This document shows positions 1 to 64,000 of a stretch of 64,000 nucleotides of DNA, one piece after another; position 1 is the stretch's first letter, and each line of letters opens with the position of its first letter. The DNA lies in contig JACTMP010000063.1 in NCBI GenBank assembly GCA_014584575.1, positions 1-64,000 on the forward strand. The letters are read 5' to 3'. Source of the stretch: Chloroflexota bacterium (GTDB lineage: Bacteria; Chloroflexota; Anaerolineae; Promineifilales; Promineifilaceae). The translations under genes and the position numbers were made by a program. The notes beneath the pieces were generated by a model. The model was not told where the DNA came from, searched no databases, and saw nothing but the letters and a program-made list of their open reading frames with translations.

Positions 1-46
1 TGGAGATGCTGGTCTGCTGCCAGTGGTCAGCCAGGCTTAGACAAAA

Positions 47-466
47 GTGGGCTATTTTAGCCGCTTGGCGTATCTGTTTTTAAGGTGCAAAAGTCGTGAT
101 ATTAACTCCACAATTTACCGATGGGAGGGAACAACGGCTGGTTTTGTATGGTACCAGGATATTCCGACAAAAGGCGCAAGCCATTGGCAGTTTTTCACCA
201 TTGGCAACGAAGCCTATCTGTCAGTTACCTATGGTCGTGGCGATAGCGGCTATATTCAGGATTCCAAAATCTACCGTTGGAATGGCACCTACTTCGTCGA
301 AACACAGGCTTTTCCTACTAAAGGCGGGCAGGGTATGGCATTTTTTACTATTGACAGTCAACCTTACCTGGCTGTGGCTAATGGGCGGAGTAGTGGTAGT
401 AATTGGTCTGTAGACTCTCATATCTACCGGGCGGCGTTAGATGGTACGCTTGCTTTTGCCCCATAA
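47..466 (+). CDS. EPTP/EAR-like beta-propeller repeat protein, short or fragmentary
   Basis: Six-frame ORF with a GTG start right after an in-frame TAG. An internal ~47 aa repeat (S-x-IYRW-x-G-x-F ... PTKG ... FFTI ... YL-V-x-G) is seen about 2.5 times. I recognise this pattern as EPTP/EAR repeats. No signal peptide. Confidence 0.35.
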   Translation: MGYFSRLAYLFLRCKSRDINSTIYRWEGTTAGFVWYQDIPTKGASHWQFFTIGNEAYLSVTYGRGDSGYIQDSKIYRWNGTYFVETQAFPTKGGQGMAFFTIDSQPYLAVANGRSSGSNWSVDSHIYRAALDGTLAFAP

Positions 467-490
467 CCTTTGCCTGATGGAGGATAAACC

Positions 491-1165
491 ATGAATCGTG
501 ATACGACACTCCTTGTTCAGTCGTGGCAGAAAAACGCCTGGTTGGCCCTGGTGGGGGCGTTATTGGTCTTGAGTTCGGCGTCCTGGGTGCAAGCCGGCGG
601 TGGGTACAACATCGCTTGGTGGACGGTAGACGGCGGCGGTGGCAGCAGCAGCGGCCCCACCTATAGCGTCAGCGGCACGGTGGGCCAGCCGGAGGCCGGC
701 CCGGCGATGAGCAGCAGTTCCTACACTTTTTTCGGGGGCTTTTGGAGTTTGCTAGCCACCCCAACTTCACCCCCACCGTGGGCAGGAAAAGTTTACCTGC
801 CACTTACTGTCAAACCAGTCCCGTGTTTTAACGATGGAGAGGAGCGTAATCCCAACAACTCCACCACAGAAGCAAACACAAACGGGCTGCTTTGCGATGA
901 CGGCACGTATACCGGTAGATTTGATGACCAAAACGACTATTACGCCCTGCGCATGGGTACGACTGGTCTCATTGATATCAGCCTTGCCGGGTATACTGGC
1001 CCTGACGTTCAAATTTTGCTCTATTATGAGGGCGAACAGGTGGGGCAAGGGTATACACCCGATTATCGCATCAGTTATACCGGCCCCACCGGGCTGTATT
1101 ACATTCGGGTATTTATACCAGCGGCCAATAACGCCAGTTATTCGTTGCACGTGAATTTCCCGTGA
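491..1165 (+). CDS. secreted protein: signal peptide, conserved GQP/GFW N-terminal module, YLPLTVK motif, C-terminal PPC (pre-peptidase C-terminal) domain
   Basis: N-terminal hydrophobic signal (LALVGALLVLSSASWVQA). The C-terminal 90 aa (DDQNDYYALRM...GLYYIRV...YSLHV) match the PPC domain pattern from memory. Shares the module YSVSGTVGQP...YTFFGGFW and a YLP motif with the ORF at 35210..35500. Confidence 0.55.
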   Translation: MNRDTTLLVQSWQKNAWLALVGALLVLSSASWVQAGGGYNIAWWTVDGGGGSSSGPTYSVSGTVGQPEAGPAMSSSSYTFFGGFWSLLATPTSPPPWAGKVYLPLTVKPVPCFNDGEERNPNNSTTEANTNGLLCDDGTYTGRFDDQNDYYALRMGTTGLIDISLAGYTGPDVQILLYYEGEQVGQGYTPDYRISYTGPTGLYYIRVFIPAANNASYSLHVNFP

Positions 1166-1260
1166 TGATGGTAATCTGTAGGGGCAAGGCGGCTGGACAA
1201 GATATCAAGACCGCATCCCGTTTCTAGCTGCCTCGCTCCTACGGTTTCTTTGTGGGCGTT

Positions 1261-1464
1261 TTAGGACAGCCCCACCACTTTGCCTGTTTCCAGGTCAACG
1301 TCAATCTCGTAATACACCGGCCGAATCGGTAGTCCCGGCATCGTATTCACCGCCCCCAGCAGCGGGTAGAGAATATCTGCCGTGAGTCTGGCGGTAAAAT
1401 CACCCAATTTCATGGGAAAATTATACCTGTTGCCTGCCGCCTGGGTCATGTTAAAATGCTGCAT
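1261..1464 (-). CDS. hypothetical small protein
   Basis: ORF only; no recognisable motif. Confidence 0.2.
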   Translation of the reverse strand: MQHFNMTQAAGNRYNFPMKLGDFTARLTADILYPLLGAVNTMPGLPIRPVYYEIDVDLETGKVVGLS

Positions 1465-1487
1465 GTAGGGAATCCCCGGAGGAAAAC

Positions 1488-1682
1488 ATGATTAAGCTCA
1501 AGGAACTAAACGTTCAATATATTACCAATGAATCCGGTGAACGCAGCGGCGTCATTCTTTCCATTGAGGATTTTGAAGCCTTATTGGAAGATTTGGAAGA
1601 CATGGCGCTCGTCGTCGAGCGCCAGCATGAACCAACCATTTCCCATGCAGAACTGAAAGCCGAACTATACCTGACAAGGTGA
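1488..1682 (+). CDS. Phd/YefM-type antitoxin-like protein (orphan)
   Basis: 64 aa. The pattern GVILSIEDFEALLEDLEDMALVVERQHEPTISHAELKAEL is typical of type II antitoxins. No toxin ORF follows; the next gene is holB. Confidence 0.45.
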   Translation: MIKLKELNVQYITNESGERSGVILSIEDFEALLEDLEDMALVVERQHEPTISHAELKAELYLTR

Positions 1683-1710
1683 CAAGGTGACATCTGACAA
1701 GGTGACAAAA
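1670..1710. repeat. tandem 8-mer array (A)GGTGACA x4 overlapping the stop of the antitoxin-like ORF
   Basis: ggtgacaaggtgacatctgacaaggtgacaaaa read directly. Confidence 0.8.
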
Positions 1711-1870
1711 ATGTCAGATTATGACCTTCGAAAAGACGCCTATCGCAATTAATAGCCCCTCTGGCTACGGCCGTTCTCCAGACCGTGCCACCCCTCTCGA
1801 AGAGGGGAGGACGACGGCCGTCGCCTAATCTCACTGGCGCCCTTGTTTGTTCCTGAAGAGTAATCGGATA

Positions 1871-1900
1871 ATTACCCAATTGCCCAATTACCCAATAAAA
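1871..1900. repeat. tandem heptamer array CCCAATT(A/G) upstream of holB
   Basis: aattacccaattgcccaattacccaat read directly. Confidence 0.7.
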
Positions 1901-1907
1901 TACCGCC

Positions 1908-2927
1908 ATGACGGATTGGCAAAACGTGATTGGGCATGGGTGGGCGGTGCAAATGCTGCGGCAGAGTCTGGCAAACGGCCGTAACGGACACGCCTACCTC
2001 ATCACCGGCCCCGACCAGGTGGGCAAGACCACGCTGGCCCGCGCCCTGGCCCAGGCGCTCAACTGCACTGGTGAGGCGGATGGCTCGTGTGGCCCCGGCC
2101 ATCTGTGCCGCGCCTGCGCCCTCATCGCCAATGACCGGTACCCCGACGTGCGTCTGGTAGAGCCAGAGGTCAGCGGCCGGGGCAAACTGACCCTGAAAAT
2201 TGAGACCATCCGCCAGTTACAGCAAGAGTTGAACCTGTCGGCGTATGAAGCCCGCACCAAAGTGGCTATCCTCAAGCGGTTTGACGCCGCCACCATTGGC
2301 GCTTCCAACGCCTTCCTCAAAACGCTGGAAGAGCCGCCGCCCCGCGTGGTGCTCATTCTCACGGCTACGGATGCTGACACTTTGCTGCCCACTATCTCCT
2401 CGCGCTGCCGCACGTTGAATTTACGGCCGTTAGCCACCGAACTGATCGAACAAAGCCTGACTACCCGCTGGCGTGTAGACGACGACACGGCCCATCTGCT
2501 GGCGCATCTGGCTGACGGCCGTCTTGGTTGGGCGGTACGGGCGGCGCAAGAGTCGGCCATTTTAGAGGAGCGGGCAGCGCATCTGGCGCAGTTGCAGGAG
2601 GCATTGGCGGGCAGCCGGGTGCGCCGTTTTCAACTGGCCGACAAACTGGCGAACAAACCGGAAGCCGCCCCCGCCGTGTTGCAGACGTGGGTGAGTTGGT
2701 GGCGGGATGTGAATTTGCTGGCGCAAAGTGGGGGAACGGGTATGGCCGCGCTGACCAACATTGACCAGCTAGACGCCATGCGCCAGACTGCCAGCCGTGT
2801 GCCGGACACGGCCGTACTCGCCAGCCTCAAACAAACCACCCTGGCCCTCTGGCAACTGGAGCATAATGCCAACGGCCGTCTCGTCCTGGAAAACCTGTTT
2901 CTCACCTATCCCTATCTGACGATGTGA
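1908..2927 (+). CDS. holB: DNA polymerase III subunit delta-prime
   Basis: 339 aa. Degenerate Walker A (GPDQVGKTT), zinc-module cysteines (CTGEADGSCGPGHLCRAC), the LKTLEEPPP box and SRC motif (TISSRCRTL). Confidence 0.85.
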   Translation: MTDWQNVIGHGWAVQMLRQSLANGRNGHAYLITGPDQVGKTTLARALAQALNCTGEADGSCGPGHLCRACALIANDRYPDVRLVEPEVSGRGKLTLKIETIRQLQQELNLSAYEARTKVAILKRFDAATIGASNAFLKTLEEPPPRVVLILTATDADTLLPTISSRCRTLNLRPLATELIEQSLTTRWRVDDDTAHLLAHLADGRLGWAVRAAQESAILEERAAHLAQLQEALAGSRVRRFQLADKLANKPEAAPAVLQTWVSWWRDVNLLAQSGGTGMAALTNIDQLDAMRQTASRVPDTAVLASLKQTTLALWQLEHNANGRLVLENLFLTYPYLTM

Positions 2928-2993
2928 TTGGTAATCGGTAATCCGTAATCGGGCTTCGGCTAACGGTTTACGGATAACGGCTCACGGATAACG
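2928..2993. repeat. tandem heptamer arrays (GGTAATC x3 then CGGATAAC-type) immediately after the holB stop
   Basis: ggtaatcggtaatccgtaatcgggcttcggctaacggtttacggataacggctcacggataacg. Confidence 0.8.
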
Positions 2994-3059
2994 AATACAA
3001 CCACCACCCCCCATTCCCGTATACCTCTGCGTAGCAATTGCTGGTAAAATGACGACATC

Positions 3060-3776
3060 ATGTTAGCTGAAGCACTGCCCACGATATTTACCTGGTACAA
3101 CCTGCCCTTCACCATCATGCTGGTTTTGTGTGGCCTGTTGGCCGTGTTCCAGTTGGTGGGCTTGGGCGGGGATGGCGACTCCGACCTGGACGCTGACTTT
3201 GACGCCGACATTGATGCCGATGTTGACCTCGACTTCGACGCCGATGCCGATCTGGATGCCGACATTGACGCCGATGCCGACCTGGATGTAGATGGCGGCC
3301 TCGATTTCTTGTCTGTGCTGGCCTTTGTGGGGGTGGGCAAAGCGCCGCTGATGGTGGTATTGGTGGTGCTGCTGGGCAGCATGGCCATCATCGGCTGGAC
3401 GCTGAACAGTCTGTTGGAGGCGGTATTGGGCAGCTATCCGGCCTGGGGGCTTCTGCTGGTTTTGCCCCTTTCCTTCCTCATCGGCGGCCTCATTTCGTCC
3501 CGCGTGGCTCGTGTGATTGGTCGCGCGCTGCCCTCGATTAGCAGTACGGCTACCAGCGCCGCCGGGCTGGTGGGGCGGCGTGGCGCGGTTATCAGCCCGC
3601 GCCTGGATAGCCGGTATGGCCTGGTGCGCGTGCGCGACCAGGGCGGCACCCTGATCAACGTCTTTGCCATTACCGCCGGCGAGGAGCCAATTGACGGTAA
3701 GTCAGAAGTGGTGCTGGTTGAGTATGACGCGGCCAACAGACGGTACACGGCCGTGCCCATTGACAAAAAAGTGTAA
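3060..3776 (+). CDS. NfeD-like / YqiJ-like OB-fold membrane protein with acidic D-A-D repeat loop
   Basis: N-terminal TM segment, a (DADxDADxD)n acidic tract, two more TM segments, and a C-terminal OB-fold-like soluble domain ([22 protein letters not shown]...EVVLVEYD). Sits directly upstream of the flotillin gene, the conserved yqiJ-yqiK arrangement. Confidence 0.6.
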
Positions 3777-3818
3777 CGCGATTTTCCAAATCGCCTTACC
3801 ATTGCACAGGAGGAACCC

Positions 3819-5867
3819 ATGCAAGTCTTAATTCCCGCAGCCATCATTTTCGTGGCCGTCTTATTTAGCATCATCCTTTTTTTCTCCATCTTGCGCGCCT
3901 ACGTCAAGACGCCGCCCAACCGCGCTTTTGTGCGCACCGGCGGACTGGGCCGCGCTACGGCTCCGCCCAAAGTGGTGATGAACGGCGGTGGCTGGGTCTT
4001 CCGCACCATCCACGAGCTGACCTGGGTAGATCTGAACACCATGGCCATTGAAATTGAGCGCACCGGCGAAACGGCGCTACTCACCATTGATCCGCAATAT
4101 GCGGACATCAAAGTCATCTTTTACATCAAAGTAAGCCCCACCATTGATGGCATCGTAGACGCCGCCCGCACCATTGGCGGCAAGCAGGTGGATGGGGCGA
4201 CGGTAAAAGAATTGGTGGACGCCAAACTGGATGGCGCACTGCGTGACGTAGCCGCCACCTTCACCCTGATGAGCCTGCATCAAGAGCGGGAAAAGTTTAT
4301 TGAGGAAGTGCAAAACCGGCTCAAAGCCGACCTGGAAGAAAACGGCCTGACGCTGGAATCCGTCTCCATTCTCACCCTGCGCGCCGCCCGGCAAGGCTCC
4401 TTTGGTACCGATGACGTGTTCGGCGCGCAGGTAGCCCGCGCCAATGCTCAGGTGATCCAGCAGGCGTTGCGCGAGCGTAACGACATTGAGCGCAAGATGG
4501 AAATTGAGATTAAAAAGAAAGACACGGAAACGGCCCGCCAGCGGTTAGACCTGGATCGTGACCTGGCGCTGGCGGCGGCCACGCAGGAACGAGAAGTGCG
4601 CACCATGCAGGCCACGGAAAAAGCCAATGCCGACCACAAGGTTTTTGAAGAAGAGCAAAAATCTGAGCAGGCGCGCATTGGCAAGGAGCGGGCGGTGGCG
4701 CTCTTGGAAATGCAAAAAGCGCAAGAACTGGCTGTGCAAAATGAGCGCAACCAGCAAGAGGTCATGTCTACGGAACTGACCCGCCGCCAGACGTTGGAAC
4801 TGGCCGATCAGCAGCGGCAAATTGCCCTGGTGCAGGCGGAACAGGAACGGGAGCGGGCCGAGCAAGAACGGCTGCTGGTTTTAGCCAAACGCGAGGAAGC
4901 CGCCCAGGCGGTGAAAACGGTGGAAGCCACCGAGCAGGCGCAGCGCGAGGCCAAGATCAGCCTGATTCAGGCGGAGCGCGAAGCGCAAAAGGCAATGATT
5001 GAGCAGAAGAATCGCATTGAGTTGGAGGCGCTGCGTAAACAACGCGAGGCGGAAGCCGAAGCGGCGGCGCTGAAAGCGCGTGCGGCAGCCGAAGCGGAAG
5101 CGGCCCTGAAGCAGGCGGAAACCATTCGCACCCAGGCGCAGGCGGAGACGGAAGCAGAAAAACTGCGCGCCGAAGCCGCCAAAGCGCAGGCGTCGGCGGT
5201 GGGTCTGGCCGATGCGGATGTGCTGCGGGCCAAGGCGGAAGCGGCCATGCAGGAAGCGGAAGCGGTGAAGGCCAAAGCGGTGGCCGAAGCGGAAGGGGCC
5301 AAAGCCAAAGCGGAGGCGCTGGCTGCCTACGATGGTGTGGCGCAGCGGGTAGAAATTTTGAAATTGCAGCTAGACGCGCAGGTACAAATTGAGGTGGCGA
5401 AGGCCGATGCGCTGGCCAAGGCGCTGGCTTCGATGAATATCAAGATGATTGGCGACCCCAATGCGGCGGCCTCGCTGCTGCGCATGGTGACGCTGTCTGA
5501 CGGCCTGGGCGAGGTGCTGAAAAATACGCCCGCGCCGGTGTTGGAAGCGGGGCAGCAGTTGCTCAACCGGATCACGGGCAACGCCGGTGATGACAGCCTG
5601 ACCAGAGCGGCGAATGGCGCGCATACCGGTACGGATGTGGCCGAACTGGCGCTGTTGGTGCCGGAGATTGTGCAAAAGGTGGAGCAGCATTTGAATGTGA
5701 ATAAGCTCAAAGGTAAGTCTGTGGGCGAGGTGTTGCAATTGCTGAGCGAAAAAGCGCCGGATGATGAAGTGGTGCAAAAGGCGCAAACGGCCGTGTCCCA
5801 ACTCCCCATTATCCGTGACCTGCCGTTTGATGATTTTTATTTAAGGGCGACAGCCGGTAATCTGTAA
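3819..5867 (+). CDS. flotillin-like SPFH/band-7 protein (YqiK-type) with long Ala/Glu-rich coiled coil
   Basis: N-terminal TM segment, SPFH domain (residues ~30-200), then ~250 aa of EAEAAALKARAAAEAEAA-type coiled coil. Operon position after the NfeD-like gene. Confidence 0.85.
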   Translation: MQVLIPAAIIFVAVLFSIILFFSILRAYVKTPPNRAFVRTGGLGRATAPPKVVMNGGGWVFRTIHELTWVDLNTMAIEIERTGETALLTIDPQYADIKVIFYIKVSPTIDGIVDAARTIGGKQVDGATVKELVDAKLDGALRDVAATFTLMSLHQEREKFIEEVQNRLKADLEENGLTLESVSILTLRAARQGSFGTDDVFGAQVARANAQVIQQALRERNDIERKMEIEIKKKDTETARQRLDLDRDLALAAATQEREVRTMQATEKANADHKVFEEEQKSEQARIGKERAVALLEMQKAQELAVQNERNQQEVMSTELTRRQTLELADQQRQIALVQAEQERERAEQERLLVLAKREEAAQAVKTVEATEQAQREAKISLIQAEREAQKAMIEQKNRIELEALRKQREAEAEAAALKARAAAEAEAALKQAETIRTQAQAETEAEKLRAEAAKAQASAVGLADADVLRAKAEAAMQEAEAVKAKAVAEAEGAKAKAEALAAYDGVAQRVEILKLQLDAQVQIEVAKADALAKALASMNIKMIGDPNAAASLLRMVTLSDGLGEVLKNTPAPVLEAGQQLLNRITGNAGDDSLTRAANGAHTGTDVAELALLVPEIVQKVEQHLNVNKLKGKSVGEVLQLLSEKAPDDEVVQKAQTAVSQLPIIRDLPFDDFYLRATAGNL

Positions 5868-5907
5868 TCGGTGGGTTGGTCATTAGTCATTGACCATTGA
5901 CCATTGG
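5856..5907. repeat. heptamer arrays (GGTAATC / GTCATTG-GACCATT) overlapping the flotillin stop codon
   Basis: ggtaatctgtaatcggtgggttggtcattagtcattgaccattgaccattgg. Confidence 0.7.
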
Positions 5908-6440
5908 AAATTGACATGGGTTTGTGGGCAAAGGTGCGGCGGGTGGTGCAAACGGCCGTGTCCGACCTGTTCAGTGAAGAATCGGACACGGCTGTGCCAG
6001 ACCAGACGACCGTGCATATTCAGGATACGCAGCGGCGGCTGGATGGCCTGAAAAATGACCTGGCGCTGGCATTGGCCCGTGAGCAGCAGGCGGAAACAGT
6101 CTGGCGCGTGGCGCAGGCGCAGGGTCAGCCCGGCGCGGCCGAATTGGAAGAGCAGCACCGGGCGTTTGCGCAAACCATTGCTGCCCTGCAAGCCGAAATT
6201 GACCGGCTACAAATCCGCCTGGCGGCCCTCACCAGCCAGTCCGCCCATCTGGCGGCGCGTGAAGACAATGTGGCGATGTTGGAACGGCTGCACACCTTGC
6301 AGCGGGAGTTAGACAAAACGGCCGTGACCCTGCACCACGAACTGGCCGACCGCGAGGAGCAAATTGCCCACCGCGAAGACATCGCCGCTGCCCGTGAGGA
6401 AATCCGCTCGGCCACAAGGCTGGGGCATGATGAACTGTAA
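5904..6440 (+). CDS. PspA/IM30-like coiled-coil protein (short)
   Basis: The N-terminus MGLWAKVRRVV...DTQRRLDGLKNDLALALAREQQAE resembles the PspA/Vipp1 family start (MGIFSRF...). All-helical. Likely start is the ATG at 5916. Confidence 0.45.
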   Translation: MEIDMGLWAKVRRVVQTAVSDLFSEESDTAVPDQTTVHIQDTQRRLDGLKNDLALALAREQQAETVWRVAQAQGQPGAAELEEQHRAFAQTIAALQAEIDRLQIRLAALTSQSAHLAAREDNVAMLERLHTLQRELDKTAVTLHHELADREEQIAHREDIAAAREEIRSATRLGHDEL

Positions 6441-6453
6441 AAGCAAGTAACAG

Positions 6454-6915
6454 ATGTTAACCCCAGAGCAACAAGCAGCCCTTGATCAATTGTTTCCGCC
6501 GGTAAAAAATGGGAATGGGCAAGGCACGGCCGTGTCTATCCCCACCTTCTTGTCTGACCCGCTGCAAGTCTGGTTGGGTGTATCCGGTGAGCAGGTGCAG
6601 GCGTATCTGGACGCTTTTTTTCAGCAGCGAGATACCTGGGAGGGCCGTTTTCTGGATTGGGCCGAAAGTAATCCCATGGAATCTGCTTTTGGTTTCCTGG
6701 GTGCGGCCGCAGCCGCTTTTTACGCTGCCGAACGGGTGGAGAACCCCAAAATCAACACTTTTATAGACGCCTTTTATTACATCGCCACCTGCGCCTCGGT
6801 GGGTTATGCCGACGTGTTTGCCGTCACCCAAACCGGCAAAGCCATCGCCTCTATGGTGATGGTGATTGGCCCTGGCCTGGCCGACCGTGCCTTGAATCGC
6901 CCTGTTTCCCGGTAA
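6454..6915 (+). CDS. small two-TM ion-channel-like protein (K-channel Ion_trans_2-like, filter SVGYAD)
   Basis: FYYIATCASVGYADVFAVTQTGKAIASMVMVIG resembles a pore helix plus T(V/I)GYGD-like selectivity filter and an inner helix. Confidence 0.45.
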   Translation: MLTPEQQAALDQLFPPVKNGNGQGTAVSIPTFLSDPLQVWLGVSGEQVQAYLDAFFQQRDTWEGRFLDWAESNPMESAFGFLGAAAAAFYAAERVENPKINTFIDAFYYIATCASVGYADVFAVTQTGKAIASMVMVIGPGLADRALNRPVSR

Positions 6916-6958
6916 TCCGTAATCCGTAGTTCGTAATCCGTAATCCGTGATCCGTGAG
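6910..6958. repeat. heptamer array CGTAATC x5 overlapping the channel-gene stop
   Basis: ggtaatccgtaatccgtagttcgtaatccgtaatccgtgatccgtgagcg. Confidence 0.8.
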
Positions 6959-7030
6959 CGGTCATAGTGACCTGGATGTGACTTCTGGCACATCTGTTGT
7001 GCGGGCACGGCCGTTAGACTGATGTTGTCG

Positions 7031-7085
7031 TGTCATGTGCCATGTGTCAAGTGTCAAGTTACCTGACACATGACACATGACACAA
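7031..7085. repeat. inverted heptamer arrays (TGTCAAG x4 / TGACACA x3) forming a long hairpin; overlaps the annotated 5' end of the ABC ATPase ORF
   Basis: tgtcatgtgccatgtgtcaagtgtcaagttacctgacacatgacacatgacac. Confidence 0.75.
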
Positions 7086-8066
7086 AAAACTTCCAGGAGA
7101 AAGATGATGAATGTGATTGTAGAAACTCTTGATTTGCGGAAACAGTATAACCCGCCGGAAGGGCCGGAGGCGGTGAAGGGGGTTTCCTTTTCCATCCGGC
7201 AGGGGGAGATTTTTAGCCTGTTAGGGCCAAATGGCGCGGGTAAAAGCACGACCATTGCCATGCTCAGTGGGCTGCTGGCCCCCACCGGCGGCGAGGCGGT
7301 GATTGATGGTCATGCCATCACCCGCGACGCGAAAGCGGTGAAGCAGGTGATCGGTGTGGTACCGCAAGAGATCGCCCTGTATGAGGCCATCAGCGCCCGC
7401 GAAAATTTGCAGTTTTGGGGGCGGATGTATGGGCTGCGGGGCGAGGAATTGAAGCAAAGGGTCACGGCCGTGCTCGATATTGCCGGTTTGTCTGACAGAG
7501 CCAATGACAAGGTATCCACCTTTTCCGGCGGCATGAAGCGGCGCATCAACATCGCTGTGGGGCTGCTGCACAATCCCAAAGTGCTGTACATGGATGAACC
7601 AACGGTGGGCATTGATCCGCAAAGCCGCCGCCGTATTCTGGACACGGTGCAAGAGCTAAACCGGCAGGGGCTGACGGTGCTGTATACCACCCACTACATG
7701 GAAGAAGCCGAGGAACTCAGCCACCGCATCGGCATTATTGATCATGGCGAGTTGATTGCCCTGGGTACACTGGCGGAACTGACGGACATGGTAGGGCATT
7801 ACGATACCATCCGACTGGACGTGGGGCTGCCCGATGGCGCCAACGGCGAGCTGCGGCAGGCGTTAGCTTTGCTGCCCGGTATTCACCAGGCGGATGGGGA
7901 CGCCGACGGCCGTGTCATCCTGCAAACCGAAGACGCCAATGCCATCTTGCCCACCGTCATCCAGCACATTGCCGGGGAGGGGCTGCCCATTCGCAAGCTG
8001 GAAATTCAAGAGCCGAACCTGGAAGCGGTATTCCTGCATTTGACGGGGCGGGCGTTAAGAGACTGA
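7077..8066 (+). CDS. ABC transporter ATP-binding protein (ABC-2/DrrA-like)
   Basis: Walker A (GPNGAGKST), signature (FSGGMKRR), Walker B (LYMDEPT). True start is probably ATGATGAATGTG near 7104, after an AGGAGA RBS, because 7077-7085 is repeat sequence. Confidence 0.85.
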   Translation: MTQKTSRRKMMNVIVETLDLRKQYNPPEGPEAVKGVSFSIRQGEIFSLLGPNGAGKSTTIAMLSGLLAPTGGEAVIDGHAITRDAKAVKQVIGVVPQEIALYEAISARENLQFWGRMYGLRGEELKQRVTAVLDIAGLSDRANDKVSTFSGGMKRRINIAVGLLHNPKVLYMDEPTVGIDPQSRRRILDTVQELNRQGLTVLYTTHYMEEAEELSHRIGIIDHGELIALGTLAELTDMVGHYDTIRLDVGLPDGANGELRQALALLPGIHQADGDADGRVILQTEDANAILPTVIQHIAGEGLPIRKLEIQEPNLEAVFLHLTGRALRD

Positions 8067-8140
8067 CAATTGGCAATTATCAATTGAAAATTGCGCGTGG
8101 TTCATAAGGCGAGATTTGTCCTTTACAAATTAGCTGCAAT

Positions 8141-8228
8141 TGTCATTCCGAGCGTAGTCTTCGGAGCGAGGAATCCCGCTCCTGCACCAGAGGTAGGGAT
8201 TCCCCCTCGAAGACTCGTCGGAATGACA
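8141..8228. repeat. MITE-like 88 nt palindromic element, copy 1
   Basis: TGTCATTCCGAGCG..GTCTTCGGAGCGAGGAATCC ... GATTCC..CTCGAAGACTCGTCGGAATGACA. Terminal inverted repeats with internal complementarity. A second copy lies at 35513-35600. Confidence 0.7.
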
Positions 8229-8273
8229 CGGTGACGTGGAATATGTAAAAATATGCCGGTAGTTTTCTGAACC

Positions 8274-9581
8274 ATGCCGAAAATTATCAATTTTGGAGAG
8301 GTAGTGATGCGAATTTTAGCGATTGCCTGGAAAGATTTGAGTATTACGTTTCGGGATCGGAATGCGCTGTTTTTGATGATTCTGGCGCCGTTGGTGTTGT
8401 CGTTCATTATTGGCGCATCGTTTGGTAACTTTTTGATCGGCGGCAGCAGCGTGCCCTTTGACCAGATTCCGGTGCTGGTAGTGAATGACGATGCCGGCGA
8501 CATGGGGCAGCAGTTTGTGGCTACTATGCAGGCAGGCGAACTGGCCGACCTGCTGCTGGTGACGCAGATGGATGACCTGGACGAGGCGCGGGCCATTGTG
8601 CAGCAGGGGGACGCGCGGGCAGCGGTGCATATTCCGGCGGGGTTTTCTACGGCCGTGCGCGGCGAAACCCCGGCCACATCCCCCACCATCATCGCCTTTT
8701 ACGCCGATCCCACCGCCACCCTTACGCCAAACATTGTGCGCGGCATTGTGGTGCGCATCACCAACAGCTTTAACACCGGCGCCATTGGGGCGCAGGTGAC
8801 GGTAGAGCAGTTGATGGGGCAAACGGCCGTGTTGGGGCCGGCATTAGCGCAGTTAGGGGCCGTGCTGGAGGAACAAATTGGGTCGCAGATGGAGCAGGGT
8901 AACGGCCGTGCCGCCAACGGCCGTGCCGCGATCACATTACGCCAGCTTACGGTGGGTGAAATTGAAGAACCGTTGGAAATCAGCCCCTTTGCCTTTTTTG
9001 CGCCCAGCATGGGCATCCTTTTCCTCATGTTTGCCATGATGGACAGCACCCGCTCCATCCTGGAAGAAGAGCGAGAAGGCACGCTGCCCCGGCTGCTGAC
9101 CACGCCCATTGCGCATAGCGAATTGTTGTTGGGCAAAGTGGGCGGCGTTTTTGTGGCGGGCATTATCCAGTTTGTGGTCTTTGTGGTGGCCTCGCGGTTG
9201 TTGTTTCAGCTAAATTGGGGCCATTCGGCGTCCGGGTTGGCGCTGATGGTGCTGGCGATTGTGCTGGCCTACACCGGCCTGGGGCTGCTTATTGCCGCCT
9301 TTGCCAGAGACGTGAACCAGGCCGCCATTTTCGGTTCGGTCATTTCGCTGGTATTTGCGGCGTTGGGGGGCAATTTTGTCAACGCGCAGAATTTCCCGCC
9401 CTGGCTGGATCAGTTGAGCAAGATCACCATCAACCGCTGGGGCATTGATGGCCTGACGGCGCTGACCATTTACGACGGCGGCCTGAACGACGTTTTATTA
9501 CCGGCGGCCATTTTATTGAGCATTGGCGACCTGTTTTTCCTGCTGGCGCTGTGGCAGTTTGGCCGGCGGATAAAGAGGTAA
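8274..9581 (+). CDS. ABC-2 family transporter permease
   Basis: N-terminal TM segment, a large extracytoplasmic loop, then a C-terminal six-TM ABC-2 bundle. Follows the ABC ATPase. Likely start is the ATG at 8307 (MRILAIAWKDL). Confidence 0.7.
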   Translation: MPKIINFGEVVMRILAIAWKDLSITFRDRNALFLMILAPLVLSFIIGASFGNFLIGGSSVPFDQIPVLVVNDDAGDMGQQFVATMQAGELADLLLVTQMDDLDEARAIVQQGDARAAVHIPAGFSTAVRGETPATSPTIIAFYADPTATLTPNIVRGIVVRITNSFNTGAIGAQVTVEQLMGQTAVLGPALAQLGAVLEEQIGSQMEQGNGRAANGRAAITLRQLTVGEIEEPLEISPFAFFAPSMGILFLMFAMMDSTRSILEEEREGTLPRLLTTPIAHSELLLGKVGGVFVAGIIQFVVFVVASRLLFQLNWGHSASGLALMVLAIVLAYTGLGLLIAAFARDVNQAAIFGSVISLVFAALGGNFVNAQNFPPWLDQLSKITINRWGIDGLTALTIYDGGLNDVLLPAAILLSIGDLFFLLALWQFGRRIKR

Positions 9582-9622
9582 CTGGGTAATTATCCAATCA
9601 CGTGTCTTCTCAATATCTCGTG

Positions 9623-9668
9623 GAGGAGTGCGCATCCTCAGATGCGCATCTGAGGATGCGCACTCCTC
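9623..9668. repeat. 46 nt perfect palindrome (CATCCTCAGATGC family) between the two permease genes
   Basis: gaggagtgcgcatcctcagatgcgcatctgaggatgcgcactcctc, verified as its own reverse complement. Confidence 0.85.
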
Positions 9669-9725
9669 TCACCCCCATTTATTGAGATGATACCAATTAC
9701 CCAATTACATTCTTGAGGATAAACC

Positions 9726-10961
9726 ATGTTACGCAATACATTCGACATGATGATTCATTACCTGCGGTTGACGTATGGGGAGCGGTCTACATTGATTTTT
9801 CAGATTGCCATGCCGCTGTTGTTTACCTTTCTGGTGGGGCAGGCGACCGGCGGTTTTGGCGGCGGCGGCACTATCAGCAGCACGGCCGTTACCTGGACGG
9901 TGGCGGTGGTGAATGAGGACGGGGGCGCGTATAGCACGCTCCTGGTGGACGGGTTGCAGGCCGACCCGACGTTGGTGGTGGCGCCGGTGGCTGATGAGGA
10001 CACGGCCGTGACGCAAGTCGAAGACGGCACGGTTACGGCGGCGCTGGTCATTCCGGCGGCGTTCAGCCAGCAGTTAGCTGCCGGGCAGGGGGCGAACCTG
10101 GATTTCTACAGCGACCCGGCCAATACGCGCCAGGTGCAGCCGGTGCAAGAGGCGGTCAACGCCGCCATCAGCCAGTTGCAGGGGGCGCTGACGGCAGCGG
10201 CCATTTCCGCAGGCACGGCGGCCGAATTGGGTCTGTTTGACCAGGGCGTTGAACCGGTAGATTACCGGCTGGCCGCCGTACAATTGGCGCAAACAGCCTG
10301 GCAGCATCCGCCCACGGCCGTGCAAATCAACGAAGACGAACTGGTCATCAGCGTCACCGACATCATCCCCAACGGCATTAACCAATCCTCGCCGGGCATG
10401 ATGGCTATGTTTGCCACTTTCGGCATGTTGGGCGGGGCGGCCGTGCTGATTCAGGAGCGGCAGTGGGGCACACTGCGGCGGCTGGCCGTCATGCCCATTC
10501 GCAAAGGCAGCATTATTGGCGGCAAACTGATGGGCATTGTCACCGCCGGTGTCCTGCAAATGGTCATTCTCATTATCGCCGGGGCGCTGCTGTTTCGTGT
10601 GGCCTGGGGCAATTCCCCGGCGGCGCTGGCGCTGATGGTGGTCAGTTTTGCCCTGGCGATGTCTGGTCTGGGTATGATGATGGCGGCGTTGGTGAAGACG
10701 ATTGCCCAGGCCAATGCGCTGGGCACGGTGCTGGTGTTGTCCATGTCCGCCTTGGGTGGCGCCTGGTGGCCGCTGGAGATTGTGCCGGACTGGCTGCAAA
10801 CGGTGGGCAAACTATCACCAATTTACTGGGCGATGAGCGGCTTTCAGGACATTATCACGCGGGGGTGGGGGGTGACGGCCGTGCTGCCGGAAGTGCTGGT
10901 GTTGATGGGCTTTACGGCCGTGTTCCTGGTCATCGGTCTCTGGCGCTTCAAATACGAGTGA
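9726..10961 (+). CDS. ABC-2 family transporter permease (second)
   Basis: Same architecture as 8274..9581: N-terminal TM, loop, C-terminal TM bundle. Confidence 0.7.
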   Translation: MLRNTFDMMIHYLRLTYGERSTLIFQIAMPLLFTFLVGQATGGFGGGGTISSTAVTWTVAVVNEDGGAYSTLLVDGLQADPTLVVAPVADEDTAVTQVEDGTVTAALVIPAAFSQQLAAGQGANLDFYSDPANTRQVQPVQEAVNAAISQLQGALTAAAISAGTAAELGLFDQGVEPVDYRLAAVQLAQTAWQHPPTAVQINEDELVISVTDIIPNGINQSSPGMMAMFATFGMLGGAAVLIQERQWGTLRRLAVMPIRKGSIIGGKLMGIVTAGVLQMVILIIAGALLFRVAWGNSPAALALMVVSFALAMSGLGMMMAALVKTIAQANALGTVLVLSMSALGGAWWPLEIVPDWLQTVGKLSPIYWAMSGFQDIITRGWGVTAVLPEVLVLMGFTAVFLVIGLWRFKYE

Positions 10962-10968
10962 TGGGTGA

Positions 10969-11002
10969 GCCGTGACGGCCGTAGCGCGCTACGGCCGTCA
11001 CG
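10969..11002. terminator. 34 nt perfect palindrome built from two ACGGCCGT octamers, directly after the permease stop
   Basis: ccgtgacggccgtagcgcgctacggccgtcacgg. Confidence 0.5.
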
Positions 11003-11198
11003 GCTTACGAATTACTCATGGCACGGCCGTGAAACTGTGTTATACTCCTGCCTGTCCTCCGCAAGGAGGATAGTTTTATTATCAACATGGTTTGGAAATT
11101 ACCAATTGGATGCCCGCCCAGGTTGGCCGGGCATTTTTTGTGGCAGCAGGATGGCTCTTACGTAATGGGACGGGCTGGCTGTGAGTCCGCAAAGGGCA

Positions 11199-11256
11199 GA
11201 GATTCGAGATTCGAGATTGGTAAATCTCCAATCTCGAATCTCCAATCTCCAATCTC
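11199..11256. repeat. inverted heptamer arrays GAGATTC/GAGATTG and reverse complement (hairpin) upstream of the helicase start
   Basis: gagattcgagattcgagattggtaaatctccaatctcgaatctccaatctccaatctc. Confidence 0.8.
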
Positions 11257-11272
11257 AACACGTAGGAGCAAC

Positions 11273-12928
11273 ATGACAACTGATTTTTCATCTTTAGGTC
11301 TGCATCCGCAGGTGGTGCAGGCTGTTACGGAACTGGGGTTTACGGAGCCGACGCCGATTCAAACGGCCGTCATCCCCCTCATGCTCAATGGACAAGACAT
11401 TATTGGTCAGGCGCAAACAGGCACCGGCAAAACGGCCGCCTTTGGCCTGCCCATCTTGCACAGCCTCACGCCGGGCGCGGGGCGGGTGCAGGCGCTCATC
11501 GTCACCCCCACCCGTGAACTGGCGCTGCAAGTGGCGGGGGCGTTGGAGGGCTACGGTCGTTATCGGCAGGCAACGGTGCTGGCGATTTATGGCGGGCAGG
11601 CTTACGGCCGTCAGAAGCGCCAGTTACGCCAGGGTGAAGTAGACATCGTGGTGGGCACACCCGGCCGTCTGCTTGACCTGATCCAGCAAAAAATCCTCGA
11701 CCTCAGCCAGGTACAATTCCTGGTATTGGACGAAGCGGACGAGATGCTCAGTATGGGCTTCATTGAAGATATGGAAGCGATCCTGGCGCAAACGCCGGAA
11801 AGTCGCCAGACCGCCCTTTTCTCCGCCACCATGCCCGCCGAAATTCGCCGCCTGGCAGACAAGTACCTGCGCCAGCCACAAGCCATTACCATCCAGCGCC
11901 AACAGATGACGGTGGCGGCCATTGAGCAGCGCTATTACCTGGTGAACGAAGCCGACAAATTGGCCGCGCTCACCCGCCTCTTTGAGGTGGAAGAAATGAT
12001 CAGCGTCCTTATCTTTGCCCGCACCCGGCAGGGCACAGGCGAACTGGCAAACGAACTGACGGTGCGGGGCTTTCCGGCAGAAGCGCTGAACGGCGACCTC
12101 AGCCAGGACAACCGCGAACAGGTCTTGAACCGTTTCCGCCAGAATCAGATCAAAGTGTTGGTGGCTACCGATGTGGCCGCGCGCGGGCTGGACATTGAAG
12201 ATATTTCGCACGTGATTAACTTCGATTTGCCCACCGACCCGGAAATTTTTGTGCATCGTATTGGCCGCACCGGGCGGGCCGGGAAAACCGGCATTGCCAT
12301 TTCGCTGGTGACGCCCAAAGAGCAGTTCCGCCGCCGCAAAATTGAGCGGTACACCCGGCAGGATATGACGCGACGGCCGTTGCCCACCACCGCCGAAATT
12401 CAGGCGCACCGGGAGACGCAGTTGGTGGAAAGTATGCTGGTCTGGCTGCGGCGCGGGCGCTGCCGCCAGGAGAAAGAGATAGTGGAAAAGCTGGTGGCCG
12501 AAGGGTATGATGCCGTAGAAATTGCTGCCGCCGCCCTGAAACTGGCCCGCGCTGAAGAAAAGCAGCGTCCCATCTTCCCGGTGAGCGAGGTGGTGGACGA
12601 GCCAATGCGTGGGCGCAACGGCCGTACTCCCACCCATCACACCGCCCCACGAGTACCAGGGCACGGCCGTGCCGCTGCCAACCGCTCCCACGAAAAAGGT
12701 ATGATTCGCCTCAGCCTCAACGCCGGGAAACAGCAGGGCCTCCGCCCCAACGACGTGGTCGGCACCATCGCTTTCCACGCTGATATTCCCGGTCGGGCCA
12801 TTGGCGCCATCCAGATTCAAGAGCAGCACACCCTGGTGGATGTGCCGGAGCAGTTTGTGGCCCAGGTCTTAGCCAAAAACGGCAAGTATCAGGTCCGCAG
12901 ACGGCCGTTGACGGTAGAAAGAGTGTAA
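11273..12928 (+). CDS. DEAD-box ATP-dependent RNA helicase with C-terminal DbpA-like RNA-binding domain
   Basis: Q-motif region, Walker A (AQTGTGKT), DEAD box (LVLDEADEM), SAT, HRIGRTGRAG. C-terminal RRM-like tail. The ORF-track start at 11087 runs through the repeat, so the real start is ATGACAACTG at 11273. Confidence 0.85.
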   Translation: MTTDFSSLGLHPQVVQAVTELGFTEPTPIQTAVIPLMLNGQDIIGQAQTGTGKTAAFGLPILHSLTPGAGRVQALIVTPTRELALQVAGALEGYGRYRQATVLAIYGGQAYGRQKRQLRQGEVDIVVGTPGRLLDLIQQKILDLSQVQFLVLDEADEMLSMGFIEDMEAILAQTPESRQTALFSATMPAEIRRLADKYLRQPQAITIQRQQMTVAAIEQRYYLVNEADKLAALTRLFEVEEMISVLIFARTRQGTGELANELTVRGFPAEALNGDLSQDNREQVLNRFRQNQIKVLVATDVAARGLDIEDISHVINFDLPTDPEIFVHRIGRTGRAGKTGIAISLVTPKEQFRRRKIERYTRQDMTRRPLPTTAEIQAHRETQLVESMLVWLRRGRCRQEKEIVEKLVAEGYDAVEIAAAALKLARAEEKQRPIFPVSEVVDEPMRGRNGRTPTHHTAPRVPGHGRAAANRSHEKGMIRLSLNAGKQQGLRPNDVVGTIAFHADIPGRAIGAIQIQEQHTLVDVPEQFVAQVLAKNGKYQVRRRPLTVERV

Positions 12929-12981
12929 TCAGGGTGGGGTGGGCAGCAATTATACCGGCTCACGCTGGTGGGCTGACCGGC

Positions 12982-13986
12982 TCATTTAGCCGGTTGGCGA
13001 ACCCATTGTAATATCTCTTGCAGAGCGGCAAAGCTGAGGCGTTCCATCTTTTCCAGGCGGCGTGGCTCTTGCAGGCTTTGGTACAGGATGGTGTGTTCCT
13101 GTTCATCACCACCCATGGCGTGGTCGGCCAGCATGACTAAAGCGGCGGGGCGGGGGGCGATATTCTTCACGTAGCGACTGAGCAAATAGGTGTAGGGGTT
13201 GTTGTTGTGGAAGATGTGGGCAGGCGTGAAACCAGCCTGTGCCCGGCCAATGGCAATGACACCCTGAATCTGAGGAACATGGCTGGCCCACAAGAGCGCC
13301 AACCCGGCGGCTAACGGCTGACCAATGATCACCGGCGGGCTGGGGAGCATTTGAATGAGCATCCGCAAGTCACTGTTCAGGTCATCCGGTTTGAGGCGGT
13401 TCTGACTGCTGGCATGTAGCAGATAGCGCAGGGGGTCCAGACCAAACACTTCATAACCTGCCTGCGCCAGCTTGGTGCAAACCACGTCATCGGTTTTGCC
13501 AAAGCTGCCATAGGAGGCCAGGTAAAGCAACGTGGGGGGGGGCACTTCGGTGGTTATGGCCGGGTATTGGTAACTTTCCATCATGGAGCCAGGGCCAAGG
13601 GGCCAGAGGTTGACACGGCCGTAGGCCGAATCTGGCGTTCCCAACAGCCCGATGTTTATCTTGCCAAATCGTTCCTTTGCCCACTCACGGATGGCGTGCA
13701 GGTCGTGGTCAAACCGTTCATCCCCCATCGAGCCTTCGCTTTCTCCGGTGCCCCGCAGGTCAAAAACCAGATGGGCCACCTTGCGCTGCGCCCCAAAATA
13801 CTGAACTTCTTGCCGGGCGCAGGTGATGACGCTGCTTTTTGTCAGTGGGAATTTGGGCACCCACACCCGCAGAGATGTCAGGTCTTCGTCAGGGATGTCT
13901 GGCGGACGTACCAGAATACAATCCAGATACAAATCATCATCGGTCAAAATACCAAAGGGTTCTTCAATATATGGTTGAGAAGTCAT
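12982..13986 (-). CDS. hypothetical protein, alpha/beta-hydrolase-fold-like with a non-canonical nucleophile region
   Basis: The lipase/esterase-like topology DLRGTGESEG...INIGLLGTPDSAYG lacks a clean GxSxG. Assignment is weak. Confidence 0.3.
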   Translation of the reverse strand: MTSQPYIEEPFGILTDDDLYLDCILVRPPDIPDEDLTSLRVWVPKFPLTKSSVITCARQEVQYFGAQRKVAHLVFDLRGTGESEGSMGDERFDHDLHAIREWAKERFGKINIGLLGTPDSAYGRVNLWPLGPGSMMESYQYPAITTEVPPPTLLYLASYGSFGKTDDVVCTKLAQAGYEVFGLDPLRYLLHASSQNRLKPDDLNSDLRMLIQMLPSPPVIIGQPLAAGLALLWASHVPQIQGVIAIGRAQAGFTPAHIFHNNNPYTYLLSRYVKNIAPRPAALVMLADHAMGGDEQEHTILYQSLQEPRRLEKMERLSFAALQEILQWVRQPAK

Positions 13987-14060
13987 GGATGTGTTGCCTA
14001 TGGCGTGTAACGCATCGTGTCTGCGGTCAGGATTACACGATAGGCCATATTACCCGCCAT

Positions 14061-15593
14061 TTAATTCTCCTGGGTTTCATTTTCCAGGTCTCTATCATAC
14101 TGATAATTTGGAATTTGGGCAGTAACTCTATTGTACGCCTCGATGATGGTTTGTGCCGGGTTGAAGTAGCCGCTGAGCATCTCTTGTAGGGTGATGGCGA
14201 TGGTTAGTTTTTCATACAGGGTGGTGAGCAGCGCCCCCTGCCCCTGCCGGATGCCCCAGCGGGGGGCGGCGGCGACGCCCTCACGCAGTTGCGTGATCCT
14301 ATCAGCGCCATACAGGTCAGCCAGCGCTGGCCCACCGGGTAAGGGAGTGTACCCCCAGCTATCTATGAATTGTCTGGGGTTGTCGGCTGTGCCCCATCGC
14401 AGGGGCACTTTCCGTTCGCTGTTTACGCCCAGCCATGTTTCGTACCCTTCGTTGAACCAGAAGTTGGCAAAGGCTACGGCCGTGTCCACGTCGGCGGCGT
14501 TGGTAATGCCCAGGTTGCGTAAGTTGCTGAATCCGGCAGCGGTGTTTTCCGTGCCCTGAATTTCGGTGACGATGCCACTGTTTTCGGCCAGGAAGCGAGG
14601 AGACCCCGCACACTCCGGGCAGGTCGGCGGCAGCGCCTCATCTAAGCCTGCCAGCAAGGGCAGCATTTCTGGCCCGGCTAGGATCAGACCGGTGCGCCCG
14701 GCCAGGTAGGCATTGCGGGTGCTGGTGTCCGTTTGCACACCAATGGGGCTGAACTGGTTGACAATGCGGTAGTAGAAATCCAGCGCTTCACGGCAAGGGG
14801 GATCAGGCAGCAGCACTTCCCCTTTGTCATCAATCAGGTCACAGCCATTGGCTAAGGCCATCTGTTCAAATGCCTGGTGGGTGGTGACCAGATTGGATTC
14901 GGTGGGAATGACAAAACCGGCGCGCAAGTTTTCGCGGTCGGTGGTGGCTTCGGCGGCGGCATACATGGCCGCAAAGTCATCGGGTATCGGCAGGTTGGCT
15001 TCGTCAAACCAGTCGGTGCGGTAGATGAGTAGTTGTTTGTAGCCATCGCTGGGCAGGGCGGAAATTTGCCCATTGAGTGTGACCAATTCCAGGGCGGCGG
15101 GGTCAAAGGTGTCGCGGCCGATTTGGTTCACGGCCGTTTCCGCCGCTGCCGGGTTTAAGATGCCTCGTTCTGCCCAGCCGGCAGTGTATTCGATGGGGTG
15201 GATGATGATGTCGGGTAGGGTGCCGGAGAGGACGGCCGTGTTGACCAGATTCGGTAACAGCAAGGGTGATACAAACATCAACTCCACATCTACCTGGGCC
15301 GCATCGGTGAACGCCGCCGCCATCTCTTGCACGGCCGTGCGGTGTTCGGCCGAGGTTTCATTTACCCATACCTTAATGGAGCCATAGGGTGCGGCGGGCA
15401 GTGTGGATTCAGTAGACGCCAGGGTAGGCATGGGCGTGCCCTCTACCGTCAGCAGTAACTTTTCTGGCGTTGGTGTTGGCGTCCAGGCCGCACGTGTCGC
15501 TTCTGTTTCCAGCCGTGGGGGTGTACCCATCTGGCAGGCGGTGAGGAGAAGCAGGCAGATGATTGTAATGTTTTGTATGATTTTCTTTTTCAC
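14061..15593 (-). CDS. ABC transporter extracellular solute-binding lipoprotein (family 1, sugar-type)
   Basis: Lipobox (LLLTAC), size, and the WVNETSAEH...AAAFT region typical of SBP family 1. Confidence 0.65.
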   Translation of the reverse strand: MKKKIIQNITIICLLLLTACQMGTPPRLETEATRAAWTPTPTPEKLLLTVEGTPMPTLASTESTLPAAPYGSIKVWVNETSAEHRTAVQEMAAAFTDAAQVDVELMFVSPLLLPNLVNTAVLSGTLPDIIIHPIEYTAGWAERGILNPAAAETAVNQIGRDTFDPAALELVTLNGQISALPSDGYKQLLIYRTDWFDEANLPIPDDFAAMYAAAEATTDRENLRAGFVIPTESNLVTTHQAFEQMALANGCDLIDDKGEVLLPDPPCREALDFYYRIVNQFSPIGVQTDTSTRNAYLAGRTGLILAGPEMLPLLAGLDEALPPTCPECAGSPRFLAENSGIVTEIQGTENTAAGFSNLRNLGITNAADVDTAVAFANFWFNEGYETWLGVNSERKVPLRWGTADNPRQFIDSWGYTPLPGGPALADLYGADRITQLREGVAAAPRWGIRQGQGALLTTLYEKLTIAITLQEMLSGYFNPAQTIIEAYNRVTAQIPNYQYDRDLENETQEN

Positions 15594-15613
15594 TTTTTCA
15601 CCCTATCACTATT

Positions 15614-16387
15614 TCACCCCTTCACCCGTTCATAAATCACCCGCAGCCCGGTCAAGGTTAGCCAGGGATCAATGTGGTCAATCACGGCCGTGTGCGGCGC
15701 AATCTGATGGATCAACCCACCGGTGCCCAGGATGCGAATAGGCAGCTGTTCCCGGTCAGGATGTTCGGCGCGTAGACGGATAATCATACCTTCAATGAGG
15801 GAAACATACCCCAGGATGAGGCCTGACTGCATGGCATGGACAGTATTGCGCCCGATGGCGGTGGGTGGCGCTTCTAATGCCACATGGCTCAATTTGGCGG
15901 CGCGGCGGGCCAGGGCGTCGGCCGCCAGCCCCAGACCGGGGGCAATAACCCCGCCCAAGAATTCGGCGCGCGCCGATATCACATCCAGTTTGGTCGCTGT
16001 GCCCATGTCTATAATAATGCTGGGGCCGGGAAAGAGGTGATAGGCCGCGACGCCATTTACCAGTCGGTCGGCGCCAACAGCTTCGGGTATGTCCACGTTA
16101 ATGGTTAGCCCCAGGTCAAGCGCCGCTTTGACGATGAGCGGCTGGCAGTCCAGGTATTGTTGGCTGACGTCGGTAAAAGTTTGGGTAAGAACGGGCACAA
16201 CCGAGGAAATGACAACGCCCTGGATAGGGGGCAGATTGGCATCGCGCAGTAACCCTTTGAGCAGCAAGCCGTATTCGTCCGCAGTGCGGGCCGAGTTGGT
16301 CTGTAGACGCCACTGCTGCTGCCAGACGTGGTCTTTCCAGACACCTGAGGTGATGTTGGTATTGCCAATATCAATTGCCAGTAACAT
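15614..16387 (-). CDS. coaX: type III pantothenate kinase
   Basis: MLLAIDIGNTNITSGVW N-terminus, ASKHA-fold motifs (GADRL, GTATKLD), ~257 aa. Confidence 0.8.
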   Translation of the reverse strand: MLLAIDIGNTNITSGVWKDHVWQQQWRLQTNSARTADEYGLLLKGLLRDANLPPIQGVVISSVVPVLTQTFTDVSQQYLDCQPLIVKAALDLGLTINVDIPEAVGADRLVNGVAAYHLFPGPSIIIDMGTATKLDVISARAEFLGGVIAPGLGLAADALARRAAKLSHVALEAPPTAIGRNTVHAMQSGLILGYVSLIEGMIIRLRAEHPDREQLPIRILGTGGLIHQIAPHTAVIDHIDPWLTLTGLRVIYERVKG

Positions 16388-16431
16388 ATTGTTCTGATGG
16401 CGCGCGGCCTGTCACCAACTCGTTCCTTAGC

Positions 16432-16869
16432 TTATTCCCGGATGATGAGCCAGACGCCCAGTAAGAGGATGAGGATACCAGCGGCCTTTTGTAGGGTCAA
16501 CGGCCGTAGCTCACCTCCTAACCACCCATAATGATCAAACACGGCCCCCAACACAAACTGCGTTGTCACCATAATGGTGAAGGCCACCGCCAGACCTAAA
16601 CGGGGCACCGCATAACTAATCGCACCAATGATGACCAGCCCACATACCCCTGCCAACGCCACATACCAGGGCACCGTGCGAAACGCCGCCAGATTCCCCC
16701 CACGCAGCGCCACCATCACCAGGGCAATCACCAGCCCGCCCAGGCCATAGGTGATGAACACGCTTTCCAATGTGCCCATGCCTCTATCCATCATGCCGTT
16801 AAAACGCGCCTGAATCACCACCGCCACCCCACCGAGAATAGCGATGAAAATGGGCCAATAACTCCACAT
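16432..16869 (-). CDS. DMT-superfamily small membrane protein (DUF606/YdcZ-like)
   Basis: 145 aa with four TM helices and the YdcZ-like pattern. Confidence 0.5.
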   Translation of the reverse strand: MWSYWPIFIAILGGVAVVIQARFNGMMDRGMGTLESVFITYGLGGLVIALVMVALRGGNLAAFRTVPWYVALAGVCGLVIIGAISYAVPRLGLAVAFTIMVTTQFVLGAVFDHYGWLGGELRPLTLQKAAGILILLLGVWLIIRE

Positions 16870-16887
16870 GGGCTTTCACTCCAGGAA

Positions 16888-16928
16888 ATAATTGGGTAAT
16901 TACTAAATTACCCAATTACTCAATTACC
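16888..16928. repeat. near-palindromic heptamer array (GGGTAATT / AATTACC) between convergent or adjacent genes
   Basis: aataattgggtaattactaaattacccaattactcaattacc. Confidence 0.75.
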
Positions 16929-17932
16929 TTCTTCCGCCGTATCTTGTGCAGCCATTGTTGTAAACGGCCGTCCCCCTTCTCCTCTGCTTCCTCCGCCTGG
17001 TGCAGTAGTTCGGGGGGGAGTTGGTGTAAATCTTCGGGTGGCACCGGACGGACAATCAGATGATCGTCTACCAGTTCCATGCGGGCACGGCCGTGTAAAT
17101 TCAGCGCCTCTCGGTACTGCTTTGGCAGTTGCAGCCGCCCCACCGAATCCAATACTACCAGCTCCTCAAAGTGGTCTTCATGGTGGTCACTGTCCACTTC
17201 AGTGGCCGCTTCCATAGCGGTATCCGGCCGGCGACGACGGCGCACTGTCTCGCTGGCGGCCTTGCCATCCCGAATCTGCATCACCCGCTGCACATGCCGG
17301 GCAATCGTCGGGTCATGGCTGACGATGAGGATGGTCAGCCCCAACTCCCGGTTGAGCGTCTGGAACGCCTCATAAATCGTCAGCGCCGTGGCCGAATCCA
17401 GTTCCCCCGTCGGCTCATCGGCCAGCAAAATCCGGGGATTATTTGCCAGGGCCACAGCTATAGCCACCCGCTGCTGCTCGCCGCCGGACATCTGCCCCAA
17501 CTTGTGGTAACGGCGGTGAGACAACTGCACCATTTCCAGCAGTTCGGCGGCATGTTGGCGGGTGCGACGGCCGTGAACCCCCGCCAGCGTCATCGGCATC
17601 TCCACATTTTCTAGCGCATTCAGGTAGGGAATCAGGTTACGCGCCCCCTGCTGCCAGACAAACCCTACTTTTTCCCGGCGATACTTGTTAATCTGCGCGT
17701 CCGACAACTTGAGCAGGTCGTGGCCGTCTACGATGGCGGTGCCGGCCGACGGCCGTACCAATCCCCCCAACACGTTCATCAACGTAGACTTGCCAGAGCC
17801 GCTGGCCCCCACAATGCCCATCAACTCGCCGCGCTGCACCGTCAGCTCCAGCCCTTGCAGCGCCAGCACCTCCACATCCTGAATCTTATAAATCTTGACT
17901 AAATTCTCACAAAGAATAATCGGTTCAGCCAT
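16916..17932 (-). CDS. ABC transporter ATP-binding protein (MacB/LolD-type) with ~110 aa C-terminal extension
   Basis: Walker A (GASGSGKST), signature (MSGGEQQR), Walker B (LLADEPTG), H-loop. Confidence 0.8.
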
Positions 17933-17949
17933 TGTTTTGTTGTTCCAGG

Positions 17950-19056
17950 TTAACTGCTTATCAGAAAGGATTCTAAAGGTACAGTTTTCATAGCTTCAGC
18001 CAGATACAAGTGAATGTCGCTGCGAGGCATTGTTACTAATGGATGCACGAATCCCATTCGTTGATGAAGAATTTGGGCTACTTCTTGTGGCCAATAAGCC
18101 AGACTCATTTGTACAATATCGCCTTCAACACGACGTGCTAACTCTTTGATGCGACTCCCCGCACCAATGCGGTCTACAATAATAATCGTTGCCAGATACC
18201 AGGTAGAACGGCCCAGGCTAATTTCCCGCTCAAACCGGGTTACTTTATCTAAAGAAATCTCTGGATTCCCCCGCCCAATGAAGCCAATATCGAATCTCAC
18301 TCCTTTGCCTGCTTCCCACAGAGCAGTTGCATCACTTTCACGCCGATCCTCTTGCGAAGACAGCCAAAATTCGCGCTGAAAACTAACGGCTCCACTCGTG
18401 CCCGTATGCTGAAAACCAAGAACGGTAAGCAGTGAACCCAATACTAACCGTTCAAACAATTTTCCATAAAGAGATTTTTCTGATCCGCGAATAGCCAGTG
18501 TTTGTGCTCCCACCGCGCCCAACAAGTACAACATAAAAGCCCACCCCAAATCGGCCACGAATTCATTGTTCAGGAAAATTTTTGTCTGTAACGGCCCATA
18601 ATTATCAATGCTCTGAGTTATTACTTCCCGGTAAACAGCCTCATAACGCAAGCGATATTCAGTCAGCAGTTCGGCATCATCACGCAATACATTTTGTGAG
18701 GCTTTGTCGGTCAAACCCAATACCCATTGAGCCATCCACTTTTCTGAACGAGACAAACGCTTCTGCCGTAAAATCCTTTCGGCAATTTCAGGTAATTTTT
18801 CCACAAAATCAGGTTGAGAAGCAGCACCACGTACCATCATGGCAACAGTGGCAGCATTGAGGGCAGCCAGACGACGGCGCGTCAGCATTTCCGTGGAATC
18901 ACGCAAATTTCGACCAGAAAGCACATCAAGGACAACTGCTCGTACCGTCTCCATCCCTATCTTTTGGATCAAGTCGTTACCACTGGCATTTAACAATGCT
19001 TTGGCATTGTCATCTAGCAAGTCAAGGAAGCTGGTGAGAGGTTCGTGTTCAACCAT
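17950..19056 (-). CDS. candidate Type II restriction endonuclease (uncharacterised family) in a low-GC island
   Basis: 368 aa ORF, 10 bp downstream of and co-directional with the MTase. Local GC is visibly lower than the surroundings and the ACGGCCGT octamer is absent. No motif I can name. Confidence 0.35.
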   Translation of the reverse strand: MVEHEPLTSFLDLLDDNAKALLNASGNDLIQKIGMETVRAVVLDVLSGRNLRDSTEMLTRRRLAALNAATVAMMVRGAASQPDFVEKLPEIAERILRQKRLSRSEKWMAQWVLGLTDKASQNVLRDDAELLTEYRLRYEAVYREVITQSIDNYGPLQTKIFLNNEFVADLGWAFMLYLLGAVGAQTLAIRGSEKSLYGKLFERLVLGSLLTVLGFQHTGTSGAVSFQREFWLSSQEDRRESDATALWEAGKGVRFDIGFIGRGNPEISLDKVTRFEREISLGRSTWYLATIIIVDRIGAGSRIKELARRVEGDIVQMSLAYWPQEVAQILHQRMGFVHPLVTMPRSDIHLYLAEAMKTVPLESFLISS

Positions 19057-19065
19057 GAATCACAC

Positions 19066-20283
19066 CTAGAGCAGCATATTATCCACAGAGATGGGAGGAC
19101 AGTTCACACATAAAATATCGGCGGCTTCTTTGCCCAGCCATAATTTGGCCCGTTCGCGCATCAGGTTAATGTATTTTGGCTCCTGGTCAATCAAAACGAA
19201 ACGCCGTTTGGCTTTGGCGGCGGCCAGACCCACTGTGCCTGAACCGGCAAAGGGGTCTAGTATTACATCATCTACAAAGGAGTAATAAGCAATGACTTTG
19301 GCCGCTAACTCTTCCGGGAAGATGGCCGGATGTTCTTTGTCAAAAGTGGGCGAGATTTGCCAGATGTTGGTGACTTCATAACCATCTTCTATTTTTGATG
19401 CCTGCACCAATTCCTGGTTGGGATGGGTGCGGATATTCCAATCAATTAGGTGGGGCGACTGTTTGCGATAAACCAGGATGTATTCGGTGACGGGTACGGG
19501 TTTGTATTGCAGGGGGTTACGGTCAGCGGCAAAACGTCGCCCACGTCCGGTTGCCCAACCCGCGCCTTCCGGTTTGGCCCAGATGATGTCGTCAATAAAA
19601 TCATACCCTTCCTCCACAAACAGCCGGTGCATGTCAAAGGGCACGGCAATGCGCCGGGAGGATTGAGTGCGATTGGCCCGGCGAATCAGCACCGGCGAGA
19701 TGTTCATCACAAAAAAGCGCCCCTCGTTTAACACGCGATGGCTGGCGCGGATGATTTTGCGCATTTTCAGCAGATATTCTTCATAGGTCAGGTAATCTTC
19801 GTATTCGGGCCGGGCATTGAAGTAGGGAGGAGAAGTGAAAATCAGGTCTATAGAGGCCTCCGGCAGTTCGGCCAGGATTTCTTCCGCATCGCCCAGAGCA
19901 ATGGTGTTACGCAAGTTGGAGGGTTTGTAGCTCTTTGGGTGAATAGGTGGGGCTGGTTTGGCGCTTTTGCGATGCAGTAGCCGGGCTTCCAGCAGCTCGG
20001 GGGTCGTCGTCTTGTCCTGCAACAGAAGGGAGGTGTAAGCATCAATAACAATTTCGCCGATACGCTCCTGCGAATGTTTGCTGACCAGGGGAACACGCCA
20101 GACGTGATAACGGTCATCAATCTCCGGCAGGCCAAAAGCGACAGCCCCATCCAGGTCTATGCTTTCCAGCCAGGTAGCCGCTACCTGACGCGCCCCCTCA
20201 ACATTGAGGACACGATACTTCCGTTTTTCGGCCACCGTGTCTTTGAGTTCAGCAGTTTCTGGATCCTGATTCTCATATTCCAT
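19066..20283 (-). CDS. DNA methyltransferase, N4-cytosine/N6-adenine (beta class, SPPY)
   Basis: Motif IV (TSPPYFN) lies N-terminal to motif I (DPFAGSGT), the beta-class order. ParB-like methylase fold; ~100 aa N-terminal extension. Confidence 0.8.
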   Translation of the reverse strand: MEYENQDPETAELKDTVAEKRKYRVLNVEGARQVAATWLESIDLDGAVAFGLPEIDDRYHVWRVPLVSKHSQERIGEIVIDAYTSLLLQDKTTTPELLEARLLHRKSAKPAPPIHPKSYKPSNLRNTIALGDAEEILAELPEASIDLIFTSPPYFNARPEYEDYLTYEEYLLKMRKIIRASHRVLNEGRFFVMNISPVLIRRANRTQSSRRIAVPFDMHRLFVEEGYDFIDDIIWAKPEGAGWATGRGRRFAADRNPLQYKPVPVTEYILVYRKQSPHLIDWNIRTHPNQELVQASKIEDGYEVTNIWQISPTFDKEHPAIFPEELAAKVIAYYSFVDDVILDPFAGSGTVGLAAAKAKRRFVLIDQEPKYINLMRERAKLWLGKEAADILCVNCPPISVDNMLL

Positions 20284-20332
20284 GCGCCAATGTTGCCTGA
20301 TTGTTGTGATTTTGCAAGTGGGGGGTTATGTT

Positions 20333-20935
20333 TTACGTTCCGTTGCGAATGTCAGTCAGGGCTTCGGCCGTATACCCAATCTCGCTAAACACGGCCGTAC
20401 ACCCTTCCCCCATGGGCGACTGCGCCGAAAAGTTGACGGTCGCGTTTTCCAGATTGTTGGATGAAAAATAGCGGATCAGATGCCAGACACGGCCGTCCAC
20501 CGACGCATGAAACGCATACGCCTGGCCCAACTTCGCCACCCGCAGATACACCTCATGCCCGGCAATGGTCAGCGCATTGCAGTCATCCGACACATCGTGG
20601 GTAACAACAGAAACGATGGTCGGCTGCTTTTGTGGCGAAAATTCGAAGGCAAATTTGGCCCAATGCCGTTCGTTGGCATACAAAATGAATGCACCGGCAT
20701 CATAATCCGACTGAAAGTCCACTTTCACTCTGGCCTGAACGGTATAAACGTCATCAGGTGAGGTAAAGGTTAACCGGGGCGCATTGTCTTTGGTGTATTC
20801 ACCGCGTGGGTCAACAAACAGGTCGGTGGTGGGGCCGGCCTGAATAAGCAGCGCCTCGTTATCCAGCCGCCACATTTCTGGCCGCACCACCCAGGTGAGC
20901 GGGGTAGGGATCGTCGGTAGTGAAATAGGGTTCAT
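20333..20935 (-). CDS. DUF1349-like beta-jellyroll protein
   Basis: 200 aa with a concanavalin-like pattern. From memory of the DUF1349 family. Confidence 0.45.
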   Translation of the reverse strand: MNPISLPTIPTPLTWVVRPEMWRLDNEALLIQAGPTTDLFVDPRGEYTKDNAPRLTFTSPDDVYTVQARVKVDFQSDYDAGAFILYANERHWAKFAFEFSPQKQPTIVSVVTHDVSDDCNALTIAGHEVYLRVAKLGQAYAFHASVDGRVWHLIRYFSSNNLENATVNFSAQSPMGEGCTAVFSEIGYTAEALTDIRNGT

Positions 20936-20940
20936 CTGTT

Positions 20941-21927
20941 TTAACTTTCCTCCACATATGTGCGTAATAAGGTGGCCCCGGTCACGGCCGTGACCGTAAA
21001 TTCCCCCATCGCTGCCGGCAGCAGGGTAAACTGCACGGCCGTCAACCCCACACCATTGACTGTCACACTGCCATGTAACACGCCCCAGATTTCCAGGCTA
21101 CGGCCGTCGCAATTCCCCGCAAACACCACTCCCGCCGCCATCTCCACCCGCTCCGTTACAAAGTATTGGTTTGCACACAGGAGTGAACGGCTGAAGCCGT
21201 TCAACTCCATTAACTCCGCCGGGCAGAGAGACGGCTCCACCTGGTTAAAGTTGATCACATCCAGCGCCTTGTCTACGTGCAACGGCCGTGCCTTGCCATC
21301 CGCCCCCACCCGATTCCAGTCATACACCCGGTACGTCGTATTCGAGTTTTGCTGGATTTCAGCAATGAGAATACCGTCCATAATGGCGTGTAGCGTCCCC
21401 GCAGGCACACAAATATGGTCGCCCGGTTTGATGGGGACGTAGTGCAAATAAGGCTCCAGCCGGCCCTCTTCAATGCCCCGTCGGAACAGTTCCGGCGTCG
21501 TGCCCGCCTTCACGCCCAGCTGCACCTGCGCCCCCGGTTTGGCATCCAGCACCACCCACATCTCCGTCTTGCCTAACTCATTCCCCTCATGCGCCAGGGC
21601 ATACGAATCATCCGGGTGTACCTGCACAGAGAGTTGTTGGTTGGCGTCCAGCAATTTGATCAGCAGCGGGAATTTACCCCGCGCCTGCGCCCAGGCACAA
21701 TTTGTACCAATTAGATCCAGTCCCAATTCCGCCTGCACGTCGGTCAGCAGTCGGCCGGCGTAACGGCCGTTTGTCACGGCCGTCACCCCATCCTCATGCG
21801 CCGCAATCTCCCAACTTTCGGCGATAATGCCCGGCGGCAACGGCCGTGCCAACTGCTCCAACCGCCGCCCACCCCAAATATAATCCTTCAACACCGGCGC
21901 AAATGTCATCGGGTATAGTTCTACCAT
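20941..21927 (-). CDS. manA: mannose-6-phosphate isomerase, class I
   Basis: The YIWGG N-terminus, QVHPDD zinc-site motif and cupin C-terminal domain. Confidence 0.75.
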   Translation of the reverse strand: MVELYPMTFAPVLKDYIWGGRRLEQLARPLPPGIIAESWEIAAHEDGVTAVTNGRYAGRLLTDVQAELGLDLIGTNCAWAQARGKFPLLIKLLDANQQLSVQVHPDDSYALAHEGNELGKTEMWVVLDAKPGAQVQLGVKAGTTPELFRRGIEEGRLEPYLHYVPIKPGDHICVPAGTLHAIMDGILIAEIQQNSNTTYRVYDWNRVGADGKARPLHVDKALDVINFNQVEPSLCPAELMELNGFSRSLLCANQYFVTERVEMAAGVVFAGNCDGRSLEIWGVLHGSVTVNGVGLTAVQFTLLPAAMGEFTVTAVTGATLLRTYVEES

Positions 21928-21940
21928 TTGAATATCTAGA

Positions 21941-22015
21941 GGTAATCGGTGAACGGTAATCGGTTATCGGTGGGAGCAACCGATTACCGATAACTGATGA
22001 CCGATTACCGACTAC
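21941..22015. repeat. inverted heptamer arrays (GGTAATC family and its reverse complement) forming a ~35 bp stem hairpin between manA and the FtsX permease gene
   Basis: ggtaatcggtgaacggtaatcggttatcggtgggagcaaccgattaccgataactgatgaccgattaccgactac. Confidence 0.8.
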
Positions 22016-24909
22016 GCCGTTTCACCTAACTTCACCGCCTGGAAAATCTTCATCCGCCGCAGCAAGATGCCCAATACCAGCATCGCCACCAAAAACAGCG
22101 CGCCAAAGAGCAGCGCAATCTGACTCACCGCACTCCAGGCAATCTCCACCAGATACGGCGGCGTCAGGTCGCTGGTCTCCGCGCCAATTTGTAAAAACGG
22201 GATGAACAACTGGCTCACCCACGAGCCAAGCAAAATGCCCAATCCCAACCCGGTGAGAATAAGAAAACCCATCTCGCAGGCCACAAAGATCAACATCTGC
22301 CCCTGCGACAATCCCACCGCCCGCAAAATGCCCAGTTCAATAAACCGCCGCCGGAACGAATACAGCGCATACATAAAAAAGCCCATCACCGTCAGCAGCG
22401 CCGCTGCCAGAAAACCAACCGACAGCAGGCCAAATAATCCCTGCCGCTCTGGGCGTGTCTGTTCCTGGCGAATCCCGGCATATGGTTCCAGCCAGCGCCA
22501 CTGGTTTAGCTGCCGGTCGCGCAACGCCTGGTAAAACGCATCTTCGTCAAAATCCGGCGACGTGCGCATCCACACCCGGTACGGGAAATCGCTGCCCGCC
22601 AGGGCAAACAGATTGTCCAGATTACCCACAAACAGCGGCCCCGCATCCGGGTACCAGGTGGGGAAATAATCGAACGAACCGAGAATCTGGGCGTTCAACT
22701 GCACATGCGCTTCTCCCATGCGCACATCTAGCCGCACAAAGTCGCCCACGCGCAGCCCCGACTCCGCCAGGAAATGGTTGGCAACCAGCACCCCATCTGG
22801 CGACGCCGCCAGCAAATTGACCAGCGACCCCAGCCGGTAAGGGGCAAAATCATACCGCCAGAAACCGACCGCCGGAAAAGAAGTGCGGTCAATGCCATAA
22901 AAAGCGCCGTTGTAATTGTTGTTACCCACCCGCGCCGTGGCCGCATACGTGCCCACCGGCGCCGCCGCTTCCACGCCGGGGAATTGCAGGTATTCACTCA
23001 GCGGCAGGTAAATGGCGCGGCTGAAGGAGGGCGTGCTGCCGGGCATATTGGCAAAACTGCTGCTGGCGCCATATTCTCGCCCCGGCCCTTCCAGATTCAG
23101 GTCAGCGCCGACCCGGTAGCGGTAATCATCGTAAAGTTGGTAGTCCAGCGTCAACGCCAGCGAGGCCGTGAAGACGGAGAGGCTGACGGTGAGGACGAGC
23201 AGAATGAGCGGCGTGGCATACGCGCGCGGGGTACGCGCCAGGTGGCGGGCCGCCATCAGCAGCCCCACGCTGTTAGTGCGAAACAGCAGCCAGCTAATGG
23301 CTTCCATCAGCCAGGGCAAGATGCGCAGCGCGAACAGGGTGAAAGCAAACACCGCCAGCGCGGGCAGTAAAAAGAGCAGCGGATTGGCAAACGGATCAGT
23401 CGCTGCTCCTTCGCCAATGGCAATGAGCGAACCTTGTTGCTGCAACAGGTAAAAACCATAGACGGTGGGGATGAGCAGCAGCACGTCCAGCCAGATGCGC
23501 TGATACCAGGGTTTACCGGCGCTGCGTGCCTGCCCTTGTTTGTAGGTGATGATGGTGTCGCGGGCGGCGGAGATGGTGGGCAAAACCTGGGCCAGCAGCG
23601 CCAGGCCAATGGCAATGGCCCCCGCCCGAAGACCGGCGTCGTTGAGGGCCACGCGCAAGGTGGTATCGGCCGTAAAGTCCATAAAACTGCGCGCCCGCCC
23701 CATCAATTGCGTGAAGCCCAATCCCAGCACTGTGCCTAATGCCCAGGCGACCAGGCCGAGCAGCACTCCTTCCAGCACGGCAAACCCAACCACCTGCCAG
23801 GGAGTGGCCCCGCGGCTGCGCATGACGGCGATCTCGTTGCGCCGCTGGTCTACAGCCAGATTGACGATGAGGGCGATGAAGGCCAGGATGAGGAAGATGA
23901 TGGGGATGTTGTAGGCGGTGAGCAGCACGGTAAGCTGGCCAACGGCGCGCTGGTAGGACAGCATGGGGTCGGCAGGCGTCAACTGGTTGGAGGTGTCCGG
24001 CAGCAGGTTGCTAACTTGCCGCTCCACTTGTTGGGCGCGGGCGATCAATTCATTCACGTTGCCGGTATTCACCCGGCTGCCGTCCAGCACCAGGTACCAG
24101 GTTGCCAGATGGATTTCATCATCCAGCAGCGGGGCCAGCCGGTTGGGAAATATCTCCTCCGCCACCAGCAGCAGGTCGTCGAAGACGGAGGGGGCGAAGA
24201 ACCAGAAAGGGGCGCGCTCGTCTTTGGGCCGCCAGACACCAGCAACGGTCAGTGGCAGGTCGCGGTGGGGGGCGGTGGGGTTGCGGAAGTTGTAGGCGAT
24301 GAACTGGTCACCGGCTTGCAGACCCAACTGGTTAGCGACAGCTTCGGCGACGAGGACTTCGATGGGGCCGTCGGCAGTGTATTGGGGAAAACGGCCGTCC
24401 ACAATCTCAATCGCCTCTTCCATTTTCTGTGTCGTTGCCAGGTGGAAGATGCCCAGCGAGCGGTCATCGCTATAGCTTTCGGCGCCCACCGGGAAAAGGC
24501 GGTAGCGGTCCGTTTCCAGATGACGAATGACGATCTCTTCGGGCAGCCCCAGGGCCGTCGCCGCCCGATTTTGTAGATAATCATCCAGCGGCTGGATCGT
24601 TTCCCACTCGACAGCGCCATACCAGGCGCCGATGTAGTTGTAGAGATAGGCAAAGGGGGGGCGCCCGCCACGCTGCGACTGGTTGCTCAGCCGCTCCTGC
24701 AACATGCGGAAGTTGACAGCGTCGGCGTACAGCGGCACGGTGGTGATGAGGGCCACGGCGATGGTCAGGCCAATGAGGGTCACGGTCGTCAGCCCTCGCT
24801 GCGCCCAGAGACGTTTGAAGGTAATGGTGAAAATGGCGCGGGTGCGGTAGAGGAATGACATGGTGTGATATTGGTAATTGAGTAATTGGGTAATTACCCA
24901 ATTACTCAA
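22012..24909 (-). CDS. FtsX-family ABC transporter permease with two FtsX domains (MacB-type)
   Basis: 965 aa with two four-TM FtsX modules, each preceded by a large periplasmic domain. The first 16 codons of the ORF translate the palindrome, so the likely start is the Met at 24861 (MSFLYRTRAIF). Confidence 0.75.
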   Translation of the reverse strand: MSNWVITQLLNYQYHTMSFLYRTRAIFTITFKRLWAQRGLTTVTLIGLTIAVALITTVPLYADAVNFRMLQERLSNQSQRGGRPPFAYLYNYIGAWYGAVEWETIQPLDDYLQNRAATALGLPEEIVIRHLETDRYRLFPVGAESYSDDRSLGIFHLATTQKMEEAIEIVDGRFPQYTADGPIEVLVAEAVANQLGLQAGDQFIAYNFRNPTAPHRDLPLTVAGVWRPKDERAPFWFFAPSVFDDLLLVAEEIFPNRLAPLLDDEIHLATWYLVLDGSRVNTGNVNELIARAQQVERQVSNLLPDTSNQLTPADPMLSYQRAVGQLTVLLTAYNIPIIFLILAFIALIVNLAVDQRRNEIAVMRSRGATPWQVVGFAVLEGVLLGLVAWALGTVLGLGFTQLMGRARSFMDFTADTTLRVALNDAGLRAGAIAIGLALLAQVLPTISAARDTIITYKQGQARSAGKPWYQRIWLDVLLLIPTVYGFYLLQQQGSLIAIGEGAATDPFANPLLFLLPALAVFAFTLFALRILPWLMEAISWLLFRTNSVGLLMAARHLARTPRAYATPLILLVLTVSLSVFTASLALTLDYQLYDDYRYRVGADLNLEGPGREYGASSSFANMPGSTPSFSRAIYLPLSEYLQFPGVEAAAPVGTYAATARVGNNNYNGAFYGIDRTSFPAVGFWRYDFAPYRLGSLVNLLAASPDGVLVANHFLAESGLRVGDFVRLDVRMGEAHVQLNAQILGSFDYFPTWYPDAGPLFVGNLDNLFALAGSDFPYRVWMRTSPDFDEDAFYQALRDRQLNQWRWLEPYAGIRQEQTRPERQGLFGLLSVGFLAAALLTVMGFFMYALYSFRRRFIELGILRAVGLSQGQMLIFVACEMGFLILTGLGLGILLGSWVSQLFIPFLQIGAETSDLTPPYLVEIAWSAVSQIALLFGALFLVAMLVLGILLRRMKIFQAVKLGETA

Positions 24910-24913
24910 TTAC
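24874..24913. repeat. 40 nt perfect palindrome of GTAATTG/GGTAATT heptamers, inside the operon between the MFP stop and the FtsX start
   Basis: gtaattgagtaattgggtaattacccaattactcaattac; reverse complement verified. Confidence 0.85.
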
Positions 24914-26232
24914 TGTCCTACAATTACCTGCCCCTCCGACAGTCCTTCGCGGATTTCCACACGGCCGTCGCCTTCAATGCCCAGGACGATATCCACCCGG
25001 CTTTGACCTACGTCGTCTTGCACCACCACGAAGTAACGGCCGCTAAAATTGCGCACGGCGGCGGGTGGCAGCCAGAGAACGTCTGGGCGCTCTTCAATCA
25101 CCACCTCCACCCGCACCCGGTCGCCGGGCTGAAATTGCCGGGCGTCCGCCGGGTTGGTAAAAGCAAAGCGGGTGGAGCTATCGGTGGGGGGCACGTCGGC
25201 GCTGCCGCGTGTGCCATAGGGGTAGGGCATCTGCCGGATGCTGCCGGGGAAAGATTCACCGGGGCGGTTGGCCGGAAAGATAAACACAGGCATCCCTTCG
25301 GCCAGTTCACCCATCTGCGTGGTCTGTAAATTGGCGTTTACCTCCAACTCTTCCAGGTCGGCCAGGGTGGCCACCGGTTCACCGGCGGCCACGCCCCGCC
25401 CCGGCGACAAATTGAGGGAGACCAACACGCCATCGGCGGGGGCCATCAAGACGGCGTTGGCAATGGCCGTTTCCAATTCGGTGACGCGCAGTTCGGCTTG
25501 CTGCACGTTGGCGCTGAGTTGGGGGTCTACGGCCGTAGCCAATTCATCCACTGCCAACTGCGCCAGGTCGCGCAAAATCGTTAGCCGGCCAATCTGGTGA
25601 GCCTGTTCCGGGGTGGGGGTTTCCCCCGCCTGCGCAGTGGCAAAATCCAGGTCAAGCTGCGCCAGCGCCAGGGCCAGTTCGGCGCGGTTCTGTTGGGCGG
25701 CATTGGTGGTTTCTACGGCCGTTAACTGCGCCTGGGCGACTGCCAGCGCCGACTGCGCCAGCGCCAGTTCCCGTTCCAGTTCGGCCGTGTCCAGCCGGGC
25801 GATGGGCACGCCTTCCAGCACCGTCTCGCCCCGTTCTACGAATACCTCGGCCACCTGCCCGCTCTGGGCGAAGGCCAGGCTGACTTCGTTGGTGGGGTTG
25901 ATACGGCCGTTGAAACTGCCGGCATAGACCACATCGCCGCGCTGCACGGTATAGGTTGGTTTGTTGGGCACGACGGCCGTAGGAATAGGCGTCGGTTCGG
26001 CGCTGTTGGCGCTGTCGCGGCGGTCGCGGTTGGGGGCGGCGCAGGCAGTCAGGAGTATGAGCAGGAGGAAAATGGTAATCGGTAATCGGTGATCGGTAAT
26101 CGGTGATCGGTGGTGAGGAGAAAAATCCTTCGCGCTTTTCGTGTCCTTTGCGGAGCGAGAATGGGAGCGCTCCCAGTGGGGATCAAAAAAAAATGGTGTG
26201 CCGTGGCGATAAGTTGGCTGCTTTTTTGTCAT
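24910..26232 (-). CDS. HlyD/MacA-type membrane fusion (periplasmic adaptor) protein
   Basis: N-terminal TM/lipobox-like segment (ILLTACAAP), long coiled-coil hairpin (LERELALAQSALAVAQAQL...), and beta-barrel C-terminal domain. The N-terminal 60 codons include a translated GGTAATC array, so the start is uncertain. Confidence 0.7.
   Translation of the reverse strand: MTKKQPTYRHGTPFFFDPHWERSHSRSAKDTKSAKDFSPHHRSPITDHRLPITIFLLLILLTACAAPNRDRRDSANSAEPTPIPTAVVPNKPTYTVQRGDVVYAGSFNGRINPTNEVSLAFAQSGQVAEVFVERGETVLEGVPIARLDTAELERELALAQSALAVAQAQLTAVETTNAAQQNRAELALALAQLDLDFATAQAGETPTPEQAHQIGRLTILRDLAQLAVDELATAVDPQLSANVQQAELRVTELETAIANAVLMAPADGVLVSLNLSPGRGVAAGEPVATLADLEELEVNANLQTTQMGELAEGMPVFIFPANRPGESFPGSIRQMPYPYGTRGSADVPPTDSSTRFAFTNPADARQFQPGDRVRVEVVIEERPDVLWLPPAAVRNFSGRYFVVVQDDVGQSRVDIVLGIEGDGRVEIREGLSEGQVIVGQ
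26073..26112. repeat. heptamer array GGTAATC/GGTGATC x5.5 inside the annotated 5' end of the MFP ORF
   Basis: ggtaatcggtaatcggtgatcggtaatcggtgatcggtgg. Confidence 0.8.
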
Positions 26233-26285
26233 ATCATAAAAATCCGTGTCAATCCGTCTGATCCGTAAAATCTGTGTATCTATTT

Positions 26286-27428
26286 CTATTGTATCAGCCC
26301 GCGCCGGATCAGGGCAGTGTGCAAATGGGGTTCGATTTGGGCACGGATGGCGGGGTTGGCATAGCCCACCCAGGTGACGTCACTTTCCACGTCGAGGGGG
26401 GCAGCCAACGGCCGTCCCCTTTCATCCGTCACCATCACCCCCATCTCCCGCGCAATCAGTTCCGTACACAGGTCATACGGGTGGCAGCAGATACCCAATG
26501 CCTGCCCTTTTTGCGCCAGGAGCGGTTCCAGCAACGGCCGTAAATCCGCACAAAACCTGTCATGCCCACTCATCAACTCATACAACTGCCCGCCGCTGCA
26601 AATGTATTGGTCTTCAAAACAGTGCGCCTTGCCCGGCTGTACCGGCCCCAATGCCGCCAGCACAATCTCCTCATCAATCGCCGCCAATGTCTCCCGCGCG
26701 CCGGGGAAAAAGCGGCTGATAGCGGCAAAGCCGTGCGCAATCGTCGTGGCGCGGGAGGGATGCAGAGCCAGCGGAACGGTTTCCTGCGTTAACCGGTTGT
26801 AGCGGCTTGCCTGCGCGCCCTGGCCGCGCACCGCCCATACCACGTCTGAAAGGTGCTGTTTCACCAGCGGGATTTCCGTCTGGATCGCCAGTTCAATATC
26901 TTGCAGATTGGTCTGGGGGCCTTTGTTGGCGGCCACGCCGGTCAAAATCCAGCCGCTGCGCTTCTGGTACATCAGCCCGCGTGTGCCGTCAATGGGGTCT
27001 ACGATGATGCGCCAGACGGCCGTCTCCTCTGATGTTCCTTCTGGCAATACCAGTTTGCCGTCGGGTAGCCCTTCGGCAATGAGCACAATCGGGGTGTGGC
27101 CGGCGATCTCGTGGCCGAAAAAGTCTACCAGCAGCTCCTCGCTCACCCGGTCAATGGCATAAATAGTATCGCCCGCCTCTTCCTGGGCGATTCCCGCCAT
27201 TTGTTCTAGCGAGGCCGATTCACAGGCCGCTACCACCGCATCGCGGATGTGGGCCTGTAGCTCTGTTATTGGATGAAGAAGTGATAGATGGGGTAAACTC
27301 TGGGGCCTTGACATGGCGCAACCATACTGCAAATTCAGAAAATTGGCACATCCCCCGCTGGCTAATAAAGAGGGTAAGGCCGGTTTATTTGCGGTACAAT
27401 AGATTTCGTGGGCGATTGCCCACCACAA
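26286..27428 (-). CDS. inositol-monophosphatase / FBPase-family (Li-sensitive phosphatase fold) protein
   Basis: Contains the IVDPIDGT motif plus later WD/GG metal-site residues. Likely start is MSRPQSL at 27314. Confidence 0.55.
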
Positions 27429-27459
27429 TAAACAAAAAGCCGCAATACGATTTGCCTGA

Positions 27460-29019
27460 TTGTGTTGTGTGTGTGAAGGAGTTCAGAGGATGAATCATAA
27501 ACCGGTAGCTTTGATCATATTAGACGGGTGGGGGATTCGGGAACGAGAGCATGGGAATGCGGTGGTGCAGGCACATACGCCGAATTTTGATAGCTGGCTG
27601 CGGAACTATGAGCGGGCGGTGTTGGATGCGTCGGGCGAGGCAGTTGGTTTGCCCGATGGACAGATGGGCAATTCCGAAGTGGGGCATTTGAACCTGGGTG
27701 CGGGGCGCATCATCTACCAGGATTTTACGCGCATCAATCTGGCCATCCGCAACGGGTCATTTTTTGAAATCCCCACCCTGGTGAATGCCCTTGAGCAGGT
27801 GAAAGCCAGGGGTGGCAAGCTGCACCTGATCGGCTTGCTGGGCGAGGGCGGCGTTCACAGCCACAGCAGCCACCTCTTTGCCCTGATTGAACGGGCCAAC
27901 AAGGCCGGCGTCGAACCGATCATCCATCTCATCACCGACGGCCGTGATACCCCCCCCAACAGCGCCCTCGAATTTGCCGCTAAACTGGATGCCTTTCTGG
28001 AAAAACACCCCGGCGTGGTGGCTTCGGTCTGTGGCCGGTATTACACCATGGACCGGGACAAACGCTGGCCGCGCATCCAGAAAGGGTACGAGGTGATCGC
28101 TTTACATCGTGGCGAGGAGGGGGCGACGGCCGTGTCCGTTCCCGCCGCCCTGCAAGCCTCCTATGCTAACGGCGTCACCGACGAATTTGTCCTGCCAGTG
28201 GCCATTGACGTGGGCCACAAAAACGTGCGCGTGGAGCCGGGCGACTGCCTCATCTTCACCAATTTCCGCGCCGACCGGATGCGCCAGATCGTCACCGCCT
28301 TCCTCTTCCCCGACTTTGACGGCTTCCCCCACGCCTTCATCCCCGACCTGCACATTCTGACCATGACTGCCTACGAGGACAAGTTTGGCGTGGACGTGAT
28401 CTTCCCCGAACAGGAGATCACCAATCCGCTGGCCGAGGTATTGAGCAAAGCCGGTCGCCAGCAGTTCCACGCCGCCGAGACGGAAAAGTACGCCCACGTC
28501 ACCTACTTCTTCAACGGCGGCCTGGAAACGCCCTTTCCCGGCGAAGAGCGGCATCTGGAGCCGTCGCCCAAAGTGCCCACCTACGATTTGCAGCCGGAAA
28601 TGAGCGCCTATCCATTGGCAACGGCCGTGCTCAACCGCCTCCACACCCACGACGACGACTTCATCCTGGTCAACTTTGCCAACCCCGATATGGTCGGGCA
28701 CACAGGCGTCCTCGAAGCAGCCATCAACGCAGTGGAAGCGGTGGACGAATGCGCCGGCAAGCTGGTGGACGCCATCGTTGCCAAAGGAGGGGTGGCCCTG
28801 ATCACGGCCGATCATGGCAACTGCGAAATCATGATCAACGAACAAACCGGCGGCCCGCACACCTATCATACCACCCAGCCCGTCCACTTTTTTGCCATCG
28901 GCGCAGAAAACTACTGGCTGCGGCCGCGTGGCATTCTGGCCGATGTCGCTCCAACCGTGTTGGCATTGCTGGGCATCGCTCAACCCGAAGAAATGACCGG
29001 GCGGAGTTTGGTTGAATAA
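27460..29019 (+). CDS. gpmI: 2,3-bisphosphoglycerate-independent phosphoglycerate mutase
   Basis: [11 protein letters not shown], catalytic Ser region ([14 protein letters not shown]) and metal-site motifs. Likely start is the ATG at 27490. Confidence 0.85.
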
Positions 29020-29078
29020 GAGATTGGAGATTAGAGATTGGGAGATTGATCAATCTCCAATCTCCAATCTCTAATCTC
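29020..29078. repeat. inverted heptamer arrays GAGATTG/GAGATTA x4 and reverse complement x4 (perfect long hairpin) right after the gpmI stop
   Basis: gagattggagattagagattgggagattgatcaatctccaatctccaatctctaatctc. Confidence 0.85.
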
Positions 29079-29087
29079 CCTTTCCCT

Positions 29088-29624
29088 ATGAAAAACGGAA
29101 ACGCCATACACACCTTTATTGACGATACCATTGCCTTGTTGGGGGACATTGACGTGGTGGCTTATTTTGCCGAGCCGCTGCCGTACACGGTGGATGAGCA
29201 AATACGGGGGATTGTGTCCCGGTTCACGGCCGTGACCCCTGCCGAACGCACCCAATTTCAAGACGCCCTGCCCCCCGAACACCGCTCCCTCTTTGGCATT
29301 TACGGCCATCGCGCCGCCACCATCGCCGCCCGCCGCGAAGACCTGGACTGGCTGCGCAGCGGCCTCACCGGTTTCGCCATCGCCAACTACACCATCCCCG
29401 AAAAACGCAAAGTGGAAGTGGGCATGGCCGTTTATCTGCACGTCGCCCAAAAATTGGGGCTAAACCCGGTAGATTTGTTTGAGGAAACGGCCGTCTACGC
29501 CGCCCCCGCCATTGCCACCGAACTGTTAGCCTTTTGCCGCCGCCCCGATGTCACCCTGAACAAATTTGGCTGGCAGGAACTCAAAACCGCCGATGGGGTC
29601 AGGTACAAATTCAATTATCAATAG
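29088..29624 (+). CDS. hypothetical protein
   Basis: ORF with an ATG start after the hairpin. The ORF-track start at 29046 is a TTG inside the repeat. No recognisable domain. Confidence 0.35.
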   Translation: MKNGNAIHTFIDDTIALLGDIDVVAYFAEPLPYTVDEQIRGIVSRFTAVTPAERTQFQDALPPEHRSLFGIYGHRAATIAARREDLDWLRSGLTGFAIANYTIPEKRKVEVGMAVYLHVAQKLGLNPVDLFEETAVYAAPAIATELLAFCRRPDVTLNKFGWQELKTADGVRYKFNYQ

Positions 29625-29642
29625 GTCTAAATCGAGGAGAGG

Positions 29643-29680
29643 GCATCCTCAGATGCCCGCCTGTTTGCATCTGAGGATGC
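29643..29680. repeat. second copy of the CATCCTCAGATGC inverted-repeat element
   Basis: gcatcctcagatgcccgcctgtttgcatctgaggatgc. Same arms as 9623-9668. Confidence 0.7.
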
Positions 29681-29696
29681 AAACTCCGTACTGACT

Positions 29697-32600
29697 GTGC
29701 GCTGGCCTCAACGTATTTATCTCTTCGGTAGTTTTCGGGCTGAACCCCCGCTCACCCTTTCCGGCCGCCAGGCACAGCGATTGCTGGTTTATCTGTTGCT
29801 GCATCCAGAACGGGCACACGGCCGTGACCGGTTAACCGCCCAACTCTGGCCCGATACCCCACCCGACCGCGGCCGCCGCGCCCTCTCTGACGCCCTCTAC
29901 CGCCTGCGCCAGACCGCGCCCGACCATTGGTTTGATGCCCAACCGGAAACCATCGCCCTGATCCCGCCGCCCGACTTGTGGGTGGATGTGTGGGAATTTG
30001 AACGGCTGGCCGCCCCCGAACCGGCCACCGCCGCGGCGTTGTACCAGGGCGACCTGGTGTTGGAAATTGAAGACGAATGGATTTGGGGGAAACGGGAACG
30101 GCTGCGCGAACAACTAACGGCCGTCCTGCTGCAATTGGCCGAGACCGCCGAAAATAACCAGCAATACGCAACCGCCGCCGGATTTTACGGCCGTCTCGCC
30201 GCCCTGGACGAACTCAACGAAGCCGCCCAACGGGGCCTCATGCGCGGCCACGCCGCCCAGGGCCGTCTGGCTGAGGCGCTGGCCGTTTACGAAGAATTCC
30301 AACAACTCCTGGCTGCCGAACTGAATGTGGCCCCCGCCGCCGCCACGCAGCAGTTGGCGCGGCAGCTACAGGCCGAATGGGAACTGCAACAGGAAACGGC
30401 CGTTGGCCTGACCACCACCCCTTTTGTTGGGCGCACGGTGGAACGAACGCACCTGCTGGCCCGGCTGGACGAAGCCCGCGCCGGGCGCGGCGGCCTGGTG
30501 GTGCTGCTCGGCGAAGCGGGCATGGGCAAAAGTCGCCTGCTAGAAACGCTGGCGCAGTCCGCCGACTGGCGCGGCTGGCAGGTGGGGTGGGGATGGGGTG
30601 AACAATTTGCCCTGCCCGCCCCCTATGCGCCGCTGGCCGAAGCGCTCACGGCCGTATTACCCCGCCCCCGCCTGCAACAACTGGCCCGCCTACTGCCCCC
30701 TTGGCCCCTGGCCCAGGCCAGCCAGATCGCCCCCGCCATTGGCCGCGATTTACAACTGCCGCCGCCGCCCGAATCCAGCCGCCGCGAACAGCAGCTACCC
30801 GTCGCCCTGCGCCTGCTGCTGGACGGCCTGCAACAAATCGCCCCCCACCTGCTCATCCTGGACGATATGCAGTGGGCGGACACGGCCGTGTGGCCCCTGC
30901 TCACCGATTTGCAACCGGCGCTGGCGGAACAGTCGGTGCTGCTCATCGTCAGCGGTCGTTTGGGCGAACTGCGCCAGCAAACGGCCGTGTGGCAAACGCT
31001 GACCGCCTGGGAGCAGCAGGGGGCGCTGGTGCTGCAACTGACCGGGCTGGAACCGCAGGCGCTGGCCGAAATGGCGCGGGTCTTGGGGCGTGGGCCGCTG
31101 AGCACCGCGGCGCTGGCCCGTCTGCATCAGGCCAGCGGCGGCAACCCGCTGCTGGCTCAAAGCCTGCTAGAACTGGACGATCCCGCCGCTCAACCGGAAC
31201 TGATTTCCTTGCAGCGGCAGCGGTTGGCGCGGTTGTCAGACGCCGCCCTGCTGTCGTTGCAAGCCGCCGCCGTCCTGGGGCTGCATTTTGATTATGACCT
31301 GTGGGAGGCAGTGATGACCGGCATCCCCGCCGCCGAATTGCCCACCCTGGCTGGGGAGTTGGAAGAGCGCCGCCTGCTCATTTTGGAAGCGGACGGCTAC
31401 CGCTTCAGCCATGACACCTTGCGCGCCTGCGTTTACCTGGACACGCCCGCCGAACGCCGCCAGCAGTGGCACGGCCGTGCCCTTTCCGCCTATGCCCGTT
31501 TACGCCCCGACGCCACCCTTTCCCTGCTCTACCATGCCCAGGAAAGCGGCGACGGTACGGCCGTTGCCCGCTACGCCCTGTTGGCCGGGCAGGAGTGTCT
31601 GCCCCGCTACGCCAACCATACCGCCCGTGACCTGTTCACCCAGGCGTTGGCCGCCCTGCCGCCCGACGATGGGCCAAACCGGTATGCGGCACTGTTGGGG
31701 CGGGCGCGGGCGTTGGGGGCGATGGGCGAACGGGATGCTCAGGAGGCCGACCTGGCCCACCTGCATACCCTGGCCGGGCAGTTGGGCGACCCCGCCAAAC
31801 TGGCGCACGTCCTGGCTTTGCAGGCCAAGTTCTACTGGCAGACTTCCGATTTTACCCGCGCACGGCAGACCATAGAGGCCGGTCTGCAACTGACGCCAGA
31901 ACCAGACGCCCAGGCCACCTTGCTGGAAACACTGGGCCAGGTGGAGCGCGACCAGGGCAATTACCAGGCGGCGCGTGACAACTTCGCCGCGGCCGGGCAG
32001 TTGTACCGGCAGTTGGGCAACAGCGCCAGCGTGGCCAACAACTATGTGATGGCCGGCATTGTGGCGCAGCGGCTCAACGATTTTCCGCAGGCCATCGCCC
32101 TCTTCCAACAGGCGCTGGCCGATGGCCGTGCGATTGGCAGCCGTTCCCTGGAAACGTTGGCCCTGGGCAATCTGGTGACGGTGCATTGGGGCATGGGGGA
32201 TTACCAGCAAGCCATTGGCTACGGGCAGCAGGCGTTGGCCTTAGGCCGGGAAGTGGGCGAGGTGTGGGCGCAGGCCAGCAGTTTGGGCAACCTCGGCGCT
32301 CTGTATGCGCTGACCGGCGATTTCCCGGCGGCCATTGAACACATGCAGCAGGCATTAGCCATCCAGCGCCTTACCCGTGACCGCCAGTCGCAGGCGATCA
32401 ATTTGAGCAATCTGGCGAATCTGTACCTGGATACAAGCCAGCTTGACGAAGCCATCTCCTTGTTCACAGAAGCGCTTGATCTGAACCGGCAAATGGGGCG
32501 TCGGCGCAGCGAGGGGTATGCGCTGCACGGCCGTGGCGTCACCTATTATCAGGCCGGGCGATTGGACGAGGCGGTGGCGGATTTGCAGACGGCCGTTCAC

Positions 32601-33221
32601 ATCCGCGCCGAATTGGGCGAAGTCAGCAACCTCTGTTTTACCCAGGCCGACCTGGCGTTGGCGCTGTTGGCGCAGGGAGATGTGGCCGCTGCTGACGATG
32701 CCGTGCAGACAGCGCTGGCCGGTCTTTCGCCGAAAACCACGCCGGAAGCGCGGCAGCAGGCTCATTTTGCCGCGTATGAAATTTTGCTGGCGCAGGGAAA
32801 GGAACCAGGCGCTTTACGCCAACTGGCGCTGGCGGAACAGGTGTTATGGCAAACGGCCAACGCGCTGCCGGAAACACAACGGCCGTCCTTCCTGCAATTG
32901 AACCCGCGCAACCAGGTGGTGCTGACGGCCGTGCAGCGCCACACCCGCACCGAACAAGTCCAACTCGTCAAAGCCGATGTCCCCTCCGGCCGCCGCCTGA
33001 CCGACGCTGATTACACGGCCGTGACCTGGACGCTCACCACCGTCGCCGATGAACTGGCGGACTCGCCCGCCGCCCGCCGCCAGCAGGTCATTCAACGCCT
33101 GCTGCAAGAAGCCGCCGCCCAGGGCACAGCCCCCACCGACGACGACCTGGCGCAAGCCCTGAACGTCAGCCGCCGCACCATTTTGCGTGACCGGCAGGCA
33201 GTAACTTCCCGTGATGCGTGA
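29697..33221 (+). CDS. SARP/AfsR-like regulator: BTAD domain, STAND P-loop NTPase, TPR repeats, C-terminal HTH-like tail
   Basis: BTAD pattern in the N-terminus (LFGSFRAEPPLTLSGRQAQRLLVYLLLHPERAHGRDRLTAQLWPDTPP...RQ). Walker A (LGEAGMGKSRL). More than 10 TPR-like repeats (YQQA.., GNL..). C-terminal segment DDLAQALNVSRRTILRD resembles an HTH. Confidence 0.7.
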   Translation: MRWPQRIYLFGSFRAEPPLTLSGRQAQRLLVYLLLHPERAHGRDRLTAQLWPDTPPDRGRRALSDALYRLRQTAPDHWFDAQPETIALIPPPDLWVDVWEFERLAAPEPATAAALYQGDLVLEIEDEWIWGKRERLREQLTAVLLQLAETAENNQQYATAAGFYGRLAALDELNEAAQRGLMRGHAAQGRLAEALAVYEEFQQLLAAELNVAPAAATQQLARQLQAEWELQQETAVGLTTTPFVGRTVERTHLLARLDEARAGRGGLVVLLGEAGMGKSRLLETLAQSADWRGWQVGWGWGEQFALPAPYAPLAEALTAVLPRPRLQQLARLLPPWPLAQASQIAPAIGRDLQLPPPPESSRREQQLPVALRLLLDGLQQIAPHLLILDDMQWADTAVWPLLTDLQPALAEQSVLLIVSGRLGELRQQTAVWQTLTAWEQQGALVLQLTGLEPQALAEMARVLGRGPLSTAALARLHQASGGNPLLAQSLLELDDPAAQPELISLQRQRLARLSDAALLSLQAAAVLGLHFDYDLWEAVMTGIPAAELPTLAGELEERRLLILEADGYRFSHDTLRACVYLDTPAERRQQWHGRALSAYARLRPDATLSLLYHAQESGDGTAVARYALLAGQECLPRYANHTARDLFTQALAALPPDDGPNRYAALLGRARALGAMGERDAQEADLAHLHTLAGQLGDPAKLAHVLALQAKFYWQTSDFTRARQTIEAGLQLTPEPDAQATLLETLGQVERDQGNYQAARDNFAAAGQLYRQLGNSASVANNYVMAGIVAQRLNDFPQAIALFQQALADGRAIGSRSLETLALGNLVTVHWGMGDYQQAIGYGQQALALGREVGEVWAQASSLGNLGALYALTGDFPAAIEHMQQALAIQRLTRDRQSQAINLSNLANLYLDTSQLDEAISLFTEALDLNRQMGRRRSEGYALHGRGVTYYQAGRLDEAVADLQTAVHIRAELGEVSNLCFTQADLALALLAQGDVAAADDAVQTALAGLSPKTTPEARQQAHFAAYEILLAQGKEPGALRQLALAEQVLWQTANALPETQRPSFLQLNPRNQVVLTAVQRHTRTEQVQLVKADVPSGRRLTDADYTAVTWTLTTVADELADSPAARRQQVIQRLLQEAAAQGTAPTDDDLAQALNVSRRTILRDRQAVTSRDA

Positions 33222-33256
33222 TGCGTGAGGTTTTTGGTCACGCATCACGCATCACG
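33211..33256. repeat. inverted heptamer arrays TGATGCG x2 / CGCATCA x2 (hairpin) overlapping the regulator stop
   Basis: gtgatgcgtgatgcgtgaggtttttggtcacgcatcacgcatcac. Confidence 0.8.
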
Positions 33257-33329
33257 TTTTGTCACAACACTTCCCCCCACCACCTCTTCATACGACACCG
33301 CCACGATAACCACCGGGTAAGCTGGCGGC

Positions 33330-33536
33330 ATGGATCAAAGCAGCCCCTCGCCAAGCCACCTGTTTGTCATTCGCATTTGGGCGCAGGAAATTGAAGACGG
33401 CCGTACCGAATGGCGCGGCCGTGTGCAATACGTGCCAACGGGTGAAGTCCACTACTTCCGCGAATGGCCGGCCATGCTGGCCATTGTGCAACGTATGTTG
33501 CCGGGTGAGGGGGGAATAGTGAGCAGTGAGCAGTGA
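33330..33536 (+). CDS. hypothetical small protein
   Basis: 68 aa ORF. The C-terminus is encoded by the AGTGAGC array. May be real (FVIRIW...EWRG...GE.HYFREW) but unsupported. Confidence 0.25.
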   Translation: MDQSSPSPSHLFVIRIWAQEIEDGRTEWRGRVQYVPTGEVHYFREWPAMLAIVQRMLPGEGGIVSSEQ

Positions 33537-33610
33537 GCGGTGAGCGGTGAGCAGTTATCGGTTATTGGTATTGTGTGTTACGTTTCACGTGTCACGTGTC
33601 ACGTGTCACG
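33518..33610. repeat. two adjacent heptamer arrays: AGTGAGC/GGTGAGC x5 (33518-33554) and CACGTGT x3.5 (33585-33610)
   Basis: agtgagcagtgagcagtgagcggtgagcggtgagcag ... tcacgtgtcacgtgtcacgtgtcacg. Confidence 0.85.
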
Positions 33611-33623
33611 TCTGGAGGTAAAC

Positions 33624-35153
33624 ATGAATCGAAAGGTATTAAGCATCATTGGTATTGGTCTGGTTTGTCTGGCGCTGGTTGTGGTGAGCGGCGGGCGACA
33701 GTTGTTGGCGGATATGCAGGGGGGCGGCGGTGTGCCCGGCCTGATCAGCTATCAGGGTTTTCTGGCGGATGGCAACGGCGACCCGGTGGCTGACGGCAGC
33801 TACCCGATGAACTTTGCCATTTATGACGCTGGCAGCGGCGGCACGTTGATCTGGGCCGAAACCCACAGCAGCGTTACCGTTGGTGGTGGCTTTTTTGCCG
33901 TCCTGTTGGGCGGTGGCAGTTGTACCAATGGCTGTCCGTTGGGTGCGGACACCTTTGCCGGGCCAAATCGCTACCTGCAAGTCAGCGCCGAGACCGGCAG
34001 CGGTATGACCACCTTCCCGCGCCAGCAGTTAGCTTCTGCGCCGTATGCCTTACAGGCGGAACAGGCGGCCACATCCCCCTGGGATGGGCTGACCGATGTG
34101 CCCGCCGGTTTTGCTGATGGCGTAGATGATGACACGTTGGGGGCGTTGTCATGCACTCTTGATCAAATCCCCAAATGGAATGGCAGCGCCTGGGTTTGTG
34201 CGGCCGATGAAGTTGGCGGCGGGACCGGGTATGAAAATGTGATTACGGTAGCTACCAGTGGCGGCGATTACACCTCGGTGGCGGCGGCGCTGGCCAGCAT
34301 CACCGATAGCTCGTCTACCAACCGCTACCTGGTACAGGTGATGCCCGGCGTTTACACGGAAACCGACCTGGTGGTGGTAAAGGAATATGTGCATGTGCGT
34401 GGCTCCGGCCCAAATGTGACGGTCGTCACTTCGGCGCGCACGGGAGGCACGCCGGCCAATGGGGCGGCGACGGTAGATTTGTTGGACAACGGCCGTATCT
34501 CCAACATCACTGTGCGCAACACCGGAACCGGCACGTATGGCATCGCCCTCTACAGCGCCGAAACCACACGGGCGGCGGTGGTGGACAATGTGGTCGCCGA
34601 AGCCATCGGCGCGGGTGGCACCGGCCATTACGCCGCTTTCTGGAACGACGCCGAAGCCATCATCCGCAACAGCAGGTTGTTTGCCGGCGGGGCGACCGGA
34701 TTTGGCACCGGGGTCAACGCCGCCTTTGGCAGCGTGAACATCGCCGGTGGTTTCCCCCAGGCGCTCATCGAAAACAGCATCCTCATGGGCGGCTCCGCCA
34801 GCAACCTGGAAAACTGCAACGACAACAGCGGCACCGGTTTTGGGATGCAGCTCGCCAATTCTACGCCGATGGTACGCAGCAGCTACATCTGCGGCGGGCA
34901 TCGCGGCATCGCCCTCTACACCAATGGCAATCCGCAAATCCAAAACAGCAGCGTCAAAGTCAGTTCCACCGGCAGCGCCTTCCTGTTTGAGATTTCGGCG
35001 TCGGGCAGCATTTCGGTGGCGAATTCCGGCATCAGTTACGTGGGCAACAAGTTCACCGGCGCGGGCACCGGGCTGCGCTGTGTGCATAACTATAACCTGG
35101 GTTCCTGGGCGGCCCTGATCGATGGCACAACATCTGGCACCGCTTGTAATTGA
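33624..35153 (+). CDS. secreted right-handed beta-helix (pectate-lyase-fold-like) repeat protein
   Basis: ATG at 33624 after a GGAGGT RBS. Signal peptide (LSIIGIGLVCLALVVVSG). Gly/Asn-rich repeated NSxL/GG turns and a YENVITVATSGGDYTSV...VMPGVYTE segment typical of beta-helix proteins. Confidence 0.5.
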   Translation: MNRKVLSIIGIGLVCLALVVVSGGRQLLADMQGGGGVPGLISYQGFLADGNGDPVADGSYPMNFAIYDAGSGGTLIWAETHSSVTVGGGFFAVLLGGGSCTNGCPLGADTFAGPNRYLQVSAETGSGMTTFPRQQLASAPYALQAEQAATSPWDGLTDVPAGFADGVDDDTLGALSCTLDQIPKWNGSAWVCAADEVGGGTGYENVITVATSGGDYTSVAAALASITDSSSTNRYLVQVMPGVYTETDLVVVKEYVHVRGSGPNVTVVTSARTGGTPANGAATVDLLDNGRISNITVRNTGTGTYGIALYSAETTRAAVVDNVVAEAIGAGGTGHYAAFWNDAEAIIRNSRLFAGGATGFGTGVNAAFGSVNIAGGFPQALIENSILMGGSASNLENCNDNSGTGFGMQLANSTPMVRSSYICGGHRGIALYTNGNPQIQNSSVKVSSTGSAFLFEISASGSISVANSGISYVGNKFTGAGTGLRCVHNYNLGSWAALIDGTTSGTACN

Positions 35154-35163
35154 GCGAATCATT

Positions 35164-35197
35164 AACCTGACAGGTTTTCCCAAACCTGTCAGGTTTT
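35164..35197 (+). terminator. hairpin AACCTGACAGGTTTT / AAACCTGTCAGGTTTT after the stop
   Basis: aacctgacaggttttcccaaacctgtcaggtttt. The stem is followed by TTTT. Confidence 0.5.
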
Positions 35198-35209
35198 AAG
35201 GAGACAAAC

Positions 35210-35500
35210 ATGAAACGCATCAATAAAAAGTGGCTGGCGGTGCTGGTGCTGCTCACGGCCGTACTGCTCACTGTTGGTCTGGTCTTTGCCGGGGGTGACA
35301 TGCTGCCGCGCAGCCTGGTCAGCAGTGGCGGCGGGCTGGTCAGCCAGGGTGGGTATACCCTGCACAGCGCCATCGGCCAGCCGGTAGTGGGCGCAGTGCA
35401 AAACGAGGCCACGTTGTGCAGCGGCTACCTCTGCGGCGCAGACGCCCCGCCCGTGACCGGCGGCGGCTACCACATCTATCTGCCAGTGACGATTCGCTAA
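35210..35500 (+). CDS. small secreted protein consisting of signal peptide + GQP module + C-terminal IYLPVTIR tail
   Basis: 96 aa. Signal peptide (WLAVLVLLTAVLLTVGLVFA). The module YTLHSAIGQPVVG....SGYL aligns to residues 55-85 of the 491..1165 protein. C-terminal YHIYLPVTIR. Confidence 0.5.
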   Translation: MKRINKKWLAVLVLLTAVLLTVGLVFAGGDMLPRSLVSSGGGLVSQGGYTLHSAIGQPVVGAVQNEATLCSGYLCGADAPPVTGGGYHIYLPVTIR

Positions 35501-35512
35501 TCAACGATGCCT

Positions 35513-35600
35513 GTCATTCCGAGTGGAGTCTTCGGAACGAGGAATCCTACGTCTGCTTTTACTGCGCGAGATTCCTCGTCGAAGACTCCTCGGAATGACA
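35513..35600. repeat. MITE-like 88 nt palindromic element, copy 2
   Basis: TGTCATTCCGAGTGGAGTCTTCGGAACGAGGAATCC...GATTCCTCGTCGAAGACTCCTCGGAATGACA. Same termini as 8141-8228, with an internal stem. Confidence 0.7.
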
Positions 35601-35635
35601 GTTTAATTGCCTGAAATTTGTTTTGGAGAAAAACG

Positions 35636-38600
35636 ATGAAGACAAAACTTCTCTTGGTTGTATTCGTGCCCTTGCTGGTGTTAGTCGTGATCGCTCCCTG
35701 GCGGCACACGGCCGTCAGCGCCAACATCGCCCCCAACCCCAAACCACCTCTGGACGAAACATTGCTGGACATGGCCCAAACTCTGGGCACAGTTCCAGTC
35801 ATTATTGGCGTACACGTGCCCGGTTTTGCCCCGGAAGCGGCCGATGAAGCAGCACAAGTCGCGGCGATTCGTCAGGCGCAAACGGCCGTGCTCGACACAT
35901 TAGCCGGTCATAACATCCACAACGTCAAACAATTCCCCTACATCCCTTACATGGCCCTGTGGGTAGACGAAGCTGGATTGCTGACGTTGCAAGCGGACCC
36001 CACCGTGACCACAATCTATGAAGACCGGTTATACGCCCCGGCCACCAGCGACAGCACCCCTATTATCCGCTCCGACAGCGCCAACAGCATCGGCTATGGC
36101 GGCCAGGGGCGCACGGTGGCCGTGCTGGACACCGGCCTCAACCGCACCCATCCCGACCTGAACGGCAAAGTGGTCTCCGAGGCGTGTTACTCCACCTTCG
36201 ACCCCCTGGCCCTGGCTACCAGTTTATGCCCCAATGGTAACAACAGCCAGACCGGGACGGGTTCATCCAACCCACCACCCAATTATGTGACCGGTTACGA
36301 TCACGGTACCCATGTAGCCGGGATTGTGGCCGGGGTGGCGCCCCAGGCCACTCTCATTGGTATCCAGGTTTTTTCGCGTTTTACCGACATTGCCGGGTCG
36401 CCGCCTGGCCCCTTTACCCCTTGCGCCAACGGCGGACGGCCGTCGCCCTGCACCCTTTCTTATAGTTCTGACCAGATTTTGGGCTTGCAGCGCGTCTATG
36501 CCCTGCGCAACAGCTACAGCATCGCCGCCGTGAACATGAGCCTGGGTGGCGGTTCTTACGCCAGTAACTGTGACAGTCTCAATGCTGCCCTGACCACCAC
36601 CATCCTCAGCCTGCGCACGGCCGGGATCACCACCGTCATCTCGGCTGGCAATAACAGCTATCGCGGTAGCATCGGTGCACCGGCCTGCATTTCCTATGCC
36701 GTCAGTGTGGGTGGCACCACCTCCACGCCAGGCCCGGCGACGCCAGACCAGGTGGGCAGTTACTCCAACGCGGCCAGCATTATGACGTTATGGGCGCCCG
36801 GTGGCTGGATTCATGCGGCCGTGCCCACCTGGGCCACCAGTTGTGGGCCGGGCGTCTCCCCGACCAATAACCGTTGTTACAAACAGGGCACCTCGATGGC
36901 CGCCCCCCATGTGGCCGGGGCCTTAGCCGTCATGCGTTCGGCCGTGCCGGGCGCAACCGTGAACCAGCTCATCAGCGCCCTTACCAGCACCGGGCCATCC
37001 ATCACCGACCAGCGTTCGGGTGGGTTTGTGACCAAACGGCGGCTGGATGTATATGCCGCCACCTGTCAGTTGGCGGGGTGTGACCAGGACGATTTCCGCA
37101 CCCTGACGCTGAACCAGAGTTTGAATGGCTCATTGGGTGTCGGCAATGATTACACCGATGTTTATTATTTCAATGGCACGGCCAACCAGCGGCTGCGCAT
37201 CAGCATGAACCGGCTGTCGGGTACGCTCGACCCGTATCTGGTATTTGTAGACCCCAATGGCAATCTGGTGGCGGTGAATAATGATGGTGGGGCGGGCACC
37301 AATGCGCTGATTGACCCGGTGATATTGCCGGTTAACGGCCGTTACACCATCTATGCCCTGCGCGCTAATTCCGGCTCCGGCACCTACCAGATTCAGGTAT
37401 CACAAGGCACGTTTGGCGCAAACCCCGTGCCCACGCTGCTAAGCATGAACCGCACCTCGGCCACCGTCAACAGCCCCGCCGGTTTTTGGGTGGGGCTGAC
37501 CGGCAATAACTTCTCCTCTAATTCGGTTGTGCGCTGGAATGGGCAGAACCGGCCCACCTCGTATTACAGCAGCACCTTCATCTGGGGCTGGGTGAATGCC
37601 AGCGATACCAACGTTTTGGGCAACTACAGCATCACCGTCTACACCCCCACACCTGGCGGCGGCACCTCGTTTGCCCAAAACTTCCAGATCACCTCAGACC
37701 CGCTGGGGGTGAGCGAGATGTTGGCCCCGCTGCCGGACAGCAGTGTGCCCGTCGGCGTGCAGCAAACCTTTGCCATTAGCTGGACACACCCCATTAGCTC
37801 CTGGCGGGTGATGCAAAACATTGACATTCGCCTGAAAGATGTGACCGACCAGACGGCGTTTTGGATTCGTTTCACTGAAGGCAGCCCCACCAGCACCATT
37901 GGCCTGCTGAACAACAGCGGCGAACATATCGCCAGCAGCCCGCTGGTGAGTGGGCAATACGGCCAGCCGGGAGATATTGAAGTGCCGGATATGGTGACAA
38001 TGCACATGGCCAATACCATCTTTTTTGGCTCCGGGCGCACGGTGATTATCAGTCCCACGGTGACATTTGGCAGCCTGGCCCCTGGCCGCTACATGGTGGA
38101 GTTTACGGTGAACAATGACGAAGGGGAGGTGCAGGATGCGGATGTGGTGGGCGCGTTTTATGTGCTGCCACCGGGTTGTGATACGGCGCTGACCGGGGTG
38201 CAGGTGAATGGGCCGGACACAGGTACGGTGAACAGCAATTACCAGTTCACGGCCGTCATCACCCCCACCGCGCTCGCTGATGTCACCTATGTCTGGTCGC
38301 CAGAGCCGGTGAGTGGGCAGGGCACGGCCGTCGCCACCTTCAACTGGTCACAGGCCGGGATGTGGCCGGTGAACGTCGTCGCCCACCATTGCAGCGGTTT
38401 CCTGGCCGACGTAGCCACCATGGGCATTCGCACCACCGTTGCCCCTGACCTGGAAATCAGCAAGACGGCCCCGGCAACGGCCGTTGCCGGCGACCCCATC
38501 ACCTATACCCTGACCATCACCAACCGGGGCGGCACGGACGCCACCGGGCTGAGTATTACGGACACGCTGCCACCGGGCGCAACTTACGTCTCCGGCGGCA

Positions 38601-39451
38601 GCTACAACGGCAGCCAGGTGAGTTGGAACATTCCCACCCTGCCCGGATACGCCTTCGCCTCGGAGGTTATCGCTGTGGTGACGGCTAACGAGACGATCAG
38701 CAACAGTGTCTACAGCGTGACGGCGGCCGGGGGGTATAGTGCGGTGGGGCAGGAAACGGCCGTGACCCGCATCGTAGACGCCCAGGTAAGGCTGACACCG
38801 CTGTTGACCCGCACACTGCATTACGCGGGCAGCCAAAGTACAGAGATGACCGTGCCTTATGGTTCCGTCTTTGCCGAGACCATGCTGACCTACGACGAGT
38901 TGATGACGCCGCCATATCCGGTTCCATCCGGTTATGCCGGACGTGCCTTCCGCCTGAGTGGGTATCAGGATAACCAGATGATGCCCGACCTGGTGTTGGC
39001 GGAAACGGCCGTGATCACCCTCACCTATTCCCAGACGGCCGTCGCCGGGCTGGATGAAAACCTGCTGACGGTGCATTACTGGGACGGGAATGGCTGGGCA
39101 AGAAATGGGGTGACGTGTGAACGGGATGTGCAGGCCAATTGGGTAAGCTGCCACGTGCCGCGCCCGCCGATGACGGCCTATGCGCTGCTGGAAGGGCGCT
39201 CCACCATCTACCTGCCCTTTATCACCAATGGCCTGACGGCTGAACCCACCCTTTCGGCCACCATCACCGGCATCTCATTGGTGGGCAACCAGTATCATGC
39301 CAACTTCGCAGCGGCCCCTGGTATGTGTATGGTGGCGGCAGCCCCTTTACCGGGTACGGGGTGGCCGACCGGCCCCCGGCGGCCACGCAGCTCTGTGTCC
39401 TGGTGGCGAACCATGATCACAGCATCATTCTGGGCAGCGGCAACTGTATGA
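35636..39451 (+). CDS. S8 family serine peptidase (subtilase) with PPC domain and long C-terminal extension; 3' end frameshifted relative to its downstream duplicate
   Basis: Signal peptide. Catalytic D (VLDTGLNRTHPDL), H (HGTHVAGIVAG) and S (GTSMAAPHVAGALAV). PPC-like segment (DYTDVYYFNGTANQRLRI...GTYQIQV). The last ~48 codons are in a different frame from the intact copy at 41533-41929 because of a 49 nt deletion. Confidence 0.8.
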   Translation: MKTKLLLVVFVPLLVLVVIAPWRHTAVSANIAPNPKPPLDETLLDMAQTLGTVPVIIGVHVPGFAPEAADEAAQVAAIRQAQTAVLDTLAGHNIHNVKQFPYIPYMALWVDEAGLLTLQADPTVTTIYEDRLYAPATSDSTPIIRSDSANSIGYGGQGRTVAVLDTGLNRTHPDLNGKVVSEACYSTFDPLALATSLCPNGNNSQTGTGSSNPPPNYVTGYDHGTHVAGIVAGVAPQATLIGIQVFSRFTDIAGSPPGPFTPCANGGRPSPCTLSYSSDQILGLQRVYALRNSYSIAAVNMSLGGGSYASNCDSLNAALTTTILSLRTAGITTVISAGNNSYRGSIGAPACISYAVSVGGTTSTPGPATPDQVGSYSNAASIMTLWAPGGWIHAAVPTWATSCGPGVSPTNNRCYKQGTSMAAPHVAGALAVMRSAVPGATVNQLISALTSTGPSITDQRSGGFVTKRRLDVYAATCQLAGCDQDDFRTLTLNQSLNGSLGVGNDYTDVYYFNGTANQRLRISMNRLSGTLDPYLVFVDPNGNLVAVNNDGGAGTNALIDPVILPVNGRYTIYALRANSGSGTYQIQVSQGTFGANPVPTLLSMNRTSATVNSPAGFWVGLTGNNFSSNSVVRWNGQNRPTSYYSSTFIWGWVNASDTNVLGNYSITVYTPTPGGGTSFAQNFQITSDPLGVSEMLAPLPDSSVPVGVQQTFAISWTHPISSWRVMQNIDIRLKDVTDQTAFWIRFTEGSPTSTIGLLNNSGEHIASSPLVSGQYGQPGDIEVPDMVTMHMANTIFFGSGRTVIISPTVTFGSLAPGRYMVEFTVNNDEGEVQDADVVGAFYVLPPGCDTALTGVQVNGPDTGTVNSNYQFTAVITPTALADVTYVWSPEPVSGQGTAVATFNWSQAGMWPVNVVAHHCSGFLADVATMGIRTTVAPDLEISKTAPATAVAGDPITYTLTITNRGGTDATGLSITDTLPPGATYVSGGSYNGSQVSWNIPTLPGYAFASEVIAVVTANETISNSVYSVTAAGGYSAVGQETAVTRIVDAQVRLTPLLTRTLHYAGSQSTEMTVPYGSVFAETMLTYDELMTPPYPVPSGYAGRAFRLSGYQDNQMMPDLVLAETAVITLTYSQTAVAGLDENLLTVHYWDGNGWARNGVTCERDVQANWVSCHVPRPPMTAYALLEGRSTIYLPFITNGLTAEPTLSATITGISLVGNQYHANFAAAPGMCMVAAAPLPGTGWPTGPRRPRSSVSWWRTMITASFWAAATV

Positions 39452-39476
39452 ATTTGCCGTAAGCGTGGCCAAGACC

Positions 39477-39510
39477 AGACCCTAAGGGTTTCCCAAAACC
39501 CTTAGGGTCT
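39477..39510 (+). terminator. perfect hairpin AGACCCTAAGGGTTT-CCCAAAA-CCCTTAGGGTCT followed by TATCTTT
   Basis: Read directly. 15 bp stem. Confidence 0.55.
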
Positions 39511-39515
39511 TATCT

Positions 39516-41264
39516 TTGGAGGTAACTATGAAAAACCGGGAATTTTTCCTTTTGTTCAGCGCATTATTGGCGCTAAGTTTTGTCTTGTTTAACATTTTTG
39601 TTACCCACGCCGTTGCCGGTGTTTCCGGTGGTGGTGGGCAGTGGGTGGTGGATCGTCTGGATGACCCGACGCTGCCCGGCGGCTCAGCCTGCACGGAAGC
39701 GCCTGATGATTGCAGCCTGCGTGGGGCACTCAGCGTCTATAATTCGGGCGACCAGATCACCTTCGCCATCACGGGCACCATCACCCTGACCAACGGCGAG
39801 ATACTCATTGCCAATGGCGACGTGACCATCCAGGGGCCAGGCGCGGCCGACCTCATCATCAGCGGCGGTGAGACCAGCCGGATTTTCACCCTCGATCCCA
39901 GCCAGAATGTGACCATTACCGGCGTGACGCTGCGTGATGGGTTTGCCAGCCAGGGGGGCGCAATCTTCAACAATCTCAGCACGCTGACGCTGGCCGATTG
40001 TGTGCTGACGGAAAACACGGCCAGTGACTATGGCGGCGCGATTCAAAACAATGCTGCCACCATTTTCCAACGACCCGCCGGCGCACCCACCTGGGGCGGG
40101 GCGGACGCCCATTTGCTGATTGACAACTGTGTATTGAGCAACAACGCGGCCAGCGGTATAGAGAAAGAAGAGCAGTCTCACGGCGGCCCGACAGGAGTTG
40201 GCGGGGCCATTTACAATACGGCCGTAGGGCCGGGGGCAACGGCCGTTGTCACCATCACCCACAGCACCCTCATCGGCAATACGGCCGATGATGACTTTTA
40301 TGCCGGCGGTGCCATCACCAACTTTGGCTCCGCATTTACCATTCCGGGTAATACCCACGCCGCTGTCTATATCGCCGACAGCACCATCGCCAACAACAGC
40401 GCGCCGAATGGCGATGGCGGCGCTATCGCCAGCTATGCGCTGGATGCCGGTGCATCAACCGCCGTTACCATTCAGAACAGCACCGTCAGCGACAACTCGT
40501 CGGGCAGTGATTTTGGCGGCGGCGGCGGCATTTTCAGCTTTGCCTATAATCGTGATGAGGAGGGGTTGACAGAGGCGACCGTGAACCTGACCGGCAGCAC
40601 CTTTGCCAGTAATGCGGCCACAATGGACAGGGGTGGCGCTCTATTTAATGGCGCACTTGATAGCGGGTCAACGGCCGTCACCCATATCCTCAACAGCACT
40701 TTCAGCGGTAATACAGCGGCCGGCGTGGGCGGCGCTATCGCCAATGATGCCTACAACCGGGATGCGTTGGGCCTGACAAACGCCGCTCTCCACATCACCC
40801 ATGCCAGCTTTGTGGGCAATGATGCGGCTTCCGGCGGGGCCATCGCCAATGTGCCGGTCAGCGAGAACGGAACGTTGGCCGAAGTCCACCTGAAAAACGC
40901 TCTGCTGCACACCAGCAGCGGCGGCGACTGCCAGAACAGCGGCACCATTGATGGTGCCAACAACCTGATTGACGACGACACCTGCGGCACTGATGCCAGC
41001 TTCCGCCTGGGTGCGCCCACGCTGGTTTCGCCGACGCTGGCGGACAATGGTGGCCCCACCCTGACACACGCCTTGCTGGCAGGCACCAATGCCGAAGATG
41101 CCGTGCCGGACGGTGATTGTACGGTAGTCAACACCAGCACCGTCGTTATGGCGGATCAACGCGGTGTGGCCCGGCCTGTGGGCGCAACCTGTGATGTGGG
41201 CGCGGTGGAAGGGGTGATGGTGTCCTTTTCGTTTGGCATTTACCTGCCGGTGATTATCAAGTAG
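39516..41264 (+). CDS. CSLREA-domain / choice-of-anchor-Q-like secreted protein with Pmp (GGAI) beta-helix repeats and C-terminal IYLPVIIK tail
   Basis: Signal peptide. DDCSLRGAL (CSLREA-type) motif. Seven or more GGAI/GGAL repeats. C-terminal DQRGVARPVGATCDVGAVE motif. Ends FGIYLPVIIK. Confidence 0.6.
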   Translation: MEVTMKNREFFLLFSALLALSFVLFNIFVTHAVAGVSGGGGQWVVDRLDDPTLPGGSACTEAPDDCSLRGALSVYNSGDQITFAITGTITLTNGEILIANGDVTIQGPGAADLIISGGETSRIFTLDPSQNVTITGVTLRDGFASQGGAIFNNLSTLTLADCVLTENTASDYGGAIQNNAATIFQRPAGAPTWGGADAHLLIDNCVLSNNAASGIEKEEQSHGGPTGVGGAIYNTAVGPGATAVVTITHSTLIGNTADDDFYAGGAITNFGSAFTIPGNTHAAVYIADSTIANNSAPNGDGGAIASYALDAGASTAVTIQNSTVSDNSSGSDFGGGGGIFSFAYNRDEEGLTEATVNLTGSTFASNAATMDRGGALFNGALDSGSTAVTHILNSTFSGNTAAGVGGAIANDAYNRDALGLTNAALHITHASFVGNDAASGGAIANVPVSENGTLAEVHLKNALLHTSSGGDCQNSGTIDGANNLIDDDTCGTDASFRLGAPTLVSPTLADNGGPTLTHALLAGTNAEDAVPDGDCTVVNTSTVVMADQRGVARPVGATCDVGAVEGVMVSFSFGIYLPVIIK

Positions 41265-41280
41265 CCGAGCCAGCTCTGCC

Positions 41281-41356
41281 AGACCTGTCAGGTCTCTTCG
41301 TTTGTGTTATGCTTGCACGCCAAGACCTGACAGGTTTTTAGAAACCTGTCAGGTCT
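41281..41356 (+). terminator. two hairpins of the AGACCTGNCAGGTCT family after the Pmp-like gene
   Basis: agacctgtcaggtct (41281-41295) and agacctgacaggtttttagaaacctgtcaggtct (41323-41356). Confidence 0.45.
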
Positions 41357-41376
41357 AAACAACCAGGAGTGCAAGT

Positions 41377-41538
41377 ATGACCGACAGTCCACAGCAGCTA
41401 CCCCTTACCTTCTCCTCCCACCATAACCAATCCCTCTTTTCTGACCATTACCTGGACGAAATTTTGCGCCGCAGCGAGAGCTGGCGGCAAGCCATCCCGC
41501 AGGCGCAGGCGTTTCTGGCCTGGCTGCGTGATCTGTGA
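41377..41538 (+). pseudogene. 53-codon stub with good RBS resembling the N-terminus of large RM-type (Type IIG/Eco57I-like) proteins, truncated at the duplication junction
   Basis: AGGAG RBS 7 nt upstream of the ATG. MTDSPQQLPLTFSSHHNQSLFSDHYLDEILRRSESWRQ... The LFSxHYL N-terminus I associate (from memory) with RM enzyme N-termini. The reading frame ends exactly where homology to 39117.. begins. Confidence 0.35.
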
Positions 41539-41929
41539 ACGGGATGTGCAGGCGAATTGGGTAAGCTGCCAGGTGCCGCGCCCGCCGATGACGGCCTATG
41601 CGCTGCTGGAAGGGCGTTCCACCCTTTACCTGCCCTTTATCACCAATGGCCTGACGGCTGAACCCACCCTTTCGGCCACCATCACCGGCATCTCATTGGT
41701 GGGCAACCAGTATCATGCCAACTTCGTTCACTTCTTCTTCAACACCGTGCCGCCAGAGCAGGTCGGTGTGCCTGGCAGCGGCCCCTGGTATGTGTATGGT
41801 GGCGGCAGCCCCTTTACCGGGTACGGGGTGGCCGACCGGCCGCAGGCGGCCACGCAGCTCTGTGTTCTGGTGGCAAACCATGATCACAGCGTCATTCTGG
41901 GCAGCGGCAACTGTATGAATTTGCCGTAG
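41533..41929 (+). pseudogene. detached duplicate of the subtilase 3' end (intact ancestral frame), with its own terminator
   Basis: About 90% identical to 39117-39462 but containing 49 extra nt (encoding VHFFFNTVPPEQVGVPG) that restore a clean frame to NCMNLP*. No plausible independent N-terminus or signal peptide. Confidence 0.45.
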
Positions 41930-41936
41930 TCCGGCA

Positions 41937-41970
41937 AGACCCGAAAGGTTTCAGAAAACCCTTCGGGTCT
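41937..41970 (+). terminator. hairpin AGACCCGAAAGGTTT-CAGAAAA-CCCTTCGGGTCT (diverged copy of the 39477 terminator with partly compensatory changes)
   Basis: Read directly. Confidence 0.5.
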
Positions 41971-42090
41971 TTAGTTGATGTGTTTGCCGGTGGCGGTACG
42001 GCCGTAGGGGAAAAAGCGCAGGTTGCAACCTGCGCTTTTTTATTTGCAAAGGTTTTTTGGACGTGTTGAATTTCTGCTACAATCGAAACT

Positions 42091-43344
42091 GTGGATGCCC
42101 AGATAAACAATCGTAACCAGATCATCGCCCAACCATTCAGTAAACAAACGCTTGGGGCAACGCTGAAAGCCGCCTTGAGCGGCCAAATCGCACCTTTTCA
42201 CACGTTTCGCGCGGCCGTTGCCTTTGTAAAACGCTCTGGTGTCCAGCACATTCAGACGGAATTACAGCAATTTGTGCAAAGAGGAGGTCTGGCGCGAGTT
42301 ATCGTGGGGATTGATCAGCTTGGGTCTAGTCGTGAAGGATTGGCCGGTTTGCTAAACGCGGTAGGAGAGTCTGGTTCTGTCTGGGTTAATCGAACGACTG
42401 AAACGTATGTGACTTTTCACCCCAAAGTGTATTTGTTTGCGGCTGATGATGTGGCTTTGCTGATCGTTGGCTCTGGCAATTTGACGGAGGGCGGCCTGTA
42501 CACCAATGATGAAGCTTCGCTGATGTATTGGCTGGCGTTGCAGGAACCAGAGGATCAGGCGCTTTGGCAGGAAATCAACGCCTATTTGGACCAGTGGGGT
42601 GATGCGGCTAATGGCAATGCGATACAACTAACGGCCGATTTGCTCAATGAATTAGTTGAGGCAGGGCTGGTTCCGACAGAGGAGAAAATTGAGCGAGAAG
42701 GGGATGAGGCAACGGCCGTTTCCCCCACACCATCCCCTCAACCGGCAACACAACTGGCGCATGTGTTCTTCAAGAAATCGGCCGTTAAACGCACTGCGCC
42801 ACGTTCCAAAACCAGTGTGCCAAAACCGAAAAAGCCCACTTTACCGCCCGAAGAAGAGGTCTCGCAACCGGTTGAGTTGGCTATGGAAGCGCCCATTGGC
42901 TTTGTTATGATTTTGCAGCGCACAGATGTCGGCACGGGGCAGACAACGACAGGAACCAGTCGCCGTTCGCCAGAAATCTTCATCCCGTTAGCTGCCAGAG
43001 ATGTTTTTCCTGAGTTTTGGGGTTGGCCGACGTTGTTTGTCGAAGACGCAGCGCGACCCGGCAAGTATGATCGTCAGGCGGTCAAGATGCGGATTGGCGG
43101 GGATTTGGTCATGGTTAATATGATGACCTGGCCGGTCAAGCACGATTTCCGGTTGCGTAGCGAAGCGTTACGCAGCGCAGGGGCCATTGGCGATATTTTG
43201 CGCCTGGAAAAGCCAACAGAAGGAACTCCCTTTGCGTATTACGTGGAGATCATCCCGCAGGGAACCAGCGATTACGAGAGTTATCTGGCTTTGTGCGTAA
43301 ACCAGGTGCGAAATTCTGCGAAGCGGTGGGGGTATTACCGTTAG
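42091..43344 (+). CDS. PLD-family (NgoFVII/BfiI-like) restriction endonuclease candidate with C-terminal B3/EcoRII-N-like DNA-binding domain
   Basis: N-terminal ~150 aa carry a single HxK-type motif (TFHPKVYLFAADD) typical of PLD nucleases. The C-terminal ~170 aa (ILQRTDVGTGQTTTG...EIFIPLAARDVFPEFWG) resemble B3-like DNA-recognition domains. Adjacent to two MTases. The stop overlaps the MTase stop region. Confidence 0.5.
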   Translation: MDAQINNRNQIIAQPFSKQTLGATLKAALSGQIAPFHTFRAAVAFVKRSGVQHIQTELQQFVQRGGLARVIVGIDQLGSSREGLAGLLNAVGESGSVWVNRTTETYVTFHPKVYLFAADDVALLIVGSGNLTEGGLYTNDEASLMYWLALQEPEDQALWQEINAYLDQWGDAANGNAIQLTADLLNELVEAGLVPTEEKIEREGDEATAVSPTPSPQPATQLAHVFFKKSAVKRTAPRSKTSVPKPKKPTLPPEEEVSQPVELAMEAPIGFVMILQRTDVGTGQTTTGTSRRSPEIFIPLAARDVFPEFWGWPTLFVEDAARPGKYDRQAVKMRIGGDLVMVNMMTWPVKHDFRLRSEALRSAGAIGDILRLEKPTEGTPFAYYVEIIPQGTSDYESYLALCVNQVRNSAKRWGYYR

Positions 43345-44954
43345 TTGTTGCGGAAGCAAAGGATGGTTTCGGCGCTGCTGGCATTTTTCTTGAAAATATC
43401 ACGCGATACCAGCATTTCCATCGGGATTTGCTCGACCAGATGCAGGCCAGCCGCTTCCCCCAATTCGCCCAATAGCTGATCCGTTTCGATGTCTACGCGC
43501 TCGCCTCCGGCGATGGTGTGATTGTTACCGACCACGACAAAAGCGGGCGCGCCGGGACGCAGCAGACGCGGGAATGTTTCTAGCACCTGACGCATGTCGA
43601 AGAAATAACGGGCTAACAGAGCGGGCAGATTTTGTCGCCGAAAGCCCACATTGGCGTCCTGGTTCAGGTGGTGAATGCGGTCAATAACGGCCGTTATCCC
43701 CCCCGTCAATCTCCCCCGATTTTGTTCATACTCCGCCCAATACGCCTGACGACGGCCGTTGCTAATCTCCCGGTTGCCGATCATCTGGTAATCGCGTGAC
43801 CGATGCCCCGGGCGCGAGAGCAAACCCAAAAAGTAGAGGCTCAAACGGTCTGTATCCAGATAGGGCAGAGCAGTAGCGTAAGGCGGCGAAGTGATAATGG
43901 CATCAATCTGTGCTGTGCGCGCCGCCAGTAATCTATCCGCTTGTTGGGCATTTCCTTCACGAATATCGGCCGCACCAATAGCCTGACCCTGGTTTTCGTA
44001 CAAAAAGGCCAGAATTATCTTTACAGAGCGATTGAGTTCCGTCAAAAACTCAGAAATTGTGTCAGGAATTTCATCAGAAACGTCCCGGCGCACGCGCAAG
44101 TCGTCATCTTTCTGCCAGGAGACACGGCGCAAAATGTTACTCAGGCTGACCATAAACAAGCGGCGGCAAGCAAGATTTGGTATTTGCTGAATACGGATCA
44201 TGATCCGATCCAGCGCGGTTAACACTTCGGGGGCAAACCAATTTGAGAGATACGTGCGGTCTGGCTCGCTGAGAGTGTTTAACCAGGCGAATGAGTGTTC
44301 TGGCGCAGCGGGTTCGGTCAGTAAATCCGTATTCACCGCTGCAAACTGTTCGGCCAATTGCGCTGGCGGCACGGCCAAAATATCGCATTTGGTCTGGCTG
44401 ACAAGCACCGAGAGGGGGTTCATGTCCAGCCCATAAGCCTGACAACCAAGCAGGACAGCTTCAACGGCCGTTGTCCCACTTCCCGACATGGGATCCAGCA
44501 CCTTCGCTCCTGGTTTGATTTCAGCGATGTTGAGTAGAGAACGAACCAATTGAGGGAAGAATTTGCCGCGATATTCGTGGATGCCATGTGGCCCATAGCG
44601 CAGGTTCCGCCGGTTGGGAATGGGCACATGACCGTTAAAGGGAAGCATCGTTTGAAGCTGAACGGCCGTAACCCCATTTCGTGCTAGTGTGGTAGTGGCT
44701 TCGCGGCGCACCTGTTGGGTGAGTTGGAGGGAGGGAACGGCCGTTTCTCCACCCACTCCCTCCCAATAAGCCAGATGCCCGACCAAATCCGCCGGTTCTA
44801 CCGATGATTCAACCCAATAATCGCCCGTCTCCTCATGCGCCAGATTGAGGCAGGCGACAGGTTCATGTCCGGTCAGGGCAGCCAACTCCCTAAGCGCCAA
44901 CGTTTTCTCAAACGGTTGAATGTACGGTTTCAGGCGACAAATCACTTTGCCCAC
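43341..44954 (-). CDS. DNA methyltransferase (alpha class; motif I then SPPY), candidate m4C/m6A
   Basis: Motif I (LDPMSGSGTT) is N-terminal to motif IV (IITSPPYATA). Length 537 aa. Confidence 0.75.
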   Translation of the reverse strand: MGKVICRLKPYIQPFEKTLALRELAALTGHEPVACLNLAHEETGDYWVESSVEPADLVGHLAYWEGVGGETAVPSLQLTQQVRREATTTLARNGVTAVQLQTMLPFNGHVPIPNRRNLRYGPHGIHEYRGKFFPQLVRSLLNIAEIKPGAKVLDPMSGSGTTAVEAVLLGCQAYGLDMNPLSVLVSQTKCDILAVPPAQLAEQFAAVNTDLLTEPAAPEHSFAWLNTLSEPDRTYLSNWFAPEVLTALDRIMIRIQQIPNLACRRLFMVSLSNILRRVSWQKDDDLRVRRDVSDEIPDTISEFLTELNRSVKIILAFLYENQGQAIGAADIREGNAQQADRLLAARTAQIDAIITSPPYATALPYLDTDRLSLYFLGLLSRPGHRSRDYQMIGNREISNGRRQAYWAEYEQNRGRLTGGITAVIDRIHHLNQDANVGFRRQNLPALLARYFFDMRQVLETFPRLLRPGAPAFVVVGNNHTIAGGERVDIETDQLLGELGEAAGLHLVEQIPMEMLVSRDIFKKNASSAETILCFRNN

Positions 44955-46411
44955 TATCGCCCCCTCTGACGCGCTCTGTTACGCAGAATGACAATGTGTT
45001 CATCCTTAATTTTGCCAATTGCCGGGTTGAATGATTTTTTGCTGGCCTGCAAATGGCGCGTCAAATTTGCCGCAGCCTCATAACCGGCTGCCTCCGCTAC
45101 TTCGATCAAAAGTTGATCGTTTTGGATGCGTTGCCCTTTGATTGTCGAATCGCCAATCACAAAACAGGCGTAACGATTTGGCTTCAGCGTATGGGAAAGC
45201 CAGGAGAGAATGGTGAACAATTCGCCGCGAAAGGTATCGGCTGTTGCCCCATTGCTCCCCTTGTGGCTGTATTTGCGATGGCTGCCAATCTCTTCCTGTT
45301 TAAATTTTGGCTGGTCCATATCCAACCATAACATGCGGGTCCGGTGATAAAGGTGATAACTGTAAGCATTGGGATAAGGTGGTGAACAGACAACCAGATC
45401 AACCGGTTCGACGTCTGGCGGTTCTAATATGTTCGCCTGGTGGATGGTAGCGGTGAAACGGCCGTCTACCTCTTCACCAAATTCCACCACCCGCTGTACG
45501 GCCTGCGCCAACGTGCGGCCGAAAAGTTGCAGTGTGTCCCCCGGTTTAATGTTCTTCTGGCGGCGCACATAGCGCGTATCTGAATCCTGCCGCGACACGG
45601 CAACGATAATGGCCGAAAATGCAGTTAGCGCCAATTGCCTTGCTTTCTCTGACCCAAGTGATAGGCATTTTGTCTTGATAAATGACAGTTCTTCGATCAC
45701 CGGCTGGTCAAACCATTCTTCTACACCTTCAAATGCTGGCATCGGGGCAGACTGAGGAAATGGGGATAATTCAGGGAACAAAGGTAAGGTTCCCATAAAA
45801 GTCTGTTGGGCAAAATAACTAATTTCCTCAACCAACCCCCTCAGGCAGCCCACCTCTGCTTCGTCCAATAAAGTCGTTTTGGCCCGGCTGATCAGGCAAG
45901 CCAATGGGTTTGCGTCTATGCCGATAGCGTGGCATTCCAGGCGCAACGCTTCGACTAAAGTCGTGCCACTGCCACAAAACGGATCCAGCACTGTATCGCC
46001 GATTGATGCCAATTCTCGAATAAGTGCCTTCGGAATTTGGGGGATGTATTTCGCCGGGTAAGGGTGGATGGCGTGGGTCAGGTAGCCGGTGTTTGCGTTG
46101 ATAAAATCCCAATCTATCTTTTCCAAACGAGGGATTGCTCCGATGGGCGCTTCATAAACCACCGCGCTTTCTTTGAGGATTGGCGCGGCCGTACCATTGA
46201 CTTGTCGGGCAAATTCCACAATTGTTTGCGCTTCTTCATGGGTGAACAATCGCCAGTCATTCCGATCTCGTCCCGGTTCGGAGATGCGTCCCTCGCGCAG
46301 CCAGCGCAACAGCGTATCGCGGTGAATGCCCGCCATTTGGGAGACTTGCTTGGTGGAATAAGTTGCACCGCTCATAGCGGCATTGTAACGCATACCTGCA
46401 ACTATATGCAA
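44954..46411 (-). CDS. DNA methyltransferase (motif I then SPPY) with N-terminal MerR/excisionase-like HTH
   Basis: HTH (YSTKQVSQMAGIHRDTLLRWLREGRI). Motif I (LDPFCGSGTT). Motif IV (VVCSPPYPNAY). Shares an ATG/stop overlap with the upstream MTase. Confidence 0.75.
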   Translation of the reverse strand: MHIVAGMRYNAAMSGATYSTKQVSQMAGIHRDTLLRWLREGRISEPGRDRNDWRLFTHEEAQTIVEFARQVNGTAAPILKESAVVYEAPIGAIPRLEKIDWDFINANTGYLTHAIHPYPAKYIPQIPKALIRELASIGDTVLDPFCGSGTTLVEALRLECHAIGIDANPLACLISRAKTTLLDEAEVGCLRGLVEEISYFAQQTFMGTLPLFPELSPFPQSAPMPAFEGVEEWFDQPVIEELSFIKTKCLSLGSEKARQLALTAFSAIIVAVSRQDSDTRYVRRQKNIKPGDTLQLFGRTLAQAVQRVVEFGEEVDGRFTATIHQANILEPPDVEPVDLVVCSPPYPNAYSYHLYHRTRMLWLDMDQPKFKQEEIGSHRKYSHKGSNGATADTFRGELFTILSWLSHTLKPNRYACFVIGDSTIKGQRIQNDQLLIEVAEAAGYEAAANLTRHLQASKKSFNPAIGKIKDEHIVILRNRARQRGR

Positions 46412-46440
46412 CTATAGTTTCCCATGGCGTTATTTGGCCC

Positions 46441-46499
46441 AACGGCCGTTCCCCCCTCCCAATGTTGCACGTGTGGGTGGTGGGGTGGGTACGGCCGTT
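46441..46499. repeat. 58 nt element (direct repeat, left copy) flanking the vapBC module
   Basis: AACGGCCGTTCCCCCCTCCCAATGTTGCACGTGTGGGTGGTGGGGTGGGTACGGCCGTT. Confidence 0.7.
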
Positions 46500-46531
46500 C
46501 AACGGTCAATGGATTGGCAAGATGGGTAACT

Positions 46532-46943
46532 TAAAGCGTAGAAAGCCAGTTTTCTAGCTGTAGCTGAGGGATGGGCTGGAAATCTTTGTCGGTGGTCAAC
46601 AATATCAAATCGTGGCGCAAGGCGATGGCGGCAACGAGCGCATCTACGGTTTCCAGTTGTCGGCCCCGCGACTGCGAAGGGCTATTTGCAATTGGGCAGC
46701 AAACTCGGCGTCTGTTTCATCCGGTATGTAACAAGTCAGCAAAGGCTTAAGGCGTTCCCACTCGGCCAGGTTTTGTTTGGCGCGAGGCAGCAGGGCAATG
46801 CCAAATAATGTTTCAGTGATGCCGGGTACACAAATGGCAAAGTTATCCCCATCATCAAGCCTTTGCAGAATACGCTCACGCAGAGGGTGGCTGATAGTGA
46901 TCAACGGGGAGGCGTGGTTGGTATCCAGCAGGTAATTTGCCAT
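46532..46943 (-). pseudogene. vapC: PIN-domain toxin vapC, disrupted by a single frameshift in a CGCGGGGCC run
   Basis: N-terminal part MANYLLDTNHAS...ALRSRG (46644..46943) stops after ADNWKP. The -1 frame continues RQLETVDALVAAIALRHDLILLTTDKDFQPIPQLQLENWL to a stop at 46532. Together they form a complete VapC. Confidence 0.6.
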
Positions 46944-47010
46944 GTCAGGCGTACCCTTCGGCGGCAGCGTTGGCGCGGGAGATGGCCTCCATCTCCGCTT
47001 CTACAACAGT

Positions 47011-47289
47011 TCAGGACTGGTTCCAGGTTGCCAGATCAAAATCAGGGTCTTCTGGGGCACGGCGTAATGCCTCGGCTAAAGAACCGCTAGCCAGACGTAA
47101 ACTACCAGGATTGACCGGGGTAGCCTGTATTCTGGCAACTACTTCTTCGGGCGAGGGGAATGCCGTTTCTGTTTCCAGAGCATCATGCAACAGTTCAACG
47201 ATCAACTGCTCTAGAGGCACACGTTCCATTTGTGCTTTACGCTGAAGTTTGCGTTCCATTTCGTGGGGCATACTAATGATTACAGTCAT
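47011..47289 (-). CDS. vapB: VapB-type antitoxin
   Basis: 92 aa, upstream of vapC on the same strand. The tail DPDFDLATWNQ is typical of PIN-binding antitoxin tails. N-terminal region is RHH/SpoVT-like. Confidence 0.5.
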   Translation of the reverse strand: MTVIISMPHEMERKLQRKAQMERVPLEQLIVELLHDALETETAFPSPEEVVARIQATPVNPGSLRLASGSLAEALRRAPEDPDFDLATWNQS

Positions 47290-47391
47290 GCTGCACCTCC
47301 GTCACTCAGTCCGCCTTTTGTCCGATCCTTGCTAACTTTTGCAAGTATAGTCTGGTTCGTGATGTTATTCAATCATGCTAATGGATGGCAA

Positions 47392-47449
47392 AACGGCCGT
47401 CCCCCCCTCCCAAATTTCCGCGTGTGGGTGGTGGGGCGGAACGGCCGTT
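47392..47449. repeat. 58 nt element (direct repeat, right copy) flanking the vapBC module
   Basis: AACGGCCGTCCCCCCCTCCCAAATTTCCGCGTGTGGGTGGTGGGGCGGAACGGCCGTT (~85% identical to the copy at 46441). Confidence 0.7.
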
Positions 47450-47599
47450 TTCTCCGGTTAGTTCAACATGAATTATGCATTACGCTGGTCGAACCACCGC
47501 CCAGGGCTTGATATTCAGCGCCGCAAGCAGTATATCATAATCCGCAGGCAACCGGCTGCCGCTAGAACCATCCAGGCGCAGGCTGCCAGGCAGTCAGAT

Positions 47600-47992
47600 T
47601 CAAGACGCTGCGATTGGTGGGGAACTGTCAAGAAGCGCCTGGGCATGAGTTTCAATTTGGCTGATGAAATCGGGCGATATAAGCATTTGACCGGTGCGGG
47701 CATCAATGTCCAGGTGCGCTACCTGGCCTAAAAGTCCGCGACGTGGCGAGGAGAGCAGGATTGGGACGCGCCAGACAATCCGCCCCTGGATGAGCAGAAG
47801 GGTAGGGTCGCCGCCGCCCATCAAATGGTTGACATGGCTGCCCACGTAACCACTGGCCTGCTGGCGGGCGGTGTAGGCGGTTATGTTGACAATCGGTTCG
47901 CCAGGAGCGGCAATAACATATTCGTTTTGATGTAGTACAGTCTCGATATCCATTGCATTTGATCCCGCTTGACGTGAAATGATGAGCCGCAT
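47600..47992 (-). CDS. hypothetical protein
   Basis: 130 aa ORF with no recognisable motif. Confidence 0.25.
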   Translation of the reverse strand: MRLIISRQAGSNAMDIETVLHQNEYVIAAPGEPIVNITAYTARQQASGYVGSHVNHLMGGGDPTLLLIQGRIVWRVPILLSSPRRGLLGQVAHLDIDARTGQMLISPDFISQIETHAQALLDSSPPIAAS

Positions 47993-48073
47993 TATAACAT
48001 GGTGGGTGGTGTTGTCCTACATGCGCTGACTTTATGGGAACGGCCGTTTTCTATCAGCGTGGAATCATAAAGA

Positions 48074-48805
48074 CTAGAGCCTCCCCTGGTCCTTCAGCCA
48101 CTTCAGCCCTTCGCGGGCGCTAAGGGGGGCCAGCGGGGTGGCAGCAATGAAGGCCACCACCGCCCCGGCGTTCGTTTTGGAATATTCGCGCAGCGCCCAG
48201 CCAATCGCTTTCTGAATGAAAAACTCATCCGAGTCCAGATTTTCCCGGATCAGGCTGAACAACAAATCAACATCGGTCTGGCTTTTATAGGGGAGTTGGA
48301 AGAGCAGAGTGGTGCGGCGCAGCCAGAAATTATCACTGATACGCCAGGCGGCAACGGCCGTGTCCCGCACCTGTGGATACCGCTGGAAATGGTCCGCCAC
48401 GCTGCCTCCCGCCAGGCTATCTACCGTATCCCACCATGATTTGGTCACAATGAGATATTCCAACACCGTCACAAATTCGGGCGGCTGTTTCTTGATCAGC
48501 CGGTCCAAAAAGGTGAAGGCGCTGTACTGGTATTCCCGCTCTGGCAGCGCCCACAATCCGCGCAAGACCGCTTCCAGATCGCCGGGCTGCGGCAGGCCAT
48601 GAGCGGCAATGAATTCTTTCAGCAGCGCCCGGCGCGCCGGCGTTTTGATCCCTAAAAAGGGGAATTGATCACGCATGTATCGGGACATGGGCGCGGCGTC
48701 CGCCGGGTTGGCGTGCTGCGTCAGCAGCGATTGCAGGGTTTGTACATAGGTAGACATAGACCTTATTGTGGCTGAAAACGGCCGTTCTGACGACATTATT
48801 TTCAT
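48074..48805 (-). CDS. DNA alkylation repair protein (AlkD/AlkC-like HEAT-repeat glycosylase family)
   Basis: Pattern ...RYMRDQFPFLGIKTP.RR...WW.VDSLA...A.GWALREYSKTN..AV..F matches the DNA_alkylation family from memory. Confidence 0.65.
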   Translation of the reverse strand: MKIMSSERPFSATIRSMSTYVQTLQSLLTQHANPADAAPMSRYMRDQFPFLGIKTPARRALLKEFIAAHGLPQPGDLEAVLRGLWALPEREYQYSAFTFLDRLIKKQPPEFVTVLEYLIVTKSWWDTVDSLAGGSVADHFQRYPQVRDTAVAAWRISDNFWLRRTTLLFQLPYKSQTDVDLLFSLIRENLDSDEFFIQKAIGWALREYSKTNAGAVVAFIAATPLAPLSAREGLKWLKDQGRL

Positions 48806-48888
48806 TGCTTGACAAAACGGCCGTAGGTCATTAAACTGTTTTCAATCATTTGAATAAAGTTAAATGATTAAATAAAGGCAAATGAGCA

Positions 48889-49497
48889 ATGGCTGAACTA
48901 CAGGAAGAGTTTAAGATCGCCGATCTGGAGAGCCTGAAAGCGATCACCAACCCTCTGCGACTGCAACTGCTGGAGCGCTTAAAGCGTGCGCAAACGGTCA
49001 AAGAGCTGGCGGCGGCGCTGGATATGCCGCCGACGAAGTTGTATTACCACGTCAACCTGCTCGAAGAAAAAGGGTTTATTCAAGTGGTGGATACACAAAT
49101 CGTCTCTGGAATCATTGAAAAACGGTATCAGGCAGTGGCCCGCCAATATCACATTGATGAAAAGATGTTGGCGACCAGCGAGGATGAAGGGCAGATCGCG
49201 GCGCTGCTGCGGTCGTTTTTTACCATGGCGCAGCGCGAACTTGAGCAGAGCATTCGCGCCGGGCTGGTTGACCTAAAGGAAAAAGGGAAACCACACAAAG
49301 GCAGCCTGCTGCGAGCCAAATTGCATTTGTCCGAAGACCAGGCCAGAGCGTTTTACGGCCGTTTTGAAGACCTGCTGCAAGAATACAACACTCTTTCCAG
49401 GGAAAACGAAGCGGATCCACAAATCCAGCTTTATGCCCTGACCCTGGCCTATTTCCCTGTCTATTCGCCTGATGAGTCGGTGATCGGTAGTCAGTAA
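48889..49497 (+). CDS. ArsR-family winged-HTH transcriptional regulator with C-terminal extension
   Basis: ITNPLRLQLLERLKRAQTVKELAAALDMPPTKLYYHVNLLEEKGFI is the ArsR/SmtB HTH signature. Confidence 0.5.
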   Translation: MAELQEEFKIADLESLKAITNPLRLQLLERLKRAQTVKELAAALDMPPTKLYYHVNLLEEKGFIQVVDTQIVSGIIEKRYQAVARQYHIDEKMLATSEDEGQIAALLRSFFTMAQRELEQSIRAGLVDLKEKGKPHKGSLLRAKLHLSEDQARAFYGRFEDLLQEYNTLSRENEADPQIQLYALTLAYFPVYSPDESVIGSQ

Positions 49498-49520
49498 TCG
49501 GTGATCGGTAATCGGTGATT
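49479..49520. repeat. heptamer array GGTGATC/GGTAATC overlapping the regulator stop
   Basis: ggtgatcggtagtcagtaatcggtgatcggtaatcggtgatt. Confidence 0.8.
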
Positions 49521-49596
49521 GTTGGGGGAAATCCGTTTCAACTTTTAATCTGCACCATCCGCGGAAATCCGCGCCCAATAAAAAGGAGATTTTCTT

Positions 49597-51504
49597 ATGT
49601 ACCGCATTGAATCGCTTTTGTCTGCCCGTCTGTTTTTAGTGCCCCAGGTAGTCGGCGACCAGATTTACTTCATCAGTAATTTGAACGGCCGTAACAACCT
49701 CTACACCATGAAACTGGGCGGCAGCGTGCCCCAACCATTGCTGCCTGGCAATATCGCCTTGCAAAACCCGCACCTGATCGAGGGGCGTTCCTTCATCGTC
49801 TTTCCCGATCTGGGTAAAATTCTGGTGCTGATTGACCAGGACGGCGACGAGAATTACCAACCGGCGCTTATCCCCATGAGCGGTGGCTACCCGGAATTCC
49901 CCTTTCACGACACATTCCCCAACCACAGCGTCATGGCCATTGGTGAAAAATTGGCGCAAAACAGCGTCTACTTTATCGCCCAATCACGCAGCGAATCCCT
50001 CTTCACTTCTTACCTGGCCAATCTGGCCACAGGCGAGCTGGACAAAATCGGTGAAGGCATGTTTGGCATGTACCCGATGGGCGTCAACGAAAGCAACGAC
50101 GAGTATATTCTGGCCGAGCAGTTTGGTATTGGTGATGCCGTCCTTTACCGCGCCAGCCGCGCCGATAAAACACCGCGACACTTTTACGGCGTCACCCTGG
50201 CGCAGCGGCAGGCAGGGCAGTCGGTTGAGGCCACGGCCGTGAGTAATTTGCATTTCGCCGCCAATGGGCAAGGTCTCATCTTCTCCAGCATTCTGTTCGA
50301 CGACAGCTACAGCCTGGCCTACATGCCCTTCACCGACCCATCGAACATTACTCCCATCCAATTAATTGGCATCCAGCACAGCGGTGTGGGTGAAATGGAG
50401 CGTGTGGAACATCTGAAAGACAATCGTTACACAGTGCAGTTCAACATAGACGGCTGTTCCTGGCTGTACGAAGGGCAACTGGACGAGACGACCTGGACAA
50501 TGAACCTGACCCATCTGCTTTGTGGAATGGGGAAACTGGCGAATGGTGTGTTGGAATCGGCGACGTATGACGCAGCCGGCGACCGCTTTGCCCTTTCCTT
50601 TTCCACAGCCACCTCGCCGACGCAGCTTTACACCATTGAAGGGGCAGCGCGTAACCAGATCCGACAGCACACGGCGGAGCAGGTGTTGGGCATTGCCCCG
50701 GAACTGCTGTCAGCCGGGGAAGATGCCTCCTTCATCTCCTATGATGGACTGCGTATTTCAGCCCGGCTTTATTTACCGGCGGCAGAATTGGGGTATACGG
50801 GGCCACGTCCGTTAATCTACTACATTCATGGCGGCCCTCAGGGGCAGGAACGTCCCGATTTTGCCTGGTTCTCCATGCCTTTCATCCAATTCCTTACTCT
50901 TAATGGGTTTGCCGTTTTTGTCCCCAATGCGCGTGGCAGCACCGGCTACGGCTTTGCTTACATGAAACGTGTGGAGCGAGATTGGGGCGGGCAAGACCGG
51001 TTAGACCATGTCCACGCTATGACTCATGTTTTGCCTCAAGACTCACGTTTAGATGTGCGCCGTGCCGGGGTGGTCGGCCGTTCCTATGGTGGTTATATGA
51101 CGCTCACCCTCGCCAGCCGTCATCCAGAACTATGGGCGGCGGCGGTGGACATGTTTGGCCCGTATGACCTGACCAAATTTGCCGAGCGTGTGCCGGAAAC
51201 ATGGAAGCCGTTTATGAAGATGCTGGTGGGCGACCCGGAAACGGAACAGGAATTTTTACAGGAGCGTTCGCCGCGTACCTACATCCACCAGATTCAATGC
51301 CCCCTGCTGGTTGTTCAGGGACAAAATGACCCGCGTGTCATTGAACAGGAATCGCGGGAATTGGTGGAAGAGCTGCGCGGCCTGGGCAGACAGGTAGATT
51401 ACCTGCTTTTCCCCGATGAGGGGCACGATGTGTTGAAGTTTGAGAACCGGGTGGCGGTGTATAACCGGATGACAGACTTTTTCCGCGATTGGCTACGGCC
51501 GTAG
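49597..51504 (+). CDS. S9 family serine peptidase (prolyl oligopeptidase / acylaminoacyl-peptidase-like) with N-terminal beta-propeller
   Basis: C-terminal alpha/beta-hydrolase domain with GRSYGG (nucleophile Ser), a later D in QGQNDPRV and H in DEGHDV. Long N-terminal propeller. Confidence 0.75.
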   Translation: MYRIESLLSARLFLVPQVVGDQIYFISNLNGRNNLYTMKLGGSVPQPLLPGNIALQNPHLIEGRSFIVFPDLGKILVLIDQDGDENYQPALIPMSGGYPEFPFHDTFPNHSVMAIGEKLAQNSVYFIAQSRSESLFTSYLANLATGELDKIGEGMFGMYPMGVNESNDEYILAEQFGIGDAVLYRASRADKTPRHFYGVTLAQRQAGQSVEATAVSNLHFAANGQGLIFSSILFDDSYSLAYMPFTDPSNITPIQLIGIQHSGVGEMERVEHLKDNRYTVQFNIDGCSWLYEGQLDETTWTMNLTHLLCGMGKLANGVLESATYDAAGDRFALSFSTATSPTQLYTIEGAARNQIRQHTAEQVLGIAPELLSAGEDASFISYDGLRISARLYLPAAELGYTGPRPLIYYIHGGPQGQERPDFAWFSMPFIQFLTLNGFAVFVPNARGSTGYGFAYMKRVERDWGGQDRLDHVHAMTHVLPQDSRLDVRRAGVVGRSYGGYMTLTLASRHPELWAAAVDMFGPYDLTKFAERVPETWKPFMKMLVGDPETEQEFLQERSPRTYIHQIQCPLLVVQGQNDPRVIEQESRELVEELRGLGRQVDYLLFPDEGHDVLKFENRVAVYNRMTDFFRDWLRP

Positions 51505-51551
51505 CCATTGCCTGACGAGGAAAGTGGGTGCCCGGCAAAAAAATGCCAGGT

Positions 51552-52532
51552 CTAAACCTTCAACGCCTCGTCAAAAAAAGCCAACACGCGGTGGGCATAC
51601 GTTTCCGGTTCATGGAGCAGCCCGGCCGCGTGTCTGGCTTTGGGCAGTTCCCATAAAACGCCTGATTCCTGGGCGGCGGCGCAAAACCGGCGGTTCATCT
51701 CAATTTCACGTGGGCCGCAGGCAATGAACAGGATGGGGCGGGGGGCGATGTTGCCGATGTCGGCCGTGACCGGCGTGGGGCGTTGACCGCAGAAGAAGTT
51801 GAACAACCATTGGTCAAACAGGGCCAGCGGGTAAAGGATTTTGTGGCGCAGGCGGCGCAGCCCGTTCCCTTGCTCTTGAACAGATAGTGGCCGCAGCCGA
51901 TCCTGAATATCGGCCGGGCCAAGCCCTTCCAGTACCAGGGCGCGGATGGCCTGGCTCTGCAACGCGCCGCGCCAGGCGGCCTGTGCCCCCAGCGACACAC
52001 CCAGGACGCCAATTTTGTCGGCGTCAATATCACCACGAGCCAGCAAATAATCCACCGCCGCCGCCACATCCTGCGCTTCCAAGACGCCATAGGTAGAGGT
52101 ATTGCCCTGGCTACGGCCGTGTGCGCGCAAATCGAGCAGCAAGACGGTGTAACCGGCATCGCGCAAAAATTCGGCGTGCGCCTGCATCAGCAGCCCGGAG
52201 CCGCCCAGGGTGTGCGCCAGCACGATGGCGGCGCGATTAGTCCCCGGCAGATACCAGGCATAAAGCTGTACACCATCCCGCGATGTGAACCGCACATTCT
52301 CCGCGTTGGCAAATAGCGATTCCCGCTGCGGCCAATGTCGCAAACGGCGCGGGTGGGCAAAGGCGAAGGCGTTCCAGGCCAGATAGGTGAGGTAAAACAG
52401 GGGCAGCCCCCACAACCAATGGATGGGCGATGCCAATACGCGGGTCAGGGCAAACAGGGAACCGGCGGCCAAGACCAATAAAATGGTCAGGTTGCGGAAG
52501 TAACGCCCACGACGCATGGGGGGTGATTGCAT
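51552..52532 (-). CDS. alpha/beta hydrolase, membrane-anchored
   Basis: N-terminal TM segment. HGRSQG ... GVSLGAQAA (GxSxG). Confidence 0.6.
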   Translation of the reverse strand: MQSPPMRRGRYFRNLTILLVLAAGSLFALTRVLASPIHWLWGLPLFYLTYLAWNAFAFAHPRRLRHWPQRESLFANAENVRFTSRDGVQLYAWYLPGTNRAAIVLAHTLGGSGLLMQAHAEFLRDAGYTVLLLDLRAHGRSQGNTSTYGVLEAQDVAAAVDYLLARGDIDADKIGVLGVSLGAQAAWRGALQSQAIRALVLEGLGPADIQDRLRPLSVQEQGNGLRRLRHKILYPLALFDQWLFNFFCGQRPTPVTADIGNIAPRPILFIACGPREIEMNRRFCAAAQESGVLWELPKARHAAGLLHEPETYAHRVLAFFDEALKV

Positions 52533-52598
52533 ATGGAAGAAAGCCCGGCGAATAAATTCGCGGCAACGCCAGCAAAGACCGCCTTCGCGGTCTTTCTC

Positions 52599-52640
52599 TC
52601 ACTGCTCACTGCTCACTGCTCACCGCTCACCGCTCACTGC
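52599..52640. repeat. heptamer array CTCACTG/CTCACCG x6 (reverse complement of the AGTGAGC family at 33518)
   Basis: ctcactgctcactgctcactgctcaccgctcaccgctcactgc. Confidence 0.85.
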
Positions 52641-53650
52641 CCAGGCACAATGAGTACCTTGCCGCCGGTCATCTGGCTTTCATAGTCGCGGACGGCCTGC
52701 GGGGTTTCCGCCAGGCTGTAACGCTGGCGTATGTCTGTTTTGAGCGCGGAGAGCATGAGTTTTTGCGTCCGCCGCCATATCAGGAAATTTTGTAGCAGAT
52801 TGTTCTGCCCCAACCAGGGTGGAAGCCAGAAACCATCAACCGATTTGTCTTCAAAAATCAGGGCGGCGGGGTTGACCTGTACCGGCTGTTGGGACAGGCC
52901 GCCATACACCGTTACCCGGCCGTGGGTGGGCATGGCGGCTAACAGTTGTTGGGGTAGGTCACCGGCAACGGCATCAAAGGCCAGCCGGATGTTGTGTTGG
53001 TGGCACAGATCGCGTAATTGCTGGCTGAAATCGGGGTCGCTGCTGTTGAGAACGTGGGCCACGCCTCGCTGTTGCAGGTAGACAACCTGTTCCGGGCGGC
53101 GCACAATGCCGACCACTTCAACCCGCTCTTGCTGCCCCAACCGATGCAGCATCAGGCCCAACGCGCTGGCGGCGGCCGTGTTGATCACCGTTTTGTGGCC
53201 GGCTTTTTTGGCCAGGTCTATGAGGGCTACGGCCGTGAGGGGATTCACCACCGACATCGCCCCCTGCTCCATGCTCACGGCATTGTCCAGGGGCAGCGCA
53301 TAATTAACGGTGGTGGTGGTATATTCAGCCCAGAGACCATCCTGTTGAGTGACACAAGCTACCCGCTTCCCCGCCAGGTAACGCCCCATCAGGCCGGTAC
53401 TTTCCCCCACCGCCACCACCGTGCCGGAGCCTTCAAAGCCGGGCACTGTTGGGGTCGGCTTTTTGAAGCCATACTGGCCCAGGATAAACATTAGATCAGA
53501 CGGATTGATGGACGCGGCAGCCACTTTCACCAGCACTTCCTTCGGGCCAGGGCGGGGGACGGGGCGCTGCACCACCCGCAGCCCCTCTGCCCCGTTGTAT
53601 GATTCCAGGATGACGGCCGTCATCTGTTCAGGAATGGTTGTTTGGGTCAT
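52634..53650 (-). CDS. zinc-type/MDR-superfamily NAD(P)-dependent oxidoreductase (quinone oxidoreductase-like)
   Basis: Rossmann segment (VINTAAASALGLM), MDR layout, ~338 aa. Confidence 0.65.
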   Translation of the reverse strand: MTQTTIPEQMTAVILESYNGAEGLRVVQRPVPRPGPKEVLVKVAAASINPSDLMFILGQYGFKKPTPTVPGFEGSGTVVAVGESTGLMGRYLAGKRVACVTQQDGLWAEYTTTTVNYALPLDNAVSMEQGAMSVVNPLTAVALIDLAKKAGHKTVINTAAASALGLMLHRLGQQERVEVVGIVRRPEQVVYLQQRGVAHVLNSSDPDFSQQLRDLCHQHNIRLAFDAVAGDLPQQLLAAMPTHGRVTVYGGLSQQPVQVNPAALIFEDKSVDGFWLPPWLGQNNLLQNFLIWRRTQKLMLSALKTDIRQRYSLAETPQAVRDYESQMTGGKVLIVPGQ

Positions 53651-53698
53651 GTTTACCTCTGCTGTTTGATTGGAGCATGAAGTCGGGCAAGGCCATCG

Positions 53699-54574
53699 TC
53701 AGGACGCCAGGAAATCATCCAAAAGTTGATTAAAACGGCCGGCGTGTTCCCAAAACATCATGTGGCCGCCCAACACGGCCGTCTTCGTCTTTGGTAGATG
53801 GCGCTGCACAAAGGATACGGCCGTGTCCGCCCAATGTTCGGCAATGACATACAGCGTCGGCACGGTCTCATCCACCAGCTTCGCTTCCGCCATGTAGTCG
53901 GAGAACATGCCAGAGGCAAAGAGATTGCTGGCGACGTAATACGGCGTTTTCAACGACTGCTCGATGATCCAGAACAGCTCCTCTGGTTTGAGTTCCCGCT
54001 GCACCATCACCTCCGTGGCGTAGTAGGCCACAAAGTCGCGCTGACCCTGCGGCGAGGCCAGATAGGCGTTGTACGCGCCGCCAATTTCATCCAGCGGCCC
54101 TTCCACCCAGTCGCCGTCCTGCACAGACAGCGGTTTGGGCGACAGGTCAATGCAGACCACTGCCTTCACATTGCCCAGCCCCTCCTGCCGGATGTATTCC
54201 CACACGGTCAGGCAGCCAAACGACCAGCCCGCCAGGGTCACGTTTTGCAAATCCAGCGCCTTGATGAATTTCGCTAAATCGGCGCCATGTGTGGTGTAGT
54301 TGTTGCCATGCAGGGTGACGGTGGAACGGCCGTGACTGCGCGGATCAATGGCAATCACCCGGTGGTTTTGGGCAAAATGGGCCAACTGATGCTCAAATAG
54401 CTCCGTCGTAAACGTCCAGCCTGGTATGAAGATGAGCGGCGCTCCCACCCCGCGCTCTTCATAATAAATCTCTACGCCCGGTTCAATTTCCAAATACTGC
54501 CCTGGTTGCTGATGAATTGCCATGAGATTCTCCTTTTGCGCCTCAAGACCTGGCAGGTCTCCACCGCTACGCAT
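53699..54574 (-). CDS. alpha/beta hydrolase (haloalkane-dehalogenase/esterase-like)
   Basis: PLIFIPGWTFT, HRVIAIDPRSHGRS, GWSFGC (GxSxG). Likely start MAIHQQ at 54523. Confidence 0.7.
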   Translation of the reverse strand: MRSGGDLPGLEAQKENLMAIHQQPGQYLEIEPGVEIYYEERGVGAPLIFIPGWTFTTELFEHQLAHFAQNHRVIAIDPRSHGRSTVTLHGNNYTTHGADLAKFIKALDLQNVTLAGWSFGCLTVWEYIRQEGLGNVKAVVCIDLSPKPLSVQDGDWVEGPLDEIGGAYNAYLASPQGQRDFVAYYATEVMVQRELKPEELFWIIEQSLKTPYYVASNLFASGMFSDYMAEAKLVDETVPTLYVIAEHWADTAVSFVQRHLPKTKTAVLGGHMMFWEHAGRFNQLLDDFLAS

Positions 54575-55223
54575 ATAAAACGACGATAAAACGTTTGGGG
54601 CCGTGGACGCCCACGGCCATTGTTTGTTCGATGTCGGCCGTTTTGCTGGGGCCGCTGATGAAGTTCAAATTGGCCGGTAGCTGCCGGTTGAAGCTGGCCG
54701 TCCAGGTGAACAGGTCGGTGGTAAGCACGGCCGTCGAAACCAGTGCCATATGTACCGGCGGCAGCAGCGAAACCAGGCGGCTTTTGCCCGGCCCACTGGT
54801 GACGATAATCGTGCCGGTCTCCGCCAGCGCAGCATCCGCGCAGGTCAGCCCGGCGTCGGCGCTGGCGCAAAAGTCGCGCAGCGCCGCATCGTCTTGCCCC
54901 ACCTGGTGGTAGGTGATGTGGGGCAGGCGGGGCAGATTGTGCAACGGCCGTTCGTCATTCAACACCACCTTCTCCGCCTCCATTTGTCGCAAAAGCTGGT
55001 TGGCCTGGTCATAGGCCGCTGCCAGACTGTCCACCTGATGCACTTCCCCTTTCACGGCCGTGAGCGCCTGCACAAACCGCGCCGCCAGATCAGGAAAATC
55101 CCGTCGTGACTGCCAGGGTGGGGGCAGCGGTTCATCTCGTCTGGCCTGTTTTAGGCGTCCTAAAATTTCGTCGCGTGGGTTCATCGGTTCGTGATGCGTG
55201 ATGCGCGAGAGGTCACGCATCAC
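54567..55223 (-). CDS. lutC: LutC/YkgG-family (LUD domain) protein
   Basis: Size and pattern (…HxxxS…GTIIVTSGPG…RLVSLLPPVHMALV…) match the LUD/DUF162 family from memory. Confidence 0.55.
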   Translation of the reverse strand: MMRDLSRITHHEPMNPRDEILGRLKQARRDEPLPPPWQSRRDFPDLAARFVQALTAVKGEVHQVDSLAAAYDQANQLLRQMEAEKVVLNDERPLHNLPRLPHITYHQVGQDDAALRDFCASADAGLTCADAALAETGTIIVTSGPGKSRLVSLLPPVHMALVSTAVLTTDLFTWTASFNRQLPANLNFISGPSKTADIEQTMAVGVHGPKRFIVVLYA

Positions 55224-55225
55224 GC
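55191..55225. repeat. inverted TGATGCG heptamer hairpin (same family as 33211)
   Basis: gtgatgcgtgatgcgcgagaggtcacgcatcacgc. Confidence 0.75.
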
Positions 55226-55228
55226 CAG

Positions 55229-57109
55229 TTAAAATGGAAACAAAAGCGGCAGCACCAGCACCACCTCAACCAGCGCAATAAAGATGAGCGGGATGCCCAC
55301 TTTGGCGTAGTCGCCAAAACGGTAATGCCCGGCGCCCATCACCAGCGTATTGGTGGGCGAGGCCACCGGCGTGGCAAAAGCCATCGAAGCGGCAATGGCA
55401 ATGGCCATCAGAAAAGCCTGGGGCTGCACACCCAACTGGCTGGCCGAGGCCATCGCCAGCGGGGCCACAATGACGGTGGTGGCTGTGTTGGAGATAAACT
55501 GAGTAAAAGCGGTGGTAAACAAAAACAGCCCGGTCAGCACCGCCACCGGCCCAATAGGCCCCAGCGAACTGACCAGCCCTTGCGCGGCCCAATCCACCAC
55601 GCCTGTCTTTTCCAGCGCCGTGCTCAGCGGGATCATCCCGGCAATCAAAAAGAGGCTGCGCCAGTCAATAAACTCATACGCCTCGTCCATCGTCAGGCAG
55701 CGGGTGAGTACCATGGCCAGAGCGGCGACCATGGCCACGGCCGTCAGCGAGGCCACCCCCGCAATCATCGCCACAATCATGCCCACCAGGATGAGCAGCG
55801 CCAGTCTGGATTTATCTTTGCGTGGCGCTTCAATCATGGATTCCGGCTGGCCGATGACCACAAAGTCGCGCCGTTTGTTTTTGAGGGCCACAATTTGTTC
55901 CCATGGTCCCTGCACCAGCAAAATATCGCCAAAGGCCAGCCGGGTGGAGGCCAGTTCCAACGGTTTGTGGGCGCCAGGCCGGTTGATGCTGAGGACGGTC
56001 AGTTTATGGTTGGTGCCAAACCGCTCTTCGGCCAGCGTCTTACCGATCAGGCTGGAGCGGCGGGGCAGCAGCACCTCAGCCACGCCCACTTCGCGGCTGA
56101 TGAGCGCCTTTTCGTCTTTGGGCACGGCCGGCTGCACACCCAGGTTCCAATGGGCGGCGGCGTGGGCCACGTCGTCTGCTTCCCCTTTGACGATCAGCAC
56201 GTCGTCCAACTGGATGACGGTATCATTTTGAGCGACGATGGCCGTGTCTGGGGCAGGAGTCAGCGGTACACTGTTGAAGGGGCGGCGGGCGAATTCAAAC
56301 AACGGCCGTGTCTCCGCCGGGCGCATAATCTTCAACACCGTCACGCCAAAGTCCCGCCCTAACTCTGTTTGCACAATGGGTTTGCCAATGATTTCCGAGC
56401 CGCGCCGTACCCGCAGCCGCAGCAGTTGGTCGGGCAATTTGTATTCATTGACCAGCTCTTTAGGCGTGGGCAGCCGCTGCGCGTCTACCTGGGGCCGCCG
56501 GTCTGGCAGCAGTCGGCGGCCGATAACGGTCATGTACAAAATGCCGCTCGTCGTCAGGATGAAGCCCATAGGGGTGAAGCTGAAAAAGCTAAACCCTTCA
56601 TACCCCCCGGCTACCAGCACATCCCGCACAATGATGTTGGGTGGTGTGCCAATCAGGGTGCTGGCCCCACCCAACAGCGAACCGTAGGAAAGGGTCATCA
56701 GCAGGCGCGAGGGGCTGAGGTTGGCGTTACGTGCCAGGACGATGGCGGCGGGCAGCAGCACGGCTACCGTGCCCGTATCGCTCATAAAGCAGGAGAGCAG
56801 CGCCACCGCGCCCATGAGGACGATGGTCAGGCGGCCTTCGTGGTGCCCGGCAATGGCCAGGATGCGGCGGCCAATGGTCCCGGCCAGGCCGGTGTTCATC
56901 ACCCCGCCGCCAACGATGAAGAGGGAGCCAATGGTGAGCACGGCCGTGCTGGAAAACCCCGCCAGCGCTTCCCCGGTGGTGAGCAAGCCGCTGAGCATCA
57001 ACAGCACTACCACGCCCAGGGCGACAATGTCTACCCGTAATTTTTCGCTGATGAATAAAAACACGGCCGCGACGAGAATGCCTACGGCCAGCCACATGTC
57101 GGCAGTCAT
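55229..57109 (-). CDS. SLC13/DASS-family anion permease with two central TrkA-C (RCK_C) domains
   Basis: N- and C-terminal TM bundles flank two RCK_C-like repeats (…IIGKPIVQTELGRDFGVTVLKI… / …LIGKTLAEERFGTNHKLTVLSI…). Confidence 0.75.
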   Translation of the reverse strand: MTADMWLAVGILVAAVFLFISEKLRVDIVALGVVVLLMLSGLLTTGEALAGFSSTAVLTIGSLFIVGGGVMNTGLAGTIGRRILAIAGHHEGRLTIVLMGAVALLSCFMSDTGTVAVLLPAAIVLARNANLSPSRLLMTLSYGSLLGGASTLIGTPPNIIVRDVLVAGGYEGFSFFSFTPMGFILTTSGILYMTVIGRRLLPDRRPQVDAQRLPTPKELVNEYKLPDQLLRLRVRRGSEIIGKPIVQTELGRDFGVTVLKIMRPAETRPLFEFARRPFNSVPLTPAPDTAIVAQNDTVIQLDDVLIVKGEADDVAHAAAHWNLGVQPAVPKDEKALISREVGVAEVLLPRRSSLIGKTLAEERFGTNHKLTVLSINRPGAHKPLELASTRLAFGDILLVQGPWEQIVALKNKRRDFVVIGQPESMIEAPRKDKSRLALLILVGMIVAMIAGVASLTAVAMVAALAMVLTRCLTMDEAYEFIDWRSLFLIAGMIPLSTALEKTGVVDWAAQGLVSSLGPIGPVAVLTGLFLFTTAFTQFISNTATTVIVAPLAMASASQLGVQPQAFLMAIAIAASMAFATPVASPTNTLVMGAGHYRFGDYAKVGIPLIFIALVEVVLVLPLLFPF

Positions 57110-57127
57110 AAGGTGTTACCTCGTTGG

Positions 57128-57196
57128 GGTTGCAGGTTGCAGGTTGCAGGTTGCAAGTGGCAGGTTGCAAGTGGCAGGTTGCAAGTAGTAGGTTGC
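57128..57196. repeat. heptamer array GGTTGCA/AGTGGCA (left flank of the four-helix-bundle gene)
   Basis: ggttgcaggttgcaggttgcaagtggcaggttgcaagtggcaggttgcaagtagtaggttgc. Confidence 0.85.
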
Positions 57197-57221
57197 TTTC
57201 TGCCTGCCATTTGTAACCTGA

Positions 57222-57662
57222 CTAACCTTTCTTCCAACGGCGTTGTTGGTCAATGACGATAATGAGATTGGCGATGATTTCATCTGCCAGCCCAAAGCGG
57301 TGATTGAGCAATTCTGGTTCAAAAACATGGCGGCCCCGGTAGTACCAACCTCTGGTCTCCCTGGCCGAACCAAGTGAAATTTTCAGGAAACGAGCATAAT
57401 CTTTACCATAACCCCGCCCAAAGCCTTCTTCAATGTTGGCAGCAATTGATCCGGAGCTATCAATAAGTTGCCAGGCGACCCCTCTGCCACGCTCATCGGC
57501 CAACAGCTTTTCGCTATCAAACCAGGCCAGGTCTGATAAGAACAATGCCAGGCGGTATGTCTTGAAATCCCATAACGAATCCTTCGTGATACTTTGCGGT
57601 ACCTGTGCTAACCACTCCTCATATTTCTTAAAACCCATGCCACCTCCTGAAAAAACAGCCAC
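57222..57662 (-). CDS. four-helix-bundle protein (23S rRNA intervening-sequence-protein family)
   Basis: SIAANIEEGFGRGYGKDYARFLKISLGSARETRGWYY matches the family signature (…SIPANIAEG.gR….F..A.GS..E….). Likely start is the internal ATG at 57638, which has a GGAGGTG SD. Confidence 0.55.
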   Translation of the reverse strand: MAVFSGGGMGFKKYEEWLAQVPQSITKDSLWDFKTYRLALFLSDLAWFDSEKLLADERGRGVAWQLIDSSGSIAANIEEGFGRGYGKDYARFLKISLGSARETRGWYYRGRHVFEPELLNHRFGLADEIIANLIIVIDQQRRWKKG

Positions 57663-57701
57663 TTGTCACCTGCCACTTGCCACCTGCCACCTGCCACTTG
57701 C
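57659..57701. repeat. heptamer array CCACTTG/CCACCTG (right flank; reverse complement of the left-flank array)
   Basis: ccacttgtcacctgccacttgccacctgccacctgccacttgc. Confidence 0.85.
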
Positions 57702-59185
57702 TACTCCACCTTCCCCTCCGCCCACAATTGGCGGAACGGTTTGGGGGCCAGGGAGGGCAGGGCACGGCCGTCGCCCACATTCACCGGCAGTTTTAAGCCA
57801 TCGTCGTGTTGGAACGGCCATTGCCCCCAGCGTCCCAGTTTTGTAAAAAAATTCATTCGCCCCTCGCTGCCCAGCACAAAGGCGGCAAACTCCTCTGCTT
57901 TGCGTTCACGCCAGGGCAGCAGGTGGGCGGCGACTTCATCCTGGCGCAGTTGCAGCAGCATCCGGGGCAGGTCAATGCGCGCCGGGCAGGCATCTTTGCA
58001 GGCGCCACAAAGGGTGCTGGCCTGGGGTAGGGCGGCATACTCTTCCAGACCAAAGAGCAGCGGCGTCACCACCGCCCCCACCGGCCCGCTGTAGGGGCTG
58101 CCATAGGCGTGGCCGCCCGCTTTTTTGTAGACCGGGCAGACGTTCAGGCAAGCCCCACAGCGGATACATTGCAGGATTTCTTCGTAAGGCGTACCGGCAA
58201 GCTGGCTACGGCCGTTGTCCAGCAAAATGATATGCACTTCTTCCGGCCCGTCGGGCTCGTCGGTGCGGCGGTCGCCGGAACGGCGGGGGCCGGTGATGGC
58301 GGTGGTGTAAATGGACATCGGTTGGCCGGTGGCGCTGCGCGCCAGCAGCGCCAGCCAGGTGGCGGCGGCGTCCCAATCCGGGCAAATTTTTTCAATGCCC
58401 ATGATGGCAATGTGAACGGGGGGCGCGGAGGTGACCAGACGGCCGTTGCCCTCGTTTGTCACCAGCACCAGCGTGCCCGTTTCGGCAATGCCCAGGTTGC
58501 CGCCGCTGATGCCCAGACCCGCGGCGAGGAATTGGGTGCGCAACATGCGCCGCGCTTCGGCGGTGAGGCCATCAATATCGTCGGCGGGTAACGGCCGTCC
58601 CACCTCTTTGCTAAACAGTTCAGCCACCTGGTGGCGCGTCTTGTGGATGGCCGGGCCGATGATGTGCGACGGCGGCTCACCGGCCAACTGGATGATCCAT
58701 TCGCCCAGGTCGGTCTCCACCGGTTCAATGCCGTTGGCCTCCAGCGCCGCGTTCAGGTGAATTTCCTCGGTAACCATGGATTTGCTTTTGGTTACCAGTT
58801 CCACGCCGCGCTGCCGGGCAATGCCCAGCACCACATCTACCGCATCCTGTCCGGTTTGCGCCCAATGCACCTGCGCCCCCGCGGCCGTGGCCCGCTGCTC
58901 AAACAGTTCCAGGTAATGGGCCAGGTTGGCCAGCGTGGCGGCGCGGATTTTTTTGAAGTGGTCGCGCAAGGCGTTGGCGTCGGGCAGTTCGGTGAGAGCG
59001 GAGGTACGGCCGTTGACAAACGTGTTGGTGGCTCCGGTTAGCGCCCCTTGCAGGTGAACATCGGCAATGGCGACGGTGGCGCTGTGCCGAAATTGGGACA
59101 TGGTGGCCGATTGGGGTACAGACATATTCCTCAAGGTAGCCCGGTGGCAGCCCCACCGCAGCGTGTAGTTTATGATGGTCGGCAA
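57701..59185 (-). CDS. lutB: LutB-like iron-sulfur protein (two 4Fe-4S ferredoxin motifs + DUF3390-like C-terminus)
   Basis: CIRCGACLNVCPV and CGACKDACPARI cysteine clusters, size ~494 aa, N-terminal LUD-like domain. Confidence 0.7.
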   Translation of the reverse strand: MPTIINYTLRWGCHRATLRNMSVPQSATMSQFRHSATVAIADVHLQGALTGATNTFVNGRTSALTELPDANALRDHFKKIRAATLANLAHYLELFEQRATAAGAQVHWAQTGQDAVDVVLGIARQRGVELVTKSKSMVTEEIHLNAALEANGIEPVETDLGEWIIQLAGEPPSHIIGPAIHKTRHQVAELFSKEVGRPLPADDIDGLTAEARRMLRTQFLAAGLGISGGNLGIAETGTLVLVTNEGNGRLVTSAPPVHIAIMGIEKICPDWDAAATWLALLARSATGQPMSIYTTAITGPRRSGDRRTDEPDGPEEVHIILLDNGRSQLAGTPYEEILQCIRCGACLNVCPVYKKAGGHAYGSPYSGPVGAVVTPLLFGLEEYAALPQASTLCGACKDACPARIDLPRMLLQLRQDEVAAHLLPWRERKAEEFAAFVLGSEGRMNFFTKLGRWGQWPFQHDDGLKLPVNVGDGRALPSLAPKPFRQLWAEGKVE

Positions 59186-59321
59186 TTTTAGTGGGAGATG
59201 GCGATTTTACAAAATGAATCAATCGCCCCGAATGTGTTGTTTTGTTATACTCGCCCTGCTTCAAGACCCTGGCGGTTTCAAAAAATCTTAGGAACGCGAA
59301 GTAAATAACCTACAGGAGAAT

Positions 59322-59367
59322 GGAGATTAGAGATTGGAGATTGAACCAATCTCTAATCTCCATTCTC
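59322..59367. repeat. inverted GAGATTA/GAGATTG heptamer hairpin (same family as 29020 and 11199)
   Basis: ggagattagagattggagattgaaccaatctctaatctccattctc. Confidence 0.8.
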
Positions 59368-59434
59368 AGTTCTGTAAGTTTTTTTATTTTCGCTCCATAG
59401 GATCTATAGCAACCATCACCGAAGGAGGTTTCTC

Positions 59435-60880
59435 GTGGATCCCTGGTCAATCATATCAATCATTTTCACTGTGTACGTTATTGTGGTGGCGATTTTTGTC
59501 ATCTCTGAAAATCGGTCGCCACAATCAACCTTTGCCTGGTTATTTTTGTTTGTCACTTTCCCGTTGTTGGGGGTGCTGATTTACATCTTTTTTGGGCGTG
59601 GCGCCCATACCTTCAGCCAGGAGCGGGACATTGCCCGCACCAAACTGCTGGATGAATTTGTGGCTGACCTGGGGGTGCTGGCGCAGCGGCAGGAAGAATA
59701 TATCCAGCGCATTGCTCAGGAACGGCCGTCTTCATACAAAAAACGGCTACTGCGTCTGGTGCAGCAAAGCTCCAGTTCCGTCCTCACCGGCATGAATGAG
59801 GTAGAGATTTTGCAGGACGCGACCCAAAAATACCCGCGTCTGCTGGCAGACATCAAAGCGGCAGAGCATCACGTTCACCTCAATTACTACATCTGGACGG
59901 AGGATGATTTCACCCTTCAGATAAAAGAGGCGCTCATTGAACGCGCCAAAGCGGGCGTGGAAGTGCGCTGCCTGTTTGATGCGTCTGGTGGGGCCATGAG
60001 CAAACAGTATTTACAGGATTTGCGAGACGCCGGGGTGCAAATTCACCCCTATCTGGAATTCCGTTCGCTGAAAATGCTGCACACCGCCAACTATCGCAGT
60101 CACCGCAAGATTGCCGTGATTGACGGCCGTATCGGCTACGTTGGCGGCCTCAATCTGGACAAGGAGCAAATTGAGCCACCGGCATTCGACCGCTGGCGCG
60201 ACACCCATTTGCGCATGATCGGCGAAGCGGCGCATGGATTACAGGCCAGTTTTGCCATAAGCTGGTACACCACCACCCAGGAAAAAATCACCGGCCCCTC
60301 GTATTACCCCCCGGTGGAAGTGAATACCTTCCTGCCGGTGCAAATCACCCAGGGCGGCCCAGACTCCCAATGGAAAGCGATCCGGCAGGTCTACTTCCTG
60401 ATGATTACTTCCGCCGAAGACCGGATTTATCTGCAATCACCCTTTTTCATCCCCGACGAAAGCATTTTGGAAGCGCTCAAAGCGGCGGCATTGGCCGGGG
60501 TGGACGTGAACCTCATGTTCACGCCGCGTGGCTCTACCTATCAGGTGCCGTACCGCGCTGCCCATACCTATTTCCGCGAAGTGGTGGAAGCGGGCGCAAA
60601 AGTGTATTTGTATGAGGGGGGCTATTTCCATCCCAAGACACTCAACATTGATAGCGCCGTTGTTTCCATTGGCACGGCCAACATGGACATCCGCAGCTTT
60701 AATCTGGACTACGAAACCAACGCCATCATCTATGACGAAGGCAAATCTAAAGAGATGGAAGCGCAGTTCATGGAAGATTTGAAAAGCTGCAAGCAGTGGA
60801 CGCTGGCGGAATACAAGAGCTATTCGGCAGGGCACCGGTTTGTGGATTCCGTTTACCGGCTGGCGTCGCCGCTGTTATAG
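59435..60880 (+). CDS. cls: cardiolipin synthase (PLD superfamily, two HKD motifs)
   Basis: GTG start after a GGAGG RBS. Two N-terminal TM helices. HKD motifs HRKIAVIDGRIGYVGGLN and HPKTLNIDSAVVSIGTANMD. Confidence 0.85.
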   Translation: MDPWSIISIIFTVYVIVVAIFVISENRSPQSTFAWLFLFVTFPLLGVLIYIFFGRGAHTFSQERDIARTKLLDEFVADLGVLAQRQEEYIQRIAQERPSSYKKRLLRLVQQSSSSVLTGMNEVEILQDATQKYPRLLADIKAAEHHVHLNYYIWTEDDFTLQIKEALIERAKAGVEVRCLFDASGGAMSKQYLQDLRDAGVQIHPYLEFRSLKMLHTANYRSHRKIAVIDGRIGYVGGLNLDKEQIEPPAFDRWRDTHLRMIGEAAHGLQASFAISWYTTTQEKITGPSYYPPVEVNTFLPVQITQGGPDSQWKAIRQVYFLMITSAEDRIYLQSPFFIPDESILEALKAAALAGVDVNLMFTPRGSTYQVPYRAAHTYFREVVEAGAKVYLYEGGYFHPKTLNIDSAVVSIGTANMDIRSFNLDYETNAIIYDEGKSKEMEAQFMEDLKSCKQWTLAEYKSYSAGHRFVDSVYRLASPLL

Positions 60881-61018
60881 GGTGATGATTGCGTAACGGC
60901 TGACACGGCCGTGTGCCCCAGGTAATCGTACACGGCCGTCTAGGTTCTCTCTGGCATCACCTCATTGTCAACATATGTCGCCGGTGAAATGAGACGCTGC
61001 TGGCATACCTGCCATCGT

Positions 61019-61047
61019 TTTACAATTCACGGCACTTGACATATAAT
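61019..61047 (+). promoter_or_regulatory. near-consensus sigma70-type promoter: TTTACA -17 nt- TATAAT, about 43 nt upstream of the EAD-like gene
   Basis: ttttacaattcacggcacttgacatataat read directly. AT-rich and conspicuous in a 60% GC background. Confidence 0.45.
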
Positions 61048-61089
61048 TTCGCCAGCTTTAGCTGTATTGTCATTCACTAAGAGAGTTTC

Positions 61090-62418
61090 ATGTCTGACCA
61101 GGTTACGCCCCTACCCAACGGGGAACAACCCGTTGATACCAACAAACTATTGCGGGTACTCATTGAACTGTTCAGCGAACAGGAACTACGCGATCTCTGT
61201 TTTGAGCTACGTCTGGATTATGAAAACCTGGAAGGAAGCGCCAAAAAAGACAAGGCGCGTGAACTCATCAACTACTTTTTCCGTCGCCGCCGCCTCAACG
61301 TTCTGATCACTGTTTTTCGGGAGCATCGCCCGCATGTTACCCTGGAAGAGCTTCTATTAAAGGAGGGCGAGATAGACTCTTCGACCACGATTGTGGGGCT
61401 GCCCACCACACTACCTTCAGCCCCCAAAGATATGTCCAATACCATGCTGGTGAGCAAAAGTTTTGTTACCCTGCTGCGTTTGCTCACTCGCCCCGACATG
61501 CGCGCCGCTGTTGTTGCCTTTCAGACTGATTTCCAGGCTGCCTCCAGCCAGATTGACCAGATGAATGATTTTAAGCTGGCGCATGATCTCTTTCAGGAGT
61601 TAGAAAACCGCTACTTTCTCATCCAGAATGATGAGCGCCGCCTGCCTGCCGATGACATGGCCTGGGATAGCATTGCCATCAATGAACCAGAGTTGCAGGG
61701 CAAAATCAGCGATTTGCGCGTGGTGACGCAGCGCCCCACCTTTGCCACGAACGAAGCGCGCTGGATGGAGCAGTTGGAAAAAGTAAGCGATAGCATTCGC
61801 GTTGGCGTGGAACAGTTTGATCTGGATGAACTCAAGCGGGGTACCAACCTGCTGTATCGCGTCCTCAACCGCACTCCATCGCGCATCAATGCCCAACTGG
61901 TTTCCACCGCGACGGCGCTGCGCCTGGACGCGCTGGAACAAGCCATGCAGACCATCAACACCAATCTTTCTGCCAGCGATTTGAAGCTGGACAGCGTGGT
62001 GGAGGAGATCGCCAGTGGCGTAGCCGCGTTATCGGGGCTGGATGAACGGCTGAAGGTATTGGTGAAGGAGCATAACGCCTGGCAGGAGATAGATGATGAG
62101 CTGCGCCGGGTTGAAGCGGGGCTAAGCCAAAGCATTGATGAATTGGACGACGCCTGGTTTGATCTGGAGCCGATGGCGCGTGACCTGACGGCGGGGCAAA
62201 GTGTGGAGTGGGCCACAGAGCTAAATGATGTAGTAGATAAGCTGGATGAGGCGCTCAAGGAAAAGGTGATAGTGACGGTGCGCCGTCTCTTCCGCCGTTT
62301 CCAGAGCCAGGTGCGGCGCCGTTTCCGGCAGGTGGATTTAGAGTTGTTAACCTTGTGTCAGGATTTGCAGCGGGTGGGCGAATCGCTGGATTTGTTGTTG
62401 AGGCAGTTTGAAAAATGA
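61090..62418 (+). CDS. protein with N-terminal death-like EAD-type (effector-associated) domain and long helical C-terminal region
   Basis: The N-terminus LLRVLIELFSEQELRDLCFELRLDYENLEGSAKKDKARELINYFFRRRRLNVLITVFREHRP matches my memory of the EAD1-like pattern (L..L...FS..EL..LCF.L.vDYENL.G..K..KAREL..Y..RR.RL..L). The rest is predicted helical/coiled-coil. The stop overlaps the next start (ATGA). Confidence 0.4.
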   Translation: MSDQVTPLPNGEQPVDTNKLLRVLIELFSEQELRDLCFELRLDYENLEGSAKKDKARELINYFFRRRRLNVLITVFREHRPHVTLEELLLKEGEIDSSTTIVGLPTTLPSAPKDMSNTMLVSKSFVTLLRLLTRPDMRAAVVAFQTDFQAASSQIDQMNDFKLAHDLFQELENRYFLIQNDERRLPADDMAWDSIAINEPELQGKISDLRVVTQRPTFATNEARWMEQLEKVSDSIRVGVEQFDLDELKRGTNLLYRVLNRTPSRINAQLVSTATALRLDALEQAMQTINTNLSASDLKLDSVVEEIASGVAALSGLDERLKVLVKEHNAWQEIDDELRRVEAGLSQSIDELDDAWFDLEPMARDLTAGQSVEWATELNDVVDKLDEALKEKVIVTVRRLFRRFQSQVRRRFRQVDLELLTLCQDLQRVGESLDLLLRQFEK

Positions 62419-64000
62419 GCGACTTCCAAGAGCATTCCCTTTCGGAGGATGAAATCATCCCTTTTATGTCTTTTGTTTCGTTTCGGGATACCCACCGGGA
62501 CTTGTTGAAACAGCGCCGCGAAGAGAAGAAGGAGCATGGAGAGGAAACACCAGACTTCTGGACGGCCGTAGACGAGTTCCTGAAACGGGGCCGCGCCGCT
62601 GGCGCATTTCTGGACGAGGACAGCGACCGGGAAGCGGCGCAAAATCTGCTCGATTACTGGGAGACACAACTCTTTCACGCCGGTCGGGATATTCCCGACA
62701 TGATCCTGGCTGAATTTAACGCCAGCCTCCAGCCAGAAATCCCCGATGATCGCTGCCCCTACGTGGGGCTGAACGCCTTTGACATCAACAACCAGCATCA
62801 GTTTTACGGCCGTGACCAACTCATCGGCGAACTGCTCAATCAAGTGCTCGTCAGCCGGTTGGTCACCACCATTGGCCCCTCCGGCAGCGGCAAGTCGTCG
62901 GTGGTATTAGCCGGGCTGCTGCCCCGCCTCAAGGCAGGGGAACTGCCTGGCAGCGCCTTGTGGAACTACTTTCCGGTCATTGTGCCCGGTTCTGCCCCCC
63001 TCACCGCCCTGGCCCGCCTGCTCCAGCCCGCAGATACCAACACGCCCACCTGGATAGTGGAAAACACCGAAAAACTGCGTGATGATACCAACCACCTCAC
63101 CACCCTGGTGGAAAATTTTAGCCAGGAAGCCTCCGTGCTTGTCATTGACCAGTTCGAAGAGACCTTCACCCTTTGCCACGACGAAGAAGAGCGCAACGCT
63201 TTTCTGGAAAACTTGCTAAACCTGGTTCGCTCTCGTGATACACGCCATGTGGTCATCTTAACCATGCGGGTAGATTACGAGAGTTACCTGACCAAAGCAC
63301 CCCTGTTTCACTCATTGGTCGAGCAGGGACAGGTGCGCGTCAGCGCCATGAACACCGCCGAATTGCACGAGGCTATCGAAAAACCGGCGGCGGCCGTCGG
63401 GCTAAAATTTGAAGAAGGGTTGGTGGACGCCGTTGTCCGCGAGATTGTTGGTGAACCGGCAGCGCTGCCGCTGCTGCAATTTGCCCTGTTGCAATTGTGG
63501 GATAACCGCGAGCGCAACCGCGTCACCTGGGAAACCTACCGCCGGTTGGGTGGCGTCATGCAGGCATTGGCCAACACCGCCAACCAAATTTACGATAATT
63601 TGCTGCCCGAAGACCAGGTAACGGCGCGGCGCATCCTGCTGCGCCTGGTGCGCCCCAGCGAAGGGCTGGAATTCACCCGCCGCCGTGTGCCCGTCCAGCA
63701 GATTTACCAGGCTGGCGAAGCCCACGACCGGGTAGACCGTGTCCTGGAAAAATTGATACAGTCACGGCTGGTGCGCCGCACCAGTGGGCACACCGAAGAA
63801 GATGATCAAATTGAAGTAGCCCACGAAGCATTGGTGCGTAACTGGCCGCGCCTGGTGGACTGGCTGGATGAGGAACGTATTCGCCTGCGGCACCGCCTGC
63901 GCTTCACCGACCAGGCTGAACAGTGGGACGCGCTGAACCGGGACGAGGGGGCGCTGCTGCGCGGCGCTCTCTTGCAGGAGGCGCTGCAATATGAAGACCT
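62415..64000 (+). CDS. nSTAND-type P-loop NTPase (CPYxGL-FxxxDxxxFFGR ... GPSGSGKSS), 5' part; continues past the window end
   Basis: Not in the ORF track because there is no stop inside the window. Translation from the ATG at 62415: ...DDRCPYVGLNAFDINNQHQFYGRDQLIGELLNQVLVSRLVTTIGPSGSGKSSVVLAGLLPRL..., then Walker-B-like LVIDQFEE and a helical domain. Family assignment is from memory of cyanobacterial/Chloroflexi WD40/TPR-fused NTPases. Confidence 0.55.
   Translation, partial: MSDFQEHSLSEDEIIPFMSFVSFRDTHRDLLKQRREEKKEHGEETPDFWTAVDEFLKRGRAAGAFLDEDSDREAAQNLLDYWETQLFHAGRDIPDMILAEFNASLQPEIPDDRCPYVGLNAFDINNQHQFYGRDQLIGELLNQVLVSRLVTTIGPSGSGKSSVVLAGLLPRLKAGELPGSALWNYFPVIVPGSAPLTALARLLQPADTNTPTWIVENTEKLRDDTNHLTTLVENFSQEASVLVIDQFEETFTLCHDEEERNAFLENLLNLVRSRDTRHVVILTMRVDYESYLTKAPLFHSLVEQGQVRVSAMNTAELHEAIEKPAAAVGLKFEEGLVDAVVREIVGEPAALPLLQFALLQLWDNRERNRVTWETYRRLGGVMQALANTANQIYDNLLPEDQVTARRILLRLVRPSEGLEFTRRRVPVQQIYQAGEAHDRVDRVLEKLIQSRLVRRTSGHTEEDDQIEVAHEALVRNWPRLVDWLDEERIRLRHRLRFTDQAEQWDALNRDEGALLRGALLQEALQYED

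What the first reader, a model, noticed from the sequence alone, without database searches (positions are those of the whole stretch)
39117..41978. Segmental duplication of the subtilase 3' end plus terminator; the copy attached to the subtilase carries a 49 nt deletion (frameshift) while the detached copy keeps the ancestral frame
The segment 39117-39510 (end of the S8 peptidase gene plus terminator hairpin) recurs at 41533-41970 with about 90% identity. The detached copy has 49 extra nt (VHFFFNTVPPEQVGVPG) and a clean frame to NCMNLP*. The in-gene copy lacks them, so the last ~48 aa of the subtilase are out of frame. The two terminator hairpins differ by partly compensatory substitutions (CCTAAGGG/CCCTTAGGG versus CCGAAAGG/CCTTCGGG). 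This argues against an assembly artefact. The Pmp/CSLREA gene and the RM stub lie between the copies. This looks like a cassette-like rearrangement of C-terminal modules of secreted proteins.
Basis: seen in the sequence. Interest (0 to 1): 0.6.

Follow-up and report, generated by a model that had tools for sequence, protein, structure and literature searches.

The report
Recombination scar duplicating a protease gene end
The last ~350-400 bases of a secreted protease gene occur twice because two alternative versions of the variable DNA downstream of that gene were joined by an illegitimate recombination event; this is an ordinary rearrangement scar, not a cassette system.

Summary
Copy A (39119-39462, inside the S8 peptidase gene) and copy B (41537-41929) differ by 11 substitutions in 344 aligned bases (96.8%) and one 49-nt indel. 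The indel frameshifts the last 47 codons of the in-gene copy.

The interpretation needs correcting.
- Six related loci carry the module only once, fused to the peptidase.
- Copy A plus its TAA stop, hairpin and Pmp-like gene match one relative (L004/L117). Copy B plus its TAG stop and downstream flank match the Pmp-less arrangement. The window is therefore a hybrid of two haplotypes of a hypervariable slot between the peptidase gene and alkD.
- The left edge of copy B is an illegitimate joint (TGT, 41534-41536) that cuts a decayed gene at codon 51-53.
- The two hairpins are not duplicates of one another.
- Copy B is not ancestral. Both copies lack 13 codons present in every homologue. An independent read assembly (Logan, DRR859381) has copy B with those 39 nt and is otherwise identical over 6.6 kb.

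The best explanation is one-sided homologous plus illegitimate recombination (HFIR-like) during island replacement, followed by a gene-conversion patch and a further 49-nt deletion. I found no recombinase or module-precise boundary that would indicate a cassette mechanism. Interest is low.

The parts
35636..39451 (+). S8 (subtilase) peptidase gene. It is in frame with orthologues up to 39307 (residue 1224). The stretch 39308-39451 is a 47-codon out-of-frame tail.
   Evidence: Pfam PF00082 E = 5e-32, plus PPC, DUF11 and choice-of-anchor Z repeat. BLASTP against the 1305-aa orthologue P0176 gives 89% identity over residues 1-1224 and no similarity after that.
39119..39462 (+). Copy A of the repeat (the in-gene 3' end), with a TAA stop in the ancestral frame at 39460-39462. 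The deletion joint is at 39307|39308. Copy A lacks 88 nt relative to orthologues and 49 nt relative to copy B.
39477..39510 (+). Hairpin T_A (15-bp perfect stem, 4-nt loop, terminator-like). It is orthologous to the hairpin that follows the peptidase gene in L004.
39528..41264 (+). Pmp-like secreted protein gene (Chlam_PMP repeat, choice-of-anchor Q domain, ...IYLPVIIK* tail).
   Evidence: Family hits. It is 82% nt identical and colinear with L004 10055-12034. The identical protein sits on Logan contigs from 20 or more runs.
41377..41538 (+). Relatives extend to at least 165 conserved residues.
   Evidence: 92% aa identity to L004 residues 1-53. No family hit. The rest of the gene is absent from the window.
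41534..41536 (+). Illegitimate recombination joint. TGT is shared by the remnant gene (...CGTGATCTGT|ATGCC in L004) and by the peptidase gene (...GTGACGTGT|GAACGG at 39110-39124).
   Evidence: three-way comparison of 39070-39150, 41488-41568 and L004 14771-14851
41537..41929 (+). Copy B of the repeat (the detached 3' end), with a TAG stop. The joint of the 39-nt gap is at 41725|41726. The 49 nt absent from copy A are 41726-41774.
41937..41970 (+). Hairpin T_B. It belongs to the same local hairpin family as 35163-35196, 39477-39510 and 41323-41356.
   Evidence: (family D6)
41978..42041 (+). Intergenic remnant of another gene's last 9 codons (TGT TTG CCG GTG GCG GTA CGG CCG TAG, reading CLPVAVRP*), followed by a terminator hairpin (GCGCAGGT TGCA ACCTGCGC, then a T run, 42010-42041).
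   Evidence: The same sequence forms the true 3' end (YLPVVVRP*) of a 2342-aa gene in L134. It also occurs in L004/L117 and L001.
42091..47455 (.). Defence island: PLD-family restriction endonuclease (42091-43344, +), two type II DNA methyltransferases (43341-44954 and 44954-46411, -), a possible toxin/antitoxin pair by position (46644-46943 and 47011-47289, -; L134 has a PIN-domain gene at the corresponding position), and a REP-like palindromic element (47386-47455).
   Evidence: Family hits. Absent from relatives L001-L005. Present at 95.4% nt identity in a different genomic context, with a large serine recombinase, in L134. The REP-like element is shown.
48074..48805 (-). alkD-like DNA alkylation repair gene, the conserved right-hand flank of the variable slot.
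   Evidence: Pfam PF08713 E = 2e-64. In L005 it follows the peptidase gene almost directly. It is also the right flank in L117.

Best explanation
Shown: the window joins two alternative versions of the variable region that lies between the S8 peptidase gene and alkD.
- Version 1, as in relative L004/L117: peptidase - TAA - hairpin T_A - Pmp-like gene - ... - a decaying gene.
- Version 2, as in Logan contigs L110 and L130, and without Pmp as in L001/L002/L003/L005: peptidase - TAG - hairpin T_B - tail remnant plus terminator - defence island - alkD.
- The novel joint is TGT at 41534-41536. There codon 51-53 of the decaying gene meets the peptidase sequence 392 nt before its stop codon.

Inferred mechanism: a one-sided homologous recombination with an illegitimate joint at the other end (homology-facilitated illegitimate recombination, HFIR). 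Most simply, a DNA fragment from a version-2 strain of the same species happened to start inside the peptidase 3' end. It carried the defence island and recombined homologously on the alkD side. On the left it joined by microhomology inside the resident decaying gene and deleted the rest of that gene. The mirror event, or single-crossover integration of a circularised version-1 fragment, gives the same product.

Inferred later steps: the copies exchanged a patch around the deletion site by gene conversion, so both now carry the same 39-nt gap. The in-gene copy then lost a further 49 nt, which frameshifted the C-terminal FN3-like domain of the peptidase. Copy B has no signal peptide and no promoter of its own, and it encodes an incomplete domain. 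It is a passenger fragment.
For: 1. Six related loci (L001-L006) have one module, fused to the peptidase.
2. The flank of copy A (TAA stop, hairpin, Pmp start) is almost identical to L004 (a handful of differences in the ~130 nt shown) and stays colinear through Pmp at 82%. Copy B has the TAG stop found in L001/2/3/5/6, a family hairpin at the same position as in L002/L005, and a tail remnant plus terminator resembling L001 and L006.
3. Joint anatomy: 3 nt of exact microhomology, 7 of 9 when extended. The remnant gene is cut at codon 51-53, whereas relatives keep at least 117-165 codons, and the rest of the gene is absent from the window. The literature gives 3-10 bp of microhomology as typical for HFIR, usually with a deletion of resident DNA. 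It also reports duplications of 109-950 bp of the homologous segment arising by single crossover (PMC3240628).
4. A and B are each other's nearest relatives (96.3% against at most 88% to the orthologues). dN/dS in the ancestral frame is 0.21 (6 synonymous, 4 non-synonymous, Fisher p = 0.017). Most divergence therefore arose while both sequences were translated alleles. The variants are mosaic in another strain (L130).
5. A 166-nt SNP-free run surrounds the shared 39-nt gap (p about 0.007 by simulation). The B allele without the gap exists in run DRR859381. This points to a gene-conversion patch between copies that sit in the same genome.
6. The slot is hypervariable and holds other nested 3'-end remnants of secreted-protein genes.
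7. The T_A-Pmp contigs (at least 20 runs) and several separate T_B-island contigs are 100% identical to the window. They break inside the 37-nt stretch that A and B share before the stop codon, as expected if both copies are present in the reads.
Against: - No read-level or independent-assembly evidence spans the joint at 41534-41536 or either deletion joint. Look-ups of the 53-aa ORF and of P0001 found nothing, and the metagenome pattern search gave 0 hits.
- The direction of the event, that is which version was resident, cannot be told.
- The gaps in A and B share the same left breakpoint. This needs either a conversion step or a deletion hotspot.
- Logan contig L110 shows copy B without the 39-nt gap, so that gap is either strain-specific or an error in the source assembly. 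The frameshift in A has no independent check either.
- L130-type strains seem to hold two copies as well, so the event may be older than 'recent'.
- Whether this organism takes up DNA is unknown.
Confidence: 0.55

Rival explanations
1. Assembly chimera. Two co-occurring strains, one with Pmp and one without, were concatenated by the assembler, so no single genome holds both copies. The two internal gaps might also be assembly or polishing errors.
For: The source is a metagenome-assembled contig of 221 kb. Run DRR859381 yields copy B without the 39-nt gap, and that contig does not break at stretches shared with copy A, so B-only populations probably exist. Relative L005 has a scaffold gap (a run of N) at the same spot in the module.
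Against: The joint between the remnant gene and the peptidase sequence has only 3 nt of exact overlap, so no k-mer graph can create it. It must exist in reads, and it necessarily places a module fragment downstream of Pmp. The two copies carry different gaps (39 and 88 nt relative to orthologues) whose joints have no repeated k-mer, so bubble popping cannot explain them (inference). The shared derived 39-nt gap inside a 166-nt SNP-free tract suggests exchange within one genome.
Confidence: 0.12
2. A tandem duplication of the unit 39119-41536 arose in situ within a Pmp-containing chromosome. The copies then diverged, and the second Pmp copy was lost or replaced by the defence island.
For: The head-to-tail geometry and the microhomology joint are what unequal illegitimate crossing-over produces.
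Against: Copy B is followed by the Pmp-less type of flank (TAG stop, different hairpin, tail remnant and terminator as in L001/L006), not by T_A-Pmp. This model needs extra, precise steps. A dN/dS of 0.21 is not expected for a detached fragment and a frameshifted tail that diverged after duplication.
Confidence: 0.1
3. Site-specific integration of an element that carries its own replacement copy of the target gene's 3' end, as for elements inserted in tRNA genes or in icd. The displaced native end would be left at the far side.
For: The layout gene body - new 3' end - inserted DNA - old 3' end is the same. The neighbouring defence island is linked to a large serine recombinase in another genome (L134).
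Against: No integrase or transposase lies between the copies or in 41972-48073. The left border of copy B lies inside a truncated gene rather than at an element end. Serine recombinases do not generate repeats of about 350 nt (established knowledge). In L134 the island abuts a different gene.
Confidence: 0.05
4. A functional system for switching C-terminal modules. The detached copy would be a silent spare that can be recombined back into the peptidase gene.
For: 353 nt of direct repeat at 97% identity would allow RecA-mediated recombination, which would excise Pmp and restore the reading frame. 3'-end fragments of secreted-protein genes recur in this slot in three contexts. The domain is promiscuous over evolutionary time.
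Against: The spare encodes the same domain at 96% identity, not an alternative one, and is itself defective (13 conserved codons missing, including an invariant His). There is no array, no dedicated recombinase and no immunity-like partner gene. The repeat does not start at a domain border. Six related loci lack a second copy.
Confidence: 0.04

Closest known systems
Homology-facilitated illegitimate recombination (HFIR), and single-crossover duplications, as described for S. pneumoniae, Acinetobacter baylyi, P. stutzeri and E. coli (PMC3240628)
   Same: There is one novel joint with 3-10 bp of microhomology. The resident gene is truncated at the joint. Foreign or allelic DNA is inserted next to a homologous anchor. 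Duplications of 109-950 bp of the homologous segment flanking the inserted DNA were reported in that paper.
   Different: Here the event is inferred from comparative anatomy only. The donor, the recipient, the anchor and the mode of DNA uptake are unknown.
Displacement of T6SS effector 3' ends and immunity genes by incoming modules in Vibrio cholerae (PMC5361080)
   Same: An incoming module is joined by an HFIR-like event and shifts the old 3' end of a gene downstream. Serial events leave nested remnants.
   Different: There is no effector/immunity logic here. The displaced end is the same allele-level sequence, not a different toxin.
Rhs/CdiA 'orphan' C-terminal modules (PMC3150448, listed)
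   Same: A detached 3' fragment retains upstream homology to the main gene and lies a short distance downstream.
   Different: Orphans encode distinct toxin tips with cognate immunity genes. Here the fragment is a 96%-identical, defective copy with no partner gene.
Prophage or element integration into the 3' end of a protein-coding gene with a replacement end, such as e14 and phage 21 in E. coli icd (from my own knowledge, not checked with the tools)
   Same: Gene body, then a substitute 3' end, then inserted DNA, then the displaced native 3' end.
   Different: No integrase and no att core are present, and the left border of the displaced copy is an illegitimate joint inside another gene.

Membership tests
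HFIR-type recombination product | Novel joint with short (3-10 bp) microhomology between otherwise unrelated sequences | tested here: met
   TGT is exact and 7 of 9 positions match when extended, between the remnant gene (L004 14771-14851 as reference) and the peptidase at 39110-39118. The criterion comes from PMC3240628.
HFIR-type recombination product | Resident DNA is deleted or truncated at the illegitimate joint | tested here: met
   The remnant gene stops at codon 51-53, whereas relatives keep at least 117-165 codons. The remainder is absent from the 64-kb window.
HFIR-type recombination product | Homologous anchor on the other side, and a donor with a different arrangement | tested here: inconclusive
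   Both arrangements exist in relatives (L004/L117 against L001/2/3/5) and probably within the species (L110, L130). The crossover in the anchor cannot be located without the parental genomes.
HFIR-type recombination product | DNA uptake by the organism (transformation or conjugation) | not testable with these tools
   Only 64 kb of an uncultured Chloroflexota genome is available.
Simple tandem duplication | The second unit is followed by the same sequence as the first unit | tested here: not met
   Copy A is followed by TAA, T_A and Pmp. Copy B is followed by TAG, T_B, a tail remnant, a terminator and the PLD gene.
Rhs/CDI-type orphan C-terminal module | The orphan encodes a different (polymorphic) C-terminal domain and is followed by a cognate immunity gene | tested here: not met
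   It is the same domain with 4 amino-acid differences. The next features are hairpins and a restriction-modification island.
Integrative element with duplicated target 3' end | An integrase or recombinase gene within the element, and repeats that coincide with the element ends | tested here: not met
   Pfam scans of all ORFs in 39516-48805 find no recombinase. The left end of copy B lies inside a truncated ORF.
Peptidase S8 (subtilase), for the host gene | Match to the S8 catalytic domain above the curated cut-off | tested here: met
   PF00082, 111.8 bits against a cut-off of 21.8, residues 162-459.
   No hit in Pfam, NCBIfam, PADLOC or PDB for the stub or for longer relatives. Relatives show a PD...EVK motif...TNGRxWRL..., and a ...LYALTEEEI... 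tail. From memory these resemble type IIG enzymes. That is a lead only.

The most novel reading that the evidence does not exclude
The slot between the peptidase gene and alkD could be a hotspot where incoming islands are repeatedly captured through the 3' ends of secreted-protein genes. The conserved tails such as YLPVVVRP*, plus the hairpin and ACGGCCGT-bounded elements, would act as preferred recombination substrates. This would amount to a Chloroflexota-specific form of 'C-terminal displacement' that leaves nested gene-end fragments. The direct repeats might also allow reversible loss of Pmp with restoration of the peptidase frame.
Probability: 0.08. Interest if true: 0.5.

Novelty: new member of a known kind. 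Interest (0 to 1): 0.2.

Why it matters
On its own it matters little. It is a well-documented example of how island turnover next to a gene can leave a partial duplicate of that gene's 3' end and, later, a frameshifted gene. It is useful as a caution for annotation. The 113-aa 'hypothetical protein' called on copy B is a gene fragment, and the peptidase has probably lost its C-terminal domain. It also shows that the slot between the S8 gene and alkD is a recombination hotspot in this group of Chloroflexota. The by-products may be worth more than the duplication itself: an unannotated FN3-like extracytoplasmic domain family, a highly over-represented octamer palindrome, and families of REP-like hairpins.

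Tried and rejected
- Exact-pattern scan of JGI metagenome contigs for the 39-nt-gap joint found 0 hits.
- The scan for close Pmp relatives in metagenome contigs returned only one moderately close locus (L084, 64% aa). There Pmp sits upstream of the fibre gene, so it does not inform on the joint.
- Exact look-ups of P0001 (the annotated 113-aa product of copy B) and of the 53-aa remnant ORF were not on record, so no independent contig spans the joint.
- Contigs carrying the small upstream gene all stop before the peptidase gene, so they say nothing about the peptidase-module junction.
- Alignment A2 was too gappy for the locus search. I replaced it with the trimmed A3.
- The afdb50 fold library was not available.
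- Two protein searches with the remnant gene's N-terminus found only short remnants or contig-limited fragments. No library names the family, so 'RM' stays unverified.
- I looked for slippage repeats flanking the 39-nt and 49-nt gaps and found none beyond 1 nt (reading).
- I considered that hairpins T_A and T_B are diverged duplicates with compensatory evolution. I rejected this because T_A is orthologous to the L004 hairpin and T_B belongs with the TAG-type flank.

Full report
OBSERVATION

The repeat is present as described. The repeat finder reports 39110-39308 / 41528-41726 (199 nt, 96%) and 39308-39461 / 41775-41928 (154 nt, 97%). A pairwise alignment shows one 49-nt segment present only in the downstream copy. 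blastn gives E = 3e-146. Neither blastn nor tblastn finds a third copy in the 64-kb window. My base-by-base count is 11 substitutions in 344 aligned positions (96.8%). The B-only segment is 41726-41774.

The peptidase ORF (35636-39451) is colinear with a 1305-aa orthologue at 89% identity for residues 1-1224. After that it has an unrelated 47-residue tail. Copy B reads in the ancestral frame to NCMNLP*.

WHAT THE MODULE IS

The repeated stretch encodes the end of the preceding part of the peptidase (…CERDVQANWVSC…YALLEGRSTIYLPFITNG…) followed by a conserved domain of about 100 residues.
- The domain has no Pfam or NCBIfam model.
- A profile search finds 672 clusters at 50% identity.
- A locus search finds 369 loci among species-representative genomes. 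Those listed are nearly all Chloroflexota, with a few Actinomycetota.
- The domain sits at the C-terminal end, often in 2-5 tandem copies, of Ser/Thr kinases and of FHA, Hsp70-like, cupredoxin and S8 proteins.

NEITHER COPY IS INTACT

All 12 database homologues carry 13 residues (QTxGFTPQLPGxH) between …QYxVxF and VHFFFNTVPP. So do five of the six related loci (L001-L004 and L006; L005 has a run of N at this spot). Both window copies lack them.

In the model these are residues 33-45. They cover the end of strand 2, the connecting loop and the start of strand 3, including an invariant His. Copy B therefore lacks 39 nt and copy A lacks 88 nt relative to the orthologues, and both gaps have the same left breakpoint.

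COMPARATIVE ANATOMY

Six related loci (74-88% nt identity to the window over the module; 79-88% over the peptidase gene) hold an orthologous peptidase gene with a single module. What follows the gene differs between them.
- L005: the alkD-like gene that lies at 48074-48805 in the window follows almost directly.
- L004, and the closed 5.0-Mb genome behind L117: the order is Pmp-like gene, C11 peptidase, a fusion ORF, a 388-aa ORF, an IS, then alkD.
- L001 and L003: other cargo.

This is a hypervariable slot.

Copy A's stop codon (TAA), its hairpin and the start of Pmp are almost identical to L004, and colinearity continues through Pmp at 82%. Copy B has the TAG stop of L001/2/3/5/6 and a family hairpin where L002 and L005 have one. 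It is then followed by a short tail remnant and a terminator resembling L001 and L006. The window is therefore a hybrid of a Pmp-containing and a Pmp-less arrangement. This excludes a simple tandem duplication.

THE JOINT

The ORF at 41377-41538 matches the first 53 residues of the L004 fusion ORF at 92%. Relatives of this gene continue for at least 117-165 conserved residues. The remainder is nowhere in the window.

Aligning the peptidase (39070-39150), the joint (41488-41568) and L004 (14771-14851) shows that the switch occurs at TGT (41534-41536). Three nt match exactly, and 7 of 9 match when the comparison is extended. That is the signature of illegitimate recombination. It also cannot be produced by a k-mer graph.

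The same gene occurs in relatives only as remnants, with different truncation points or internal deletions. No library assigns it to a family, so the 'RM' label remains a plausible but untested lead.

THE RIGHT SIDE

The stretch 41979-47450 encodes a PLD-family endonuclease and two type II methyltransferases. It also has two small minus-strand ORFs where L134 carries a PIN-domain gene and a partner. It recurs at 95.4% identity in another genome (L134). There it lies directly after a 2342-aa secreted protein gene and is followed by a large serine recombinase.

The homology begins inside that gene's last nine codons. YLPVVVRP* in L134 corresponds to an intergenic remnant CLPVAVRP* at 41978-42004 in the window. 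The same tail plus hairpin ends the fusion ORF of L004/L117, and it lies in degenerate form right after the peptidase stop codon in L001. Fragments of gene 3' ends therefore mark several earlier replacement events in this slot. Copy B is one more such fragment.

INDEPENDENT ASSEMBLIES

Logan contigs from many sequencing runs match the window at 100% identity. One group covers 39425/39432-41352 (20 or more runs). Another starts at 41899 and runs into the island. Both break inside the 37-nt stretch that A and B share just before the stop codon, as expected if both copies are present in the reads.

One contig, L110 from DRR859381, equals window 41573-48154 with no mismatch but with a 39-nt insertion that restores the 13 missing codons. 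It does not break at the stretches shared with copy A. So the 39-nt gap is not fixed in this lineage, and a B-only (Pmp-less) population probably exists.

Contigs of a strain that is 97.5% identical (L130-L133) all start at 41836, in a way that implies a second, A-like copy. Their module is a mosaic of A-type and B-type variants.

No independent contig spans the joint or either deletion joint.

HISTORY OF THE TWO COPIES

A and B are each other's closest relatives (96.3% against at most 88% to any orthologue). In the ancestral frame they differ by 6 synonymous and 4 non-synonymous changes (dN/dS 0.21, Fisher p = 0.017). This fits divergence as translated alleles in different strains better than decay after duplication.

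The 166 nt around the gap carry no substitution (p about 0.007 for 11 changes placed at random). Both copies also share the derived 39-nt gap that L110 lacks. The simplest reading is a gene-conversion patch between the two copies in one genome, followed by a further 49-nt loss in copy A.

The gap joints have no flanking repeats beyond 1 nt (reading). They are therefore unlikely to be graph artefacts. Read-level confirmation is still needed.

MECHANISM

The structure is what homology-facilitated illegitimate recombination, or the related single-crossover integration of a circularised fragment, produces: a microhomology joint, truncation of a resident gene, and a duplicated homologous segment of a few hundred bp flanking the inserted DNA (PMC3240628). 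The same logic was proposed for displacement of effector 3' ends in Vibrio T6SS clusters and for Rhs loci (PMC5361080).
- Shown: the anatomy, the two haplotypes and the joint.
- Inferred: the direction of the event, the anchor and the conversion step.

NOT A CASSETTE SYSTEM

- The repeat does not begin at a domain border.
- The spare copy encodes the same domain and is itself defective.
- There is no recombinase, array or partner gene.
- Relatives have a single copy.
- The hairpins belong to a local family of four similar stem-loops (35163, 39477, 41323, 41937) and are inherited with their respective haplotypes. The 'compensatory' difference therefore reflects family-level stem conservation, not divergence after duplication.

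VERDICT

This is an ordinary recombination scar in a hypervariable, defence-island-bearing slot, with a probable loss of the peptidase's C-terminal domain. Interest is low (0.2). The main open point is read-level verification of the three joints.

Noticed in passing
whole window, e.g. 41998-42005, 47393-47400, 47441-47448: The octamer palindrome ACGGCCGT occurs 140 times in 64 kb, against 1.46 expected from dinucleotide-preserving shuffles. This is a highly iterated palindrome comparable in excess to cyanobacterial HIP1. Its density is similar inside the defence island (13 copies in about 6 kb). A full-text search for the string found no paper whose title or abstract concerns it.
   Followed up: partly
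window 41537-41929; proteins P0002-P0163: The module encodes an unannotated FN3-like beta-sandwich domain of about 100 residues, with the conserved motifs HVHFFFNTVPPEQAG and ATQLCVLVANPDHSV…GNC..LP. It forms 672 clusters at 50% identity, almost all in Chloroflexota. It is found C-terminally, often in tandem, in Ser/Thr kinases and in FHA, Hsp70-like, cupredoxin and S8 proteins. There is no Pfam or NCBIfam model and no close PDB fold match.
   Followed up: partly
window 35480-35500, 41244-41264, 39209-39230; L004 14470-14494; L134 9882-9908: Many secreted proteins of this locus and its relatives end in a short tail (I/V)YLP(V/L/F)xx(K/R)*, for example IYLPVTIR*, IYLPVIIK*, IFLPVIVR* and YLPVVVRP*. 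In the peptidase the same motif (IYLPFITNG) precedes the extra C-terminal domain. This may be a lineage-specific sorting or anchoring signal. It was not investigated.
   Followed up: no
window 35163-35196, 39477-39510, 41281-41295, 41323-41356, 41937-41970: A local family of stem-loops AGACC-N5/6-GGTTT…AAACC-N5/6-GGTCT with variable inner stems lies after successive genes. Related species have members at the same position after the peptidase stop codon (L002, L005: GACCTGACAGGTC…).
   Followed up: partly
window 47386-47455 (partial copy 46441-46485); L117 21134-21284 (three tandem copies); L134 14386-14446 and 15331-15396; L001 8388-8447: A palindromic element of about 60 nt, bounded by AACGGCCGT…ACGGCCGTT and predicted to fold at -36 kcal/mol, sits at the right border of the variable slot in several genomes. 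It also marks the end of the window/L134 island homology. It looks REP- or MITE-like.
   Followed up: partly
window 9629, 11200, 16887, 24874, 29029, 29645, 33216, 55190, 59325: Other intergenic hairpins have stems built of short internal repeats, for example GAGATTAGAGATTGG…CCAATCTCTAATCTC, GTAATTGAGTAATTGGG… and TGATGCGTGATGCG…. Several recur as pairs at distant sites.
   Followed up: no
L134 9880-19123 (GCA_019637635.1, JAHBVI010000011.1): The PLD endonuclease, two methyltransferases and PIN island of the window recur at 95.4% nt identity in a different genome and context. There they are accompanied by an HTH_17 gene and a large serine recombinase, so the island is or was mobile. The window copy lacks the recombinase.
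   Followed up: partly
L004 14661-15206; L117 18375-18920: In the relative with the Pmp arrangement, the same decaying gene is cut after about 117 codons. It is fused in frame to the last ~65 codons of a CarboxypepD_reg/SdrD_B gene ending YLPVVVRP*. This is a second, independent case of 'remnant gene joined to the 3' end of a secreted-protein gene'.
   Followed up: partly
L005 about 9863-10000: The scaffold of relative L005 has unrelated sequence and a run of N inside the module, exactly where the window copies have their gaps. This could be an assembly problem or another rearrangement at the same spot.
   Followed up: no
L004 12010-12034 and 14553-14577, compared with window 41271-41295: The C11 peptidase gene, present in L004/L117 and absent from the window, appears to be flanked by a 25-nt direct repeat of the GACCTGTCAGGTC hairpin. 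This is inferred from overlapping blast segments. It suggests insertion or deletion through these hairpins.
   Followed up: no
L084 1-3315: In a more distant metagenome relative, the Pmp-like gene lies upstream of the fibre-like gene and the small secreted protein that precede the peptidase in the window (33540-35500). So the Pmp gene changes position within this cluster of secreted-protein genes.
   Followed up: no

What the first reader, a model, noticed from the sequence alone, without database searches (positions are those of the whole stretch)
41377..41538. Orphaned RM-like N-terminal stub truncated exactly at a duplication junction
A 53-codon ORF with a strong AGGAG RBS starts MTDSPQQLPLTFSSHHNQSLFSDHYLDEILRRSESW. 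From memory this resembles N-termini of large RM/Type IIG-like enzymes. Its frame terminates at 41536-41538, precisely where sequence identity to the subtilase 3' segment (39117 onward) begins. So a larger defence gene was apparently cut by the insertion or duplication of that segment. The stub lies just upstream of the BfiI-like R-M locus. The region may be a decaying defence island.
Basis: partly seen in the sequence, partly recalled or inferred. Interest (0 to 1): 0.55.

Follow-up and report, generated by a model that had tools for sequence, protein, structure and literature searches.

The report
Leftover stub of a restriction gene
The 53-codon ORF is the dead front end of a large (~1,350 aa) type IIG restriction-modification gene whose body was lost when a recombination event joined codon 53 to a second copy of a nearby protease gene's tail; this is ordinary turnover of defence genes, not a new system.

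Summary
ORF 41377-41538 has an AGGAG ribosome-binding site and ends in a TGA that the junction itself creates.

- **Junction:** from 41537 on, the sequence is a second copy ("B", 41528-41928) of the subtilase gene's 3' end ("A", 39110-39461). The copies are 96-97% identical.
- **Identity of the stub:** the peptide is the extreme N-terminus of a Chloroflexota clade of 1,220-1,430 aa Eco57I-family type IIG restriction-modification enzymes. The stub stops 13 residues before the first conserved residue and lacks the PD...ExK nuclease motif. No other piece of the gene is in the 64-kb window.
- **Syntenic relative:** in L002 (82-89% nt identity) the same gene reads on past the junction to about codon 116, where it is truncated independently.
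- **Timing:** the stub shows dN/dS 0.06 at dS 0.55, the same dS as its neighbours, so the cut is recent.
- **Locus:** three close relatives carry different defence genes to the right of the stub: a BfiI-like R-M locus, a PD-T7-5-like gene and a GmrSD/HEC-05-like gene. This is a variable defence slot.
- **Mechanism:** microhomology-mediated illegitimate recombination (shared TGT inside GTGAnnTGT). Where copy B came from is not settled.

The finding is ordinary and of low interest.

The parts
41264..41376 (+). Upstream region of the former type IIG gene. It holds hairpin elements (41281-41295 and 41322-41354, ACCTGACAGGT-type) and the AGGAG ribosome-binding site at 41365-41369.
   Evidence: The region is almost identical in L002 (9875-9988), including the RBS.
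41377..41538 (+). The 53-codon stub: codons 1-53 of an Eco57I-family type IIG restriction-modification gene, ending in a TGA created by the junction.
   Evidence: It is 49/53 aa identical to the L002 ortholog. In the family alignment the first column conserved at >=90% is residue 66, and the PD103...E134xK136 motif lies beyond the stub.
41528..41536 (+). Recombination junction. There is imperfect microhomology GTGATCTGT (stub parent GCGACCTGT in L002, copy A GTGACGTGT). The crossover lies within TGT at 41534-41536.
   Evidence: Three-way comparison.
41537..41928 (+). Copy B: a promoter-less 3' fragment of a subtilase gene (a C-terminal domain of about 130 codons). It lacks 13 conserved codons between 41725 and 41726. 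NCBI annotates it as a 113-aa hypothetical protein (P0124).
41937..41970 (+). Terminator-like hairpin hpB after copy B. It differs from hpA at 6 of 34 positions, including one compensatory pair.
39110..39461 (+). Copy A: the 3' end of the resident 1,277-aa subtilase gene (35618-39451). An 88-nt deletion relative to L002 and L030, between 39307 and 39308, shifts the frame of its last ~47 codons.
39477..39510 (+). Terminator-like hairpin hpA after copy A, conserved in L002.
39516..41264 (+). Secreted beta-helix repeat protein gene between copy A and the stub. It is syntenic with L002 5586-7331.
42091..46411 (.). Current occupant of the defence slot: a PLD-family (BfiI-like) nuclease (42091-43344, +) and two N6/N4 DNA methyltransferases (43341-44954 and 44954-46411, both -).
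   Evidence: BfiI structure 2c1l, E 0.008; PADLOC REase_II and MTase_II. GC is 0.50-0.55 here against about 0.60 to the left.

Best explanation
The ORF is a non-functional 5' remnant of a single-chain type IIG restriction-modification gene (Eco57I family, about 1,350 aa; N-terminal PD-(D/E)xK nuclease, gamma-class N6-adenine methyltransferase, TaqI_C-type target-recognition domain).

Shown: promoter region, RBS and codons 1-53 survive. All catalytic and DNA-recognition parts are gone. The break is a microhomology junction (TGT inside GTGAnnTGT) to a 3' fragment of a subtilase gene, and that junction supplies the stop codon. The cut is recent and independent of the truncation seen in the nearest relative.

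Inferred: a single illegitimate-recombination event removed the gene body. Its partner, copy B, had been evolving as part of a working gene. That gene was either the subtilase ortholog of a related strain whose DNA brought in the BfiI-like R-M cassette (homology-facilitated illegitimate recombination), or a paralog lying downstream that was fused to the stub by a deletion. At most the stub yields a 53-aa peptide forming two N-terminal helices with no activity.
For: **Family and position**
- 18 hits of 1,219-1,427 aa carry the match; in 17 it lies at their extreme N-terminus.
- 11 intact 1,320-1,410 aa genes begin with this peptide in Chloroflexota genomes.
- Pfam finds Eco57I in all 13 tested, and TaqI_C in most.
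- PADLOC finds REase_MTase_IIG models, one aligning from residue 46.

**Fold**
- The N-terminal 359 aa of a homolog model at pLDDT 85.7.
- The model matches the nuclease domains of the type IIG enzymes DrdV (prob 1.00, target TM 0.58-0.61) and BpuSI, an HsdR fragment and Cas4.
- The stub covers only the disordered start and helices 23-32 and 34-57.

**Loss of the rest**
- tblastn with five full-length homologs hits only aa 1-53/62 in the 64-kb window.

**Synteny**
- L002 aligns at 82-89% nt over the subtilase, the beta-helix gene and the stub. Homology stops at 41536.
- The L002 ORF reads on (...LRDLYAQEKEQL...) to about codon 116.

**Recency**
- The stub against L002 shows 14 synonymous and 4 nonsynonymous differences, dN/dS 0.06, dS 0.55.
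- The subtilase gives dS 0.58 and the beta-helix gene 0.62.
- P(>=14 of 18 synonymous under neutrality) = 1e-6.

**Origin of copy B**
- A/B identity ends 2 nt after the stop codon, which is TAA in A and TAG in B.
- hpB differs from hpA, whereas hpA is nearly invariant between the window and L002.
- All 4 B-derived substitutions are at third codon positions.
- The R-M cassette carries the lineage's ACGGCCGT octamer at 1.6 per kb, close to the host background.

**Variable slot**
- L056 is 100% identical to L002 over 456 nt of upstream region plus stub, then diverges, and carries a different defence gene.
Against: - No genome showing the state before the event was found, either an intact gene in this synteny or a donor with subtilase-hpB-R-M. 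The origin of copy B is therefore inferred from small numbers: 10 coding differences, 4 of them polarised to B.
- No independent assembly spans the stub/copy-B junction itself. Logan contigs break at the repeats.
- The low dN/dS would also be seen if the stub itself were under selection.
- Expression of the stub was not tested.
Confidence: 0.62

Rival explanations
1. In-situ tandem duplication. A microhomology-mediated tandem duplication of the 2,418-bp unit 39110-41527 created the stub|copy-B junction while leaving an intact type IIG gene in the second unit. A later event then removed the second beta-helix gene and the type IIG gene, or replaced them with the R-M cassette. The core conclusion is the same (a dead stub); only the history differs.
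For: - The copies are direct repeats 2,418 nt apart.
- A and B are each other's closest relatives and share a 3-nt gap relative to L002.
- The junction has the microhomology typical of tandem duplications.
Against: - It needs two events.
- The second event would have to end within 2 nt of copy B's stop codon.
- hpB differs from hpA at 6 of 34 positions, although hpA is almost invariant even between the window and L002.
- All B-derived changes are at third codon positions, which is not expected for a dead duplicate (only 4 changes, so this is weak).
Confidence: 0.28
2. The stub is a functional small protein, or its promoter and 5' end are retained under selection, for example to drive downstream genes or to serve as a conserved recombination arm.
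For: - RBS and start codon are intact and identical in L002.
- dN/dS is 0.06.
- 5' stubs of this family recur: L001 about 72 codons, L002/L056 about 116, L005 about 250, plus in-frame N+C mini-genes P0004, P0008, P0021, P0027 and P0031.
- The L002 and L056 stubs are 100% identical while the adjoining tail differs by 13%.
Against: - The stubs are cut at different codons, so no common product exists.
- The stub contains no column conserved at >=90% in the family.
- The low dN/dS is expected if the gene was intact until recently. With A/B divergence of about 3%, only about 2 neutral nonsynonymous changes are expected since the event.
- The L002/L056 pattern is a recombination mosaic, not slow evolution.
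- No gene of exactly this product is on record in the gene collection.
Confidence: 0.05
3. Assembly artefact: a chimeric join of two regions at a repeat.
For: Short-read contigs from many samples break at the hairpins and at copy B, so no independent contig that I retrieved spans 41536.
Against: - The only sequence shared at the join is 3-9 nt, far below any assembler k-mer.
- Copy B differs from copy A by about 3% and a 49-nt indel, so it is a separate physical copy.
- The copy B -> R-M continuity is reproduced at 100% identity in more than 10 independent samples.
Confidence: 0.03
4. Simple insertion: the subtilase fragment, with or without the R-M cassette, was inserted into an otherwise complete type IIG gene whose 3' part still lies downstream.
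Against: tblastn with five full-length homologs finds nothing beyond residue 53-62 anywhere in the 64-kb window, on either strand.
Confidence: 0.02

Closest known systems
Eco57I-family type IIG restriction-modification enzymes (Pfam PF07669; solved relatives BpuSI 3S1S and DrdV 7LO5)
   Same: Full-length homologs of the stub have the same single-chain layout: N-terminal PD-(D/E)xK nuclease, N6-adenine methyltransferase (LDPAMGSGHFL and NPPY motifs) and a TaqI_C-type recognition domain.
   Different: The window retains only codons 1-53, a clade-specific lead-in of two helices, and none of the domains. The clade (Ardenticatenaceae, Promineifilaceae and other Chloroflexota) has no characterised member.
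BREX PglX and DISARM DrmMI methyltransferases
   Same: The methyltransferase core of the full-length homologs scores against these models (PADLOC DrmMI 1.5e-122, partial; NCBIfam BREX_1_MTaseX 116 bits).
   Different: Scores are far below the NCBIfam cut-offs (116 against 500). The matches cover only the methyltransferase core. No BREX or DISARM partner genes were found among the neighbours examined. The homologs also have an N-terminal nuclease domain that PglX and DrmMI lack (my knowledge of those families).
Homology-facilitated illegitimate recombination and microhomology-mediated deletion (de Vries & Wackernagel 2002, cited from memory)
   Same: A novel joint at 3-9 nt of microhomology, with foreign or duplicated DNA on one side. 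The incoming segment carries a fragment of a gene that is homologous to a nearby resident gene.
   Different: The homologous anchor on the right-hand side was not identified, and no donor genome was found. The mechanism is inferred, not shown.
Defence islands and hotspots with rapid turnover of R-M genes
   Same: Three close relatives carry different defence genes right of the same stub: a BfiI-like R-M locus, a PD-T7-5-like gene and a GmrSD/HEC-05-like gene. The type IIG family is often found decayed.
   Different: No integrase, tRNA or transposase marks the slot in the window. The left border is a gene remnant rather than a conserved core gene.

Membership tests
Type IIG R-M enzyme, Eco57I family | Sequence homology to family members | tested here: met
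   The stub aligns to residues 1-53 of 1,220-1,430 aa proteins. It is 92% identical to the L002 ortholog.
Type IIG R-M enzyme, Eco57I family | PD-(D/E)xK nuclease domain with catalytic D...ExK | tested here: not met
   In the homologs, P102-D103 and E134-x-K136 are >=90% conserved, and the fold matches the DrdV, BpuSI and HsdR nucleases. The stub ends at residue 53 and has none of this.
Type IIG R-M enzyme, Eco57I family | N6-adenine methyltransferase domain (Eco57I/N6_Mtase, NPPY) | tested here: not met
   Present in all 13 homologs scanned. Absent from the stub and from the whole window.
Type IIG R-M enzyme, Eco57I family | Target-recognition domain (TaqI_C type) | tested here: not met
   Present in most homologs. 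Absent from the window.
Gene remnant (pseudogene) | Truncated relative to orthologs, with the ortholog reading on past the break in conserved synteny | tested here: met
   L002 synteny and continuation.
Gene remnant (pseudogene) | Relaxed selection since truncation | tested here: inconclusive
   dN/dS is 0.06 over the whole divergence. The time since the event is too short (about 2 neutral nonsynonymous changes expected) to separate neutral decay from constraint.
BREX PglX | Score above the NCBIfam cut-off, and BREX partner genes | tested here: not met
   Scores of 116 and 112 bits against a cut-off of 500. The neighbours are unrelated genes.
DISARM DrmMI | DrmA, DrmB, DrmC and DrmD genes adjacent | tested here: not met
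   The PADLOC DrmMI hit is partial. The large neighbours in L003, L013, L015, L020, L023 and L025 are glycosyltransferases, a histidine kinase, Roc-COR proteins and metabolic enzymes. Not every neighbour was scanned.
BfiI-like type IIS R-M (neighbouring locus) | PLD-family nuclease plus two methyltransferases | tested here: inconclusive
   PLDc_2 at 5e-4, below the Pfam cut-off. BfiI 2c1l at E 0.008. PADLOC REase_II at 4e-5, and strong MTase_II hits for both methyltransferases. The fold and the C-terminal DNA-binding domain were not tested.

The most novel reading that the evidence does not exclude
The conserved 5' end of this type IIG family (promoter, RBS and the NQSLFSDHYL region, which stays 72-89% identical at the nucleotide level across distant genomes) may be kept on purpose. 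It could act as a recombination arm or expression platform at which downstream defence cargo is exchanged. That would explain why stubs of different lengths recur (window, L001, L002/L056, L005, and the N+C mini-genes) and why different defence genes sit to their right in close relatives.
Probability: 0.07. Interest if true: 0.5.

Novelty: new member of a known kind. Interest (0 to 1): 0.17.

Why it matters
The direct value is for annotation.
- The 53-codon ORF should be marked as a fragment of a pseudogene.
- The annotated 113-aa 'hypothetical protein' (copy B) should be marked as a gene fragment.
- The resident subtilase should be flagged as frameshifted at its C-terminal domain.

More broadly, this is a dated example of defence-gene turnover in uncultured Chloroflexota. 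A single-chain type IIG enzyme was lost by a microhomology junction while a BfiI-like R-M system occupies the same slot, and close relatives hold other defence genes there. Such loss can be tolerated because the restriction and modification activities go together (my knowledge of type IIG enzymes). None of this changes current understanding of R-M biology.

Tried and rejected
- **Word-indexed protein search with the 53-aa peptide.** It found only one relative, another stub. The exhaustive HMMER search and the genome scan were needed to reach the family.
- **PDB, Pfam and PADLOC searches on the stub alone.** No hits.
- **Metagenome scan for closer relatives with an intact syntenic gene.** Only distant hits of 31-58% identity were returned, and none was useful.
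- **Exact-protein look-ups to find another strain with a different arrangement, or a contig spanning the junction.** The stub and P0124 are not on record. Contigs carrying the beta-helix gene end in the hairpins. Contigs carrying the nuclease or the DNA-alkylation gene all show the window's arrangement.
- **EAD7 domain in the type IIG proteins that sit next to Roc-COR-EAD7 genes.** Not found.
- **BREX or DISARM membership of the parent family.** Rejected.
- **Literature searches for the ACGGCCGT octamer, and for highly iterated palindromes in Chloroflexi.** Nothing relevant.
- **GC profile as an island boundary.** GC drops at about 42000, but the right-hand boundary is unclear.

Full report
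**Observation**

The ORF at 41377-41538 (+) encodes 53 residues. It is preceded by AGGAG at 41365-41369, 7 nt before the ATG.

A direct repeat links the 3' end of the 1,277-aa subtilase gene (copy A, 39110-39461) to 41528-41928 (copy B). The two blocks are 96% and 97% identical, and copy B holds 49 extra nt at 41726-41774.

I compared three sequences at the join: the orthologous stub in L002, the window junction and copy A.
- Stub-type sequence runs to 41533.
- TGT at 41534-41536 is shared by both parents.
- Subtilase-type sequence is continuous from 41537.
- The shared TGT sits inside a 9-nt imperfect microhomology, GTGATCTGT against GTGACGTGT.
- The TGA stop at 41536-41538 is therefore made by the join.

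**What the peptide is**

The word-indexed search found one relative, P0001. It is itself a 78-aa stub on a 1.35-kb contig.

A profile of the two stubs, searched against 1.84 billion representatives, gave 122 hits at E<=1e-3. Eighteen of them are proteins of 1,219-1,427 aa, and in 17 the match lies at the extreme N-terminus.

A scan of species-representative genomes gave 25 loci, all Chloroflexota (Ardenticatenaceae, Promineifilaceae, Anaerolineae). Eleven have intact ORFs of about 1,320-1,410 aa that begin with this peptide.

These full-length proteins carry the following:
- Pfam Eco57I, N6_Mtase and MmeI_Mtase, and usually TaqI_C.
- PADLOC REase_MTase_IIG matches, plus a partial DrmMI match.
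- Scores far below the NCBIfam BREX PglX cut-offs.

Their neighbours are not BREX or DISARM genes.

In an alignment of 26 N-terminal regions, the first column conserved at >=90% is residue 66. The PD103...E134-x-K136 motif follows it.

An AlphaFold model of the first 359 residues of a homolog reached pLDDT 85.7. By Foldseek it matches the nuclease domains of the type IIG enzymes DrdV and BpuSI, a type I HsdR fragment, Cas4 and lambda exonuclease. E-values are 0.01-0.1 with probabilities up to 1.00.

The stub corresponds to the disordered first dozen residues and the two helices that precede this nuclease core. It has no catalytic or DNA-recognition residue.

**Is the rest of the gene anywhere?**

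No. tblastn with five full-length homologs hits only residues 1-53/62 at 41377-41571 in the whole 64-kb window. This excludes a simple insertion that splits the gene.

**Orthologous locus**

L002 (JAHDWK010000009.1, Anaerolineae bacterium CHL1) is collinear with the window at 82-89% nt identity over four blocks:
- the gene upstream of the subtilase;
- the subtilase;
- the beta-helix gene;
- the hairpin region plus the stub.

Homology ends at window 41536. In L002 the ORF reads on (...WLRDLYAQEKEQLAHYNEDQLEDKWFKPIFAQLGY...KKPDFFFFPDAAARH) to about codon 116. There it is fused in frame to a CarboxypepD_reg fragment ending in RVYLPVVVRP. The gene is therefore dead in L002 as well, but cut at a different codon.

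L002 also has a clostripain-family (C11) peptidase gene between the beta-helix gene and the stub. It is flanked by copies of the ACCTGTCAGGT hairpin element, and the window lacks it.

**Timing**

Between the window and L002 the 53 codons differ at 14 synonymous and 4 nonsynonymous sites.

| Gene | dS | dN/dS |
|---|---|---|
| Stub (53 codons) | 0.55 | 0.06 |
| Subtilase | 0.58 | 0.10 |
| Beta-helix gene | 0.62 | 0.19 |

The chance of 14 or more synonymous changes out of 18 under neutrality is 1e-6. The gene was therefore under purifying selection for nearly all of the divergence, and the two truncations are recent and independent.

Copies A and B differ by only about 3%. Only about two neutral nonsynonymous changes would be expected in the stub since the event, so the low dN/dS is not evidence that the stub itself is selected.

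**Where copy B came from (inferred)**

- High identity between A and B ends 2 nt after the stop codon, which is TAA in A and TAG in B.
- The following hairpins differ at 6 of 34 positions, including a compensatory pair. By contrast, hpA is nearly identical between the window and L002.
- Ten coding differences were polarised with L002. Four are B-derived, all at third codon positions, and three of those are synonymous. Five are A-derived. Three of those five lie behind A's frameshift and fall on codon positions 3, 2 and 1.
- The R-M cassette carries the lineage's ACGGCCGT octamer at 1.6 per kb.

Together these points weakly favour a copy B that diverged while it was part of a working gene. That gene could be the subtilase ortholog of a related strain in which the BfiI-like R-M cassette sits directly behind it, imported by homology-facilitated illegitimate recombination. 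It could instead be a downstream paralog, fused to the stub by one deletion.

The alternative is an in-situ 2,418-bp tandem duplication followed by a second event that ended exactly at the stop codon. This is less parsimonious but not excluded.

**A variable defence slot**

L056 (Logan SRR21762700) carries the L002-type fusion.
- It is 100% identical to L002 over 456 nt of upstream region plus stub.
- It is then 13% divergent over the next 129 nt.
- Beyond that it is unrelated, with a 752-aa GmrSD_N/SLFN_AlbA_2 gene (PADLOC HEC-05, 9e-36).

In the same position L002 has a 388-aa PD-T7-5-like gene. The window has a PLD-family (BfiI-like) nuclease and two methyltransferases. The DNA to the right of the stub is thus exchanged among close relatives.

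**Family-wide decay**

Of the 18 genome loci that cover the whole gene, 7 are disrupted:
- 5' stubs in L002 and L005 (L001, a metagenome contig outside this count, is also a 5' stub);
- frameshifts in L006, L010 and L012;
- insertions of about 1 kb in L014 and L022.

Several database proteins are N-terminus-to-C-terminus mini-genes left by large internal deletions: P0004, P0008, P0021, P0027 and P0031.

**Robustness of the assembly**

Copy B followed by the R-M locus is reproduced at 100% identity in more than ten independent samples. No contig that I retrieved spans 41536, because short-read assemblies break at the repeats. The 3-9 nt shared at the joint is too short to cause a chimeric assembly.

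**Verdict**

The feature is a recent pseudogene stub of an Eco57I-family type IIG R-M gene, at a microhomology junction, in a variable defence slot. It is an ordinary outcome of R-M turnover, so interest is low.

Noticed in passing
whole window; also L001-L026: The palindromic octamer ACGGCCGT occurs 140 times in 64 kb against 1.5 expected, and the next most frequent 8-mer palindrome occurs 4 times. It lies inside genes and between them. It is present at 0.6-2.6 per kb in 24 of 26 related Chloroflexota loci and absent from L008 and L013. This is a HIP1-like highly iterated palindrome. I found no description of it in the paper library.
   Followed up: partly
39307/39308 (copy A); 41725/41726 (copy B); L030 154-191: The resident subtilase lacks 88 nt that are present in L002 and L030. 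This shifts the frame of its conserved C-terminal domain. Copy B in the window lacks 39 nt (13 conserved codons, TTAGFTPDIMHMH) that copy B has in sample DRR859381 (L030), which is otherwise 100% identical over 6.4 kb. Both deletions start after the same base.
   Followed up: partly
window 39200-39461 and 41618-41928; 41240-41264; L002 9800-9822 and 10510-10534: Secreted proteins here end in a YLPV(I/V)(I/V)(K/R) motif: the beta-helix protein ...GIYLPVIIK, the L002 C11 peptidase ...IFLPVIVR, and the L002 tail ...VYLPVVVRP. The subtilase has YLPFITNG followed by a conserved domain of about 90 aa (HVHFFFNTVPPEQAGxPGxGPWxVYGGxSPFTGYGxADRPxxATQLCVLVANPDHSVxxGxGNCxxLP) with no Pfam model. This may be a lineage-specific C-terminal sorting signal or domain.
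   Followed up: partly
L015 14112-16934; L020 6146-8722; L023 14022-16268: In three genomes the intact type IIG gene is followed immediately (0-2 nt gap) by a gene for an LRR-Roc-COR-EAD7 GTPase, a conflict-system type of protein. No EAD7 domain was detected in the type IIG proteins themselves.
   Followed up: partly
P0004, P0008, P0021, P0027, P0031; L014 11764-12968; L022 13528-14526: Many members of this type IIG clade are decayed. Some are in-frame mini-genes that join the N-terminal 47-160 residues to the last 40-90 residues. Others are frameshifted copies or copies interrupted by insertions of about 1 kb.
   Followed up: partly
window 35165-35197, 41281-41295, 41322-41354; L002 7338-7362 and 9881-9905: Paired hairpin elements (ACCTGACAGGTTTTnnnAAACCTGTCAGGT) sit between genes. 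In L002, copies flank an 817-aa clostripain-family peptidase gene that the window lacks, which suggests deletion or insertion between the repeats. Short-read contigs also break at these elements.
   Followed up: no
L056 733-2991; L002 10592-11758: Close relatives carry different defence-type genes to the right of the same type IIG stub: a GmrSD_N/SLFN_AlbA_2 protein (PADLOC HEC-05) in L056 and a PD-T7-5-like protein in L002.
   Followed up: partly
window 46644-46943, 47011-47289, 47600-47992 (- strand): Three small ORFs between the R-M locus and the DNA-alkylation repair gene have no Pfam match at E<=1e-4. The layout of the first pair looks like a toxin-antitoxin pair, but this was not established.
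   Followed up: no

What the first reader, a model, noticed from the sequence alone, without database searches (positions are those of the whole stretch)
42091..46411. Type IIS-like R-M locus: PLD/BfiI-type nuclease with B3-like DNA-binding domain plus two tandem SPPY methyltransferases (one with an HTH)
The ORF 42091..43344 combines a single HxK PLD motif (FHPKVYLF) with a C-terminal domain resembling BfiI-C/EcoRII-N recognition modules. That is a metal-independent nuclease architecture. Two adjacent alpha-class MTases follow on the opposite strand. That is the arrangement expected when an asymmetric site needs one MTase per strand. One MTase carries a MerR-like HTH that could serve as an autoregulator, in place of a separate C protein. 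All three MTases in the window have the SPPY motif, so they are candidates for m4C.
Basis: partly seen in the sequence, partly recalled or inferred. Interest (0 to 1): 0.6.

Follow-up and report, generated by a model that had tools for sequence, protein, structure and literature searches.

The report
BfiI-like restriction-modification gene cassette
This is a three-gene bacterial defence cassette: a DNA-cutting enzyme built like the unusual metal-independent restriction enzyme BfiI, plus two protective DNA methyltransferases, one of which probably switches off its own promoter. It belongs to a large, widespread family that databases do not label as a restriction system.

Summary

**Nuclease.** ORF 42091-43344 encodes a single-HxK PLD nuclease domain with the BfiI catalytic tetrad (H110, K112, N130, E141, same spacing as in BfiI). 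[quoted passage not shown] The best fold match is BfiI (2c1l, E 6e-18).

**Methyltransferases.** Two paralogous SPPY amino-methyltransferases lie convergent to it, as one translationally coupled operon.

**Conservation.** The cassette R-> <-M1 <-M2 is conserved in about 80 loci from more than 10 phyla. In cyanobacteria the two methyltransferases are fused into one protein. This fits one methyltransferase per strand of an asymmetric site.

**Regulation.** The MerR-type HTH on M2 co-occurs with tandem 10-bp direct repeats (TATAnnnnnn x2) at the M2 promoter: 55 of 63 loci with the HTH, 0 of 15 without. This supports autorepression.

**Corrections.**
- M2 probably starts at ATG 46375, not TTG 46411.
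- m4C, metal independence and the recognition site remain untested.

**Verdict.** A new, uncharacterised member of a known kind of system; moderately interesting.

The parts
42091..43344 (+). R gene: BfiI-like restriction endonuclease, 417 aa
   Evidence: ORF. PDB profile hits to BfiI, NgoAVII and SauUSI PLD domains. AF2 model with Foldseek top hit 2c1l_A, E 5.8e-18. More than 1000 homologues.
42091..42675 (+). N-terminal PLD (single HxK) nuclease domain, aa 1-195. Catalytic H110-P-K112 at 42418-42426, N130 at 42478-42480, E141 at 42511-42513.
   Evidence: H110, K112, N130 and E141 are invariant in 34 sequences. They align to BfiI H105, K107, N125 and E136 (residue roles from PMC4267654). pLDDT is above 90. 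Relatives pass the Pfam PLDc_2 and RE_NgoFVII thresholds.
42676..42894 (+). Interdomain linker, about aa 196-268: a short acidic stretch, then a disordered Lys/Arg/Pro-rich segment with the conserved motif F-x-K-x-x-x-K-R-x-A-P-R
   Evidence: pLDDT below 50 for aa 204-265. F227 is invariant and the motif is conserved. The motif is retained in P0349, which has a different C-terminal domain.
42895..43344 (+). [quoted passage not shown]
   Evidence: Foldseek: 3zi5_A (BfiI-C with DNA) E 2.3e-8, TM 0.67; EcoRII-N 3hqf E 2.6e-4. HMM alignment to BfiI 281-345 places D352 and R354 on the BfiI C-arm residues D282 and R284. The domain is almost invariant across phyla.
43341..44954 (-). M1 methyltransferase, 537 aa: N-terminal alpha/beta domain (aa 1-105), motif I DPMSGSGTT (44469-44495), motif IV SPPY (43878-43889)
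44954..46375 (-). M2 methyltransferase with N-terminal MerR-type HTH. The probable start is ATG 46375 (473 aa); the longest ORF starts at TTG 46411. HTH at 46220-46360, motif I DPFCGSGTT at 45959-45985, motif IV SPPY at 45374-45385.
   Evidence: Pfam N6_N4_Mtase 1.2e-16, MerR and MerR_1 above gathering score. PADLOC MTase_II 1.7e-65. 31% identical to M1. Start inferred from orthologue N-termini. The TAG stop overlaps the M1 GTG start, preceded by GAGGGGG.
46397..46416 (-). Putative operator: two exact tandem 10-bp repeats TATAGTTGCA at or over the -10 region of the M2-M1 promoter
   Evidence: only exact copies in the window. The same TATA-N6-TATA arrangement is upstream of M2 in 55 of 63 HTH-bearing loci and 0 of 15 HTH-less loci, Fisher p 1e-10. 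It is almost absent elsewhere in 2.19 Mb. TTGACA-N16/17-TATAnT geometry is seen in L001, L002, L009 and L010.
42079..42084 (+). Candidate -10 box (TGCTACAAT) of the R gene, 6-7 nt before the GTG start; implies a leaderless or near-leaderless R mRNA (inferred)
   Evidence: The sequence is conserved with L007, where it precedes an ATG start. No operator repeat is found upstream of R in any locus.
41979..47450 (.). 5.5-kb island carrying R, M1, M2 and a VapBC-like pair. Its G+C is lower than that of the flanks.
   Evidence: 95.4% identical to L007 5892-11407 (Anaerolineae bacterium ACE_CHL11), while nothing else of that 13-kb locus matches the window. G+C is 0.51-0.55 against 0.59-0.62 in the flanks.

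Best explanation
This is a Type IIS-like restriction-modification cassette of the BfiI architectural class.

**Nuclease (inferred mechanism).** R dimerises through its single-HxK PLD domain to form one metal-independent active site. It finds an asymmetric DNA site with its C-terminal B3-like domain and cuts nearby through a covalent phospho-histidine (H110) intermediate.

**Methyltransferases.** M2 and M1 are paralogous SPPY amino-methyltransferases made from one translationally coupled operon. Each protects one strand of the site, probably as N4-methylcytosine.

**Regulation.** The N-terminal MerR-type winged HTH of M2 binds two head-to-tail 10-bp repeats (TATAGTTGCA x2) lying on the -10 region of its own promoter. 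This represses the M2-M1 operon once enough methyltransferase has accumulated. R has its own promoter and is convergent, with overlapping stop codons and no terminator between the genes. High early M transcription probably interferes with R expression, and autorepression later relieves this.

**What is shown and what is inferred.** Shown: the domain architecture, the catalytic residues, cassette conservation, the methyltransferase fusion, and the HTH-repeat co-occurrence. Inferred: dimerisation, metal independence, cleavage offset, strand-specific methylation, the modified base, repression, and transcriptional interference.
For: **Architecture**
- Profile search of PDB sequences hits BfiI in both domains collinearly, plus the NgoAVII R-protein and the isolated BfiI-C domain.
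- The AF2 model's best fold match is BfiI over 411 columns (E 5.8e-18). BfiI-C gives TM 0.67 and EcoRII-N E 2.6e-4.

**Catalysis**
- H110, K112, N130 and E141 are invariant in 34 diverse homologues.
- They align with BfiI H105, K107, N125 and E136 with identical spacing (PMC4267654).

**R-M function**
- R-> <-M1 <-M2, in identical order and orientation, occurs in about 80 of 86 loci from Chloroflexota, Cyanobacteria, Nitrospirota, Acidobacteriota, Proteobacteria, Latescibacterota, Verrucomicrobiota and others, with unrelated flanks.
- Both methyltransferases match REBASE-derived PADLOC Type II MTase models at 1e-65.
- No ATPase partner is present in any locus.

**Asymmetry**
- M1 and M2 are paralogues.
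- They are fused M2-M1 in cyanobacterial loci and in 929-961-aa proteins.
- A relative sharing the PLD domain and linker but with a different C-terminal domain is again flanked by two methyltransferases, of other classes.

**Regulation**
- HTH and repeat co-occurrence is 55/63 against 0/15.
- The repeats overlap or abut the -10 box.
- After an IS insertion in L036 the repeats stay with the detached HTH.
- HTH-less L070 has an RHH gene upstream of M2, and the P0349 system has a separate HTH_3 gene.

**Coupling and convergence**
- TAGTG stop/start overlap between M2 and M1.
- R and M1 stop codons overlap in 58 of 80 loci.
Against: - Sequence identity to BfiI is only about 18%, and all three relevant Pfam models score below their gathering thresholds. 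Membership of the BfiI sequence family is therefore not established.
- The linker is three times longer than in BfiI or NgoAVII and mostly basic rather than acidic, so the autoinhibition and cleavage geometry of BfiI may not carry over.
- SPPY is not fully predictive of the modified base; M.CbeI makes m4C with a DPPY motif (PMC3425538).
- No recognition sequence could be inferred.
- The loci in the HTH-repeat test are not phylogenetically independent.
- No experiment of any kind is available.
Confidence: 0.8

Rival explanations
1. An NgoAVII/CglI-type ATP-dependent system. R would be only the recognition-nuclease subunit and would need a separate helicase-like ATPase (N or H protein) to cleave.
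For: The NgoAVII R-protein (4rct) has the same PLD plus B3 architecture and is hit by both sequence profile and fold. The PLD domain of close relatives passes the RE_NgoFVII Pfam threshold.
Against: No ATPase or helicase gene adjoins the cassette in the window or in any of about 80 loci, and the flanks are unrelated between loci. NgoAVII/CglI systems use one m5C methyltransferase (own knowledge), whereas this cassette has two amino-methyltransferases. BfiI is the stronger match (E 5.8e-18 against 1.9e-6).
Confidence: 0.04
2. Not a classical R-M system. In this reading the Trm11-like methyltransferases modify RNA (tRNA or rRNA guanine-N2), or install a different DNA mark. The PLD protein would be a toxin-like or modification-dependent nuclease kept in check by them.
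Against: No THUMP signature is found in 32 homologues. Both proteins match Type II DNA methyltransferase models over their full length at 1e-65 and carry the N6_N4_Mtase signature. One is fused to a DNA-binding HTH with its own operator. They are obligately linked to a nuclease with a sequence-specific DNA-binding domain. Two large helical inserts, absent from Trm11, are placed where target-recognition domains sit.
Confidence: 0.06
3. A decaying or domesticated cassette in this genome. The methyltransferases would act as orphan or epigenetic enzymes and R would be inactive.
For: The neighbouring VapC-like gene appears frameshifted. Degenerate remnants of the family exist elsewhere, such as Nitrobacter L071 with a truncated R and no methyltransferases. 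R has a GTG start with a possibly leaderless transcript.
Against: R is full length, with every invariant family residue intact. It is 94% identical to the orthologue in the sister genome, where all three genes are also intact. Operator, coupling and stop-codon overlap are all preserved.
Confidence: 0.07

Closest known systems
BfiI / BmrI Type IIS R-M system (Bacillus firmus; ACTGGG 5/4)
   Same: - N-terminal single-HxK PLD nuclease with the H/K/N/E tetrad at identical spacing.
- C-terminal B3-like pseudobarrel recognition domain, with the C-arm D-x-R pair conserved.
- No ATPase partner.
- Accompanied by two amino-methyltransferases. That BfiI has two m4C methyltransferases, one per strand, is from my own knowledge of Sapranauskas et al. 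2000, J Biol Chem 275:30878; it was not readable here.
   Different: - About 18% identity, and below the Pfam thresholds for BfiI_DBD and PLD models.
- 417 aa against 358 aa, because of a roughly 65-aa disordered basic linker in place of a short acidic one.
- The recognition residues other than D-x-R differ, so a different (unknown) site is expected.
- The methyltransferases are Trm11-like with helical inserts, and one carries an HTH with its own operator.
- Gene order is fixed as convergent, with overlapping stop codons.
NgoAVII / CglI R-proteins (GCCGC; ATP-dependent)
   Same: PLD plus linker plus B3-like domain architecture. The dimeric PLD core is inferred by analogy.
   Different: Those enzymes need a helicase-like N or H subunit and ATP; no such gene is linked here. 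The methyltransferase complement also differs.
SsoII / EcoRII / MspI-type methyltransferases that autoregulate through an N-terminal HTH (own knowledge), and C-protein control (for example C.PvuII, PMC2175313)
   Same: A DNA-binding HTH tied to the R-M genes, acting at the methyltransferase promoter. The logic is negative feedback on the methyltransferase.
   Different: - The known cases are m5C methyltransferases with divergent R genes, or separate Xre-type C proteins binding inverted C-boxes.
- Here a MerR/excisionase-type winged HTH is fused to an amino-methyltransferase.
- The target is a pair or triplet of direct 10-bp repeats.
- R is convergent and has no copy of the operator.
M.FokI-type fused double methyltransferases of Type IIS systems (own knowledge)
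   Same: In cyanobacterial members the two methyltransferases are one polypeptide (929-961 aa), as in M.FokI, where each half modifies one strand.
   Different: In the window, and in most loci, they are separate but translationally coupled genes. The fold family differs (Trm11/UPF0020-like, SPPY).
Trm11 / Trm14 / TrmN tRNA guanine-N2 methyltransferases
   Different: M1 has two large helical insertions (aa 180-320 and 365-465) and no THUMP signature. Its genomic context and REBASE-type profile matches point to DNA as substrate.

Membership tests
BfiI-class PLD/B3 Type IIS restriction endonucleases | Single HxK PLD motif with the catalytic His, Lys, Asn and Glu | tested here: met
   H110, K112, N130 and E141 are invariant in A1. 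They align to BfiI H105, K107, N125 and E136.
BfiI-class PLD/B3 Type IIS restriction endonucleases | [quoted passage not shown] | tested here: met
   Foldseek: 3zi5_A E 2.3e-8, TM 0.67; 3hqf E 2.6e-4. The full-length match to 2c1l_A has E 5.8e-18.
BfiI-class PLD/B3 Type IIS restriction endonucleases | Sequence-family membership (Pfam BfiI_DBD PF18243, RE_NgoFVII PF09565, PLDc_2 at gathering score) | tested here: not met
   12.9 against 25, 13.9 against 23.8, and 20.3 against 27 bits. Some relatives with the same PLD domain do pass PLDc_2 and RE_NgoFVII.
BfiI-class PLD/B3 Type IIS restriction endonucleases | Stand-alone enzyme with no ATPase partner | tested here: met
   No helicase or ATPase gene is linked in the window or in about 80 loci.
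BfiI-class PLD/B3 Type IIS restriction endonucleases | Homodimer with one active site; metal-independent cleavage at a fixed offset from an asymmetric site | not testable with these tools
   Needs biochemistry or multimer modelling.
BfiI-class PLD/B3 Type IIS restriction endonucleases | Two companion methyltransferases, one per strand | tested here: inconclusive
   Two paralogous methyltransferases are always linked, and fused in cyanobacteria. Strand specificity is not testable here.
NgoAVII/CglI ATP-dependent restriction enzymes | Adjacent helicase-like N or H subunit gene | tested here: not met
   Absent in all loci examined.
Alpha-class DNA amino-methyltransferases | Motif order X-I-II-III, then TRD, then IV-VIII; relatedness to Dam/D12-type enzymes | tested here: inconclusive
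   Motif I (aa 154-162) precedes SPPY (aa 356-359), so the enzymes are not beta class. The inserts lie between strands 2 and 3 and after strand 4. No Dam-type enzyme is among the top fold matches; the best is Trm11.
N4-cytosine DNA methyltransferases | SPP(Y/F) catalytic motif | tested here: met
   TSPPYA is invariant in M1 homologues and CSPPY is present in M2. The motif's meaning is from PMC3425538.
N4-cytosine DNA methyltransferases | Product is N4-methylcytosine in DNA | not testable with these tools
   There are only motif-based and KO-based names. The motif is not fully predictive.
MerR-family transcription regulators | N-terminal winged HTH (Pfam MerR, MerR_1) | tested here: met
   29.0 against 28.2 bits and 25.0 against 21.6 bits, at aa 18-64.
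MerR-family transcription regulators | C-terminal coiled-coil dimerisation and effector domain; binding to a palindrome in a long-spacer promoter | tested here: not met
   The HTH is followed directly by the methyltransferase. The associated DNA element is a direct 10-bp repeat, not a palindrome.
HTH-methyltransferase autoregulation (SsoII-like logic) | HTH fused to the methyltransferase N-terminus, plus a cognate DNA element at its own promoter | tested here: met
   55 of 63 HTH-bearing loci have the repeats, against 0 of 15 HTH-less loci, p 1e-10. The repeats overlap the -10 box. Binding and repression themselves were not tested.
DISARM (DrmC PLD nuclease) | DrmA helicase, DrmB (DUF1998) and the other core genes adjacent | tested here: not met
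   DrmC models give only weak hits (E 0.003-0.04). None of the other genes is present.

The most novel reading that the evidence does not exclude
The two cassette methyltransferases are structurally closest to tRNA guanine-N2 methyltransferases (Trm11, Trm14, TrmN), and no solved DNA methyltransferase is similarly close. The evidence therefore does not exclude that they install a mark other than m4C or m6A on DNA, for example N2-methylguanine. That would be an R-M modification not described so far, and it would go unnoticed by routine methylome calling.

A milder version is much more likely (about 0.6): this is a large uncharacterised family of metal-independent Type IIS enzymes with a new specificity and a new HTH/direct-repeat control circuit.
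Probability: 0.04. Interest if true: 0.85.

Novelty: new member of a known kind. Interest (0 to 1): 0.45.

Why it matters
- **Few characterised relatives.** Characterised metal-independent PLD restriction enzymes are very few: BfiI/BmrI and the ATP-dependent NgoAVII/CglI group.
- **Size of the family.** This family has at least 601 clusters at 50% identity with E <= 1e-30 and occurs in more than 10 phyla. Public records label it 'hypothetical', 'phospholipase D family' or 'HKD nuclease', and defence-system profiles barely detect its nuclease. Such cassettes are therefore probably scored as orphan methyltransferases.
- **Practical use.** Characterising it would add a new Type IIS specificity that works in EDTA.
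- **A natural series for study.** The set includes the same PLD-linker module with swapped recognition domains and swapped methyltransferase pairs. It also includes separate and fused methyltransferases, and fused HTH, separate HTH and no HTH. This allows study of how specificity and control co-evolve.
- **A testable circuit.** The HTH plus 10-bp direct-repeat pairing is a clean, testable regulatory circuit.

Tried and rejected
1. **Flanking repeats as insertion scars.** An 11-nt repeat GGTACGGCCGT on both sides of the cassette looked like a target-site duplication. It was rejected because ACGGCCGT occurs 140 times in the window, so these are copies of a genome-wide iterated palindrome.
2. **Operator search with the wrong period.** A pattern with an 11-bp period found nothing. 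The true period is 10 bp.
3. **Shared operator upstream of R.** None was found in any locus, so direct control of R by the HTH is not supported.
4. **Recognition site from k-mer avoidance.** I pooled 1.04 Mb of carrier loci and used maximal-order Markov expectations for 5-, 6- and 7-mers. Only the usual palindromes were depleted, with no asymmetric outlier.
5. **THUMP or other Pfam domain in the M1 N-terminal 105 aa.** None was found in 32 homologues.
6. **PDB sequence searches with M1 and M2.** Only the roughly 50-aa motif X/I region matched, which was not informative on class or base.
7. **DISARM, Zorya or Pbe assignments.** Weak PADLOC and NCBIfam PLD hits were rejected for lack of the partner genes.
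8. **Cardiolipin-synthase or phospholipase reading of R.** Rejected: the protein has a single HKD, a nuclease-type PLD fold (Nuc, NucT, Zucchini, BfiI), a DNA-binding C-terminal domain and an R-M context.
9. **Primary paper on the BfiI methyltransferases.** I could not retrieve it, so that point rests on my own knowledge.

Full report
**Observation**

- R at 42091-43344 (+), 417 aa
- M1 at 43341-44954 (-), 537 aa
- M2 at 44954-46411 (-), 485 aa from the longest start

TFHPKVYLF is at R aa 108-116. SPPY occurs in M1, in M2 and in a third methyltransferase at 19066-20283. Pfam on its own is equivocal for R: PLDc_2, RE_NgoFVII and BfiI_DBD all score below threshold. It is clear for M2, where N6_N4_Mtase scores 1.2e-16 and MerR and MerR_1 are above their gathering scores. 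For M1 it gives UPF0020 and N6_N4_Mtase. PADLOC matches both methyltransferases to Type II methyltransferase models over their full length at about 1e-65.

**The nuclease**

phmmer against PDB sequences hits the SauUSI PLD domain. It also hits BfiI in two collinear stretches: PLD aa 49-145, and C-terminal aa 351-416 against BfiI 281-345.

A 34-sequence alignment (A1, 46-84% identity) sharpens this. As a profile it hits SauUSI (1.8e-8), BfiI (1e-5, both domains), the NgoAVII R-protein (1.3e-4) and the isolated BfiI-C domain.

H110, K112, N130 and E141 are invariant. They align with BfiI H105, K107, N125 and E136, which are the active-site residues according to PMC4267654, and the spacing is identical.

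The AF2 model has mean pLDDT 79, with both domains mostly above 90 and aa 204-265 disordered. Its best Foldseek matches are:
- BfiI, E 5.8e-18 over 411 columns
- BfiI-C with DNA, E 2.3e-8, TM 0.67
- NgoAVII R-protein
- the nucleases Nuc, NucT and Zucchini
- EcoRII-N, E 2.6e-4

D352 and R354, both invariant, fall on BfiI D282 and R284. Those are the C-arm residues that read the TGG part of the BfiI and EcoRII sites (PMC3973309). The neighbouring recognition residues differ. A related but different site is therefore likely; this is inference only.

**What differs from BfiI**
- Identity is about 18%.
- The linker is about 65 aa. It begins acidic and is then Lys/Arg/Pro-rich, with a conserved F-x-K-x3-K-R-x-A-P-R motif. 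The BfiI and NgoAVII linkers are short and acidic and are thought to mimic DNA.
- This linker motif travels with the PLD domain. P0349 shares 43% identity through aa 252 but has an unrelated C-terminal domain.

**The cassette**

Gene neighbourhoods of three homologues and 80 genome loci found with A1 were screened by tblastn. R-> <-M1 <-M2 recurs in the same order and orientation in about 80 of 86 loci. The exceptions are contig ends or decayed copies, such as Nitrobacter L071.

The hosts span Chloroflexota, Cyanobacteria, Nitrospirota, Planctomycetota, Acidobacteriota, Gemmatimonadota, Latescibacterota, Verrucomicrobiota and Alpha-, Beta- and Gammaproteobacteria. The flanking genes are unrelated between loci.

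Family size:
- hmmsearch against 1.84 billion representatives gives 601 clusters at E <= 1e-30.
- The word-indexed search gave more than 1000 proteins.

Source names are 'hypothetical', 'phospholipase D family protein' or 'HKD family nuclease'.

The nearest genome is Anaerolineae bacterium ACE_CHL11 (L007; 94-98% protein identity). Window 41979-47450 matches L007 at 95.4%, while the rest of that locus matches nothing in the window. The R-M genes plus a VapBC-like pair therefore form a 5.5-kb island that sits in different contexts in two close relatives. Its G+C is also lower than that of the flanks.

**The methyltransferases**

M1 and M2 are paralogues, 31% identical over 269 aa spanning motif I to SPPY. 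Motif I precedes motif IV, so they are not beta class.

The M1 model is confident (pLDDT 88, pTM 0.90). It shows:
- an N-terminal alpha/beta domain (aa 1-105)
- a Rossmann core
- two helical inserts (aa 180-320 and aa 365-465) that are likely target-recognition modules

SPPY is the classical m4C hallmark but is not decisive (PMC3425538). JGI's 'cytosine-N4-specific' names are homology-based.

The case for one enzyme per strand of an asymmetric site is comparative:
- The pair is never split.
- In Oscillatoriales the two are one ORF in the order M2-M1 (L015, L025; 929-961-aa proteins P0165, P0202, P0227).
- The P0349 relative, with its swapped recognition domain, is again flanked by two methyltransferases, of different classes (beta N6_N4 and Eco57I-type gamma).

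That BfiI itself has two m4C methyltransferases is from my own knowledge (Sapranauskas et al. 2000). I could not read that paper here.

**Regulation**

The MerR-type HTH is fused to M2 in 63 of 78 complete loci and absent in 15.

Immediately upstream of M2, HTH-bearing loci have two (sometimes three) head-to-tail repeats with a 10-bp period, beginning TATA. In the window the repeat is TATAGTTGCA x2 at 46397-46416.

A constrained TATA-N6-TATA pattern gave these results:
- It is found there in 55 of 63 HTH-bearing loci.
- It is found in 0 of 15 HTH-less loci (Fisher p 1e-10; the loci are not phylogenetically independent).
- It occurs only once elsewhere in 2.19 Mb, counting both strands.

In several loci the first repeat is itself the -10 hexamer, 16-17 nt after a TTGACA. 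In others the repeats lie just downstream of a separate -10.

Three natural variants support a regulatory role:
- In L036 an IS21-like insertion detached the HTH, and the repeats stayed with it.
- HTH-less L070 has an RHH gene directly upstream of M2.
- The P0349 system has a separate 105-aa HTH_3 gene.

No repeat copy lies upstream of R in any locus.

The repeats also show that TTG 46411 is not the real start. Orthologue N-termini align with ATG 46375.

The M2 TAG stop overlaps the M1 GTG start and is preceded by GAGGGGG. The R and M1 stop codons overlap (TTAG). Such overlaps (-4, -7 or -10 nt) occur in 58 of 80 loci, leaving no room for a terminator. R is preceded by TGCTACAAT 6-7 nt from its start, in both the window and L007, which suggests a leaderless mRNA.

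**Mechanism proposed**

On entry into a new cell the unrepressed M2-M1 promoter fires. Convergent read-through is antisense to R, and the poor GTG/leaderless start keeps R low. M2 then accumulates, binds its repeats head to tail on one DNA face and shuts its own promoter, and R rises. R dimerises through its PLD domains, each B3 domain binds a site, and the single active site cuts each strand in turn through a phospho-histidine intermediate, without metal, as described for BfiI (PMC4081073).

Everything after 'M2 binds' is inference by analogy and from gene geometry.

**Rivals**
- An NgoAVII-type ATP-dependent enzyme is unlikely, because there is no ATPase gene anywhere.
- An RNA-methyltransferase or other non-R-M reading is kept at about 6% because of the Trm11 resemblance.
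- A decayed cassette is unlikely, because all invariant residues and control elements are intact.

**Novelty and score**

The kind of system is known: a BfiI-type Type IIS R-M. The sequence family, its specificity, its Trm11-like methyltransferases and its HTH/direct-repeat circuit are, as far as I could find, uncharacterised. I rate it a new member of a known kind, with interest 0.45.

**Dead ends**
- The flanking 'direct repeats' are copies of a genome-wide octamer.
- k-mer avoidance gave no recognition site.
- My first repeat pattern used the wrong period.

Noticed in passing
whole window (e.g. 1767, 41998, 46442, 62806): The palindromic octamer ACGGCCGT occurs 140 times in 64 kb, against 1.5 expected (maximum 5 in 100 shuffles). 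That is about one per 450 bp, inside genes and between them, and 140 of the 194 CGGCCG hexamers are this octamer. It resembles cyanobacterial HIP1 but in an Anaerolineae-like genome. It is also abundant in the sister MAG L007 (26 in 13 kb) and absent from the other Chloroflexota loci examined. All 12 copies in the 5.5-kb island are conserved between the window and L007 despite 5% divergence; about 4 losses would be expected, P about 0.007. No report was found in the paper library. This may deserve its own follow-up.
   Followed up: partly
window 46441-46500 and 47390-47449: A roughly 60-bp element built from two ACGGCCGT octamers joined by C-rich and G-rich arms (hairpin-forming) is repeated on both sides of the VapBC-like pair. 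The right-hand copy coincides with the right end of the island shared with L007.
   Followed up: partly
window 17950-20283 (-): A second R-M system: a beta-class N6_N4 methyltransferase with SPPY (19066-20283, PF01555 1.2e-42) next to a CfrBI-type restriction endonuclease (17950-19056, PF09516 9e-15).
   Followed up: partly
window 46531-46943 (-) and 47011-47289 (-): A VapC/PIN-like ORF (MANYLLDTNHASPLI...) stops after 99 aa, but its reading continues in another frame to about 46531. This suggests a frameshifted toxin gene or a sequencing error. A 92-aa antitoxin-like ORF lies upstream. Neither gave a Pfam hit at E <= 0.001.
   Followed up: no
window 39200-39451 and 41528-41730: The C-terminal ~65 aa of the 1277-aa secreted protease-like ORF (…CERDVQANWVSC…GISLVGNQYHANF) are duplicated at the start of ORF 41528-41929. 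The two copies bracket the 582-aa ORF 39516-41264 and look like a rearrangement scar just left of the island.
   Followed up: no
L087 4800-9198 and L088 (metagenome contigs): P0349 has the same PLD domain and basic linker as R (43% identity to aa 252) but a different C-terminal domain. It sits between a beta N6_N4 methyltransferase and an HTH_3 gene followed by an Eco57I-type gamma methyltransferase. A BsuBI/PstI-type R-M lies next door. This is a modular swap of recognition domain, methyltransferase pair and controller.
   Followed up: partly
L015 7179-9968, L025 7209-10094: In Oscillatoriales cyanobacteria M2 (without HTH) and M1 are fused into one ORF of 929-961 aa.
   Followed up: partly
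L036 9960-12950: An IS21-like element (529-aa transposase plus a helper gene) is inserted in M2 between the HTH and the methyltransferase core. The 10-bp repeats remain upstream of the detached HTH.
   Followed up: no
L071 6001-7032 (Nitrobacter sp. TKz-YC01 chromosome): A truncated R homologue (aa 8-352) with no M1 or M2 nearby: an apparent decayed remnant of the cassette in a complete genome.
   Followed up: no
R aa 196-268 (window 42676-42894): The linker motif F-x-K-x3-K-R-x-A-P-R is conserved across phyla and is kept in relatives with a different recognition domain. BfiI and NgoAVII have acidic linkers at this position. Its role is unexplained; possibilities are DNA contact, active-site plug or dimer contact.
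   Followed up: no
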